This document shows, in pieces, positions 1 to 64,000 of a stretch of 64,000 bases of DNA; the stretch's first letter is position 1, and every line of letters starts with the position of its first letter. The notes beneath the pieces are model-generated. The model did not search any database. It was not told where the DNA came from and was given only the letters and a program-made list of their open reading frames with translations. The stretch is from Fistulifera solaris. Its lineage: Eukaryota. The stretch is taken from the NCBI GenBank assembly GCA_030295235.1, contig AP026164.1, positions 62,001-126,000 on the forward strand, in the 5' to 3' direction. Both the position numbers and the translations under genes were made by a program.

Positions 1-193
1 AATAGCGGTTTTCGAACTCTTTAGACATTACTGGGGCAGAATGTTTTAATTTATGCTAGAAACTGCCGTACCGAGTGGATCTTTTCCTCTCTACTCTTAT
101 TTGTTGTTTCATGTTTCACTTTGTAATTAGTGGACTCAAAACAATTAAGCTGTAGTGCCTGTTATGACAGAATCGGCTTAGGCATTATCTTCC

Positions 194-3043
194 TCAGATT
201 AGAAAAGACTTTTCGGTCATTGACTCTAGAAGAAGTATGCGAGTGCCTTCGAACATGATACTGCGGACGGAACAATCCCATCCAACCCGATCCTCGAGTC
301 TCGACTTTAGATTCGCAAACGCCTGAGCTGATCTTTGTTTGGCGCTTTGCGCATTCATGGCGACAAGGATCTCAGCGGCAGGTTCCAGAACAACTACATC
401 AGCTGCGTCGCCATTTTCAGTTTCAATACAGAGACCAAGGCGATAGTAGTAGCTGTCATCGTCGGCCTTTGTAAGGATCTTGTCTATCGACGAAATGCTT
501 GACAAAGAGGGAATAAGATTTTTGAGAAACACGCGGCCTGTAAAAACTCCATCGTCGTACGATGTAAGCAACTCTTGAAGCGACTTCGTTTGAAAAGAGA
601 CATTGGAGCGGAAATCGGCACATCGCCGTTTTCAATTTCTAGCTGCTCAAGGGGGAAGGATCCCGCTTTCCGCGTTTCGTTCTTCACCACGGCGCGCATC
701 ATGTTTTTTCAATAGATCTATTACCTCGAAGCAATCGTCAGGTATTGGCGTCACGTGCGTTACACCTCTACTGTAGGCAACCGTTAAGCAGGTCAATTGC
801 TTGTAAAGTATATTGTCATCCCAGGCATTCCGCAAGCGAAGGAAAGTTCCGGGTTGCAAGTCTTTAATCTGTTCCCAATGAGGATCTTCCCAAATAGCAA
901 CATTCACCACTCGACCCGTTATTTGAGTTGGGGGGTCAAGACCCGATTTGCGACAAGCAGCTGCTAGTCGAGTTAAAACTTCAGGTGAGGGGTCGCCATT
1001 CTCGTTCTGTTCATCAACTGGGTTCGGATCCGAAATAGGAATTCCGGTTCCGTCCCAAACACGCAAAAATCCCCTAGGAACATTGCCAATCAAGTCTCCC
1101 GCTGGCATTGGATAGACTCCAGTAATCATAACAGAAAAGTCGCCCTTGAATCCAGATGAGAGTGTCAAGGACTCTTGTGGGACATGCAGATTCGACAATG
1201 TGCACTGGTATTGGCTTCGCAGGGACGGGAAGTTACGCTACCATGTTGAAACGCGATATGTTAGACGATATTATGATCAAAGAACAACCATAGACTCATC
1301 GATCAACAAAATAGTTTCCACGAACCTGTCTCTCTTGACCCCAAAGCCAGAGTCGTTCCATTTCCTTTTTTTCACTCTCTGTCGTCTCGGTATTTTGACT
1401 GGCGACATACGTCCATTCCCACACACCCTCACTTTGTTCTTCTTTCCGACAAACTAGAAAAGAGCTTTGCTTCAGTCCAGTCAGTTGTACATTGCCTTTG
1501 AATTTCTTCACTTCTAGTCGATGCATCCGAATCACGTCACCGGCGAGCCGAACATGTGGGAAATGATGCTTTCCGATACCAAAAATATTTATTGAAATGG
1601 ACTGCGGTTCATCGTCCACGTTGCTTGGTGCAATGCTTTCATCTATCAAACTGACAGTCATCATCCAATCTGATTCTTTGAGCTGCCGCGCTGGCGTAAA
1701 AGACAGGACTACCGCCATCACATCACACAAGCATTTCTCACTTCGATCTCCCGCATGAATACTTTGATAGCTTTCGTACTCGGCATCCAAATCGCTCTAT
1801 GAACAGAAACGAAATAAACTATCGTGAGTATATAGTTGTAGGAATGCATAGAATGCGAAATCGTCGAATCAGCACTTACAAGTTTGATGTAGGTAGAATC
1901 CGATTGCGATACAAGCTTTAAGGGTCGCTGCTCGGCCAAGTCACAAAATGGACTGTCTTCGATTCTAACAGGCTCTACATTGACACCATGCTCTTGACAC
2001 GGAGTAAGACAGCTTACATGCTCAATAAACTCCAGTCGTGAACCTGTTGCAACGTATATTTCCATATCGGGATGATCAAAACCAAAGCTCATTACTTCAT
2101 TCCCTTGATCGTCCGTAAGCTTCATTTTCGAATCCCTATCGCCAATGCACAGGCAACATTCAGACATATCGTGTGCTTCGTGCCAGTTGGAGGCGGGATA
2201 AGGAAACACACACGTGTGTGGGACATTCTGAAGACTGAAATAGAGATGCTGTGTTTGTTTTTGGAGAAAAATGGTAGACAAGGCTTCCGCGTACGTTCCG
2301 TAAAAGAAAACATGAATTCGTTGTGCTTTGACATAATTCTCTTCCAAGAATTCAGCTCTCTGTCGCAGTGTACTCACATCCTCTTGGACCTGTCTCATTT
2401 CGAAATTGATAACAGTTTTATAACAGGGGGAGAGTGGTCCATCGTCTTGAAAGCCTCCGAGGGTCAAACGAGGACAGTTCGGCGTGGAGGTATAAATATA
2501 CATGGGATGCGAAAGCGTATTAGAAGCCAATTGAACGCGACGCGTCTGTCGAACAGCAAAGCGTTTTTCTGCCTTACAAATCATGAGCGTCAAACTGTTT
2601 GCCATTAAGTCAATGTCGCAAATTCGTTTGGCGTGATGATGAGTCTTGTGTATTGACGGAACGCGGATTTGTATGTTTTCTTCAGGGTACTGTCTCTGCT
2701 GTTCCGTTTCTATCACTATTGCATTGTTTTGTGTTTCCAGTCGAGGCGAGTCAGGTTTATCAAATGCGATGATCCTTGAAGGTTGTTGAGGGCGAGACGG
2801 TTCTACTGCTACAAAGTGATCTTGCGTCGAGAATCGTAGCGTCGCATAAAACAAAAGGAATTTCTCCCGCATCTCTTTCCATGTCCCGTAGTCACCACTA
2901 TCTGCAAGCTGACTTAGTGGAGCATTTTCTAATGATTTTTCGTTTATCGTTTTTATTTCACAGTCCCTCAAAGAGGTATTGTAATCATTTGTGTCAGCTT
3001 CACTCTGCAAGTGATCGCGAAAGAATAAAGCCAAACCAGACAT
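194..3043 (-). CDS. POT1: POT1-like telomeric ssDNA-binding OB-fold protein with long N-terminal extension (spliced; apparent frameshifts near 650 and 590)
   Basis: Telo_bind-like OB1 motif 'DWMMTVSLIDES...INIFG...FPHVRLAGDVIRMHRLEVKKFKGNVQL' and OB2-like 'FLRVWDGTG...VNVAIWE...LQPGTFLRLRN'. GT-AG introns 1797-1879 and 1239-1325 join the ORFs in frame (YIKL|SDLDAEY; GQERQ|RNFPSL). Confidence 0.75.
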
Positions 3044-3590
3044 TTTCCTTTCAGCAGCAGTATCTCTCCTTGCTAAGCTTTCGAAAGATTGTTCTGTAAT
3101 GTTGTTCGGCTACGAAATGAATGAAAAACATGTACAAGTTCTCCATGATCGCCTCAAATGCGATGTTGTGTGTTGTGACTGTTCCTTCCGAAAAAAGTAA
3201 GAGCGGCGCACGCAATAAACCAATGCTATCTATCTCATGAATGACTGAAATGCAGTCGTGGAAAAACCTTGGGTTATAGTGAAAGTGAAAGATGAAGATC
3301 ACATACATAGAAAGCATGCATGGCAAATGGTGCTAAACCATACGAAGTAGTAGTCCCCAGTCCCCAAGATTCAGTGTTTACTTCCTTTGCTCGCCACCGT
3401 CATTAGAGACAATGGACAATTAGAGTCACAAATTTCTAGGTGAAACATCGCACCAATAAACTTATATTTTTACGGTTTTTTCAATGATTTCTCTCATTGT
3501 ATAAGTACTTGTCATGTCTGTGTCGTTGTTCGAATACACAAAGCTATACAAAGTACGTGATCTGCACGTGTCTAGCCCAAATAAGCGCTT

Positions 3591-5088
3591 TTACTGATGT
3601 TGGAGTGGCTTGTTCGGGTCACGCTCCATGATATCCTGTACATACTTCAACAGCATAGTGTTGAGTTTCTCTTCCGTATTGAAAACAGGGTTGATTTGAC
3701 CAGGCTTCATGCTTGAACAAAGATGGTTGACATCACGATGCTCGGCTTCATCGGCACGCACCGCGTACATAAGATCAAGTACACTACCGGTCTCGCCTAG
3801 TTTCCAGTAAGCGCGACCAATGGCGGGGGCCAATTGTGTGCGCCATGCTGCCAACTCGGTTCCTTCAGGAGCTTCTTCAATCGCTTGAATGATTTTCGTG
3901 TATGTGGAACAAGCTTCTTCTTCAACATATCCCACAAAGCGATGGCAAAAATGCGGAGAAATCATGTAAGCCAGAAGAAAGACGGAACCGAATCCAAATT
4001 GACCTCCCCACTACGGCAGCGCTAAAGTAATGCAGAAAGTCGCAAAAGAAGATTCGCAAAAGTGAGCACAACGGAATTCATCTCATCAACAAATGAAACC
4101 AGCGCGTTACGAAACATACCGAAACAAGGCATTGGGATTCTTCATGCGTACAAATGTAAGTAAATGCATGCGTTCATTGTTGGCTTCGTCTAGAAACATT
4201 TGAATCATTCCGCCATCCCGTTGCATGGTACGGAGTGACTTGAAGTGACGCACAATAGCGGCAACCATTCCAGGGACAGCGGCGATAGTTTCGAGATAAA
4301 TGGTGCGATTCATGACCTTGGTGGGTGTAATTTCTCCGTTCCAACCGGTCGCTGCATCAAAGCCAAACGCACCCCTTTGACCGCATTGTACGCCAAACGG
4401 TCCACGAAGGTCTCTGGGGGTGTGTGTTTCAATTCAATGTTCCAGTCCATGTTTCCGTGGCTCTTGTAAAACAAGTATTCGTTTCCACAAGAACCCAATT
4501 TGAGGGGATTGCCCGATTCATCCAATTCGACTGTATCACTTTCCTGACGTTGCACGACACGATCGATGGCTTCGATGAAACGATCAAAGGAGACACTTCC
4601 TCCCGATTTTCCGGCGTAGAATAGTTCACCGATTTCGACAATCTCGTCTTCGGTGAAGGCGCTGTTGTGTTTGCGCAGAAGTTGCTTGAGTTCGTCCGTG
4701 TCAATTCTAGGGAGGAGAGAGTGAGGCCGATGCGTGAGAGGAAACAACGCGGGCGTGACGTGAGGCATGTATTCTTGACTTACCGACCGTCGGAATTGCG
4801 ATCTACGGCGTTCAATTCTTTAAGGATGTTTTTCACCGTATCCATATTCAGAACACGAAGCTTCTTTGTCACAGTTCCGGGTGTTTGTACGACGACAGCA
4901 TCGTCCAAGGCAGCCGTGCTGAAGGAATATGAATGACCAGTCAAAGGATTTTTCCATACTTGCTGAAGATAGTTACTGGCTTGACTTCCAATGGCGGAAT
5001 AAATTGCTTTATCATGCCCAGCAGCAGCTGTTACCACAGGACGGAGAAATCGAGGAGCCGAACGACGCAAACTTGTTGCTGCAATCAT
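3591..5088 (-). CDS. AOX: Mitochondrial alternative oxidase with N-terminal EF-hand domain
   Basis: AOX di-iron motifs LETIAAVPGMV, NERMHL, VGYVEEEA and RADEAEH. Introns 4707-4783 and 4022-4119. Splicing creates the canonical EF-hand loop DRNSDGRIDTDE. Arg/Ala-rich presequence from ATG 5088. Confidence 0.93.
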
Positions 5089-5462
5089 ACTGTGTTGCTT
5101 TCTTTTCAATGAGGCTATTAGCGCGATTGCTAATGACAATTAATATTCAAATCAAATGATTACTGGTAATGAAGATCCTTTCAACAATGTGAACGAAAAT
5201 TGAAAATGACTTCCACACAACCATCCCAAAACGCCGACAAGAAAGGGAATGCCAAAAAGCGAAGCCTTCGAAGGTAAATTTTAGAAAGAGGCTGATGCTG
5301 TTTTATGGGATATCCCACGTCAGAGCGGAGGAAGTATCTACTATTTACCTCATACAGCAAGTGAGACAGGCGCGGAACGGTCTACACCTCCCATTATTGC
5401 CCAATCCGCAAGATTCAGAACGAGTGAGACGTGCAGGAAATGTGGACATTGAAATTCAGGAC

Positions 5463-5479
5463 GACGTCAGACGTCAGAC
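5463..5479. promoter_or_regulatory. Tandem GACGTCA units (ACGT-core, CRE/bZIP-like) upstream of AOX
   Basis: GACGTCAGACGTCAGAC about 380 bp upstream of the AOX start. The same 7-bp unit recurs at 23773-23796. Confidence 0.35.
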
Positions 5480-5912
5480 CATAAAATAATGCGAACCGCT
5501 CAGCCCAAGAGGTAATTGTACCAGCTAGGTAAACCTTATTCCTCATCATCCTCATCCTATGGCGACCATAAACTAAAATACTCCGTTATTGAGGCTATTA
5601 AAAATGAACTAACAGCAAAACGCTTTGTGATTTATTGTGGGTGGCAAATTGTCAAAACGCTTCATAATCATCTTTGCAGCTAGTAGGAGAACGAGAATGA
5701 TCAAGGAAAATATTTTAAAAACCTAAGCTTCCGATTCGATTCTTTAAGGGGACTTGTTTGCTTTTCTGGGAAGAGGATCAGAGATCTACTCAAGGCCGTA
5801 GTTGATTGTAATTTAATTGGAATTACTGCGTACCTGGTAAGGTTTAGCTGCATTGCTTGCCATTCTAAAGTTTATGCCTTGAATCATCAGTATAGTGCGA
5901 AGTGTAGACGCC

Positions 5913-6167
5913 ACATTTGTGAATCAAGAATGACTCAGTCCCGGGAGATGTGTGATAAATGATAAACAATTTTGCAAAAAAAAACAATCGTCTTGAAGCT
6001 TCATTGTGGCCCTAAACTGGTAAACGATCCCACCAACACTATTTCATTTATTGATGTTATCGTTAATCGGGACTTAGATGGATGCAGCTGCATCCCTTGC
6101 CTATCTTGCTATTTCAAGGTGTCGAGAGGACATTTTGTGAATCAAGAACGATTCAGTCACGGGAAAT
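5913..6167. repeat. Imperfect ~37-bp direct repeat pair in intergenic DNA
   Basis: acatttgtgaatcaagaatgactcagtcccgggagat (5913-5949) vs acattttgtgaatcaagaacgattcagtcacgggaaat (6130-6167). Confidence 0.6.
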
Positions 6168-6498
6168 TTCAATATACTTATCGTACTTAAGTGATTTCCA
6201 TTTGCCGTCTGATGGCTAGAGTTTATGCTTCATCAAAAAGTTGCTGGGATTATAAAGATTAAAGATTCTTCCTATCATGGGCGGCCACTCATCGTTGCTG
6301 AATAATAGGCAGAGATTTTCGAGAGTATATGTTGAGAAGTGCATGAATGACTTCGCAGTTGCTTCACAAGTCCAAAGGATAGGACTAAGAGCGACCTCTA
6401 GCTTCTAGTTTCATATGAATAAAGTAATTTAACTGTTAAAAAGTGTCTCTTCCTTCAACTCAAGTTTCGTTTGTCTTTCAGACTCGTTTCTCGCACCC

Positions 6499-6941
6499 TC
6501 ATCCTTTAAAATCCGTCGACGACAACTTGGATTGACCCGCTAGTATGTTAGAAACTTCCGAAACCGACACTTCGTCGTCCCATGTTGTTACACTGACATC
6601 TCCAAATCGATCGTATACTTGCACTTTAAAAGCACCTTTGAGTTTTCCTTCCGTATTTTCTACAGCGTATAGAATTCGGTAGTTCATTCCGGCAACGACT
6701 TGCTGGAATGATTGAACCACACGAAGATGTAGTTCTGATGCCTTTTGCTATCAAACGAATAACGCTGGTTTTGCAAGGGGAGTTGTGTCTGAACGTATTC
6801 TGTGACACCCTGCAGCATGGGGTTTTCTTCGGGCTTTTCAATTTCACTAAATCCACCCACCATGGCACAGTTCGAAGAGGAAGTAAGGAAGGATAGAATT
6901 AGCGTTACAATATAAAGAAAACGATACCAAAGATTTGTCAT
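6499..6941 (-). CDS. Secreted cystatin-like cysteine protease inhibitor (one apparent frameshift near 6725)
   Basis: Signal peptide MTNLWYRFLYIVTLILSFLTSSSNCA, N-terminal 'MVGGF' and the cystatin signature QQVVAGMNY (QxVxG). Confidence 0.8.
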
Positions 6942-7194
6942 GATGCGTTTGAAAGATGATGAACAATAATATGAAGTTGGAAAGGCAATTTGCAGAGAAT
7001 CCGCAGAATAGCGACACGCGACGCTTGCAACGATCGAATTCGTTCCGAAAGCAAAAATTGTGCGCAGTGTTCTCTTGTCCCTCCAATCCCACATCAGTCC
7101 CGAATACTTTGACCATGACACACAAAGACCTAACTAGGGTCTCTTCCTTTCTTATTATGATTACTTGAACATTAAAACTCAAGATAATTTTACA

Positions 7195-8715
7195 TTATTC
7201 GGTTGGATGCACGTAAAACAGTGCCGCCGTCAAGTAATTCCCTGCCGGCCACGAAATCGGAGACTGCGTATGACACGAGGCCGCCCCTGATACTCTCAAC
7301 AGAGTTACACGACGATGAGCGGCTAGTGCAGCTCCTTGTACCATATTCAGAAAGGCCTGTCCGCCTTCTTCTTGTGTCATGGCAGCGGAGCAAGTACAAG
7401 TCATGAGATAACCACCAGTATCCGCTATCACCTTGATGGCATCACGATTCAATGCATGATATTTACGACGCGCCTTGTCAAGTGCCGACACGGATGGCGC
7501 CAATTTAGGTGGATCCAGGACAACAATATCCCAACTTCTCTGACCATGCATGTCTTGTAAGAAAGACGTGATATCAGCTTGCACGCATTCCAATTCCACT
7601 CGATTCAATTCAGCGTTATCCGCGGCCGCCTTGACAGCATCCGCACTCGAGTCAACTGCCGTAGCCGCCTTAGCATTGCCTTGCACCAACGCTGTCAAGC
7701 TAAAGCCTCCATGATAACAACACAAGTCCAAAACAGTCTTGCCTTTTGCTAAAGACGCTACATGCATTCGATTCTCGCGCTGATCGCAATAAACACTCGT
7801 TTTTTGTCCTCCTTCGTACGGATACGCAGCAAATTTGACTCCATTTTCTCGATAATACACCACCTTGTCTTTTTCCGAAGAAGATTCTTGTGCTCCGTTC
7901 AGTAACAATGTGAATCGATTCGTGGTATCTTGTCCTTCTTTCGTAGCCTCACTCAAACCATCTTGTTCCAAACGACTCGGTGTCGTCCTCCACACCAGTT
8001 GAACACCAGAGCCCAGCGTCGCTTGTACTTCAGATTGTATCATATCCCGATGAACTTGACACCACAAGGCCGAACTCATAATGACGGCGTGTTGTGACCC
8101 AATAACATCAATGGCCAATCCTGATAACGAATCACCTTCTCCGTGACAAAGACGGTATGTATCGGTTGAATTCCAGTCAATTAGTCCGCCTTGTCGAAGT
8201 TGGAGTGCGGAACGCAAATGATGTCGGAGAACGACGCGGAGTGCTTCTTCCGGATCGGCTTCTTTGTTTTGAATCTGCTTGAATAAAGACGGCTGAACGT
8301 ATTTGTGACAGAGAAATCGTATTCGATACAAAGAATGCGGATTGTAGACACCATATCCGAGTACTTCCAAGGAGGAACTCTGTTCGCGTGGGACGGCGAC
8401 TTGCACCAATTGTCCGACTTGTATATTTTTCGACGAAAGGCTATCAATTGCTTTCGTAAAGACGAGTTGATTACCATCTCGGAATGACCTCGATTGCCGA
8501 TTTCGTTTCAAAGTAACACAAGGAAGAGAAGAAGTCATTAAAGACGATTTAGATGATTGAGAAGAAGAAGAAGAAGAAGAAGAAGAAGGAACAGGTTGTT
8601 TTGTTGCGAAAAGTCGAAGAGCAAATTGTCGTTTTCCGAGGTTTGTCGAAATGGCAAATCCTTGACAAGAAGAAACCAACAAACACAATTGCAACATGAT
8701 AAGCCTTCTGCTCAT
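7195..8715 (-). CDS. RlmI-like SAM-dependent rRNA m5C methyltransferase, probably plastid-targeted
   Basis: 'YRLCHGEGDSLSGLAIDV', 'GQKTSVYCDQRENR', 'VLDLCCYHGGFSL', 'DIVVLDPPKLA', 'LMTCTCS'. Signal peptide followed by 'QG-FAI' and a Ser-rich transit peptide. Confidence 0.85.
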   Translation of the reverse strand: MSRRLIMLQLCLLVSSCQGFAISTNLGKRQFALRLFATKQPVPSSSSSSSSSQSSKSSLMTSSLPCVTLKRNRQSRSFRDGNQLVFTKAIDSLSSKNIQVGQLVQVAVPREQSSSLEVLGYGVYNPHSLYRIRFLCHKYVQPSLFKQIQNKEADPEEALRVVLRHHLRSALQLRQGGLIDWNSTDTYRLCHGEGDSLSGLAIDVIGSQHAVIMSSALWCQVHRDMIQSEVQATLGSGVQLVWRTTPSRLEQDGLSEATKEGQDTTNRFTLLLNGAQESSSEKDKVVYYRENGVKFAAYPYEGGQKTSVYCDQRENRMHVASLAKGKTVLDLCCYHGGFSLTALVQGNAKAATAVDSSADAVKAAADNAELNRVELECVQADITSFLQDMHGQRSWDIVVLDPPKLAPSVSALDKARRKYHALNRDAIKVIADTGGYLMTCTCSAAMTQEEGGQAFLNMVQGAALAAHRRVTLLRVSGAASCHTQSPISWPAGNYLTAALFYVHPTE

Positions 8716-9174
8716 GGTAATCAATTGCAATCCGGATGGATTGCTTTATTGTGAATCTATCTATGCTCGTCGATATTCGCTAGGATATAATCATCGGTTT
8801 GTTGTTTTGTTGAGTTGATGCGTCTTTTTCTTATTCACATCATCACTCCGTACTTTGTGTTGTGTTACTTGGAGTATGATTTTTACGTGGTTTTGACAGG
8901 AACCGTTTGTAGGTCAACAGTGTCTTTGACACTTTCACTCCGTTCACTGCAAAGCCTACAGTACCTGGTAACCTTACGAACCATTTTCCCATGTGTCCGT
9001 ACGGTACAGACATTGCTGGGTGTGACGCAATCGCGTTTCTTCGCGTCTTCTTTTGCGTTGCAATCAAGATTCAAGATACGTAGTACTACAGTTTGTACGT
9101 ACCACCGATGCATCGGGAAAGCCATACAAAGTATCTGATTGCATTGCATTGCATTTCTTGAATTCATTGAAAAT

Positions 9175-10766
9175 ATGCTTTCACAACGAAGGATGCACTC
9201 CATTATAGCGTGTTTATGGGGTGTGAGTCTGACGGCTTTCGTGTACAGTTTTTCGCCGTCACAAATGCACCGCCCCCATCGCCTGCGATCGTCACAATTG
9301 AATGTAGCGAATGCCTTGTCGTTAAATACAACTCCATTTCCATCTTTTGCGGAAGGAATCAAGACACCGAAAGTGGGAGTTCTTTTATTGAATCTAGGAG
9401 GACCGGAAACGAGTGATGATGTTGAAGGTGTGTAAGATATGGTGCTACGTTTTGCTCATCGCAGTCGTTTCGACCCCCCTCACACGTATCCCCTATCATC
9501 ATCTTTTCTGCGCATATCCATAGGCTTCCTGTTCAACTTATTCGCTGATCCTGATATCATTCGATTACCTGCACCACTAGCACCATTGCAAGGCTTCATT
9601 GCCTACTTTATCTCCAAACGTCGTGCTCCGAAAAGTAGGGCAGCCTACGAAAGCATCGGAGGAGGCTCCCCTATTTTAAAGTACAGTAATGCACAGGCTG
9701 ATTTGTTGAAGCAGTCTCTTTCGAAACGATACGGGTTAGATGTAGAGACCTACATTGGTATGAGATATTGGCATCCCTTTACCGAAGAAGCACTCGAACA
9801 AATTCGCAAAGATCAAATTGATGCTCTCGTCATTCTGCCACTCTATCCGCAATTCAGTATCAGTACTTCGGGGAGTTCATTACGAGTCTTGCAAGAGGAA
9901 TTTTCAAAAATGCACCACAATACGGGAATCTAGTTCATACAGTGGTCCCAAGTTGGTACAATCGACCGGGATACGTCAATGCGATGGTCAAGCTCATTCA
10001 AAAGGAGCTTGATTCGTATTCGCCAGAGGAGATTAACGAAGCGCTAGACACCGCGCCCGATCAAAAACCGTTGCATGTTCTCTTTTCGGCACATGGTGTT
10101 CCTAAATCGTACATAGAAGCGGGAGATCCCTATCAGAAACAAATTGTTGATTGCGTCGAACAAATCAAATCAGTTCTGCCCAGTGATAATGTGGAAGTAC
10201 ATCTTTCCTATCAATCGCGCGTCGGACCTATTGAATGGTTGAGACCTTACACGGACGATGTATTACCCGAGCTGGGAGACAAGGGTGTCAAGAACTTGGT
10301 AGTGGTTCCGATCTCGTTCGTGAGCGAACATATTGAAACATTGGAAGAGATTGACATTGAATATCGAGAACTGGCGGAAGAACATGGGATCACAAACTGG
10401 CGGCGGTGTCCAGCGCTTAACACGGATGAGGCTTTCATCACCGATATGGCTGATCTAGTATACGAAGCCCTTCAAGAACCGGCGCAAAGTGTCACAGAAG
10501 CATGTGTCGCCAACAGTGTTTCTGAAATCAGCTTGGAGGATGACATTCGTATGGCTGGCGTGCAAGGAGTTGGTGCGGAAAGCCCTGTTGTGAGTCGTGC
10601 GCGAAGTAGCTTGATGGCTCAACAAACCGGCGGATTGCAATTCACGGAACGCATCACTGCCCGCGTGGCGATTTTGGGTGTCCTCGTGACGGTTTTATTG
10701 GAACTAGTCAATGGGAAATCATTCATGCAAATGGTACAAGGTGGTGGGCTATTTCGGCTCCCATAA
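9175..10766 (+). CDS. hemH: Plastid ferrochelatase with C-terminal CAB/LHC-like helix
   Basis: '[11 protein letters not shown]', '[12 protein letters not shown]', 'GGGSP', 'MRYWHPF', '[15 protein letters not shown]', 'FSAHGVP', '[15 protein letters not shown]', '[16 protein letters not shown]'. Intron 9428-9523; apparent frameshift near 9905. Confidence 0.95.
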
Positions 10767-10865
10767 ACCAATATGTTTAAAATAATACAACGATTTAATA
10801 ACTTAACTGCCTTGAAAACATTATTATGAATTGTAAATCATAAAGGTTAAAGTAATGAAAATGGA

Positions 10866-13677
10866 TTATGAAGCACCCAGTTGTGGTATCCATAACAACG
10901 TGTCAATGGTGTCTCTTCCCTGTTCTTTGACCACCCCATAATGCCCACTGAGCAAAAGATCTCCAGATAAAGACAAGTCCACTGGGCTACTCAAGTCCTC
11001 CGACATTCGGCTTCGCTTTCGTTTTCTTCCATCCACTTCAACAGTGGAACTCATGTATGAGAATGAAAGTTGTGTCGCTCCCGAAAGCTTCCCATTGCAT
11101 GCAACGATCACTAGCGAGGATTGACTGCGAGGGGGGATGTCGTACGATCCATTCTCCGCCCCGTGCGTTATCACCATCCCATCTTGTGGGATCTGGACTG
11201 ACAGTTGAATGGACACGTAATAATTATTTGAGCCATTCAATGCCACAAACACGGCACATCCGTCGCAATTAACACAAGCCAGAACAGATTGAGGTGCAAC
11301 GGAATATAATAGCTTGTTTCCGTTCGACAATGCTCGTCTATAGAATCCATCCAAGGCAGGAACGTTCAAATTGATCCTCGGTATTGACTCAATCACGACC
11401 GTTTCGCCACTGTAACAAACTACCCTGAAGGGAAACGTCTGACGTTGCTGTCCGGCAAAGCAGGAGAAGGGAACGCAGCAGTATTGGTAGGAATGTTCCA
11501 AAAACAATTCAATTGTGGTTTGCCGACGGATACCGACAATGGCGCAATCAACGTAAGTCCATTCGTCAGAATCGCAGACTCGTTTGTAGATGAGAAAACA
11601 CGGATCTGTGTACCAGTATCGAGAAGTCGTGTTCGACCGCTTTTTGGGTTGTATAAGAGTTATGTACGCAAGAGTTGATTCGACCGGAGTCAGGTTGAAA
11701 AATTGTTCGGAAGTAGCCAGCGCATGGTTTCTACCGACAAAAATGCCTTCACTGGAAACGTGGTGCCAACCCTGAACGAAAGCAAGGAAAGACTTAAGTG
11801 AACAATGAAAATGAATACTTATCGTCCCCTCGCATCGACTTACTTTTCGTGTTTTAGCTACATCCAGATGGTGAAATCGCTGGCACATATCCTCAAAGGT
11901 CATGAAAAAGTTCCGTCGCCTTTTCGGTACGAATGATCACCGATCTTCTTCCGCAATGCGTGTGTCCATCGATGACTGCTCGCGCTAAAATCTCCTTTCC
12001 ATTCCCGCTTCCCCCAAGGATTTCGAATTCGTACTAATCGAATCGTTTGACGCTTCTCTGGTACCTTGACAGACTTTTGTGAATTCTGCCCAAAGTAATC
12101 GGTGACTTTGGGCTGATCACCAACAATCATATCATCCAATTGGATGACATCGAGAATACTATACGCATGTCCTCCTATAAGGCCATCGCCACCTCGCGCT
12201 GTCGCCACGCCCATTAGAAAGCCCTCACGCTGATAGGTCATCAAAATAGGCCACAAATGATCCGCAGCAAACAGCAAATGCGTCTCCGTAGGAGCACCAG
12301 TCAAATCTTGCAATCCTTCCGCAATGAACCCTCCCGACAACTGAGCATAACACCCGTGCGCTTTCGCGTAAGCCTTTTCCACCAAGGCAGGCCACAATTG
12401 CCATTGGAATGCGGCACAAAAAGCGGGAAATACGAATAGATCTTGCTGAAGCGACAATCCACCTTTTTCCGCCAGCTGTGGCAATGATCGTGTGTTGCGG
12501 GTAGAAATTTTTCCAAAACGACGGGTAAATGCGAGTCTACGATCACCGGAGTCCATTTTCCATCCAAACACAAATTGACTTGATAACACCCTACCTCATT
12601 TAGTTTTCGATGCGGCATGATGTTTTCAATCAAATACGCTTTTTCTGCTACTGTCGCCAATGCAGACAAGAACCAGCAATTGCCAACCGCTCCCTGTCGC
12701 ACTTGACTAGGGTCGAACGCTGACTTGACCATACAGCAGGGTGAATTCGTGGAATTAAACGAATGCCAATGCAACAGCGAATAACGTGTTTGGTATCCTC
12801 CAGCGCGACTACCATCTGGATCCCATTGAAAGAAATTACAGTTGGTGCGTTGCGACGGTGATTTGGAATTCGCTGAAGATGGAGTTGATGGTGTTTTCTT
12901 CGAAGACGGAGTGCTTGGTTGCAGTGGCGCTGGTTGCTTATGATAAGGATTCCTTATGACTTTGTTGTTGGATGGGACTTGTCGTTGTTGTTGTTCCTCC
13001 TCCTTTGGTTGTGTAGATTGTTCTTCGTCTTCTTCTGGTTGTTCGTGCTCTATCGTTGATACAGCACGTGCTCTCCGCTTGCGTACCCCAACACGATTTT
13101 GACCGCACGTGAGATAGAATCGACCGTAATTCGGCCCATCCTTTTGAACGACAGCCGCCGCTGCCGAGAGACCACATCGACAGCAAATTGTCTCAGTATC
13201 GCTCGATGTTCGAGAAGCCAGTCTTCGTCCATCAAGAGAAGTAGAAGTTGGAGGAAAATCTGGATCCACAAAAGATCCTCCCAAGGAAGCGGCAGATTGC
13301 GAACATAGATGCCATTGCTCAGAAAGTATTACTTTGGAGTTTGTAGGAGTACTTGTTTCATCAAATCTCTCGTCTTTCTCCCAAAATAAAGCACGTGGAT
13401 TGCTTTTGCGTGGCTCCGCGACTATTCTCTCCTCGTCAACGTTCTTAACTTGTACATTATCTGTCGTAGAAAGGCAATGCTCAATCGCCTGCTCTAAATT
13501 GCCTTGAAAGCGTTTTACTAAAGCAACGGCACGCCTATGATCCGAATAATTCATAATTGCCGCAAGTTGTGGAGCCTTTTCATTCAATTCATCTTCATGG
13601 CTGTCTTTCGTGCGACAACTTTTCTTTTCGTCTGCGCTGTCGTCGTCAACAATTACAATCATTTGCGGTGATGCCAT
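10866..13677 (-). CDS. Calpain-family (SOL/calpain-15-like) cysteine protease with UBA-like N-terminus and inserted GRF zinc finger
   Basis: Catalytic triad motifs QGAVGNCWFLSAL (Cys), GHAYSIL (His) and IRNPWG (Asn); also FVDPDFPP and LWPALVEKAYAK. GRF-ZF 'CRCG...GPNYGRFYLTC...CNFFQWD'. Apparent frameshifts near 12500 and 11905. Confidence 0.88.
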
Positions 13678-13819
13678 GTTTTGCTGGATGGAGCGTACAT
13701 CAATCCGCGGCGATCTCCTTTACTCCGTATTAGTAAAAGCAACTTCTAGAAAGATGAACACATACATTATGGCAAAGCATTGTTGGGTAAAAAGAAATAC
13801 AGTAATAATGAACGTAAAA

Positions 13820-14230
13820 GGTACCAAGTACAAGAGGTGTGCAGTGTGCAAGCTGCGTCCGTAGTACGTACTACGTACCAGGTAGTACCTTGTACTCACG
13901 GTCGGTACCCGGTACCAGGTACCGTAGCGTACCAACCCGTGTCCAAAACACGACTTCATTTAGTCAAAATTGTTGCGTCATCAGTCATCACAGTTGACAC
14001 ACACACACCTTTAGCCACGACTGGATTTCTGTCATGGGGAGTACCGGGTACCGGGTACCATACTGTACAAGCAAAGGAGTACCTAGTACCTGGTACAGAG
14101 GATACGTTCCTTTGGTACCAGGGAAGGACGTTAAAATTCTGCCTCCCAGTACAAGATTCTACGTAGCGTCTACGACGAGGCAGAATTTTAACGCCGTTCC
14201 CAGGTACAAGTACACCGTACCTAGTACATT
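13820..14230. repeat. GTAC/GGTACC-dense tract containing a 17-bp perfect inverted repeat
   Basis: Numerous GTAC/GGTACC palindromes. cgttaaaattctgcctc (14129-14145) and its reverse complement (14177-14193) flank a 31-bp spacer; imperfect pairing extends to about 14112-14210. Confidence 0.7.
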
Positions 14231-14738
14231 TGATTGACACGTCAGCCAAAGCATACCAAGTGCACCATCAGCGTCTTCTTTCACGTCCCACGTCCGTCCT
14301 TTTTGTCGTTTCTCACCGAGTTATTCTTTGGGGCGACGTGGCCCAAATCATGATGTCATGCTGTCACTGCTAAACGCTGATTGGTCGACGACATGAGGCA
14401 ACGTGGAACGTAGAACGCGGATCTCCAATTCCGAATCCCCAATGGTACTTCTTTCAGATATAGTCGACTAGCAGTGACGGACTCGATCATAGTGCCGCGA
14501 AACCTAGGAGCGTCGCATTCGCAGTCGATGTCAATTGCCACCACATCCTCACATCTTTTCGACAGTGTTGAAAATGTGGTGGATGATTTATCTTGAATGG
14601 AAGCCACACATATTTCCTTTCTTATGAAATGGAACAACTAATCATTTCACAACAACAGCAACAGCAGGCGATTTACATGCGATGTTCTCCTTCTTCTGTC
14701 TCCTCGACTTTCTGCAATAACAGTTTGACCATGAAAAA

Positions 14739-15389
14739 GTGAGTTCTATTCCGACAATCCGTGCAACCAGTGGGAGCAGTCAAATGCATTTCAAAACAAT
14801 GCGTCGTGCACAGAGTTGTCAAAAAATTATCACACAAAAACATACAGTCGATCCAGAGAGCCCTGAAGCTTTAGTTCGTCAGTTAGTGGGCGTCAAACGA
14901 CCTCATCCTACCACCGCATTATTTGTACGAGTTCCCCCGAGTGAGGAACGTTTGCACGCTTTTACGAACGAAAAGGTGGATGCCGTGCGAACCAACAACA
15001 TCGAAACATTGCATCGGATGTATCAACAGGGAGAAAGTCTTGATGCGTGCAGTAAGAACGGAGAAAGTTTGTTGCATTTGGCATGTCGACGTGGGACTAT
15101 AGAAACGGTGCAGTTTTTAGTCCAAGTCGTGCCGACCATCATTCAAGATGAATTGGGACGTACTATTCTGCATGATGTGTGTTGGCGGCCTCATCCTGAT
15201 CCTGCTCTGTTCATGGTAGTCTTTCGTGCGGTGCCACGGTCGTTTCTATTGACACCCGATGCTCGCGGTCATACATGTTTTGATTATTGTCGCAAGTCGG
15301 AATGGCCTTTCTGGAATGCCTATTTGCAAGAACATTTGCCCCGTGAAGGGCACAATGAAAACGAGGATGGACCAGTCGATTCATTTTAA
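14739..15389 (+). CDS. Ankyrin-repeat protein (diatom-type family); true start uncertain
   Basis: 'GESLLHLACRRGTIETVQFLV', 'DELGRTILHDVCW', 'DARGHTCFDY'. Confidence 0.85.
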   Translation: MSSIPTIRATSGSSQMHFKTMRRAQSCQKIITQKHTVDPESPEALVRQLVGVKRPHPTTALFVRVPPSEERLHAFTNEKVDAVRTNNIETLHRMYQQGESLDACSKNGESLLHLACRRGTIETVQFLVQVVPTIIQDELGRTILHDVCWRPHPDPALFMVVFRAVPRSFLLTPDARGHTCFDYCRKSEWPFWNAYLQEHLPREGHNENEDGPVDSF

Positions 15390-15468
15390 AGCTAGTGCTA
15401 TAAGGTTGCTTGCTAACTCAAACGGATAAAAAAATAGAAAACTTTGTTCTTGTCGCTACTCATTTCGT

Positions 15469-17508
15469 TTACTCATAGATCGGATAAAAAGTCCCCATTC
15501 CTGGTTCACAGAATACACCCGGATCATTGTAACGACGATTGCGATTCAATGCATTCAAGGCTTCCATGTCCCAAACCGACAAGTAAAAATCAAAGACAGC
15601 ACGATTCTCCTTCATTCGTTCGACAGTGCATGTCTTACTTAAGGGAAAAGTCCGACGCTGAACCGCCCATCGCAACAAGATTTGCGCTGGCGTCTTACTG
15701 TGCTGTTGAGCAAGTTTCAAGACCACCGGATCTTTCATCAAGACATCTGCTTCCTGGGCCATGTCCAATTCCAGGTACGACGATGCTCCGAAGACAGAAA
15801 ATGCGGTCACATGCAATCCTTGTTCGTGCGCAAATCGGATCAATTTCTCTTGACTGTTGTGCGGATGCAATTCGACTTGGAGTGTACTGGGACGGATGCG
15901 AGCAATCGAACAAATGTGACGCAGCAATTGCGTAGAAAAGTTACAGACACCAATGGAACGACACATTCCGGCATCAACCAGTGCTTCCATATCTTTCCAC
16001 GTTTGACCAATATCATTTGCAATAGGAACCATCTTGCCGTCTAAATTGGTCCATTCAGGTGGATACTTGGCTTCGATCGGTACGAATTCCATCGAAATCG
16101 GAAAATGGATTAAATATTCATCCAAATAATCCAATTGTAGATCCTCCAGTGATTTCTGACACGCCATTTCGACGTGTTGATGGAAGGTATTCCACAACTT
16201 GCTCGTTACAAATAATTCGGAACGCAGCACCAAACCTTCGGCGATCGCGCGCGCGATTCCTTCTCCGACTTGCACTTCATTCCCATAATCGCAAGCACAA
16301 TCCAAACGACGGTATCCAGCACGGATAGCTTGATAACAAACTTCGGCACATTTATCTTCGGGGACTTTCCAAAACCCAAATACCAATGGATCAGCGGGTA
16401 TCAAGGAAGGACTAGCAATTTGATGCTCTGGCGGACCCCATATAGAAGCCAGCACGCGTCGCGGTCCCACGAAAGGATTCCGACTGTGCATGACCAAGGA
16501 ATTGTGCAATGCCATAATATCTCCCTTTTCCATGTATACATGACCCGATGCTGTTCCATAAAAGCCGCAATATCTTCTAGAACAGGATGCGGCATAGGAT
16601 CCATGTTCCCAAAGCGGAGTGCCTCAAATCGGTTGTTGCGAGAATCTTGCCATCCGAGATAGGCCGCCACGAGTGAGTTGGCGAACGCATATTGGAAAAG
16701 AAAGTCGGTAGTGACGAGTCGCAATGCCGGAACCGCTTCGCTGGTGATGCGAACGGACCCATCGTCGAGCCATTGCCATGAACATCCCTCAATTTTCGAC
16801 AACCGCTCTTCGAGTTGTTGAGGTGTCTGAACATTCCATGTATTCTGATAAGAACGTCCGATGGGTGAATTAGGATCATCTTTCGGTGGTAGCGTTCGAA
16901 TGTAACGAGCTCCGTGTGTTTCAAGGTTTGAGATGAATTGAGGATGCTGCTCTTTCGCGTAGCGATAGACAGCCGTACTGTCTATAATAGGCGTCTGACC
17001 TCCTTGACTGGGCGGAATATCGCAATAGAAGAAGATATATCGCGGTGGATTGGGCGTTTGTGCGAGTTCATGATGAAAGGGAATCGGTTGCTCCGGTGGA
17101 CTGAAACGTGCAGGAGGAAAACAAAAAAAATGGAATCAGAAATCGAGGTACACACCACCATAGGAGTCCTCAAAACTAGAAACGACAGACGCACCTTTCA
17201 TTTGCTGTAAAGATAATATCCTTTCCCGCTGTAACAGGAATGACAGTCCTTGGAGCAGCTCCTCCAATATAAGGATAATGTTCGAGTTGTAAGTCGACGA
17301 GAAATGACCCAAAGTCTTCGACCGTCAATGGCTCTTCTCCTTTGTCAGAAGCCGCTGAAATAACTAGTGCTTTATGTTGATTCATCAATGCAACGAAACG
17401 ATCCGGTGTCATATCGACTCGATTCATCGAAAAGGACGGAAACGTATCATCGTTAGAAACCGCTGCTGTTCCTTTTCCGTGAAGGAGGCTTTGTAAGTGC
17501 AACTTCAT
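15469..17508 (-). CDS. Fusion of TauD/clavaminate-synthase-like Fe(II)/2OG dioxygenase and aldo-keto reductase (xylose/aldose reductase-like)
   Basis: Intron 17101-17194 gives 'YIGGAAPRTVI...IFTANE|SPPEQPIPFHHELAQ...YIFFYC'. Distal His in 'GDIMALHNSLVMHSRNPF..PRRVLASI' continues in one ORF into AKR motifs 'FGFWKV...GYRRLDCACDYGNE', 'VTSKLW', 'YLIHFP', 'IGVCNF' and 'QVELHP'. Confidence 0.88.
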
Positions 17509-18224
17509 TGCGATTGATCTAGAATTATGAGAGCAGGGCGCGACAGCTTGAAACAGAGCGACAGAAAGAGAATAAGAAAAGGATAAGATGTGGGACGACT
17601 TGTGGCCTTGTGGGTTTGGAAATGTTGTTGTTGTTGTTGTTTTTGTCGTTGTCGTCGTGTGCGGGTTCGGGTTCAGGAGTTCACGGCGAGTGTCACATTA
17701 ATAACGGTAAATAACGTCATGTACTGGTATGGTACATGGTACTCTACACAAGAAGTTGTGTGGGTGGTACGAAACCACGACTGCCGCTCAGTCATGAATC
17801 ATATAATTTTGAACATGACTCCGAAGTCCGAAGTCACCATCTTTCATTCATCCTGCACTCTGTAAGAAGCTCAATCCATTTGCTACATACAATATTTATC
17901 GTTTAGGACCATTTTCTGTCTTAGGATAGAATTTGTAGGACGATAATCCCTGTGGTTCGTTAGTCTCCCTATTTAGTATAGACCCAAAGTGTTGACGGTA
18001 TTTCGCCACGATTGAGTTTAAGTCATGAAGCTGCTGTCATCAAATTTTTAGGCACCGCACAACGCACAATACTTACCGCACAAAACTGAGTCACACCACC
18101 AAGAACTGACAACAATGAGAACAACACAGTGAAAAAACCCGATGAGAACAAATAATAGGCTTCAAGATTTGTTTAATGTATTTTTATCCTTTCCAATAAC
18201 AAAATCCTTCAACTTTTCTTAAAG

Positions 18225-18920
18225 ATGATTCTCTCATTCCGATTTATCACTATGCTTGGTGCTCTTATGGTCGGCACACATCAAGCGACCGCATATCAAG
18301 CAATGATGGCAGTTCCTTCCACTTCTTTCTATCTTAGAAGCACATCATTGCACATGAAACGCGGTCGGGGTAGTTTAGGACGTGAAGTTTCTGGGAACAA
18401 TTTATCGAACTCCGCTAAAAACAACAAAGGAATGGGGAGTAAAGATTCCGGCTTTGCTTCTTCGAATAACAGTAACAATATACCTTCTCGATGGTGCACG
18501 GTACCCAAAGGACAAACACTACCGACAGAAGACAATAAAGTCACTTTATTGAATACCAACCTTCCGACATTGATTGATAAGGGCATTAATCCGACAGGTG
18601 CCGTCAGTGTCTTGAAATACAACAACGACATGTACTGCTTCAGTGTCAATTGTCCTTGTTGCAAAATTCCTCTCACCAAAGCTACTGCCCGAGACAAGGA
18701 TGTTTTGGAATGCAATTTCTGCAAATCCACCTACAGTTTAACCACCGGACAGCGATTGGAAACAAGTAAGAATAACAAGGGACTCTTTGGTGGTATTGTG
18801 CAGTCGGTATTGAGCAGCAGTCCCGACAACCAAGGTCCTTTGCAGTTGTATCAGCTGGGAGAAGATGCCAATGGAAAGTTGCTCATTGACCCAACACCCG
18901 GGTCGGGGGCCAGTAAGTAA
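18225..18920 (+). CDS. Rieske-ferredoxin-fold protein, probably plastid-targeted, with all-Cys ligand pattern
   Basis: 'YCFSVNCPCCKIPL...VLECNFCKSTYSLTTG' matches the Rieske CxH...CxxH..F.L.TG spacing. Signal peptide ending 'ATA-Y' plus a transit-like region. Confidence 0.65.
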   Translation: MILSFRFITMLGALMVGTHQATAYQAMMAVPSTSFYLRSTSLHMKRGRGSLGREVSGNNLSNSAKNNKGMGSKDSGFASSNNSNNIPSRWCTVPKGQTLPTEDNKVTLLNTNLPTLIDKGINPTGAVSVLKYNNDMYCFSVNCPCCKIPLTKATARDKDVLECNFCKSTYSLTTGQRLETSKNNKGLFGGIVQSVLSSSPDNQGPLQLYQLGEDANGKLLIDPTPGSGASK

Positions 18921-19021
18921 CTCAGCGTAGTAAGGGCCGTAGTTAACTAGATTAACGTGAAAAAGATATTCATGAAGCTTACTGACGTAAATCTTTGTAT
19001 ACGGAGTACCTTCTAGATTTT

Positions 19022-19606
19022 TTAAATTGACTCGGCAGAAGTATTAGGTTTGACCGAAGACGCATCCACAGGACTCAACAAGGTCGAGATCCAGTTTCCT
19101 AAGGACAAACCCGTTTCTTTCGGTTTTCCCTTGACGGCAACTTCTACTGGATCATCCGGATAGACTTTCAAGTTAAAACCAAATTCAAATTCGGCTTCAA
19201 AGCCGCGCAATTTGGGATACGTACGCACAATCGCGGCTTTCAAATCATTTTCATTCGCATAGATAGCATCCGATACTTGACTGCCTCGTGGCACCGCAAT
19301 CGCACCACAGGGCAACCATGCTTTATCGTCGGAACCGAATTGACGGACAAAAATGGAATATTCTTGCCCCGTCTTGGCCAATTCGTCGTAACGTTGACGT
19401 TCGGCTTCGCGTTTAATTTGTCCTTCTGACTTGACTTTCGGTGCGGGCTTTTCTCCAAAGCCTTTACTTTGTGCGAGTGCTGTAGTAGTAAGAGTGACAG
19501 GAGCGGATGGCGTGATGACAAAGGCCGTTGTTGTGGTGCTTGACAAAAGAGCGCATGCGGCTGCCGAGAGAAAGAGAAATGAATGGGGTTGTTTCCAAAG
19601 ATTCAT
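19022..19606 (-). CDS. HHL1-like plastid protein
   Basis: Bipartite targeting (…TTTA-FVIT). Core 'YSIFVR...WLPCGAIAVPRGSQVSDAIYANENDLKAAIVRTYPKL...FEFGFNLKVYPDDPV' resembles cyanobacterial/algal HHL1-like proteins (recalled, not searched). Confidence 0.6.
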   Translation of the reverse strand: MNLWKQPHSFLFLSAAACALLSSTTTTAFVITPSAPVTLTTTALAQSKGFGEKPAPKVKSEGQIKREAERQRYDELAKTGQEYSIFVRQFGSDDKAWLPCGAIAVPRGSQVSDAIYANENDLKAAIVRTYPKLRGFEAEFEFGFNLKVYPDDPVEVAVKGKPKETGLSLGNWISTLLSPVDASSVKPNTSAESI

Positions 19607-19818
19607 TTCGACAAAAGAGTAGGTTTCAGGACGAACAGTGAAGTAATGCTTATGTGATTAACAGGAGAAGTAACGCAAACGATTTATACTTTCATCCGCA
19701 AAACATCGTCAGCAGAGCATCCAAAACAAGATCATCATCATCATCACAAAAAGGCGCACCATACAAGTACATAGACATCATTCTCACGTTTTCGGTGTTT
19801 TTGCCGCAATGATGCAGC

Positions 19819-20080
19819 GGACACGTCATGCCGTCCAGCGACATCAATGCTACTGACAAAGCGATATTCCTCTCTTACTATGGTGCATATAGAAAGCAAC
19901 CTTTTAGGACGACTCAAATATTTTTCAGTCCCAGAAGTGGACACGTCATGCCGTCCTCGGTATGTGAATGCGCTGGAGCGACATCAATCCTACTGACAAA
20001 GCGATATTCCTCTCCTACTATGGGGCATATAGAAAGCAACCTTTTAGGACGACTCAAATGGTTTTCAGTCCCGGAAGTGG
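19819..20080. repeat. Tandem duplication of ~120 bp, second copy with a 20-bp insertion, between divergent genes
   Basis: Copy 1 is 19819-19938 and copy 2 is 19939-20080. They share ggacacgtcatgccgtcc and agcgacatcaat...ctactgacaaagcgatattcctctc...gaaagcaaccttttaggacgactcaaat...gaagtgg. Confidence 0.9.
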
Positions 20081-20222
20081 TCGAAGGCATTTTTATTTTT
20101 GCGATGCTGCATGCTGCATTGCATTATTTTGCTGCATGTCTCTTTTACGATTGTTGCATGCTTCTATTAACGTTCCTTCATCTTCTGCGTTTTCCTTTCT
20201 CATTACAATTCTTTGATTAAGA

Positions 20223-21275
20223 ATGGCTTACTACGGAAATCCTCAATATTCGAGCAATGCTGGCGATGGCAACCACTTTTACGCTCAATCAGCTTACAAC
20301 AATAGTACGACTTCTCAACAACAACAACATCCCGCTTACAATTCATCCAGCTGGCAACCGCAAGCGACACAGCAACAGCAATCGACATATCCTTCGCAAC
20401 CCATCGGTCCTTCTATCTTTAATCCATCTGTAGCGGGAGCTTTTGGTAATCAAGCCGTACAAAAAATGATGATGGATCAAGGACAAGCTTTTGTACTCGA
20501 AGGCATGGCCAAGATTGTGCCTGGTTTAGAAGTATCCATGATCACTTTGAGAGCTTATTTTGCAGTCGATAATCAGTATGTTCTCAAAAGATCAAGAAGG
20601 TTCTTTTTCCTTTTTTGTCGAGAACATGGAGTCGACAAGTAAGTTGTTGCCTTGCTTCGCTTGAGCACGAATTTATGATTGTGTGCCTCACGCTCACGTC
20701 CTTGCTTTCTCTCTTTCCTTCAACAACCTCGCAACAAACAGATCAAGCAATATGCTGGGCCGGATACACCGCCACTGTACGAATTACCCACTATGGATGA
20801 GAATGCTCCCGATTTGTATTTGCCCTCCATGACATTGATTACTTACGTTCTGTTGTGTGCTATTTGTTACGGTGGTGCCGGTCAATTCAGTCCCGAAGTC
20901 ATTCCGGATGTCACTACCAAATGCTTTCTTACGCAAACACTCGAAGTACTGGCCATTCGTGTCGGATTCTATATGATGCAAGCTCCGGTGGCATTCTTGG
21001 ATCTGTTCTCGTACACGGGCTACAAGTACTTGGGTTTGTGTGTCAATTTACTGGTGGGGATGATGGCCAGTCAGTTGGAATACGGTACTAAAGCGTATTA
21101 TGTCAGCTTTTGCTGGACGGCTACGGCAGCCGCGTACTTCATGCTCAAGACGATGGCCAACAATATTCCACTCGAAACGAGTAGTTCGGGGCCCAAACGT
21201 GAACTGGTCGTTGTCGTTATTGCAGCAGCACAGCTTGCGACTATTTGGTTTGTCGGTCAAACAAAGTTCTTATAA
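20223..21275 (+). CDS. YIF1: YIF1 ER-Golgi transport membrane protein
   Basis: 'YFAVDNQYVLK', 'DENAPDLYLPSMTLITYVLL', 'LDLFSYTGYKYLG' and several TM helices. Intron 20639-20741. Confidence 0.9.
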
Positions 21276-21354
21276 CCTAAGTAATAGCAATTATTTTAGT
21301 AGCTTAGTTGTATTGCACTCGAAGAGCGTATCTCTCTCTAGCTCGTGTAACTCG

Positions 21355-23706
21355 CTACGAAGTGCGAGATATAACACTATTGAACGCAGCCTGACTCAAT
21401 GTCACTTTGTTTTCACTGTACTCTTGCAAGCGCTTCTTTCCCTTCTTTTGCTTCTCCAACAATTTCATTTTTCGTGTTTGGTCGCCGCCACCCACTACTT
21501 TGCCTGACTTGGTCAGGACATCCTTTCGATAGGCTTTAACGCGTTCGCTAGCAATGATACGCCCCGCGGCTTTGGCTTGAATGACAATGACAAATTGCTG
21601 GCGGGGTAATACCTCCTGGAGCTGCGGAGTTGATGCATGAGTGTGTTGTGTGACAAAGGGCAGTTGCTGCCGTACGATCATCTCAGCCGGCGTTTTCTTA
21701 CCTTCTTGCAAACAGCACGCCCTTCACTTTGCATAAAATCGCGATGACAAATGAAAGACAGTGGTTCTACTGCCTCACCATTAAGCATGATCTCGACCTT
21801 GTGTACGTCTGCGACAGCTAAACTATCGGGGTCCAAGGTGCTCGTGTCCAAACTTCCATAGCCAGCCGTTAATGTCTTGAGCTGGTCGTCGAAGTCGGTC
21901 ACAACGCCCGCCCAAGGGACTTTGGCTGTAAAAAGCCATTTTTCTTCGTCTAAAGGTTGTGTTTCAATCTCAGTGGCTCGCTTACGAGTCAAGAGATCAA
22001 GCACCGGTCCTGTATCTTCGTTTGCTCTGGCAATGATGCGAACATCAACAATCGGTTCCAATACTTTGAATTTTTGACTAAAATCCGGCCATTCGGAGAG
22101 ATCTTCAACAATTTGAGTGTACGGTTCCATGTTTTTCCGGTTCTTGTCGGGTAGAAACTGAATGGTGTAAGGTACTTTGGGTGGCGTCACAAGAGCTTCG
22201 ATTCCGAATTCATCCTTTAAACGTTGCCGAAAAACATCCGCGTGAAGCAGTCCTTGGAATCCAACACGAAGACCCGGCCCTAAAAATGGACCCCCCGATT
22301 CGCTTGTCTTTCCCATGGAGGATGTTTTTGTACTTCTAAGCCCGTGTCGTTCAGAGCCAGTCGGTCCACTGCATTGCACAAAGCCTCAAAGCCGCCGTCG
22401 TCCGCTTGTTCTGGATGCACGGTTGCATACAGAACCGATTTGAAACTCGCTAAATCACTAGAAATTTGTGGCAGTACCATGTCTTTATTGGCATGACTGC
22501 TCCAGACGAGAATAGTCCCCGGGATTGCCTGTCTGGGGTCTTTCAATCCAAAGCGCACGTATCCCATTTGTCCTCTGCGCAGTATTCCGGTACGCTTGCT
22601 GTGCGGGAGCAACATGCCAACTTCTTGGACAGGATATGACTGAGTATTCATGATTTTTGACTTAGCCTCGTCTGCATCTGGACCTCCCGTCACCATCGAT
22701 ATTCGATCTCCTTCTTCGATTTTTCCTGCCCGAATTTGTACTAAACATTGCACCCCACCGCGAGAAACATCATACCAAGAATCCACCACCACGGCTCGCA
22801 TAATCCCCGTTTCGGGATCATCTCCAATATCATCTTCAAGCGGTTGGGGAGGAGGGACTTGTTCGCAAACAGCGTCAAGTAATTCTCGAATCCCTTTTCG
22901 TTGTCGCGCACTCGTGTAAAGAATCGAATCCGGATCAATACCTTTCAGCCATTCCGCTACCGTCAATGCCACATGAAGTGGTCGAGCACTTCCTAAATCA
23001 ACTTTTGTCAGTGCCACCAACAAGTGAGGGGGCTGTGGTAATGTCTGCACTTTTTCGTAGACACTCCAAGTTTGAGCTTGGATGCCTTGCGCAGCATCCA
23101 GTAACAGAACAGCTCCCTGTACAAAATGCAGAGTCCGAGAGACCTCTCGACCAAAATCGACGTGGCCGGGTAAATCAAACATGTTGACCAAAAGTGTGCC
23201 CGCTGGACCGACTGCTGAAGGATGCCGATACAACATACTCGCCGTGGAAGCTTTCACCGTTATACCTCGTTCCTTCTCTACTGATAAAGTGTCTAACAAC
23301 TCAATCCGCTCTTTGTTTTTCCGGTTCACTGTTGCACCTTCATTTCCTTTTTCTTGATCGGCTTTCCAGGCGATTTCTTGGGCCTCTGCACCTAAGTTGC
23401 CTGTCAATTCGAGAATTCTCGAACTCAACGACTGAATGGTGACGAGGTGAATGCGCCATGTGAGTGAATCAAGCGCTGACAACACAAAGCGACTGAGTGT
23501 TCTCGTAGTCTTTGAGTTCTTACGCTTTTTCCGTGATCTATGTGCGCAATAAAGCACCAATTGCGGACATCTTGAAGAGGTATTTGTTGCAGCAAGTCTT
23601 CATTCTCGAGAATCGATACTTTTGAGGAGAAAGAGCGGAAGTCTCTGAAGCGAACTCGAGCGATTCTTTGCACAGTAGAGAGCTGCAAGAATCGAATTCT
23701 AAGCAT
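21355..23706 (-). CDS. GUF1: Translation factor GUF1/LepA (EF-4), mitochondrial
   Basis: 'IAHIDHGKS', '[11 protein letters not shown]', 'DLPGHVDF', '[15 protein letters not shown]', C-terminal 'RKDVLTK...[22 protein letters not shown]'. Introns 23432-23523 and 21622-21701. Confidence 0.92.
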
Positions 23707-23772
23707 TGCAAGTTCTATCCTGTTTATTGTCGCATACCTCAGGTAGTGTAACGTGAGATGATGGGGGCGAGC

Positions 23773-23796
23773 GACGTCTGACGTCTGACGTCTGAC
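23773..23796. promoter_or_regulatory. Tandem TGACGTC units (CRE/bZIP-like) just upstream of GUF1
   Basis: GACGTCTGACGTCTGACGTCTGAC about 70 bp upstream of the GUF1 ATG. Confidence 0.4.
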
Positions 23797-24525
23797 TCGC
23801 TTTCTCTCCTCAAGACAGGTCGTTTAGCCAGGACAAATGTCGTTTATTTGTTTCTTATAGAAACTTGCAACAGCATCAAAATTCACATCAAAGGGTCGAT
23901 ATTTTTTATCGCTTTCAATAGCAACACAGTTCCTATAGACAAAAATAATTCTCGGAGTAAATGAAAATGAGGCTGGATGCTGGAATGCGCACACCGCCGA
24001 CTATCATCCATCATCCCTCATGCGTCGAATTTCAATTTTTGTGTCGCACTGGGGATCGCGTTCTTTCCCATTTACTTTACATTAATGTTAACCGGTACCG
24101 GTACAAGTACCCGGTACGCCCTCTTATAGTTCGTAGGTGAGTGCAAAATTGGCAATTGAAGTTTAGAATGCGAGTTCATTTCGAGCAGGTTGGTCTTTAA
24201 AGAGAAAAGCGGGGACTCGTCACAAACTAGAAGCTCCTCCTTTGTTGTGTCATCCTTCGCAACAATGAATTGTAGCATGTGATCAGAATTCATGATCATT
24301 ACGAAAACTTGCAGAAGTATTTGAACGAGAAACCTGTCTTGAAAAAGCAACGCTTGAAACGAGCACTCGTCTAGCCAATTCTGTTTTATATTTAATTATA
24401 ATTCATGATGCAATACAAGTTGTGCTCATACCATTCTCGATTGCAACACAATGTAAGAAAAACTTCGAGTGATGTCAAAAGAAAAACACGTTTGTCGTGT
24501 TATTCAGGCACTAATTTTATTTCCA

Positions 24526-27500
24526 CTACAAGAACTGCATCTGCATGCCCGCTTCGGATTTTTGTGCGCGGTTCAAACGATCTTTGAGACTGATTTCCAT
24601 CTTTTTGAATTCAGCGCTAGGCGTTTCCACAAAACGCTGCTGCGACTCAAGTCCTTCTGTGGGGCTTGTTCAGGCGCGTCGTTTCCGTCTCCCCATTGGT
24701 CGATCTCCTGCTGGAGCAACTTGAGTTTCTGCTTCGCCCGAATGCGTTCTAACGCCGAGTCTTTCGCAGTGCCTTGCTCATTGACCCAGAAGCAATTCAT
24801 TTCGCCTTTGCCTTTTATCGACACCGGTCCACGCGGTTTTAACGGAAGTTCGGGAGCCTGGTCCTTCAAGTACTTTGCTGCTTCCTCACTGCAGTTGATA
24901 CGATTCATAGCCGAGTTACTTTCCATCCGACTGGCGGTGTTGACGGTGTCACCGAACAAGCAATAACGTGGGTTTCGATTCCCAACGACATCCGCCACGA
25001 CGGGGCCCGAGTGAAAGCCAACGCGAATATTCACATGTCCTTTCGAGGGGTCGTCTTCGTCAATAAGAGTCTCGTTGGCGACAGCGACGGCACGAATTGC
25101 AAACTCGGCAATCCGCTTGGCGTGGTCGTGCGTTTGCTTCGAAACGAGATTTGTTACGGCCATGTATGCGTCTCCGATGGTCTCGACCTTGAAGATCTCC
25201 AACTCCTGCGAAAGAGCATCAAATTTGTGATACAAACGATCGAGCATGTTGGCCACTTTCGATGGATCCATTCGAGCACTCATGTCTGTGTATCCTACTA
25301 TGTCAGAGAAAAAGATTGTCACGACATCCTTGTGTTCGGGCTCGACCTTGCGACCGTCTCTCAACGCTTCGGCGACATGCCGCGGGAAAATATCAAACAG
25401 CGACACACGCGAATGTTTTGCGTTCGATGTAGCTGAAGCCGATAAGGCGGCTTCGGCATCAATGCGACGGAGACGCGTGTCGATCTCCTCAAACGTCGGA
25501 CGTTTATCTGGATCATCATCCAAACAATCAGCCATGAGAGCCTTTAACGCGGCTGGCATGTGGCTGGGAGCAGGTGGCCGCTTTCGAATTAAAGGGTCGG
25601 CAACAGCTCGCAAAACATCTCTTGCTGGTTGGCCTTCGTAGGGGTCTCGTCGTGCATATACTTCGTACAGCATGATACCGAAGGAGTAGACGTCTGTTTT
25701 GTCCGTGTTCTTTGACTCTCTTCGCAACAACTCCGGCGCCATCCAAAACGGGGTCCCCGTTCCGCCCATGTTCTTTTTCTGACTAAGACCGAAATCGGCT
25801 ACTTTAGCACGGAAACGAGTGTCAACCAGGATGTTGGCCGCTTTGAGGTCGCCGTGAATGACCTTTGGTTCAGCGGAATGCAAAAACGGACACCCTGCGA
25901 AATGTCGCACAATATTTGCAGTAGAACGTCTCCTTCCAACACCATGGTTTCGTTGTGAAGCAGGTCGTAGAGGGAACCATGATCCATGAATTCCATGACG
26001 AGCATGGGGTCTTCATCTTTTTCCATCACAGCGCCCATGACGGTCGTAATACAGGGATGTCGAAGGCGACTCAAATACCTCATCTCCTCCACAAAGTCTT
26101 CTCGCATTTTGCGGTAATTTTGGTAGTCCGATGCAACACTGTTTTTGCGGGATTTTGCCAAGCCTGAAAGAACTCCTATGTTACTCCAAGATGTTGTGCC
26201 TGAACGAGTTCCTAAACTCGCGAATGTTCCTGAAACACTTCCACGGCCCTGGCCCGAGGTTGTATTTGAGTGATCTTCGGTTGCATCTCCCTGAGTGGCG
26301 CTTGGATCAATTCCGGCGAATGCTTCGGAATCCATATCGAAGACGCTTTTACGAACAGCACTGTCGGCTTTCCCAGACGCACTTTCGGATCCGTGAAACG
26401 AGATCTTGGTTCTTTTCTTCGGCGGGATAGCGCGCTTCACGGCCACTTTTGTGCCACGATATTCTGCCGACAGGACCAAACCGTATTGTCCTCTACCTAG
26501 AATCTCTGGTGGATCGGCAAAGTGCAGCTCGTGTTTTTGCACCCTCCAAACAGAGTCGTTCGATTTTTTCTTGAATTCACGGATTAAGCACCACACCAGA
26601 CTTGCTGCTAATAGCAAGAATGCTGTGGCACCACAGGCAACGCCAATCAGCATACCTGTATTCGCGTCGGGAGGAGGAGCCAAGTCGTTTGGAAGATTCG
26701 TTGTACCGTCGTTGAATATATAATCGCCGCGTACCTGCCACTCGGAATTGTTGAAGACGTGCGTTAGAATTGTGTCGAATTTCTGGTCACCATCTGGTAC
26801 AGCTGGGTCAACAGGAACAGGAATATGATTGGCGACGCGATAGAGAGCTGTTTCCGGCAAACGAGTGCCAGTAACAGGATCAAGCACAACCCGACCACTG
26901 ATTCCATCGAATTCAATTGCCCTAAATTTTTCGTAGTGGAGAGTGCCGTTCAAAAACAGCTCCTCGCTTTCGTTGTTCACAACAGCTTGACAAGCGCTCA
27001 AACCTAAAGCGATTGCCGCTTCGTAAGCGAATGGGGACAACCCATTTGTAACAACTTGGTTCAAGAATGTGGGATCATCTGGCTGCACGAAATCAGGTGG
27101 AGGCAAATCAGGACGAGGCCAAAAATCACGCATGTAGTCCATGTCAATCTCGTTGCGCATTTTGCTCAGTTGTTCCAAGTAGGCATCATATTGTACCATA
27201 CCATTAACACCGCCTGATATTTCAAGGAGACCGACTCCCCTTTTATAATGTTAGCGTGAAGCACACGTACAATTTGAGTTTGACTTTTAAAAAACGTACC
27301 GGTACGCCTTATAAAGTGGCGAATCTTTATCAAAGGTTCGATCCACCAAGACCCCCAAGAAGGAGTCACCAAATATCCAGTTGTGCAAGCCATTCCCTGC
27401 GACGCCCTGATTGTAGGCCTCAAGCAAGAGTTCGTCGTGTGTTTCAACGGTAAAGACCAAGCAAAACACAAATCGAAATCCACTTTGCTTTACGCTTGCC

Positions 27501-28234
27501 ACTGCTGCTTTAATACTTTCTGAATTGTCATCGACTGGTATTTGTTGAATAATCAAATCAGGGACGTACTTTGCTGTTGCTTGTCGCATGCCCTCGACGT
27601 AAGCATTGCCATAAGCATCGTTGATATTGATTACAGCCAAGTGTTTGATTTGAAGTGCATTTCGTAAGTATAGCACTAATGGAACCGCATTACCTGCGTC
27701 TGAAGGTAATGTTCTGCCAAAGAGAGGATACTGACTGCGGTCATCTAGGTCGGCTGATGTCGATCCAGGTGATACTTGCGGGTAACCTAGTAGACCTGTA
27801 ACTATCGCCATGGGCATGCTGACAGCACTACGATACGCACCGATGAATGCGCAGGCTTTTCCCGTTTGCTCTACAACGTGCTTCAAAGCGACTCCGGGAG
27901 TATAGGCGGTATCCGCCGTCATCATAGTGAAGCGGATGGGACATTTCTCGTGCAAACCAGCAACTTGGGGAACGATACTTCCATCTCCTGTGTTCAAATG
28001 TTGGATAGCCAAAGCAACAGAGAAAGCGTCTTCATAAGTCGCTCGATGCGGCAAATCAGTTCCGGTTGTAAACGGTTCGATAACGCTGAGAGGACAAACA
28101 GCGAAAGGTTTCCCTTCCTGAGAAACAAAACGGTCTGCGTTGCTATTTTCAGGTCGATCGAGCGTCGCATTCGATTCGTAGAAAGAATCATAGTAGCGCA
28201 GTGACCACAGTGTTCCTTCGTTAGACTGGGCCAT
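24526..28234 (-). CDS. Receptor-type kinase-guanylate cyclase, copy 1 (ANF/Venus-flytrap ligand-binding domain, TM, kinase, class III cyclase)
   Basis: ANF-like 'AFIGAYRSAVS...PQVSPGSTSADLDDRSQYPLFGRTLPSD'; TM 'LIGVACGATAFLLLAASLVWCLI'; kinase GRGQYG/VAVK/HGDLKAAN/DFG/APE; cyclase 'FFSDIVGYT', 'KVETIGDAYM', 'PRYCLFGDTVNTASRMES'. Intron at about 27240-27299. Confidence 0.92.
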
Positions 28235-28660
28235 TTGCGACTATTGACGATTGATGATGACGAAGAAAGTGTTTGAGAGAAAATGAAGAGAAATGTGTTG
28301 TTATTTGTTTCTTGTCGCTGGAAAACGAACAAACGTCCGTGAAAGCACGAGACACTAATAGATCGGACGATAGATGTGGGGCGAAAGGCTAAAATGCACT
28401 TCACAGTCATAGTCATAAATAACAAACAACGAACAATAACTATTGTCAATACTACAATAAAATTAATACTCGATGTCTGCAGTCATTTGTCATTTTCGTG
28501 GTACATTCTACACCATCTATTTTGTATCAGTCTTATATTGGTCGTCACCAGTCACCAGTAGTCCAATGGTCCTTGGTCCTTGGTCTTTGGCACTTGGTTC
28601 TCTTTATTGGTTCTTACTTTGTAGTAGTAGGTTAGCGGCTGCACTCATGCGTGACACATG

Positions 28661-28764
28661 ACACTGAAACGGCGTTCGCTACTTCGTACACTGAAACGGC
28701 GTTCGCTACGAACGTTGTAGAATGAATCATCTTGTACCGGAGGCAGAATTTTAACGTCGTTTCC
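28661..28764. repeat. 27-bp-period tandem repeat followed by a copy of the 14.1-kb inverted-repeat arm
   Basis: acactgaaacggcgttcgctac at 28661-28682 and 28688-28709; gaggcagaattttaacg at 28740-28756, with flanks matching 14120-14159. Confidence 0.75.
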
Positions 28765-29481
28765 AGTAAGTGACAAGTGACAAATGGTGTAAATTATAAA
28801 AATGTACGACCAACACGCCCACACTACCAGGTCGGTACCCGGTACCGGTCCCTGGTACTTGTAGCCATAGCCCATCCACATCGACATCAGACAACCCATG
28901 ACAAACGACACTCAGTTTACGGTGCACATGGCTAATTAACAGAGGGCTATCAAAGCATCAGAATGGCTGGCACGAATTGATAACAACTGTCGACTGTAAT
29001 GGCACTCTTGAGCGGACGTGGGTAATGTAGCCCGACTGCTGCAACGCAAGGGGGGCGTCCTGTGGGGCTTAATGTGACTCCAAATTAGTCGATCCAACGA
29101 AGGCAGCGCGGAAAAGCTACAGTAATCGCTTTAGCAATGTCGCATCATGTTTCTAAAAGACAAATGCATCAGTATTTCTTTCGCATGAATCGATTGCAAA
29201 GTCGGAATTGAAGGCGTCATGGTTCTTGAGCAGTTCTGCAAATACGCATCCCTGCACCGCGCTTCGATGGATCTTGTTTTGAAACAGTCAATGTTTTGTG
29301 CAAGCGATTTCCCTGGAAATGAGGTGTCCTGTTTCACTCTCGACTCTCCTACTAGAGTAGGCGGAACAAATGTCAAACCCACTTTGTCAGGGCTGACCGA
29401 TTTCCGTACTACACAGGAAGAAGACAAGGAACGCGAAAGCAGTTATTGGATCTGTCAACGAAACAGTTTGTTTTGTGATAA

Positions 29482-29508
29482 GATGATGATGATGATGATG
29501 ATGATGAT
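29482..29508. repeat. (GAT)9 microsatellite
   Basis: Read directly from the sequence. Confidence 0.9.
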
Positions 29509-30172
29509 GTTCAATCTAGCCAGCGCTTCTTTCATTGCTACGTAAAAATTTCTCCTAAAATCTGATGGTCGTTTGAAGACTGCGCAAATCGACACACAAT
29601 AAGAAAATTTATGTTTCGTGATGTCGAGCTAGATCATAGCAACTATTAGTAGGTAATGCAGTGCGAAGAAGACGTCGTCTCTGTGGTGAACGACTTCGTA
29701 CTCTTCCACGATTGATAACATGAAAATCGTTGCAAAAGATTAAATAAAAATCGATTCAAGGCGGACAAATTCAAAAAAGTCGATTCTAGGCGGGCAAAAG
29801 GTGCTGGCAAATGCGAGGCACTGCTTTGCTTTTTGTATTCTGAGTCAGTGACCAACCGAAGGTCCGATTCACGCGTTGCAAAATGGTTCGAACGAGTCGA
29901 AGTACGGCGGAAAGACAAAGCTAGAATTACAAAGCCCCGTTGTGTGTTTTCATTCGTTACTGGTATCCTCTGAGAGGTACACAACTGCAGCGATCCTACG
30001 AATGTGAGAATGGTTGTAAATCATTGCAACTTGCAGCAGGAATGCAGGAATCAAAATCAAAATTAAAATCAATCTATAACCCGGCAGGAAACATTGTGGT
30101 GCAAAAGAAATCTTATACCGTGTTAAACAAATCGATGGTCTTGGTTGGAAGATTTCTGAACATCACTACACA

Positions 30173-33100
30173 TTACAAGAACTGCATCTGCATGCCCGCT
30201 TCGGATTTTTGTGCGCGGTTCAAACGATCTTTGAGACTGATTTCCATCTTTTTGAATTCAGCGCTAGGCGTTTCCACAAAGCGCTGCTGCGACTCCAAGT
30301 CCTTCTGTGGGGCTTGTTCAGGCGCGTCGTTTCCGTCTCCCCATTGGTCGATCTCCTGCTGGAGCAACTTGAGTTTCTGCTTCGCCCGAATGCGTTCTAA
30401 CGCCGAGTCTTTAGCAGTGCCTTGCTCATTGACCCAGAAGCAGTTCATTTCGCCTTTGCCTTTTATCGACACCGGTCCACGCGGTTTTAACGGAAGTTCG
30501 GGAGCCTGGTCCTTCAAGTACTTTGCTGCTTCCTCACTGCAGTTGATACGATTCATAGCCGAGTTACTTTCCATCCGACTGGCGGTGTTGACGGTGTCAC
30601 CGAACAAGCAATAACGTGGGTTTCGATTCCCAACGACATCCGCCACGACGGGGCCCGAGTGAAAGCCAACGCGAATATTCACATGTCCTTTCGAGGGGTC
30701 GTCTTCGTCAATAAGAGTCTCGTTGGCGACAGCGACGGCACGAATTGCAAACTCGGCAATCCGCTTGGCGTGGTCGTGCGTTTGCTTCGAAACGAGATTT
30801 GTTACGGCCATGTATGCGTCTCCGATGGTCTCGACCTTGAAGATCTCCAACTCCTGCGAAAGAGCATCAAATTTGTGATACAAACGATCGAGCATGTTGG
30901 CCACTTTCGATGGATCCATTCGAGCACTCATGTCTGTGTATCCTACTATGTCAGAGAAAAAGATTGTCACGACATCCTTGTGTTCGGGCTCGACCTTGCG
31001 ACCGTCTCTCAACGCTTCGGCGACATGCCGCGGGAAAATATCAAACAGCGACACACGCGAATGTTTTGCGTTCGATGTAGCTGAAGCCGATAAGGCGGCT
31101 TCGGCATCAATGCGACGGAGACGCGTGTCGATCTCCTCAAACGTCGGACGTTTATCTGGATCATCATCCAAACAATCAGCCATGAGAGCCTTTAACGCGG
31201 CTGGCATGTGGCTGGGAGCAGGTGGCCGCTTTCGAATTAAAGGGTCGGCAACAGCTCGCAAAACATCTCTTGCTGGTTGGCCTTCGTAGGGGTCTCGTCG
31301 TGCATATACTTCGTACAGCATGATACCGAAGGAGTAGACGTCCGTTTTGTCGGTGTTCTTTGACTCTCTTCGCAACAACTCCGGCGCCATCCAAAACGGG
31401 GTCCCCGTTCCGCCCATGTTCTTTTTCTGACTAAGACCGAAATCGGCTACTTTAGCACGGAAACGAGTGTCAACCAGGATGTTGGCCGCTTTGAGGTCGC
31501 CGTGAATGACCTTTGGTTCAGCGGAGTGCAAAAGCGCACACCCTGCGAAATGTCGCACAATATTTGCAGTAGAACGTCTCCTTCCAACACCATGGTTTCG
31601 TTGTGAAGCAGGTCGTAGAGGGAGCCATGATCCATGAATTCCATGACGAGCATGGGGTCTTCATCTTTTTCCATCACAGCGCCCATGACGGTCGTAATAC
31701 AGGGATGTCGAAGGCGACTCAAATACCGCATTTCCTCCACAAAGTCTTCTCGCATTTTGCGGTAATTTTGGTAGTCCGATGCAACACTGTTTTTCCGATA
31801 TTTTGTTAAGCCGGACAAACTTCCAACATTGCTCCAAGACGTTGTTCCAGATTGTGTACCAGAATTATTGGTGCCTGGGCCCGAACTTGTTCCCGAATGG
31901 TCTTCCGTTGCATCACCGTTTGTACTACTAGGATCATTGCCAACTAAAGGCTCGGAATCCACATCAAACAAGCTCTTGCGTGCTGCCTCGCTGGCTTTTC
32001 CCGATGAGCTCCCTGAACCATGGTTTGGTTTCTTGGCCTTTTTCTTCGGCGGGATAGCGCGCTTCACGGCCACTTTTGTGCCACGGTATTCAGCCGACAA
32101 GACCAAACCAAATTGGCCTCTACCTAAAATCTCTGGTGGATCGGCAAAGTGTAACTCATGCTTTTGCACCCTCCAAACAGAGTCATTCGATTTTCGCTTG
32201 TGTTCGCGAATAAGACACCACACCAGGCTTGCCGCCAATAGGAGAAAGGCCGTTGCACCGCAAGCAACACCAATCAGCATACCTGTATTCTCGTCAGGTG
32301 GAGGAGCTACATCGACAGGAAGATTCGTTGTACCGTCGTTAAAAATGTATTCGCCACGCGTCTGCCATTCGGAATCAACAAATACGTGCGTCAAAACCGT
32401 GTCAAATTTGTGGTCGCCTTCCGGTGCGCTGTTATCAGTGGGAACGGGGATAAAGTTTACGACACGATAGAGTGCTGTTTCTGGCAAACGTGTGCCAGTT
32501 GAAGGATCAAGCACGACCCGGCCGCTGATTCCATCAAACTCTGTTTTCTTGAACATCTCATAGTGCTGCGTACCGTTCAAGAACATGTCTTTACTTTCAT
32601 CATTTTCAAACGACTGACAAGCACTCAAGCCCAACGCAATCGCCGCTTCATAAGCAAATGGCGCAAATCCGTTTGTAACGACTTTGTTCAAGAAGGTCGG
32701 ATCATTTGGCCGTACGAAATCAGGTGGATCTAAATCGGGACGAGGCCAAAGACTACGCAAGTAGTCCATATCAACTTCGTTGCGCATTTGGCTTAATTGA
32801 GCTATGAAAATATCAAACTTTTGCATTCCACTAACACCGCCTGACAGTTCAAGTAGACCAACACCTCTAATTAAAACAAAATGAGTTTCTCCGTTGTTAG
32901 TGTCGTGCGATGCCCGGACAGAAACTCGGCTCATCGTTCATAGAGAGCAATTACTCACCTGTATGCTAAAGAGAGAGGCGAATCTTTTCAAATATCCGAT
33001 CATCCAAGACACCAAGGAATGAGTCTCCGAAAATCCAATTGTGCAAGCCATTTCCAGCAACTCCCTGATTATAAGCTTCCGTCAAAAGCGCATCGTGCAT

Positions 33101-33893
33101 TTCAATGTCAAAGACCAAGCAAAATACAAATCGAAACCCACTCCGTTTGATGCTCGCAACCGCAGCTTGAATGCTTGCTGCGTTCTCATCCACCGTAATT
33201 TGCTGAATGATTAGATCTGGTGTGTACTCGACGGCTGCTTGTCGCATGCCGTCCACGTAGGGAGTTTCCGTACGAGTCGTTGATGTTGACCACAACCAAC
33301 GAAGTCATCTGCAATACATTTCGTAAATACAGTACCAGCGGAACAGTGTTTCCGGCATCGGAAGGTACAGTCCTTCCAAAGAGAGGATACTGACTACGAT
33401 CATCTAAATCCGTTGACGTAGATGCTGAACTGACTTGAGGATAACCAAGTAGGCCTGAAACAATAGCCATGGGCATGCTGACCGCACTGCGATATTCACC
33501 GATGAAAGCGCAGGCTTTTCCAGATTGATCTACGACGTGCTTCAAGGCGTTACCTCCCGAGTCGGCGCTGTCCGCCGTCATCATAGTGAATCGAATGGGG
33601 CATTTCTCGTGCAAACCGGTAACTTGAGGAACGATGCTTCCGTCTCCTGTATTCAAATGTTGGATAGCTAGTGCGATCGAAACAGCATCTTCGTACACTC
33701 CTCGAAAAGGAATATCGTCTCCTGTTGTAAAAGGCTCGACGAAGCTAAGAGGACAAATGGCGAAAGGCTCCCCTTCCTCGGAAACAAAACGATCGACATT
33801 GCTGTTTTCAGGTCGATCGAAAGTTGAGTTTGATTCGTAGAATGAATCGTAATAACGAAGTGACCAGAGCGTGCCTTTGTCAGCTTCGGTCAT
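30173..33893 (-). CDS. Receptor-type kinase-guanylate cyclase, copy 2 (tandem paralog)
   Basis: Same architecture as copy 1. The kinase C-lobe and cyclase DNA are near-identical to copy 1 (offset about 5648 bp); the extracellular domain has diverged. Intron at about 32866-32958. Confidence 0.92.
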
Positions 33894-34290
33894 GTTAGAC
33901 AATTCTTGAGGTCGTATTTGTGCGTCAAAGAATGAAGTCGAAAGGTAGGCGAGAGGCGCAACAATGGGGATAAAGTTGAAAGTTGAATGCGACGGATTTC
34001 AAATAAATGCAATGCAAATTGATCGGGCGGAGTTTTTCGCAAAATGCAAGGCCCTGGTACTGCGAGCGTCACTGTACTGGGACGAGAAAAAGAGATGGAC
34101 GACGGAAAACGGAGAGAACGGAGATCCGAAGTCCGTGAATGATCATCATCGGCTAAATACGATCTGTACTTATTATACCATTGTAGAGAATTATGAATTA
34201 TTGTCTGCAAATTCGAAAGACCGAAGACCGAGACCAAGCGAATAGCAGAAGTAAGAAAGTATAGTTCGACACGCTCTAAAATAACAAATA

Positions 34291-34490
34291 ACGAATATCG
34301 ATATTCATGTTATAATAACGTATTATATCAGAGCCATTTTTCCCAATATCGATATTTATCGATATTCGTACGCCTGACAGACGGATTTGTGGCATTTTAC
34401 GCTAAAATGGCTGTATTTTGCGGGCGAAGACAGACGGTCCCCGATATTAATATCGGTTATTATATCGTATAATACGATATTGATATTCGT
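34291..34490. repeat. ~200-bp AT-rich palindrome cluster with terminal inverted repeats (MITE-like)
   Basis: Palindromes gaatatcgatattc (34293-34306), aatatcgatatt (34345-34356), ccgatattaatatcgg (34441-34456) and atatcgtat-a-atacgatat (34462-34480). The ends 34291-34304 and 34477-34490 are a 13/14 inverted match. Confidence 0.6.
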
Positions 34491-35368
34491 AGAAATCGAA
34501 ATATCATGACTTACGGCTTCATAGTAGTCGTAGCGACAGAAGACAAAGAGGAGAAGGGAGAATAGGGCCTATGTTTTTGGTCGAGCAAGGCATTCAGGGT
34601 CAGACGTCGCGATGTCCCCCCTGCAAGGAAGACAGGCATGCTGGATGCCGGCTGCAGGTTGCACAACAGTACCAGGTAAAGAGAGCAAAAGACTGCGCAA
34701 TGCGCTGTGGGCGTGGCCGTGGCGCCTGATTTTAAGCGTCCATTAAGCCATTCGGGCTTGTTCTTTTTAAGAACGGACATTCAAAATTCAAACATTGAAC
34801 ACTCTCCTTGTTGCTTGTTGGGTCTGCGGCCTGGTCCCTGGTCATCAATTGTCTGTCAATCGTCAGACGTGAGGAGTCGTCGGGGTGGATCGACTCCTCT
34901 AAACCAAACGGATCGTCCCTAAACGTTATCTTGTCTTCTTCGGCCTTTAGAGACTTGACTATGAAGCTATATCTTGAAAAGCGTAATGTCGCTTGACTAT
35001 GATCCTCGAGTTGTCAATGAAGCAAACCGCAGCCTCGAGCCGCAGACCACCGTGGTAATGGTTATTCTTTTGTAGCTACTCAGTAAAAAAAGTAAATCGA
35101 GTCACGAGTCACTAGCAAAAACAAATTCAGTTGAGCGAGTCGTCAGTCGTTAGTCATGCAGGAGCGTTCACAGAGTTGCAACGCAGAAATCTAACAATCG
35201 AACTGATTGCAAATGCTTTCATTGAAATCGGTTCATTCGGGCTACTAGTTGCGATTTGCAATCAATTTCTTTGTTCGATGTGTTGGTAGAGAAAGCTGAC
35301 GCTAGACGAAATATCTTTCATATTTAACTTAACAAAAGACACTATCATCATCCCAACAACAAAAACGC

Positions 35369-36648
35369 TCATCTTGGCGCGAAGAAACGACTCATCGAAT
35401 CCACACCAAATTGCGAACAATGATTCAATAATATCTCTGCTTCATCGATGGTAAGTTGGCCACTGCGGAACGCCTCTAAAATTTCAGTGGAGGACAACGG
35501 CTGATCGCGACGCTCATGGAGATCGGCTGGGAGAAAAGGACCACGCGCCGATGCAGACAGCCCCCGGTTGTCAGCCTGAAATCGGGGTATCGAACGTAAA
35601 TCCAGCACCGGGGCCAGTGCTAATGCGGCTGCGGAGTTCGAAAGAAAATTATTGGATCTCAGTAGTGCGTCCGCCTGCATTTGAGAACGATTCTGTAAAA
35701 CAGAGGCAAGAAGGGCTTCTTCATTCTGTTGTGCCACGAGCTGCTGTGCAAGTAAGCTTCGTCGTCCCGCCATTCTACTGGTCATGTTACTCGAAACAAG
35801 GTCCGCAAGCTGATTGCGCTGTTGAAGAAGAAGACTTATAGGTTCCGAAAGTGTGGCACCAAGAGTATGAAGTAGACTGTTTCTGTCCAGATCAGCAGCA
35901 GCAGAATAAGAATTGAAGACGGCTGCCTCTCTTGCTGCTATTAAATGTGAAATAACGCCTTCCTGCGGAGCGTCTTGGGCTACAGTTGGTGACGAGGCTT
36001 TTGATTCCTCAATCATAGTGTCCGGCACTGCAGGAGCAGCTGCTACCGGATCATTCTCTCGATCGCTTTTCTTCGATTGCTTTCGTGGCTTTTTTAGCTG
36101 CAGGTTTCGAATCTTTCGGAGGACCTAAAATTTTGATGAGTTCCGGCTCGCCAGACTTGAATAGGGCATGTTGGTAGACGAAAGCATTGATCGGAAACTC
36201 GTCCTCCAGTATGACGCGCTCAAAGCCCCAGCGCAGTAGCCGGCGGAGAAAAGACTCGAAACGGCAGTTCTGAAACTCTTTGGCGTTAAGTGATGTTTCA
36301 TAGAACATTTTTGGCTCGATTCGAAAGCTTTGGCCATTTTTACTCCAGTGTATAGCTTCGCGATAATCTGGGTTGTTCAGCACTTCCCAGAGCTTTTCAA
36401 TAAACGACGGGCTTTTGTCACTGGTTTTACGAGGGCGTTTTGTGGAAGCGCGGTCGTCATTTGATGAGTGTTTTTCTGGTGCTAACGTTTCATCGCCTAT
36501 CATCGGAGCAACAAACCTTGTTAGTGTAAAGGCTTTGCAGGAAATGTTATAACATCGCCGCACACGAACCTTTGTCGGGGACCTCAGTGCCCTTCTCTGT
36601 TGTATTTGATTCCCTTTGATTAGTAGCATCGACAGTGTTTGGTTCCAT
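35369..36648 (-). CDS. Heat-shock-factor-type transcription factor
   Basis: HSF DNA-binding domain 'SFIEKLWEVLNNPDYREAIHWSKNGQSFRI...FESFLRRLLRWGFERV...YQHALF'. Exon 1 from ATG 36648, phase-1 intron 36497-36569; apparent frameshift near 36060 into a low-complexity C-terminus. Confidence 0.85.
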
Positions 36649-38655
36649 ATTGCAAATAAGCATCGCTCGTTCGAATTACCAATCGTTTCTGGTCTTCGAT
36701 GTGCGTCAAATGGCAACTTTTGAGCATAACTTTCCGGTTTGTCCTAGAAACACGTTGTCCTTCACGTTAAAGCCATGGATGACCGTCAACAAAGAAGCGA
36801 ACAGCGAAAAGGAGACATCTGACGTCCGAAGACTTTTGTCACGACATCTTTACGAATAAAAGGAGGGAAAACCTTATTAATCTGTATACAGTTTTGACAC
36901 AAGTTTCTATGCACTCTTCCCTGTCTCAAATTTCTGGTCACGTACCAAATGCCCGGAGATTGACAACAAGGGGCTGTAAGTCTTATCACGCGGGTCTTAG
37001 TGGAAGGGCGAAGTGATGCTAGGGAAAGTGCAGTGGCTATGGTGGTAAAAGTACAGATGGGAGGGTTAAATTCAGCAACTGTCACCTCGTCACCTCTCAT
37101 GTCTCATGTGTTACCATTAGTATCCATGACGGGGGGCTGGTTCTTTCAGATAAGGTATCGTACCGGTACTGAAACCAGTGAGTTTGTGGTCAGTAGTCAG
37201 TCTACTTTCATTGTACAAGGGGTACCAGGCAAATTGGGTGGCAGCAAAGAATGAACGACGCCTGTACCCTGTACAGCTTCAACAATTTCAACGGGGACAA
37301 AGTTGCTTTACTCTTTGACTGTCTCTAACCTCTAGTATCCTGTGAAGGTAGCAGTACACGCTTACTCCCAGCTCCACTTTCTTCTTCTCGCTTCCTAGAT
37401 CCGAGAAGCCGAAAGCCAAGAAGCGAGAAGATCAATACTTAGAAGTGAAGACAAAACAGAGCTGGGAAACGTTAAGTATCAGGTAAGGTCATCGCTTGAT
37501 CGTGGAGTGTCGGATGATGAACATGATAAAAGTCTTTACACTTTGAAGTTTGACAAATCAAATGACTGCATAAAGCATCCAATTCAGGAGAAAACTTTGT
37601 AGCTCCCCATTTCGGTGCAGAAAGTACCGGGACTGGCCCTCTACTAGCGCACTAAGGCTAGGGAGTTAGAACCAAAGCTTACTCATTGAAGTGTCAGACT
37701 GAAATATATGTGAATGAAAAGTGGAAAATTCAGTCGAATGTCAAGATTAGATTCTGACGATTAAAAAATTAGGAATAAAATATATATGTGGTTCTTTACC
37801 TCATGTCGTACCCTCTGGCCTCTGGCACTGGCAATTCTTACTGTAGGAGTAGACTAGCTATTCATTCGCTAATTCGCTTTTCGCTTCCGTTAGCATACCT
37901 GGTACAAAATACAAAAGCACAAGTGGTCTTCTGATTTAAGACTAATCCATGGCCAAAAGGTTATTTAGGACTAAGTGGCTCTCTCTAGACTCTAAAGACA
38001 AGGGAAGAGCTCTTGCTAGAGAGGTCAAAGTATTGCGGTTCAGGATTGAGCTTCTGCTATTGCAACACGTGCGTTGCTCTGTTGCTCTGCTGTTAAGCTT
38101 TGAGACTCTTGACTCTACAAGAGAGTCTCAGGCGACTCCATAATCTGTATCCTTATCTTTCACCTGATTCTCAAAATCAATCTAATTTCTCATCAGCCCC
38201 CATTCTCTTCGTAATTGTATGCCTTTGACCACCAATGTACGGACTGCGGACACTTACTCTAGGGATCATTCTCTCCATCCTGTACATGACCACTGTAGTC
38301 TAGGTTGGCCAAGAGCTAAGAGAGGAAGACTATCACACTAACTCCGTACGATCGGTAAAATCCTTTATTCGTTTAGAGCCTTGTGTTTTCGTTTTTACGG
38401 ATTGCAAAGTAATTGCTAATTTCTCGTTGATCAAATAATTTGAAGTTACGAGGTGCAAATTCTCATTTTTGGTCACAACAAAACTTCTTCCTTCTTCCTC
38501 ATTCTTTCCACGGCGGACCATTTGTAGTAGTACAAACACATCGTAAAATTAATCCTTACATAGTCACACCCGTTTCCCACACAAATATTAAGATGACGCT
38601 CTGCTTACAACGTTTTGTTCTCAAATTTTCATTGCTGTCAAGTGTTCACCCTCGT

Positions 38656-39799
38656 CTAATCTAGCGTAATATCCATTTTGACACCTTCCATCGTACCGGC
38701 TTTGCTGGTATCTCGATTGACACATTTTCGATACAATTCTTGAAACGCGTCGAGGTTGTCCGTGGTGGTCAATGCGTCTAAGCGAGTCATGTCTTCCTTG
38801 GACAAAACAAAGTCAAAGACTTGCGCATTCTCTATCATACGCGATTTCTTCACACTCTTGGGAATATAAACGAACCCTTTCTGAATGCACCATCGTCCAA
38901 GTATTTGCGCTACGGTCTTGTTGGGGTAGTGACTCGCCACGTCTAGCAAGACGTCATTCTCCATTTGCTTGCCATCCCGCAGACTTCGGTAGGACTGCAT
39001 GACAACACCTTCCTGCTGAAACTTCTGTATGGTGTTCATACGATACAGAAATGGATTGATCTCGATCTGGTTGACAGCCGGAAGATCCATGATGCCTGCT
39101 TCCTTTAACTCAAGATAATCTTCCCAAGCGTAATTCGAGACACCGATATTTTTTATTTTCCCCGCTGCTTTAAGTTCAACCAGCTTCTTGTAAGCCTCCA
39201 CGTGATGCTGAGGGACCGGCCAATGAATGAGGTACAAATCAAGATAGTCCGTTTGTAGATCTCGGAGTGTTTTCTCTAGCTGCGCTGCCACAGCATCGGG
39301 TCCTTTCTCAATCGTTGTCGTCCAGACTTTACTGACGAGGAAGAGATCTTTTCGATTCACACCCGCATCTTGAATCGCCAAGCCAACTTGGTCTTCATTG
39401 CCGTAAAACTCAGCGCATTCTAAAAGGCGATAACCTACATCCAAAGCATCCTTGACGCATTCTCGTGCGCTTCGTTGAGGAGCACTTTCCGTAGCAGCGG
39501 CTGTCGCAGAGGCAGGGACGAAACCGACTTTGTAGGTCCCAAAACCGATTGCTGGATGGGCAGTTCCATCGCGAAGAAAAAAAAGAAGGACTTTCGATCG
39601 CAGAAGAGGACATGCTTTGATGAAGTAGCCAATTTTGTCGCTTATACAAAGGATTGAGAGTACGATACGTCAATTCTCCGACTTTTCTTGTAGTTGCAAC
39701 TGTACGGCTGGGCGTTAGCAATGCGCGAACCAGAAACGCTCTCATAGAGAAAAGGAAAAGAACCAAAATTGATTGTTTAGAGCAAGTAGTTCTCTTCAT
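38656..39799 (-). CDS. Aldo-keto reductase (2,5-DKG reductase/AKR5-like); 5' end frameshifted and uncertain
   Basis: 'GYRLLECAEFYGNE', 'VSKVW', 'LYLIHWP', 'IGVSNY', 'NQIEINP', 'IPKSVKKSRMIEN'. Confidence 0.9.
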
Positions 39800-40373
39800 G
39801 GCCTAACGCCGAAAGTAATGGAAGATCTGCTTTTCGTTGTGTTTTGTGATATTGCGAAGAAAGCAATGCGATAGCGTCGATCGTTCTTTCAGTGCCGGGA
39901 CTCGAGTAGATTGAGTCGGATTGCGTTGTCTTCGGGGTTTACCAGGTACAAGTACAAAGTACGTACTACTACTACTTTGTAAATACTAAAAGGACTACGG
40001 GATACCAGGGTACTTGTACGGGAAGTCATGCTGTCAGATAACCGTGACTGCGTTTTAGTCATGAACTGTGATTCGTTTCGATCCAGACTTCTGACCTCTA
40101 AAAAACATGGATTACTTGGCTTGATCTCTGCTCAAATTAGTGGGAAGTAACTACCGGGTAAGGTGATGCTAACGGTAGGACTCCTCAATACATTGATTCA
40201 TTGGAGTCGAAGTTCACTTTGACCTAGTTTGTAATTTTCATCTATATCATCTACATCTACAACAATACCAGGTACGACACAAAAAGTCCACAATCATGTT
40301 CTGAAATCACCGACCGTCATTTCGATCAAACGTCCCACAAATTGTCTATAAACTTTGTGGAAAACTCAACATC

Positions 40374-41681
40374 TCACGTATCCATGCAACTATCGCCACT
40401 CGTGTCGTGTTGACTCATCCAAAGGCACGTCTGCTTGTCGAATGATGTCGTGACGATGAAGTTTTGTCCACTACTGCAAAGTGCCCGAATGGGCTGTGTG
40501 TGCGGGATAGTCAGTCGTTCGACCAACTGACTGCTGGCCACATCCCAAACACACAATGCTGCCTGGTCTTGCGTATTGCTCACGACGTAGCTGTCGTTCG
40601 CCCAGATTATTTTCGGCGTACTGAATCCATCGGCCGTATGGCCATATAAATTTCGAACAATCCCACCTTCCAGATTCAGAATGATGTTCCGATTGGCATC
40701 GGTGGCGGCTGCCAAGTATTGTTGATTAGGTGATAGTTGTAGATCCATGATGGTAAAGGACACGTGATAGTCGTGATTTCCGCTACTATCGGCATTCAAA
40801 TTGACTTGTTTTTCCGGTTCGAATGTGTTTTCATTGAAGTATTGCAGAAAAGGCGTACCGCGAACGTGGCAAATGAATCTGTGATTGGGGAGAAAGAGAC
40901 ACGTCTCAACAGGGTCATTCCAATGCAACGATGTAACAAACTGCACATTCATTGTAGGTTCGAAAGCGGTAGGTGGCGTGATTTTGTAGATGTGAATTGA
41001 TCCGTTTGCCGAAGCAGTTGCTAAAGTAGGCTCGTGGCATGACCAAGCCAAACTTTTAACGTATTTGTTGTGAGGCTTGGGCAACACGACGACGTTGTCG
41101 TTACTTTGTGGCTCCGCTGCTGCCGCTTTCGAATCGACCAGATAGACATTTCCATCCATACAGGCTGCCGCAACAATATTCTTGGCCACCATTGAGAACG
41201 CAACACACATAACCGGCGTTCCTAACGAATAGCGAGCCGCCGATCGCACCGTTTCCTCGGCACTGGACGTATACACCGATCCCCAACGTACGAGTGACAA
41301 GACTCCATCCGCTCCACCAGTCGCCAAGATGGTATAATCTGCATTTAAAGAACAGCAAAGCGGATTACTCAGGCCATGTAAATTGTTCAAAACGATTGCC
41401 GGCGTACTCGGGTAGGTTCCGTCGCCTGCTTTTACAAACGCCATTTGAGCGGTCTGATTCTTGTTGATGCCTGTTTGTTGTTGACCCAAAGCGAGTTGAC
41501 TAAAATTAGGTAATGCGGTTTCCTTTCGAAACATTTCAATTTCCGCCTTAAGTGATTCATTCTCAATTTGTAAAACTTTAACTCGTGCCGTCAATTCTTT
41601 CACTCGCTGCTGTAAGACAGCATTCTCGGCACGAGTTGCCGTTAACTGATCAGCCTGACCGATATCACCTAACAAATCCAT
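40374..41681 (-). CDS. WD40-repeat protein with N-terminal coiled coil
   Basis: 'ILATGGADGVLSLVRW', 'HNKYVKSLAWS...LATASANGSIHIY', 'LYGHTAD', 'LCVWD', 'TTSFDKQTCLW'; heptad-rich N-terminus. Confidence 0.85.
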   Translation of the reverse strand: MDLLGDIGQADQLTATRAENAVLQQRVKELTARVKVLQIENESLKAEIEMFRKETALPNFSQLALGQQQTGINKNQTAQMAFVKAGDGTYPSTPAIVLNNLHGLSNPLCCSLNADYTILATGGADGVLSLVRWGSVYTSSAEETVRSAARYSLGTPVMCVAFSMVAKNIVAAACMDGNVYLVDSKAAAAEPQSNDNVVVLPKPHNKYVKSLAWSCHEPTLATASANGSIHIYKITPPTAFEPTMNVQFVTSLHWNDPVETCLFLPNHRFICHVRGTPFLQYFNENTFEPEKQVNLNADSSGNHDYHVSFTIMDLQLSPNQQYLAAATDANRNIILNLEGGIVRNLYGHTADGFSTPKIIWANDSYVVSNTQDQAALCVWDVASSQLVERLTIPHTQPIRALCSSGQNFIVTTSFDKQTCLWMSQHDTSGDSCMDT

Positions 41682-42067
41682 TTCTTTGCTCTGCTTCTGC
41701 CTGCACCTATAAATGAAACTGCTCTTCTAATAAATCATCAAGCAACAAAGTGAACTACCGGGTATTGAAGCACTCTGGAAAGCAAGTGAACCGAATTGGC
41801 AAAAGTGCACTATTGATAAAAACGATGCGCGTTTTTATTGTCGGTGATTGCTGATTGCACTATACAGTGGCAGTCTTGTATGCTAGTGACTCGGAGTTGA
41901 GTTCGATAACAACGACGCCAGACACGAAAGAACCGATATAGTACGAAGATCGGTGGTTCTGTAATGTGATCGGACTTGTATCTGAATGCCAAAATATGAA
42001 AAAAAAAACAATTGTATGGACTTTGTGACTACGCAAGTTTTTATGTTGTTGTGAAAAGGAGTTTTCA

Positions 42068-42598
42068 TCAATCCACGACGCGCTCATCCACCAATGCCAA
42101 GACTCGCGCCCAATTTTGATCCGGTTGCGTCTGTTTGTGCGCAAACATTGATACCTCCTCGTTTATTTTTGTTATGTTTAGAAAAGGATGCCTGCGTTTA
42201 CTTTTGTGATAGTGCTCGACTATAGATCTCACAATGGTAGGAGTGTGGTCTCTTCTATAAGATCCACTTTCCAAGCCTCGGCAGTTGTACTGAGAGAGTC
42301 CTTCAACTAGTATCTGTGATATGTGATTTTCCAATTGGGGCGGCTCAATAGTTTTTGTAAGCGCCGCTTCTCTGTCTACAACTGCATTTTCGGATCGGCG
42401 CAATCTTCTCTTGATGAGTTCACATTCGTGAAGATACATTTTGACCGTATCTTTCGTTCTAAAACGATGACATTCCTTAATCTGTAGCTCCAGATACTCT
42501 TTTGATGACAAAGAAGACTGTGATTGTGGGTCACTCGGAGGAAGTTGATGGATAACGATTGTGTTATCGAAATGAACCCTCGGTCGTCGAGTTATCAT
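42068..42598 (-). CDS. Hypothetical protein (diatom-type 'V.F...RGLE' family)
   Basis: 177-aa ORF with N-terminal 'RVHFDNTIVIH', central 'CRGLE' and C-terminal 'ARVLALVDE', a pattern common in diatom hypothetical proteins. Confidence 0.55.
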   Translation of the reverse strand: MITRRPRVHFDNTIVIHQLPPSDPQSQSSLSSKEYLELQIKECHRFRTKDTVKMYLHECELIKRRLRRSENAVVDREAALTKTIEPPQLENHISQILVEGLSQYNCRGLESGSYRRDHTPTIVRSIVEHYHKSKRRHPFLNITKINEEVSMFAHKQTQPDQNWARVLALVDERVVD

Positions 42599-43070
42599 CA
42601 AAGGACTTATGGGGAGAAAGAAAGTGTTCCTTTAACGCTGCTCGCTTGATCTCCGGTGGTGAGATTTCACGAGAGAGAGCATTTTGACTCAATTTTTGGT
42701 AAGTAGACGAGAAAGATTTTCGAAATGATGATGCAAAATGATAAATGATTTAGATTTGGTTGTGTGGATTCTGCGATGATTATTACGGAGTATGTTTCAG
42801 ATTTTTTGGATCCATTTTGATAACGGTACGATAGGAATTTTAACGTCACTATAGTTCGGAGTGTGCTTAAGCTTTGCCCACGATTGGATTGTAGTCATGA
42901 GACAGACATTGACGTTTTCCTTTTGCTAAGGGACCTGCCACGTAATTATCGCTAAAAAGAATTGATAAATTTGTGTTTTCTTTTCAGTGGCAGCTCTGAT
43001 TACTTCTGTAATTGACAATGTAGAGAGAATCTTGCAGCGGACAAGTAGGGAAAAGAGTAAATCAAGTAAA

Positions 43071-44423
43071 TCAGACCTCTTCTGCGTAGTCCGAAGCAAG
43101 CTCGAAAGCAATCACAAAAAAATTGAAGCCGCCCTTTGTAATCTCAAGTTTGATCGGAACTCTACCTTGGGATAAAGACACATTTGGTATATCAACAGAA
43201 ACCCATGAGAACCAACTTTCAGTGGTTGGAAGCGAGTCAAACGTTCCATAGACTTCTTGTGTTTGCGGGTTGACTACTTGGAAGGAACCCCATCCTTCTG
43301 GACTGGCGATATAAAACTGCAAGATGTAGATCCCTGAGGACACCACATTTAACGTATACTCAATCCAGTCACCGGGATCAAGACTTCCAATGTTGCCATT
43401 GTTTGGATCCACTTCAACCCCATTCGTATTCGTATAGTCTTTGGCTGGAACAAGATAATGATTATCTTCACTATCGCCCGTAGCTGAATCGATAAAATTG
43501 AGACCAAGGAATTCCAAATTAAAGCCTCCTTGCAAAACGAATATTTCCATATTGTGAGTTTCTGCATCGAAGTATGCTTCCCCGACCAAAACCGTTGTCC
43601 ATTCTTCCCAGCTCGATGTAGTGGGTAACGTGAGAATTATCCCAAAAACTTGTCCTGTTTGCCGATGCGTTATAGCGAATGACCCAACATCTTCTGGATT
43701 CGAAACTCTGGCGTAGATTTCATATTTTCCCGATTGCGGCAAAGTTAGATTAAAGAATAGCTCATCGCCGGAGAAAATGTAATCCAGATTGAGGGTCCCT
43801 TCCGATGATTCTGCTAATTCAACCCCAACGTGCCCCCGGTCGAAATTCTTGGCAAACACCATGTAGTCATACGTTACGAAAGCCTCCACCAAAGTGAAAT
43901 TCATACTTAAAAGATTCCACCCACTTTGAAGAGAATTTACGCGCAGGGTTGTAGAGCCTTTTCGTAGAGCAACCAAGCCTGCATCCATTGTTTCCCAATT
44001 CTGCCATCCTTGTGTATTGGCTACCCCCGAAAATACTTTATAGACTTCGCTAGTCCCTTGATTCACCAAATCAAAGGCACCCTCTCCTGTTTTACTTGCA
44101 GTTCGTATGGTCATGTTGAAAAGTCCTGCAGTCGACAAGGCCATGTCGAAGGAGACCCAATGTCCCTGTTGCATCCAACCTACATCGAAACCACCTTCAG
44201 ACGATGGTTCTAATAGGATACCGTAGTAGTCGCACAATTCCGCGGATGTAATAGTTACGGTGTCACCAACGTTGAGAGGTGTTGTGGAAATAGGAAGGCT
44301 ACCACACTCGATTGGCTCGGGCACAGTACCATTTTGGCGCCAAAAATCATCGTCTTGCGTTTGTGCCTGAATTGCATTTGCGTTCGTTCCGAGCACGACG
44401 ACGACCAACAACAAAGAAAGCAT
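43071..44423 (-). CDS. Secreted protein with three CBM6-like carbohydrate-binding modules
   Basis: Signal peptide. Three modules with 'VGWMQQGHWVSF', 'LDYIFSGDELFF' and 'IGSLDPGDWIEY', each with RxAS/IAS, T.gW..W.T and G(W/F)N motifs. No catalytic domain seen. Confidence 0.82.
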   Translation of the reverse strand: MLSLLLVVVVLGTNANAIQAQTQDDDFWRQNGTVPEPIECGSLPISTTPLNVGDTVTITSAELCDYYGILLEPSSEGGFDVGWMQQGHWVSFDMALSTAGLFNMTIRTASKTGEGAFDLVNQGTSEVYKVFSGVANTQGWQNWETMDAGLVALRKGSTTLRVNSLQSGWNLLSMNFTLVEAFVTYDYMVFAKNFDRGHVGVELAESSEGTLNLDYIFSGDELFFNLTLPQSGKYEIYARVSNPEDVGSFAITHRQTGQVFGIILTLPTTSSWEEWTTVLVGEAYFDAETHNMEIFVLQGGFNLEFLGLNFIDSATGDSEDNHYLVPAKDYTNTNGVEVDPNNGNIGSLDPGDWIEYTLNVVSSGIYILQFYIASPEGWGSFQVVNPQTQEVYGTFDSLPTTESWFSWVSVDIPNVSLSQGRVPIKLEITKGGFNFFVIAFELASDYAEEV

Positions 44424-44915
44424 GCTTCAACAACGTGGTGGATGAATCGGAGGGTCGCCGTCTTTTCTTTTGTTTCAAAAAAAATACAGTATGTGTTTGG
44501 TTGGCATATATATCATCGGCTTCTTTATTTCTCTGCGGCTTTGAATTATTCGAAGTCTTTGTGAGGACTTCATTCGAAGTTCGAAGTACAGAAAAGATGA
44601 CATGAAGTGTTACTCCGTGACATAAAAAAGAGTACACAGCTTTCGACATTTTTCTGGTAACCTTATTGCATCCGCATTGGCGTGTCGCAGAAAAGAAGCA
44701 CAACCAAAAAGCCCAACACGAAATCTACTTCGACGGCTCGACCGTTTTTGGTGGATAGCTGAAGGCAGCGCCTAGCAAACTTGAATGAAGCTTGTTACTG
44801 CATTCTTGTTTCTTGTTTTGTCAATCCGTTGGTTTGTCGTCCCATAGCAAGAAAATACTTTGTACTAACATTAGCAACGCACGTCATGCACGAAAGTGAC
44901 CATGTTCGATCTGAT

Positions 44916-46191
44916 TTAAAGATTACTCTTGCCCACCAGCAACGACGGGTGACGCGTCACGACGCTAGATACTGGAATAGCTGCAATATGATCCACTCCA
45001 CACAGCGCCATACATGATTTAATTTCATTCTTCAACAGTTGTAACATTTGTTCCACTGCAGCTCGTCCCCCAAAGGCCAGACTAAAGAAAACCGGTTTCC
45101 CGATACCAACGGCAGTGGCACCCAAGGCAAGCGCCTTGACTACGTCGCTTCCGTGTCGAACACCTCCATCCAAAAAGATAGGGACTTGGTGTCCAATGGC
45201 CCCGACAACTTCCGGCAGGACATCAATTGCAGCCAGGCATCCATCCACTTGTCGCCCTCCGTGATTTGAGACCATCACAGCATCAGCACCCGCTTCCACG
45301 GCCAAAATCGCATCCTCTTGCGTCATAATTCCCTTGATAATGAGAGGAATCTGGGGCGGTAATTTTTCTTTGAGCCAACGCACATCCCTCCACGAAATCT
45401 GTGTGTCGAGCAATTGTTCCGAGTTTTGATCCCATGCCGAGTGTGTTTGTCCATTGTAGATAGCTTTTTTGCCCGAGTTTATGTTATTATCGCGTGTATG
45501 ATCATCGTCGTAATGTACTAAGCGATGCGGGGCAGGTAGAGCATTGAATCCGTTGCGTGCATCGGCAGGCCGATATCCAAATCTTACCGAATCGACCGTC
45601 AAAAGATGCCTAGACGTTCGTAAGCGTAAGAGGTGAGGCTCTAAAAGAGTCACTGTATCTATTATCCAGCAGAGCAAGCATACCTTGATATCCGGCCTGT
45701 AAAGCTCGTTCAATCAATCGCCAGGTCCATTCTCGGTCGTTCAATATGTAGGATTGATAAAAGCGCAAACACTGCGGTGCAGCCGCGGCGACCTCTTCGA
45801 TCGACTTTGTAGCATGTTGTGACAATCCGTACAGAATACCGGCTTTCTCACAAGCGCGTGCGACGGCACATTCACCCTCTTGGTGCATCAGAGCTTGTAC
45901 GCCGGCGGGCGAAACAAACACAGGCATACTCAGTGTGTGACGCTGCTGCTGCCACGGTAAAACGACGCGTGTGTCAATAGCCGCAGCGAGAGAACGCAAA
46001 ACACGTGGTCGCAAATACCAGCGCTTCCACGCATTTCGGTTTTCATTTAACGTTTGCTCATCATCAGCTCCGCTAGATACATAATCGTACAGGTCTTTTG
46101 GAAGTTGTTGTTGCGCCAACAATTGAAAGTCATTTACGCAGACGGGACGGTCGATCGTCTTGATTGTGTGTTTCGTGCCTTCTCGTAGCAT
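44916..46191 (-). CDS. Peroxisomal FMN-dependent (S)-2-hydroxy-acid (glycolate) oxidase
   Basis: 'YDYVSSGADDEQTL', 'LRPRVL', 'LTVD', 'IIKGIM', 'VSNHGGRQVD', 'DGGVRHGSDVVKALALGA'; PTS1-like C-terminal SNL. Intron 45610-45683. Confidence 0.9.
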
Positions 46192-46713
46192 ATCAATGAT
46201 TTTATTGTAGCAGAAGATTGTCAATGAAACAAAATTATTTTGGTCCGCGTCGCTTGTTGGCGGTGCAAAAGATCTTTGGTAGAAAATGATGTCACGAGGT
46301 CGATGGTCGATCACGAGCTTACTCGTCAGTCCCGCAAAATTCGGGCGACCGCGTGTCGATGGGCTGAACTCCTCATGACTAAAATGCAGTCGCGACGAAA
46401 GGTCGCTTACACTTTGTACTATAGTGAAATCGAAATGGAATTTAGGCAAGGCATTTTGAACAATTAGTTGCCGCAAAGAAATGAAAAATGACAGACTTCT
46501 CGAGTTTCTCCGTTTTGCCGCTTTATTGAATCGCGAAATATGATATCAAGACTTGTCCGCACTCCGATCTAGTTGCGAATGATACAAAAAATTGAGTGTT
46601 AGCGGCGGAATCGAGGACGCCGCTTTCACTGGTTTCGAATCTCACAATGAAACGCGTGCTAGTCATGTGGTCCTAATGAATAGAGATAAGTATCGTCGAA
46701 ACAATGAGTGGTA

Positions 46714-48042
46714 CTATGATTTGCGCGACAGAAAATAAGTAAGGCCTGCTGCTGTTGCGACGACTGCGCCAGCAAAAATCGCCAAACCCGTCAGCACTTC
46801 AGCATCTTCGTACCACTCAATCTCAGGCGTCTGTGTTAAATTTTTTGCAAATGAAACATTCTTTTTGGGCTTTTTGGGGCCTTGTTGTGTTGCAGTAGAT
46901 GCCGATGGCGACGCGAGCAGGGAAATCGGAGCTGTCTCCGAGGAAGGCTGTATTACTTGGCCATTATCCTGAGAGGCAGTCGTACGAGAGTCTTTCTTTC
47001 CATCTTTGGTTTCATTTTCATCTCGCACTGGTTTTGCAAACATCGCTTGTGCTCTTTGCTTTTCTTTTTGGAGCTGGGCTTTCTTTTTATCCTTGCAAAT
47101 CGCGTAGAGCTTCTTCACTTCCTTTCCGTTCAAAAGAAGCGACTTCACTGATGGGTCACCTTCCGGGATACTAGCAGTAAAAGAGAGAATCACATCTTGT
47201 GCTTTCTTCAATATATCCATCGCCTCTGCGCTTTCCCCCTTCTCCGACATGGACCTTGCTGTTATAAGATAGCTCTTTACTTTCCATTCTCCAAATATCT
47301 TGATGTCCGAAAATCCCTCTTGATTGAGAAATGTATGAATCTTTTTTCCCTTTTTCTCTTCAAGTGCTTCGATAAGGGAAAGTGCGCTCTTCGCGAATTT
47401 GATGGAATCATCCCATTTTTGTAATTGAGTGCAACATGTTCCCGCATTGTTGCTGCATGTGATCATTAAAACGAGCAAGTCGGCGCGCACTTCGTTCGAC
47501 GAATCTCTCTTGTGCTGCACATACCGTACCGCATCCACCGCATTTGAATACACATTGAGAGCCTTTTCATATTCCTTCCGCTGAAAAAAAGCAGTAGCCT
47601 CATTTTTTAATTCCTGACCATGTTCTACTTTTTCGTAGACGTTCATTTCATAAAGTTTCTTGGCGCGAACCACTCTCAAGCTCGACAAGGAAAGATAGCA
47701 TTGCACTCGAGATCTTCCCGCTAGTCTCCACGAAGAGAGAAAAACTACTGCCTGGTCATTGTTTCGTAGCTCCAAAACCTTGCCTCTACCGTACGTCGTT
47801 AAAACGTCGTCGCCAACAGCTGGCGAGACGGAAGGAAATTTCGTTGACGTGAATAAGGTTGCGGGTCTATTCGGTCCGGTATTTGTAGCCCTTCTCCAGT
47901 CAATAAGTTCAATTTCTTGCACGCCGTCGACATGTTTCCTCGTTCGTACGACCAGTCCTTTGCCGTACGGCGTTAGCACGAGTTGCTGATCCCTGTCTTC
48001 GGGGACATGTGCACCCGTCGCCGGAAAATTGAATGAAGACAT
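46714..48042 (-). CDS. TPR-domain protein with C-terminal tail-anchor helix
   Basis: TPR 'ELKNEATAFFQRKEYEKALNVYSNAV...CSNNAGTCCTQLQKWDDSIKFAKSAL'; repeated 'VLT(P/T)YG(K/R)G' motif; terminal TM 'VLTGLAIFAGAVVATAAGLTYFL' followed by SRKS. Confidence 0.8.
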   Translation of the reverse strand: MSSFNFPATGAHVPEDRDQQLVLTPYGKGLVVRTRKHVDGVQEIELIDWRRATNTGPNRPATLFTSTKFPSVSPAVGDDVLTTYGRGKVLELRNNDQAVVFLSSWRLAGRSRVQCYLSLSSLRVVRAKKLYEMNVYEKVEHGQELKNEATAFFQRKEYEKALNVYSNAVDAVRYVQHKRDSSNEVRADLLVLMITCSNNAGTCCTQLQKWDDSIKFAKSALSLIEALEEKKGKKIHTFLNQEGFSDIKIFGEWKVKSYLITARSMSEKGESAEAMDILKKAQDVILSFTASIPEGDPSVKSLLLNGKEVKKLYAICKDKKKAQLQKEKQRAQAMFAKPVRDENETKDGKKDSRTTASQDNGQVIQPSSETAPISLLASPSASTATQQGPKKPKKNVSFAKNLTQTPEIEWYEDAEVLTGLAIFAGAVVATAAGLTYFLSRKS

Positions 48043-49500
48043 AAGAAACGAAGAAGAAACGCAGCAGATGAGTAAGGAAGGGACTTCTTATGTTTTATTG
48101 CTAATGGCAAAAGAGATAACTTTTCGCGACGGCGACGAGAGCGATTGGGTCAGCATTCAGCATGCGTCCCGGTCTGTCCACTGGCCGATTAAAGATGCTG
48201 ACACAGCACGCAACAAATTTTCAGTCACGAGTTGTATGCGAAGTTTATTGATAGTGAATGCGGATACGGAGTAGATGAGATATACTTTGTCCCAACCAAA
48301 TGAGTTGATAACCTCTAGCAACGCCATCATCTTTATGATCTTAGCGGAGACGATCAACTTCATTTTTAATGCTTCAAATTAAAAAATACATTGCGAGACG
48401 AACGAAAGGAAAGCAGCTCTCAGACGTTGCAAGGGTGACGGTGCCTTTCCAAGTGTTGCGGGGGCTTTCCATGTGAATCATGGGGTCACATAGTGTGAGT
48501 GCACGCATCGACACGGATCCTGGTAACTGGTTGTAAATTACAGGCGTTTCCGGCTTCATGGGCACTTTGTTCCGTGCTGTCCAAGGGCTTCGCACTCAAC
48601 TTTATTCAATCGCAAACGCTGCTGCGTTCAGCTCTGGTCATGGCATTTCTAGTTCGCCATTCGAATTGAATTTAAAAAGATGGACCTACGATAAAAGTCG
48701 GCCGATGAAGTAGGTAATCGCCATGTTATCAACCGTCTCTCTCAAATCCATTCAGTCGACTTCGCTCTGCAATCAAAGTAGACTTCATGGAAAAGCTGAA
48801 GAGCGCGATTCGTGTGAGTTGTTCTGCAATCCGCTTTTCTTCGCTAGCATTCGACGAACTTTGAAAAATTGAGCACGGGGACGGGACCCGCGGAAGTGAT
48901 GAAAGAATTGGTTCAGCTTTTTGTTTCAACTCTTTCAACGCATGGCAAGTGGCGAGTGGCGAAAGTTCTAAAAGGGCGCGAATTCTAGAATGTTGAATGC
49001 CATAGAAAAAGTACTGGTCCACGTGCAAAAGTGTCATCACTTTAAGTTTCATAGGTATAGCTATAGTACTGTGATAGGTAATAGGGCAAAGAATAAAGAA
49101 TAGAAATCACTCTTGCTAGAATTAGTCAGTCATCAGTCAGTCCGAGAAATTTTAATTTTAAAAAACAAATATATACGTAGTACTAATATTTTCCTGGTTG
49201 TGAGTGCCGTGTGACTGTTCAAAAATGTTACCACAGTGAAAGAGGCTTTGATTTTTTGTTCTTGTTTTCCAGTCGTTTTGGCCCAATTTGTCAACGGCTC
49301 TGCCATAATTTTTTCATGCACTGAAATACTTATAGTGAAAGCATTCGTTCTTTTCCTCTCACACGATTATTCTGCTGCGGCGCGCGATTCCTAACATGGC
49401 GATAGTAAGAATTGAATACCACTCGCAGCGCTCTTTTTGTCGTCAATGCATCTCAACGAATAACTCCCGCACCACGAAATCAAAATATCCCACCAAGACG

Positions 49501-52500
49501 ATGAGGAACATGATGATGAAGCGGCTTTTACCAATAGCGCTCTCCATACTTAGAGTAACTTATATAATAGCCATGCCTTCGAGGCGGCTAATATGGGGAG
49601 TTGATCCAAATTACGCAAATGAATTCAATTCACTGGTCGCCGCTTCCGATTTCGTCATCTCGCAAGGCGTTCAAGTAGGAAACGATACAGTAGAAGGGCT
49701 TCCCACAATAACATTTGATGAAGCAGGAGACTGGGCTGCGTATTCACTCAATCTACAAAATGCTAGCGCTTACGAGCTTCAGGTGCGAGTAGCCAGTCCG
49801 ATTGGCGAAGGAGCATTCGTCGTTGGGAACCTGGAAAAGCAAGAGCTCTATGCTACCGTGAATTCTCTTCCTGCAACGGGAGACCTTGCCAATTCCGCGT
49901 CAATCACCCTTCCGCTTACGCTACCTGCTGGAAACTTTACACTCCAGATTGGAGCTATACGGCCTGGCTGGAGTTTAATCTGGATGTCTCTCGAAGAGCT
50001 TGCTTTCAACTCATCACAAACAGAAGTTCCTCTTTCACCAGTATTCGTGTCGAACGCAGCGAACTTCTCAGCAATGGATGGAATCACAACCGGAACATTA
50101 GCTGATGGGTCTTCATTCATTGGGTTTCTCGACCCATCAGATTGGGTCTCATACAATGTAATGCTTCCTTTCACCGGTACATACAGAGTCGACGTCAGCG
50201 TCGCGAGTCCGGAAGGTGCTGGATCCTTTCAAGTAGCTAATATGATGACAAGAGAAGTGTACGGCACTTTTGACGATCTCCCTGCGTCTGGCGATTGGAC
50301 GGTATGGAGAACAGCGAGCGCGATTATTGGACTACCCGAAGGCGAATGGATGATGGAATTGACATTTTTGGAAACTGGAATGAATATAAAATCGGTGACG
50401 ATTTCACCTATAGAATCTGTGCCATCAGAAGCACCGGTAAACGAATCCTCTGTGGTGCCAAGCCTTCCACCAGAAACAGAGGTGCCGGTGATACCTAACG
50501 TTTCAAAGAATAGCTCCTACATCGTACCAGACGATGCTTATTCCATAACTATACCAGCGTCAATGTACGCTTCTATGGATGGCGTCGAAATGGGGGTTTC
50601 ACCTGGTGGGGAATCGATTATTGAATCGCTCGATCCGGGTGATTGGATTGCCTTTCCAGTATCGCTGCCGAAAGCCGGTCCGTTTATGATGGAAATGAAC
50701 TTTTCCAGCCCCAGCGGCGAAGGCAGCTTTGAAGTCTACAATCTGATAACTCGTGAGCTGTATACCAGGTTCGATCGACTAGCTGCTGATCAAAACGTTT
50801 CTCAATTCAGTGCGGTCAGCGCTGTAGTAATACTTCCTGAAGGTGATTTTTTCTCGAGATCAGTGTCATCGAAGGAGGATGGAAACTACGGGATTTGTCA
50901 CTCGTGGAGCTCGAGGAAATATCAATGTCAAATTCAACACTGCCCCCCGTACCGTTGTTTATGCAAAGTATACAAGCTGTCAATTACTCCTCTATGAACG
51001 GCATAACAATCTCTGAAGACAAGAAAGGCAACCAAGTTGTAAGCGACTTCGATGCCGGCGACTGGGTTGCTTACCCATTAAATCTACCATATGATGGAAC
51101 CTACCGGTTAAAAGTTAATGTAGCTAGTCCCCAAGGCCAAGGCTCTTTCACTGTGGAAAATTTTGAGACGGAACAAGAGTACAAATTGATTGACAGTTTG
51201 GTGTCTAGCGGAATGTGGGAGAATTATACCACGGTTGATACCTTTTTGGTTTTACCAGCTGGTCTGTGGACCGTGAAAATTCATGCCATGGAACCGGGCT
51301 GGAATTTAAAGTGGTTAACCCTGTCGAAGGATGGTGAAATACAACCATCCGATTTCAATATCACGATTCCGGCAATCGACTACAACGACATGATTGGTAT
51401 TGAAGTTCAAGATATGGCCAATGGAGAACCCTATGTTGGGTTCATAGATCCTGGTGATTCTCTCTCATACGAGCTGACACTCCCTACACGAGGAATATAT
51501 TCGATGCAATTAAGGGTCGCCACACCACTGGGGGGAAGGAAGGATAGCCATCTCAGACAAGAATACGACGGAGGACTACGGCATCGTGACCAATTTCCCG
51601 CCGACGGGCGACTGGAACACCTTTGAGATGTTTTCGACAGAGCTTGAGCTTCCAGGTGGAGCATGGACAATGCAAATGGAGTTTCTCGAAGGAGGCTTCA
51701 ATTTAGAGATGTTAGGCCTTACACTACTCCAAGTAATCGAAACAGATCCCCCGACAGTAGCGCCGTCGATAGCGCCCACTGTTGAGCCGCTTTTTAGTGT
51801 TATGATTTCCGCCGTCGACTACAACGACATGATTGGTATTGAAGTTCAAGATATGGCCAATGGAGAACCCTATGTTGGGTTCATAGATCCTGGTGATTCT
51901 CTCTCATACGAGCTGACACTCCCTACACGAGGAATATATTCGATGCAATTAAGGGTCGCCACACCACTGGGGGAAGGAAGGATAGCCATCTCAGACAAGA
52001 ATACGACGGAGGACTACGGCATCGTGACCAATTTCCCGCCGACGGGCGACTGGAACACCTTTGAGATGTTTTCGACAGAGCTTGAGCTTCCAGGTGGAGC
52101 ATGGACAATGCAAATGGAGTTTCTCGAAGGAGGCTTCAATTTAGAGATGTTAGGCCTTACACTACTCCAAGTAATCGAAACAGATCCCCCGACAGTAGCG
52201 CCGTCGATAGCGCCCACTGCTGAGCCTCTCTTCCGTCTCACGATCCCTGCTGTGAACTTTACGTACATGGAAGGAATTGCAGTGCAGGAAACAGATGGAG
52301 GGGATCCTTTTGTAGGATTCATCGATGCTGGAGATTCCGTTGCATACAGGATAGATCTTCCTGCTCGTGGCGTCTATATACTCCAGGCAAGGCTGGCTAG
52401 TCCAGTTGGTGAAGGGTTGTTTACGGTATCTGACTGGGAGTCTTTTGAGGAATATGCTTTCGTTGATCAATTTCCACCAAGCGGTGACTGGGAATCATTC

Positions 52501-55500
52501 GGGATTCTTTCGAAAGAAGTTGAACTACCAGGGGGGGAGTGGACAATGCAGATTGAATTTTTAGAGCCTGGATTCAACTTAGAAAGATTGATTTTAACGT
52601 TGATGGAAGAAATCGAAACTGAACCGCCGATAAGTGACATGCCAACGATGGTTCCGTCCGCTATATCACTCAGCTCCGCACCATCCGTAGAATCCCTCTT
52701 TAATGTTATGATTTCCGCCGTCGACTACAGCGATATGATTGGTATTGAAGTTCAAGATATGGCCAATGGAGAACCCTATGTTGGGTTCATAGATCCTGGT
52801 GATTCTCTCTCATACGAGCTGACACTCCCTACACGAGGAATATATTCGATGCAATTAAGGGTCGCCACACCACTGGGGGGAAGGAAGGATAGCCATCTCA
52901 GACAAGAATACGACGGAGGACTACGGCATCGTGACCAATTTCCCGCCGACGGGCGACTGGAACACCTTTGAGATGTTTTCGACAGAGCTTGAGCTTCCAG
53001 GTGGAGCATGGACAATGCAAATGGAGTTTCTCGAAGGAGGCTTCAACTTAGAGATGTTAGGCCTTACACTACTCCAAGTAATCGAAACAGATCCCCCGAC
53101 AGTAGCGCCGTCGATAGCGCCCACTGCTGAGCCTCTCTTCCGTCTCACGATCCCTGCTGTGAACTTTACGTACATGGAAGGAATTGCAGTGCAGGAAACA
53201 GCTGAGGGACAAACTTTCGTGGGGTATATCGACGCAGGCGATTCTATTGCTTACAATTTGAACCTTCCAGCACGTGGAATTTATTCGATCCAATTAAGGG
53301 TCGCTACACCACTGGGCGAAGGAAGAATAGCACTTTCCGACTGGGAAACGTTTCTTGATTATGGCATGATAAGGGACTTTTCGTCGACAGGCGACTGGAA
53401 CACTTTTGAGATGTTTTCGACAGAGCTTGAGCTTCCCGGTGGAGTATGGACCATGCTAATGGATTTCCTGGAAGGTGGCTTCAACTTCCAAATGCTAAGT
53501 CTCACACTACTCCAGATCGTTGAGACAGATCCTCCGACAATAGCACCATCGCTAGCGCCAACGGTGGAGCCTCTCTTCCGCCTCACCATCCCTGCTGTGA
53601 ACTTTACGTTTATGGAAGGTATCGCCGTGCAGGAATCAGCCGAGGGAGATACGTTTGTCGGATATATTGACCCCGGTGACTCTGTGGCTTACGCTTTAAA
53701 ACTACCAACACGAGGAATATATTCGATGCAATTAAGGGTCGCCACACCACTGGGCACAGGGCGAATTGCGATCTCAGACCTTGATACGATGGAGGCCTAC
53801 GGATTAGTAAGCGAATTTCCGCCAACAGGAGACTGGGACACCTTCGAGCTGTTTTCGACAGAGCTTGAGCTTCCAGGTGGAGCATGGACAATGCAAATGG
53901 AGTTTCTCAAAGGAGGCTTCAACTTAGAGATGTTAGGCCTTACACTACTCCAAGTAATCGAAACAGATCCCCCGACAGTAGCGCCGTCGATAGCGCCCAC
54001 TGCTGAGCCTCTCTTCCGTCTCACGATCCCTGCTGTGAACTTTACATACATGGAGGGTATTGCAGTACAAGAAACAGTTGAGGGAGAGACTTTTGTGGGA
54101 TATATTGACGCCGGCGACTCTGTTGCTTACGATTTGAACCTTCCAGCACGAGGAATATATTCCATTCAACTGCTTGTTGCGAGTCCTTTAGGCTCGGGGC
54201 AAATTGCAATCTCCGATTGGGAAACCTTTCAAGAGTACGGACTTTTGACTGCATTTCCTGCAAGTGGCGATTGGAACAATTTCTTATTGTTAACGGCAGA
54301 GCTTGAGCTTCCGGGTGGTGTATGGACTATGCAAATGGAATTTGTAGAGGCTGGTTTTAATTTCCAGGCGATTGGTCTCACATTGCTTAAAATTATTGGG
54401 ACAAGTCCGCCAAATATGTCACCTACTACATCGTCGGCGCCTAACGCTTCACCCACTTCGCCTGTAACGTTTGACCTTCTAATACCAGCTGCTAGCTACT
54501 TGTACATGGAAGGAGTGACAGTTCAAAACTCTTCGGAAGGCACTGCGTTCCTTGCTGGGTTGGACACTGGTGACTCTGTTGCATATGCTGTGTCGATTCC
54601 AGCTAGTGGATTGTACAAGCTTCAAGCAAGTGTGGGAAGTCTTGTTGGTGATGGTAAATTTGTCGTCGCCAATTGGGTAACATTTGAAGAATACGCGTTC
54701 ATTGATGAGTTACCATCTACGGGAGATTTGTCACAGTTTGATCTTGTTACAACAGATTTTGATCTTCCTAAGGGCCCCTTGATCATACAGATAGAGGTCA
54801 TTGAACCTGGCTTCTCTCTTGAATCGTTGAGATTTTCCAGCACCGAGGCTCAGACCACCACCCCTATCGAGACGATACAGCCCTCGGGAAATTTCACTTA
54901 CGATCCGACTGAAATACCTACCGAAGTTCCGACGCAAATTCCATTGTTTTCTCTTGAGATTCCTGCCGTGAACTTCACCTACATGGACGGCATTTCTATT
55001 GAAGAAACGACCGAAGGAGTCCCATTTGTTGGATACATCGATCTAGGAGATAGCGTGTCATATTCTGTTTTGTTACCATTCGCTGGTTCTTACAGACTGC
55101 AATTGAACGTTGCAAGCCCTGAGGGCACAGGTCAAATGAAGATTTCTAACTGGGAAACATTTGAAGACTATGGAATGATAGGTAATTTTCCGGCCACCGC
55201 CGATTGGGTAACCTATGAAAAAGCATTCACTGACTTGGAACTTCCCGGTGGGGAACTAATTCTTCATTTTGAAGTAGTGGAGCCTGGTTTTAATCTGGAG
55301 TCCCTGGTCATCTCATTGCTCGAAGCAATCCAAACCCTTGCCCCTTCAGAATCCGGCAGCAATCCTCCTCTCTTTTATATCGATATTCCTGTTGAGGACT
55401 TTTTGTACTTCGAGAATGTGGAAGTTTTAAATTTCGAAGGAGAACCATACCTCGGCTCTTTAGCGCCAGGTAGTTCTGTAGCTTATTCTGTCGAACTTCC

Positions 55501-56595
55501 GTCAGCCGGTGCGTATAAGCTCCACTCGGGCGTCGGTAGTCCTGATGGCAAGGGGCATTTGGCGTTTCGAATTGGGAAACGTGGACTGAATATGCTTTCA
55601 TCAACAACCTTCCGGCGACTGGAAGCTTGACTTCATGGGAAACGGTTTCTACCGATCTAAGTCTTCCGGCAGGAGATATCATACTGCAGATTGAAATATA
55701 CGAAGGTGGATTTACCTTACAATCATTAGCGCTTGAGCTGACAGAAGATTTGGAGACAAATGTTCCGATCGGCCCAATCGAGACCAAAGCTCCAATAGGA
55801 CCTGGTGAGAGCCTAAGCCCAACTCGAAGCCCAATAGGCTTTAATGAAACCATGTCGCCGACCGGCCCCGAACCGAATCCGGAAACAGCGGTCCCAACTG
55901 TAACCCAGACAGAAGCTCCTGAGTTTTTCCTCTTTATTCCTGCACCAAACTATACGTCTTCGAATGGTGACTTTGGTTTAGAGACTGCCGAAGACGGAAC
56001 TCAAAATGTTGCTTTTCTTGATCCTGGAGACTGGCTTGGCTATGACATATCTCTGCCATATGAAGGGCGGTACAAACTGGAAGCCAACATAGCGAGCCAA
56101 GCTGGTAATGGTTCGTTCGTTGTGACGAATGTCGAAACCCAAGAAGAGTACGCGTTTGTAGACAATCTCCCTGTTACAGGTGACTGGAACGTGTACGAGT
56201 CCACAACAACAGAAGTAACTCTTCCGGACGGAGATTTCACTTTGCAAATTTTTATTGTTGAATCAGGCTTTAATATACGATGGTTCTCCTTGGAGCTTCT
56301 TGAAGCCACTGGAGGGGGCGGAGGAGGATCGTCGAAATCATCCTCATCCTCGAAAAAATCTAAGAAGTCAAAGAAATCGAAGAAATCAAAGTCATCGTCG
56401 TCGTCCACAGAGAGCAGTGGCAAAGCATCTAAGAAAGTAAGCAGTGGCAAAGCATCGAAGAATGTAAGCAGCGACACACAGAGCAGCGGCAAAGCATCTA
56501 AACAAACAAGTAGTGGCAAAGCATCCAAAAAGGGCTCAGTGGCTTCCCGCCAGTTGAAAAAAAAATCAAGGCGACGGAGTTTTGCAAACAGGTAG
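49501..56595 (+). CDS. Giant secreted protein (~2360 aa) with ~15 tandem CBM6-like modules, Pro/Thr/Ser linkers and a Ser/Lys-rich KXXK tail
   Basis: Signal peptide then RRL. 15 modules with consensus A..Y..M.G...VGFID.GD...Y.L.LP..G.Y....RVASP.G.G...P.TGDW..F...GFNL. ORF pieces join through four 1-nt frameshifts (~50850, 51530, 52875, ~55560). Tail KKSKKSKKSKKSK, then (SSGKASK)x4, then RQL. Confidence 0.85.
51370..54045 (+). repeat. Near-identical ~438-bp intragenic repeats encoding CBM6 modules
   Basis: About 51377-51780, 51815-52218 and 52721-53125 are almost identical at DNA level; partial copies recur to about 54045. Confidence 0.9.
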
Positions 56596-56782
56596 ATGTA
56601 GTATATTTTGCTACATCACAAGCTATCTATGACCCACTCAAAAACAATTATGAAACGACCGCACTCCCACGGGAGAAACCTACATGTCCTGTATGTACAG
56701 TTAAAATATAAAATTATTGACGTTGAAACTACCATTAAGGTGTGATAATATGACCCACCTTCATTACCACCATTTCGGCAAC

Positions 56783-59598
56783 TCAAATAGCGTAATTGGG
56801 GTGAACGGCAAGAGGTGTGTTTGCTTCTTCCTGCCTGTTACCTGGCATGGGCCCAACGGTGACGAGGACGTGATCGGTATTGACGAGTCGTCGTAAAACA
56901 AGGTTAACCTTCTTCCTCGTAGCTTCCAAGGCCTCAACAGAATCGCCTAGATCCGATTCGACCTGTCTTAAATACCACTCTACTACATCCTTCCATTTCC
57001 AGTAAACTGGGTCACCTTCGTCGTCGTCTGACTCCAACGATCTCAGCTGCGTCGCTATCATATGCGCGATAGCCTCGTACTCTTCAAACGAGATCTTTGT
57101 CTTTTTCTTCTCTCTCCTAGAACGAGACTGTTCCGTGGGTTCGTACTCGCCTGGTCTTTGAGATTCCGCTTCGTCCCCGTGAAGTGGCGCATCCTCGGGA
57201 TTATCTTCCCCATCATCGTCGCCACCATTGCCATGTTCATCACCTTCGTCTACCGCGACATCCGACGTCTCTACCCTCAAAATGCTGGTTTTTAGTAAGC
57301 GAAATGCTTTGTTCACATAGTCGGGTTGGATTTCAGAATCACAATGTAACCGCGCCAATGCTTCGGATAGCCGAATCAACGACTCTAGCTGACGCACAGT
57401 AATACGATACGCTGAGCGACTGGCACCCAGACTATCACTTTGACGTAGTCTTCGATAGCAATCCACCAGAACGCGCTGAGAAGCCGGCGTAATCTTCGGA
57501 TGAATGGTCCGAGCAAAACGAATGTAGCGTTGGATTTGCTCCATCGTATAAGGTGCCGTGACGAGCGTTTCTTTGCACCTATGAACGTTCAAGATGTGTT
57601 GCGCAACGCGACGGTCGGTTGCTGGATTGCAATCATCCAGAACGACAAAGAACAAGTCGAAACGAGAAAGAATCGGTGCACTGAGCGCGACATTTGCGCT
57701 CAAAGTCTTGCTGCGATCGTATCTTCCGTACACAGGATTGGCAGCCGCAAGGATGCTAGCCCTGGCGTTCAAAGTTGCCTGAATACCTGCTTTAGTGATA
57801 CTGATCGTCTGTTGTTCCATAGCCTCATGGATAGCCACCTGATCGGACGGATCCATCTTATCAAACTCGTCAATGCAACAGATTCCATTGTCAGCAAGAA
57901 GCAATGCACCAGCCTCAATGCCATATTCTCCCGTATCCGAGTCTCTCTGAACAGCCGCCGTTAAACCTGCTGCACTACTTGCCTTTCCCACACAGTAGAC
58001 GCTGCGATTACTAAAGGCGTGCACATACTTGAGAAACTGTGACTTGGCAGTGCTGGGGTCTCCCACAATGCAAAGATTAATATCACCACGGAGCTTCAAG
58101 CCATCCGGAGCCGTCTTGTGCACACCTCCCAGTAGTTGCAATAGAATTCCTTTCTTAATCTCGAGATGACCTGCTGTATTGGGACAGATGGACTGCGCCA
58201 ATAGCTCGTACAAATTCGGCGTACTACGCATATCGCGTATTTCTTGTCGTTGCTGCGGAGTGAGTTCCAATACGACCTGCTCGGGAGTATCTTCTTGCGG
58301 CTCTACTCCATTGACCCAGAGGTTGACTTTGTTGCTTTTTTCGGAAGCACCGAGAATACTGCTCACTAAGAAGCACGTACGATACGTCAATTCCTTGACA
58401 CCAATGGCTTGCAATCCCCGCACACCCGTACTGTCGGTATTTTGATTGGAAATACTGCGCGGAGCTTCTCCCGCTCGAGCCAGTGCCCCACCATCGGGAA
58501 TGACGACCCAACTTCCCGTGAGTATGACCGTATCACCCGCCTTGCAGCGCTCGACCATTTCGCCGCGGCAAAAGACATCCATACTACGTGGCATGCTTCC
58601 GGGGGTATCTCATGACTCAATTCTTGGACTCGCAACTTTTGCCAATCGACAAATTCCGACATGCTGGTTTCTAATGTAAAGTGCCGCTTGTTTTTACAAC
58701 GAGGATTGCGACAGCGCGTAGGACGTGTGTAATGGAATTGTTGTTGAATGGCTTGTGAAACCAGCCCGCAGTCTTGACAGCGAAAGACTCCTTGCAAGAG
58801 TTCGGGACGAACTTCACTACTGCGTGTGACGGTTCCTTTGACACTGACCAGGCTTCCAATTTGTTCCATGCGCAAATGACGCAATTTTCCGAGAACGGGT
58901 AAATCATGAATGGCGACAAAGAAACTCTTGTGCGTATGCAATTCGGGATGTTGATAATGAATAAATTGCGTCAATCCTTTGCGAAGAAAGGGCTCGAAAC
59001 GAATGAATTCAGCTTGTACAGCCTCCGCTAGATCATAATCGTGTCGTTGCAAATGGGAGAAATCAATCAATAACGTATACACGAGTTGATTTTGATTTCC
59101 CCGATCTTCATCGGTTTCCTGTTCTAAGAGTTTGCGGGCAATCCGTGACGCTTGATCGACGTAAGGATAGTATTGTGTTTCTTCGTAATCACCATCCGCA
59201 GTCTCGACTGTCGTCTGTTCCGAACTATATAAATAAAGAAGGAAAAGAATGAGTGAGTGAGAAAAGGAAAAGGAAATCCTATACATGCATGCATGCATGT
59301 ATGCATGAATGAATGAATACGGAGTCAATGACACCAATGACACTTACAAAGTATCAAGAAACGCCATGAATCGTTCTTTCACAATTTCACCATTCGGATC
59401 CGTGACTTCCGGTTCTACAACAACCGCTTCATCGGCTTCGCGTCGTTCGGGTTGCGGCATGGCCGCTACTTCCGCCATCGCTTCTGCTTGCTCTCGTGTC
59501 GGAATCGCGGCAGCTCCTTCTTCTTCTTCTTCTCCTCCTCCTCCTCTTCCTCCTGTTTCATTCTCTTCTTGCGTACGTACAGACGCCACTGAAGCCAT
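56783..59598 (-). CDS. MCM6: DNA replication licensing factor MCM6
   Basis: 'GTVTRSSEVRPEL...FRCQDC', 'FVDWQKLRVQE', 'RGDINLCIVGDPSTAKSQFLKY', 'IEAGALLLADNGICCIDEFDKM', 'ILSRFDLFF', 'YRITVRQLESLIRLSEA'. Intron 59225-59347; frameshift near 58600. Confidence 0.95.
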
Positions 59599-60959
59599 TT
59601 TTGCTAGTTGAATGTGTTGCTAATGCTCTTGTTGTTTGTCTATTTGTAAAAGTAAAGTAACGGATCACAGGGATTGTCTGTTTGACTTACAGTCAGATGC
59701 GACTGAACTGATCGTTTTATTTTTGTGGATGGTTTGGGTGGAATATTACAGTATTATTTTTGAGAGATGAAGATGAAACACGAGAAACAGAAACGGGGCG
59801 GGAAAGCGTCCGGCGAACCCTCAACCTCAACGGATCAAGGTAGATGATATATCTGGGTACCGTACCGACATTGTCGATCTATTTTTTCCGGTACGAAACC
59901 TACGAGACGTCCACGTACCAGGTACTTGTGGACATTCGAAGCGTTGTATCTTTGCTCTTTTTGTACTTGTTGTTCGAAGTAATGTCAATTCTTGTTTGAA
60001 AAAAAAGATATGTAAATGCATGTTGATGATTGTTTGGACCTTCGATGTTCGATGTTCGATGAGATGGTCATTGATGTTGGCTGCTAAAAAGCTACTCCGT
60101 ACTTCTTCGCTTAGACGGAACCAAGAAGGACAAATTTCTGTTGCGCCCTTTCGAGTGTTGCCAACTTGTGTGAAGAAAGCAATTGCAATCAATTGATGTA
60201 AGTACTACAAAACATTCTATCAATTCATGATCGAAGCGGTGAATTACTGTTTTTCAACAAAAGAACCGTCGAAACCGTAGTTTTTACTATCGGCGCAACA
60301 CCTTTTCGTCATCGTGACAATTCTATATCCGAACTGGAAAATCGGCGTTTGTGAACGCGAAATCTTTGCTTTGAAAACAACAATCAAAAGCAACAATCAA
60401 CTACCGCCTAAAATGGCAACTAGTGGATATTTTTTGTTCGGATTTTGCTCCACGATGATCAGAAATGCTTGGAGAGACGATAAGCGGACGCTCGTTCGTT
60501 TAGTGTCGATTGGCAGACCGCGAATTCTTGTTTCCTCACTTAACTTTAAAGAATGAAGGGGTTCTTACAATGAACTATTTGTTGCATTGGGATGCTTGAA
60601 TTTTCTACGTCTCGGAAGGACTGTTCCGTCACAACGTTGACGATACAACGAACTATCAGCTTCGCTCAGGCATGCGTTGGAAAGTGCCGTGCTTCGGCCT
60701 AAATTCTCACGTATGCTTCATCAGAGCCGCACATTAAGTTTTGGCTGGCTTTCATGTCTTTTTGTGGCAGCTGCACGTGTTTCCGTCACCTTCTTTCTTT
60801 GAGTGAATGCAAATGGTGTAACATCGAGAAAAAGCTAACGAAACCGCCATGTCAGCCATTGCATTCCTCAAACTGCAGATTGCTTGATTTTTGGAAGTGA
60901 AAAGTGCAGTACCGCTTGCACTTATTAACTTTGCACTTCGGTGCACGGTTAGCATTGGC

Positions 60960-61863
60960 CGAATAGATGGCCAACTTCGTGATAACGGATCCAACATTCA
61001 CAGCATTATGACGTACCAATGCTTGATCATATGTCTTGTTCTTGTGTGGCATCTACGACAAGAATGCAGTTATCTGGTTGAACGCATCGCCGCCGCAAAT
61101 TCTTCATCGCCTCCCGGAAACAAGAGCGCCGCTTGCTCATCGACCACCGCCCGTTAAGTTCGACCAGGTGGCCTTTCCGTTACTGTTTCATTATCTATCC
61201 CTGCTGTGCCGCATCCTAGTAGAATCGACCACTGTCACATTATTGCTCGTACAAGAACGAAGCATCCGTGGGCGGCCACAGTGCAAAAAATCTTTCCCGA
61301 AGCAACACAAACAATTTTACATGGTGATCGTTATCCAAGAAATATTGATCCACAGATTGCACGGCTTGTGATGATCCTGTCCCGAAAGCTTCTTCCGCCC
61401 ATAAGACCTTGCTGAACGGAATCGAACATAATACGTTGTTGCTTTGATTTCACGGATACCGCAAGGATACGTTCATCTTCACTCGAATGAATAATCGCCG
61501 TTTGTAACGACCTAATTCCTCTCCTTCTCTGCAGGAAAATGTACACACCGAAGTGCATCTGCATGCCTATCGGGTTGCACATCAAACATCAGCGAAGACT
61601 TTCATTTGTGGACCACAATGCACTCAACCGGAGACCGTGCAACAAAAAGATACCGCCTTTCGAATAACGAGAGGTCGGCCAAGCGAAACATAATCGCGCA
61701 AGAATTCTAAAGCAGATGACGGTTCCTCGAGTACAGTAACAGGGCCTTCATCCTTGTGATTGAGAAGGAACAACACAAATACAGCACATCGTCTATTTGT
61801 ACAACAATAACGTTCGATGACATCCTCGTCAATCTTTAAAAAAAGTGATCGCGTCGTCGTCAT
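60960..61863 (-). pseudogene. Decayed JmjC (JMJD7-like) gene remnant
   Basis: 'SALEFLRDYVSLGRPLVIRKAV', then out-of-frame 'DVQPDRHADAL' (cf. VTPxGxADA) and 'AVNV(W)I' near 61000, separated by several stops and frameshifts. Confidence 0.45.
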
Positions 61864-64000
61864 CTAGAGATCGTTCTCCTTCTGCAATCATCAATCGAGG
61901 AGCTTATTATAATTCCCAAACTCGGTAGACTATTAATGTCTTTTCTAATCTTCTTTAGGAGTAAACATTTGCTTCTATGTCGCTTCAATCTCTTTACGTA
62001 GTAGTTTGCATCGCGTCGTCCACGACATCAACTCAACACTCAACTCTCAACCCCGACGCGCCGACACAGACACAGATACGCATACAAGTAACACATCGAA
62101 GCATACCGATCGAAATAACAAAACTGAAAAACAAAACATCCATTTCATCCTTCATCATCGTCAAGGCACACAAGGTGCCTCCGGTTGACTTGACTCCTTT
62201 CTTTTCCCCCTTTGTTCGATATCTGAATTTGAAACGCGGATGTTGCTTGTGAGATACGAGTAGGCGGGCTCGCACCTATTGAAGAATATTCAGACGCGTA
62301 TATCGCGACATTCATTCATTCGTGGGACGTGGTCGTGGGATCCCAACACATGGGGAAAACCGTTGCTCAAGACAGAAATACTTAGATAGCTTTCCCTAAA
62401 TGATTTTTAAATTGAGTTTGTGAACACAAACAACATTTTGATTTTCGGTAGAAGCGAATCGCTGAATTTGCTTCTCTCTTTTTTCGCTGCGTTCTTCTTC
62501 TTCTCACATCTCCTCTCAAAGGCGACTGAGAGAGGTTTGATGTCCTCCCCGTATTCAGTTGTTGCCAAAGCTGTGGCCTGCGATCACAGCTTGGGACCGT
62601 ATGGTTGAATACATAGTGGGAGCGCATGAAGGGTTGTGGTGCGTATGTCCCGAGGAAGGAGGAGTCGTCTCGCGAAACGGCAACCTCGTGTCGTCTCGAC
62701 GATTCGCTTGCCTGTTTGCGAGGCTTTCCTGCCTTACCGGAAAACACGCAGTTGGAGCATTGTGCTGGGAAAAGTTCTTCACCTGAGTTGTGGGATCCAT
62801 GAGGCGTGCCGAAGAACTGTGTGCGCCAGTGATTGGTGAAGCAATGGTAACGGTTGAGCGGGGTTTGGGGTTCACCCGCTGAGCAGCTTATGAAAGCCAC
62901 ATTCGCCTTTCCGCTCCCAACCGGATACATGGGCGTTTGTGATCGCTTGTTGACATCTGCTTAACGTCTTCGGAGCTCTTGCGGTGCTTATGAGTTATCC
63001 TAGAAATAGGTTAGCGGTTACGGGCACTAGCAAGGGTCCCCCATATGTCCCGGCACAATGAAAAATGTATACCACGACACTCTTCATGCTAACACTTGTT
63101 CATTTCAAAACCGAATTAACTAAAATTAATAAACTAATACAACAGATGGGTGTGCACGGTGGGTAATGGCGATGACAGGAGAAGCTCATCCAACTCATTG
63201 TCCTAATATTTGGTCTCGTGATGCTTTCATAGAGTATTGTGAGCAAGATGTCATAAAGCTGCCACAAATGACACTTCGCATTGCTTATCTGCCTCCTTTG
63301 AGTTGAAAGCTGATCTTGTGCATGCTACAAGCGTTTCCGAATCGCTGTGGTCGAATCAAAAAAACTCAGCCACAAATGGTCAGTCGCTCTTCCTCTCCTT
63401 CACTTCCATAGTGTCATAGGCGTCATTCATAATGTTGGACATCGTCAAGAAAACACTAATTCCCAATCAATCCGTTTGCTTGACTACTACTCGTTTGTAT
63501 CTCAATACCCGCTGTGTTTAAAGATTCGTGTGATAGCTGAATAGAAATACTTTCGCCGCCAAGTACCGAGACCATGTGGTAGAATCAACGTTGGCCAGAT
63601 AATGTGGCGGACCCTGCAGTGGCGCCGTGGTGTTCGAGCTGGTGACCGTAATAGTGCAATTGATTTTACCAACCTTTGTTTTATCGCCTAACCTTCTCGT
63701 CGTTGGGCATGGGTAACGTACTGTGTATTCCTCGTCGAAGAACGTTCAGGATCGACTGAGGTCAACAAATGAGCAGCACACTTGTACAACACACGGTGTA
63801 TCGATGCCACAATGCCAAATCATTGGTTTGATCGTTTATGGTCCGTACATGAGTGGGTTCTTTCTCAAAAAAGACGGTGCATTTTTGAAGCGAGATGGGT
63901 TTGGCTTCAAATACCAAAATGGCGTTTCATCCTTCCCAATAATACATGGTTGGCTCCATAATAGCGATCGATTCATATTTCTTGGAGTAAATTATTGCAA

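Follow-up and report, generated by a model that had tools for sequence, protein, structure and literature searches.

Can one secreted diatom protein hold polysaccharide with one part of its chain and biosilica with another? The question is raised by a locus of the raphid pennate diatom Fistulifera solaris, contained in a 64,000-nucleotide stretch of contig AP026164.1 (hereafter the window, in whose coordinates all positions are given), where an array of fifteen CBM6 modules precedes a tail rich in Ser and Lys. Frustules have both callose and anionic mannan associated with them; how the mannan-rich diatotepum, the callose of thecal junctions and EPS are attached is called 'poorly understood' (PMC3633991). 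A glycan-binding array joined to a silaffin-type lysine cluster would constitute a concrete candidate for the link between polysaccharide and silica. Here we analyze the integrity of the gene, the architecture of its conceptual product and its relatives, and weigh the roles that the protein may play.

Gene structure and frame integrity

A preliminary description of this locus had assigned 49501..56595 to one giant protein; in the window sequence this interval is not a single open frame. Between the start ATG at 49501 and the stop codon at 56593-56595, the coding sequence is distributed over five stop-to-stop pieces (49339-50997, 50847-51626, 51514-52971, 52859-55630 and 55546-56595) with four one-base homopolymer indels between them that had been overlooked, located in a T6 run at 50847-50852, in G6 runs at 51530 and 52875, and in a G4 run near 55551 (Table 1). 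The region upstream of 49501 is non-coding, since relatives carry non-triplet indels there.

At three of the four breaks (50846, 52875 and 55549) the correct frame is recovered in independent read contigs, with the proviso that those designated X1 may share their project of origin with the assembly. At the first break, both X1 contigs have one base more, placed after 50846 (depth 26.8 and 17.5 of 44.4), and the region is uninterrupted in the F. solaris homoeolog GAX17408.1 (P0012) and in model P0024. The third break is covered by X4 only, a wetland relative about 95% identical that has G5 at this point and whose contig omits one base at 52875 (49.3 of 49.3 depth); X1-X3 provide no cover here. 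At the fourth, an A is inserted after 55549 in X1 (two contigs, 46.1 of 46.1), X3 (9.76 of 9.76) and X4 (two contigs, 31.3 of 31.3), and X1 record 7, which carries this restoring A, otherwise equals the window sequence over 903 nt. The second break is probably also an error, as indicated by the identical context at 52875 and by read-through in GAX17408.1, which reads through all four sites. No joints were seen within the contigs aligned over 49501..56595. The adjoining essential gene, MCM6, has a C5 homopolymer frameshift in the same assembly.

Because contigs restore three of the four sites and a like error affects MCM6, we interpret the breaks as assembly errors in a gene that is probably intact, and reading through them probably yields a conceptual product of about 2,365 aa. 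It may be argued instead that the four frameshifts are genuine and that this copy is decaying in an allodiploid genome beside an intact homoeolog, given the number of breaks and the position of two of them (breaks 2 and 3, in G6 runs) outside the cover of contigs of the window's own genotype. Such a pseudogene is very improbable: the restoring bases at 50846 and 55549 occur in X1 contigs, at the latter site in one that is otherwise the window sequence; every break falls in a homopolymer, as the defect of MCM6 does; and each downstream frame remains open for 0.7-2.7 kb with its conserved modules intact. Introns were also considered as the source of the frame changes and ruled out, module sequence running gap-free across every break; a true GT..AG intron is present in the neighbouring FMN-dehydrogenase gene, unlike the breaks of the CBM6 gene. 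The gene is probably intronless and nuclear, and the window copy probably represents the second homoeolog of allodiploid F. solaris.

Table 1. Features of the poly-CBM6 gene and of a nearby paralog in the window
Feature	Position	Strand	Basis or remark
Whole gene, probably intronless	49501..56595	+	Frame pieces, junctions, frame-restoring read contigs
Predicted ER signal peptide, aa 1-25	49501..49575	+	Hydrophobicity; start may be any Met codon of 49501-49518
RRL, RXL-type candidate propeptide cleavage site, aa 28-30	49582..49590	+	Position right after predicted signal peptide
CBM6 modules 1-4, divergent, 24-40% identical to others	49600..51353	+	Spans break 1
Frame break 1	50847..50852	+	T6 run one base short in window sequence
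CBM6 modules 5-11, 53-96% identical to one another	51336..54409	+	TRF period 438 nt
Frame break 2	51530..51535	+	G6, compared with G5 in in-frame sister copy at 51964
Frame break 3	52875..52880	+	G6 run, 70-nt context common to break 2
CBM6 modules 12-15	54446..56322	+	Spans break 4; profile-based
Frame break 4	55549..55554	+	One base missing near AAGGGG
Gly6 hinge between module 15 and tail	56311..56328	+	
Ser/Lys-rich polycationic tail, 88 aa	56329..56592	+	Composition, motifs
Small secreted paralog, three CBM6 modules, no Lys tail	43071..44423	-	Exact P0174 sequence, three genes away

N-terminus, linkers and composition

The signal peptide proposed at the outset finds support in a hydrophobic N-terminus, with the reservation that an Arg sits inside its h-region. 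Residues 9-27 score highest of all 19-aa windows of the protein on the Kyte-Doolittle scale and belong to its sole hydrophobic segment, making an ER signal peptide the probable identity of the N-terminal segment; model P0024 begins MMKRLL. The RRL reported directly behind it is indeed present. As to the broader notion of RXL processing motifs, the positions of this RRL and of RQL at aa 2348-2350 are suggestive, and there is no enrichment: RXL tripeptides number five in about 2,360 aa, a count that carries no weight.

There are 30 N-x-S/T sequons, compared with 14.9 +/- 3.4 in shuffled sequences (0 of 500 shuffles reach 30), and the chain is probably N-glycosylated. Cys is absent from the entire conceptual product. 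From these features we infer that the protein is secreted. Its charge is split to an extreme degree, the body being extremely acidic (67 K+R versus 311 D+E, net about -244) and the tail basic (28 K+R versus 3 D+E, net about +25). Lysine makes up 1.2% of the body, and nearly every lysine of the protein lies in the tail. The modules are separated by Pro/Thr/Ser linkers, as previously noted, although at 2-45 aa they are short and the term 'mucin-like' overstated their nature.

CBM6 modules

The preliminary count of about 15 CBM6-like modules and the reported absence of a catalytic domain were both borne out. Pfam CBM_6 (PF03422) matches all five frame pieces, with 14 stretches above the gathering score (E 1.9e-15 to 3.6e-60) and piece scores of 57.7-202.2 bits (cut-off 28.9), while a purpose-built module profile recovers 15 of 15 modules. 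No other Pfam family, and hence no catalytic domain, scored above cut-off in the five pieces. To judge from their mutual identity, which reaches 92-96% among modules 5, 6 and 8, modules 5-11 are a recently expanded block.

A search of PDB with profiles returned the CBM6 pair of AaCel5A (2.4e-52), CmCBM6-2 (1uxz, 4.4e-23), the CBM6 of ZgLamC (5fui, 4.3e-19) and BhCBM6 (1w9s, 7.2e-11), and the nearest known CBM6s are binders of beta-glucan and laminarin. An AlphaFold model of module 10 (pLDDT 91.0) gave only CBM6 structures as top Foldseek matches, among them 5fui (TM 0.89, rmsd 1.8) and 1uxz (TM 0.86). We compared the modules with Y33, W92 and N121 of 1uxz, which we take to be the ligand residues of cleft A. 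Ten of the 15 modules retain the corresponding Y/F-W-N triad, module 4 has part of it, and modules 1, 3, 12 and 14 have lost it; cleft-A residues are degenerate in modules 12 and 14, and module 15 keeps both aromatic sites. Modules 1-4 retain the Trp equivalent to W39 of 1uxz, and ten of the 15 modules have Ser in place of the cleft-B Trp. The modules are therefore CBM6 by family, by the beta-sandwich fold of the predicted model and by predicted cleft-A sites in ten of them.

Gly hinge and Ser/Lys tail

Behind module 15, a Gly6 hinge leads into a Ser/Lys-rich tail that reads exactly as quoted in the earlier account. A (KKS)n run at 56353-56391 is followed by four SSGKASK units and by RQL at 56548-56556, after which comes KKKSRRRSFANR. 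Ser and Lys constitute 35% and 24%, respectively, of the last 90 or so residues (34 S and 23 K in the last 100). All 11 KXXK motifs of the protein fall in the tail, as do six pentalysine-type windows, which all lie within aa 2277-2353. A tail of this polycationic nature would bind any polyanion, and not silica specifically.

To place this composition in context, we applied a rule of at least 18% Ser and at least 10% Lys per 100 aa to the window. The 122 six-frame ORFs of at least 100 aa (24,938 aa in total) contain just two places where a 100-aa window reaches 10 K and 18 S: the tail, with maxima of 23 K and 35 S, and a marginal minus-strand spot at 32,046-32,100, with maxima of 11 K and 20 S. 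The composition of the tail is well beyond chance among the ORFs of the window. Its DNA is identical, with 0 differences and 0 gaps, in contigs X1 record 8, X2 record 16 and X3 record 24. Variant contigs have loose ends at 56337 and 56444 and, in X4, a 10-nt insertion at 56537; their tail region is in frame and Ser/Lys-rich on translation.

In published accounts of diatom silica proteins, silaffins are targeted to silica by pentalysine clusters, defined as five non-consecutive K within 12-14 aa (PMC9650480, PMC5501833); one screen asked for repeated KXXK with X being S or G, 1-6 residues apart (PMC5501833), and a looser description speaks of 'clustered KXXK', with RXL as a propeptide cleavage motif (PMC4557024). 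Against this background, the designation of the tail as silaffin-like is sustained by the six pentalysine windows and by clustered KXXK, and is at odds with the strict rule, which none of the 11 motifs obeys, X being K/S or A/S.

Homoeolog, paralog and wider relatives

The homoeolog GAX17408.1 (FisN_5Hh053) is 86.9% identical to the window copy over 2,038 aligned residues and has the same modules in the same order, neither copy having one more or one fewer. The diatom origin supposed at the outset is confirmed. The public model of GAX17408.1 begins within module 2 and runs out off-frame within module 15, lacking both signal peptide and tail. The last residues of the model are the off-frame translation of module 15 DNA, and the missing tail is therefore an annotation artefact. 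Both copies also have a tri-CBM6 gene in their neighbourhood: in the window it is the paralog at 43071..44423, a family member separate from the giant gene, and GAX17408.1 shares its contig with GAX17405.1 (FisN_5Hh050). Further CBM6 proteins are present in F. solaris.

Outside this species, a search for proteins of near length returned 11 matches, all of them remote bacterial CBM6 proteins of 22-31% identity, and one for longer proteins returned the F. solaris homoeolog and 10 remote matches, mostly proteins that also carry a glycoside-hydrolase domain or accessory domains of another kind; where a remote match has a source name, as five do, it is bacterial. A profile search over 1.84 billion representatives gave 8,077 matches at E <= 0.001, of which the best 150 were examined, and diatom relatives with few modules may sit beyond these. 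Two metagenome scans yielded no relative, and the ESM Atlas gave CBM6 clusters only, with scores of at most 0.85 and bacterial taxa where recorded. No comparable Ser/Lys window occurs in any of 171 related proteins, the tail being seen in this lineage only. The architecture had been presented as undescribed. This holds within the literature searched, where no paper was found on a combination of 15 CBM6 modules and a Lys tail, with the qualification that supplementary frustule-proteome tables might still list a CBM6 protein; the homoeolog, however, was already public in databases as a hypothetical protein and, in UniRef, as a 'CBM6 domain-containing protein'.

Proposed role and alternative explanations

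The ten modules that keep the cleft-A residues of beta-glucan-binding CBM6s suggest that the array would act as a multivalent, non-catalytic lectin gripping wall or surface polysaccharide, and a secreted multivalent glycan-binding matrix protein is, from its sequence, the likely nature of the product. Our best guess for the ligand would be beta-1,3-glucan (callose), which is reported from girdle and valve junctions of diatoms. Since nearly all lysines are located in it, the tail may serve as a silaffin-type targeting or docking element, fixing one end of the chain to biosilica, possibly after modification of Lys and Ser; motif resemblance is the one basis for such docking, which we regard as doubtful enough to be put forward only tentatively. 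Taken together, an intact gene for a secreted lectin of 15 CBM6 modules whose tail docks to biosilica falls somewhat short of an even prospect. The full adaptor between glycan and silica, with a modified tail in or on biosilica and a CBM6 chain that grips callose or another frustule polysaccharide, is unlikely on present grounds.

Two other roles would account for the same architecture. The protein could cross-link extracellular matrix or mucilage with no part played by silica, its CBM6 array binding secreted or wall glycans and its tail attaching to polyanionic polysaccharides (EPS, sulfated or uronic mannan) or to the acidic bodies of adjacent molecules, to build a gel, a biofilm or an adhesion scaffold. 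The extreme charge split favours electrostatic self-association or polyanion binding of this kind, and that Fistulifera is a raphid pennate diatom speaks for the matrix role; the tail-less tri-CBM6 paralog close by and the further CBM6 proteins of the species also suggest a general family of secreted lectins. Frustule mannans are, moreover, polyanionic (PMC3633991). The Ser/Lys pattern of the tail is nearer to silaffin-type clusters than to a generic basic patch, however, and the near-exclusion of lysine from the body is what would be expected of a residue reserved for modification or targeting. Neither point is decisive, and we consider the cross-linker rather unlikely. Alternatively, the tail may be low-complexity drift devoid of function, or be cleaved off at RQL or elsewhere, leaving a secreted poly-lectin that might capture microbial glycans, or glucans of the laminarin type, on the surface of the cell. 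Ser/Lys low-complexity runs change length fast, as the contig indels at 56337, 56444 and 56537 illustrate, and the tail is absent from the public homoeolog model and from relatives outside the lineage (171 proteins). Yet its absence from that model is an artefact of annotation, the variant contigs stay in frame and Ser/Lys-rich, and 88 codons remain open beyond the hinge; a tail that has no function of its own, or that is removed, appears improbable.

Should the docking of the lectin array to silica be borne out, the adaptor would tie the organic layer physically to the mineral, as in the sealing of girdle or valve junctions, and would be the first such molecule known in diatoms. It would also provide a natural case of a functional protein array that bears a tag for silica targeting, of relevance to biosilica immobilisation, in a host that is amenable to genetic transformation. 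Public models of the family suffer from truncation or from breaks at homopolymer errors, and screens by proteomics or sequence comparison would therefore overlook the signal peptide and the tail.

Comparison with known systems

The poly-CBM6 protein shares its Pfam family with the CBM6s of ZgLamC (5fui), Cellvibrio mixtus (CmCBM6-2, 1uxz) and Bacillus halodurans (BhCBM6, 1w9s), together with the predicted fold (TM 0.86-0.89, rmsd 1.6-1.8) and the aromatic, Trp and Asn positions of cleft A in 10 of 15 modules, at only 25-26% identity in structural alignments. These bacterial modules, from enzymes active on beta-glucan, occur singly or in pairs on glycoside hydrolases, whereas the Fistulifera protein combines fifteen of them with no catalytic domain, and does so in a eukaryote.

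With silaffins, silaffin-like proteins and cingulins (PMC5501833, PMC9650480, PMC4557024), it has in common a probable secretory N-terminus, a candidate RXL site behind it, Pro/Thr-rich stretches and a region rich in Ser and Lys that contains KXXK clusters and windows of the pentalysine type. This region makes up less than 4% of the poly-CBM6 protein, against the greater part of the sequence in the known proteins, its KXXK motifs have K, A or S at X instead of the S or G of the silaffin rule, and a large folded lectin array is added to it. In cingulins, KXXK-rich and Trp/Tyr-rich repeat regions alternate (PMC4557024); in the present protein KXXK is confined to one C-terminal block, with no such alternation. 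The girdle proteins p130 and p150, which bear multiple chitin-binding domains (PMC4557024), offer a parallel in concept, with no claim of homology, for a diatom wall protein built of repeated carbohydrate-binding domains. The poly-CBM6 protein departs from them in its domain family, having no chitin-binding Pfam match, in the number of its modules and in its lysine tail.

Gene structure

The giant CBM6 gene occupies five overlapping stop-to-stop frames on the plus strand (49339-56595), rather than the single continuous frame implied by the preliminary description, in which four homopolymer breaks went unnoticed. At every frame junction the module sequence runs on unbroken in the following frame, and each of the four frame changes sits at a homopolymer. 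The two G6 runs share identical 70-nt contexts, and their sister copy at 51964 is a G5 run in frame. With X placed at the breaks, the conceptual read-through product has 2,362 positions.

Features of the window (approximate positions marked ~ or near)
Feature	Position	Strand	Description
Frame piece 1	49339-50997	+	stop-to-stop
Frame piece 2	50847-51626	+	stop-to-stop
Frame piece 3	51514-52971	+	stop-to-stop
Frame piece 4	52859-55630	+	stop-to-stop
Frame piece 5	55546-56595	+	stop-to-stop
Break 1	50847-50852	+	homopolymer, T6 run
Break 2	51530	+	homopolymer, G6 run
Break 3	52875	+	homopolymer, G6 run
Break 4	near 55551	+	homopolymer, G4 run
Second variant	49378-49752		37/375 positions differ (X1/X4 contigs)
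X4 insertion	56537		10 nt, depth 3.8, in last 60 nt of coding region
Receptor-type guanylate/adenylate cyclase	24573-28482	-	ANF-receptor ligand-binding region, kinase-homology domain
Receptor-type guanylate/adenylate cyclase	30173-33998	-	tandem paralog, same domains
Tri-CBM6 neighbour	43071-44423	-	secreted, signal peptide, three modules, no lysine tail
FMN-dependent dehydrogenase (glycolate-oxidase-like)	44916-46545	-	short GT..AG intron, ~45620-45710
MCM6	56783-59343	-	two frames, split within OB domain; one base short, C5 run near 58600

Contigs of four public sequencing runs (X1-X4, of which X4 is a wetland-metagenome relative and X1 might have been produced by the project behind the assembly) were compared with window positions 49300-56700. 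One extra base follows 50846 in both X1 contigs (C / T; depth 26.8 + 17.5 of 44.4), one base fewer is present at 52875 in the sole covering contig, from X4 (49.3 of 49.3; X1-X3 do not cover the site), and an A is inserted after 55549 in X1 (two contigs, 46.1/46.1), X3 (9.76/9.76) and X4 (two contigs, 31.3/31.3). Each of these changes restores the frame, and X1 record 7 matches the window over 903 nt apart from the restoring base, and hence represents the same genotype. All four sites are read through in the F. solaris homoeolog protein, the frames downstream of each break remain open with modules intact, and the split in the essential neighbouring gene MCM6 shows that homopolymer errors extend across the whole assembly, beyond this gene. 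On these grounds we conclude that the four breaks are assembly errors, for both G6 sites by indirect inference. No joints appear in the contigs over 49300-56700 and none is needed, so the gene is intronless; the FMN-dependent dehydrogenase provides an example of a true intron in this genome.

CBM6 modules

Pfam CBM_6 scored above threshold in all five frame pieces (14 stretches, E 1.9e-15 to 3.6e-60), and the related models CBM_35 and CBM_35_2, describing the same module type, also passed their own cut-offs. No family of another kind rose above cut-off in the frame pieces; the product therefore has no catalytic domain, as the preliminary description had proposed. A profile built from 11 intact modules recovered 15 in the read-through product, among them the four on which it had not been built. 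Modules 5-11 are 53-96% identical to one another (modules 5, 6 and 8, 92-96%) and form a recently expanded block; the outer modules share 24-47% identity with the rest, and the TRF period in the module region is 438 nt.

Against PDB sequences, the profile matched 8zvk (CBM6 pair of Acetivibrio alkalicellulosi Cel5A, E 2.4e-52), 1uxz (CmCBM6-2, E 4.4e-23), 5fui (ZgLamC CBM6, E 4.3e-19) and 1w9s (BhCBM6, E 7.2e-11), the CBM6s of 8zvk being present in the chain sequence and unresolved in the crystal according to PMC11926323. The AlphaFold model of module 10 (pLDDT 91.0) superposes best on 5fui (TM 0.89, rmsd 1.8 A), followed by 1uxz. Binding residues were placed through a HMMER alignment to 1uxz, whose cleft A we take to comprise Y33, W92 and N121, and cleft B W39. 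Ten of the 15 modules retain the cleft-A aromatic/Trp/Asn triad, module 4 has part of it, and modules 1, 3, 12 and 14 have lost it, for which reason most modules look binding-competent. Trp occupies the W39-equivalent position in modules 1-4 and 15 only, and Ser occupies it in the others. The nearest characterised relatives are beta-glucan binders, with laminarin among their ligands.

Product and lysine tail

The remaining features quoted from the sequence were all recovered: the Met cluster at 49501, the hydrophobic N-terminus, RRL at aa 28-30, P/T/S linkers, and a Gly spacer (Gly6) ahead of a Ser/Lys tail. The product contains no Cys and carries 30 N-x-S/T sequons, compared with 14.9 +/- 3.4 in shuffles (0/500 reach 30). 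Its body (aa 31-2265) is acidic, with 67 K+R against 311 D+E and just 1.2% Lys, and the C-terminal 97 aa hold 28 K+R against 3 D+E.

Ser (34) and Lys (23) dominate the last 100 aa. The protein's KXXK motifs, 11 in total, are confined to aa 2283-2341, at least five Lys occur in each of six windows of 12-14 aa, and RQL lies 12 residues before the C-terminus. In a six-frame control over the window (122 ORFs, 24,938 aa), a filter of 10 K and 18 S per 100 aa was passed only by the tail and one marginal site. Contigs of X1, X2 and X3 reproduce the tail DNA without a difference, A9 run included, and loose ends of a second variant translate in frame, in our reading of the contigs, as Ser/Lys-rich sequence. 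The X4 insertion would alter the extreme C-terminus downstream of RQL, and conservation of the tail may therefore stop short of its very end.

Homoeolog, variants and family

The 'longer' protein search returned GAX17408.1 (FisN_5Hh053, Fistulifera solaris; 2,051 aa; 87% identity over 97% of the query); across the gene as a whole, 1,771 of 2,038 aligned residues are identical and no modules are gained or lost. Its model begins within module 2, and its last residues come from module 15 DNA read out of frame; signal peptide and tail are therefore absent by artefact. The tri-CBM6 neighbour protein (450 aa) exactly matches a public protein (NCBI, UniRef, EukProt), and its cluster-mate GAX17405.1 (FisN_5Hh050) shares a contig with FisN_5Hh053. 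The window therefore corresponds to that region by synteny, in the same genome or a very close one, and is most simply the other homoeolog. At least four other records hold versions of the neighbour at 93% identity, one of them on a 19,638-bp contig that also carries P0024, a third variant known from an N-terminal model (88.5% identity to the window, 86.1% to GAX17408.1); synteny is therefore conserved. The variant at 49378-49752, wholly divergent upstream of 49378, is found both in the run of the organism itself and in the wetland metagenome, as would fit either two homoeologs or a close wetland-dwelling relative.

The remaining window is ordinary diatom-type nuclear DNA, with genes for receptor-type guanylate cyclases, ferrochelatase, an EF-G-like GTPase and a glycolate-oxidase-like protein with a GT..AG intron. 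The kinase domain of each cyclase paralog falls in two frames, and the profile position of the split is identical in the two genes.

Searching 1.84 billion representatives with the module profile yielded 8,077 proteins at E <= 0.001. Among the best 150 of these 8,077, only the near-identical P0024 and two five-module proteins, P0023 (787 aa) and P0025 (733 aa), reach ~100-160 bits per module, the latter two with eukaryote-like signal peptides and N-glycosylation sequons; the others score ~60 bits, and the sequences of P0026 and P0027 look bacterial. The closest non-self modules in BLASTP (35-46% identity) lie in short poly-CBM6 proteins, including F. solaris FisN_16Lh309. None of 171 gathered proteins has a 60-aa window with K at least 10%, S at least 18% and K+S at least 30, and metagenome scans found no relative. 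On these hits, secreted poly-CBM6 proteins form a small family in the F. solaris lineage, the 15-module form with a lysine tail appearing among them only in the window gene and, by inference, its homoeolog.

Proposed role

The best-supported reading of the product is a putative secreted, non-catalytic, multivalent lectin chain with a distinct polycationic end, a purely motif-based proposal. According to PMC3633991, callose (beta-1,3-glucan) occurs between the thecae and also at the cingulum and on valves that are still forming, a mannan-rich, polyanionic layer lines the silica on its inner face, and how these polysaccharides are attached, and what they do, is poorly understood. Since the modules are close to beta-glucan/laminarin-binding CBM6s, callose is our leading guess for their ligand. 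Silaffin-like docking of the tail to silica is one possibility; binding to anionic polysaccharide, or to the acidic bodies of adjoining chains, is equally possible.

CBM6 modules, silaffin-like lysine clusters and multi-CBM wall proteins (e.g. p150) are each already known, and the homoeolog is already in databases as a 'hypothetical protein'. Titles and abstracts contained no report of a diatom-encoded CBM6 protein or of these accessions, and the combination of CBM6 array and lysine tail, without a match at abstract level, appears undescribed, as the preliminary description had supposed. The protein is a clean, testable candidate.

In PMC5501833, PMC9650480 and PMC4557024, a pentalysine cluster is five non-consecutive Lys in 12-14 residues and mediates silaffin silica targeting, silaffin-like screens seek a signal peptide with repeated KXXK, RXL is a processing site, and many silaffin-like proteins carry PT repeats. 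The RXL motif, named as a hallmark in the preliminary description, is present as RRL at aa 28-30, but RXL frequency lends it no support. Likeness of the tail to silaffins holds, on those descriptions, for its pentalysine clusters and for KXXK loosely described; it differs in the X residues, the strict rule (X = S/G) fitting 0 of the 11 motifs.
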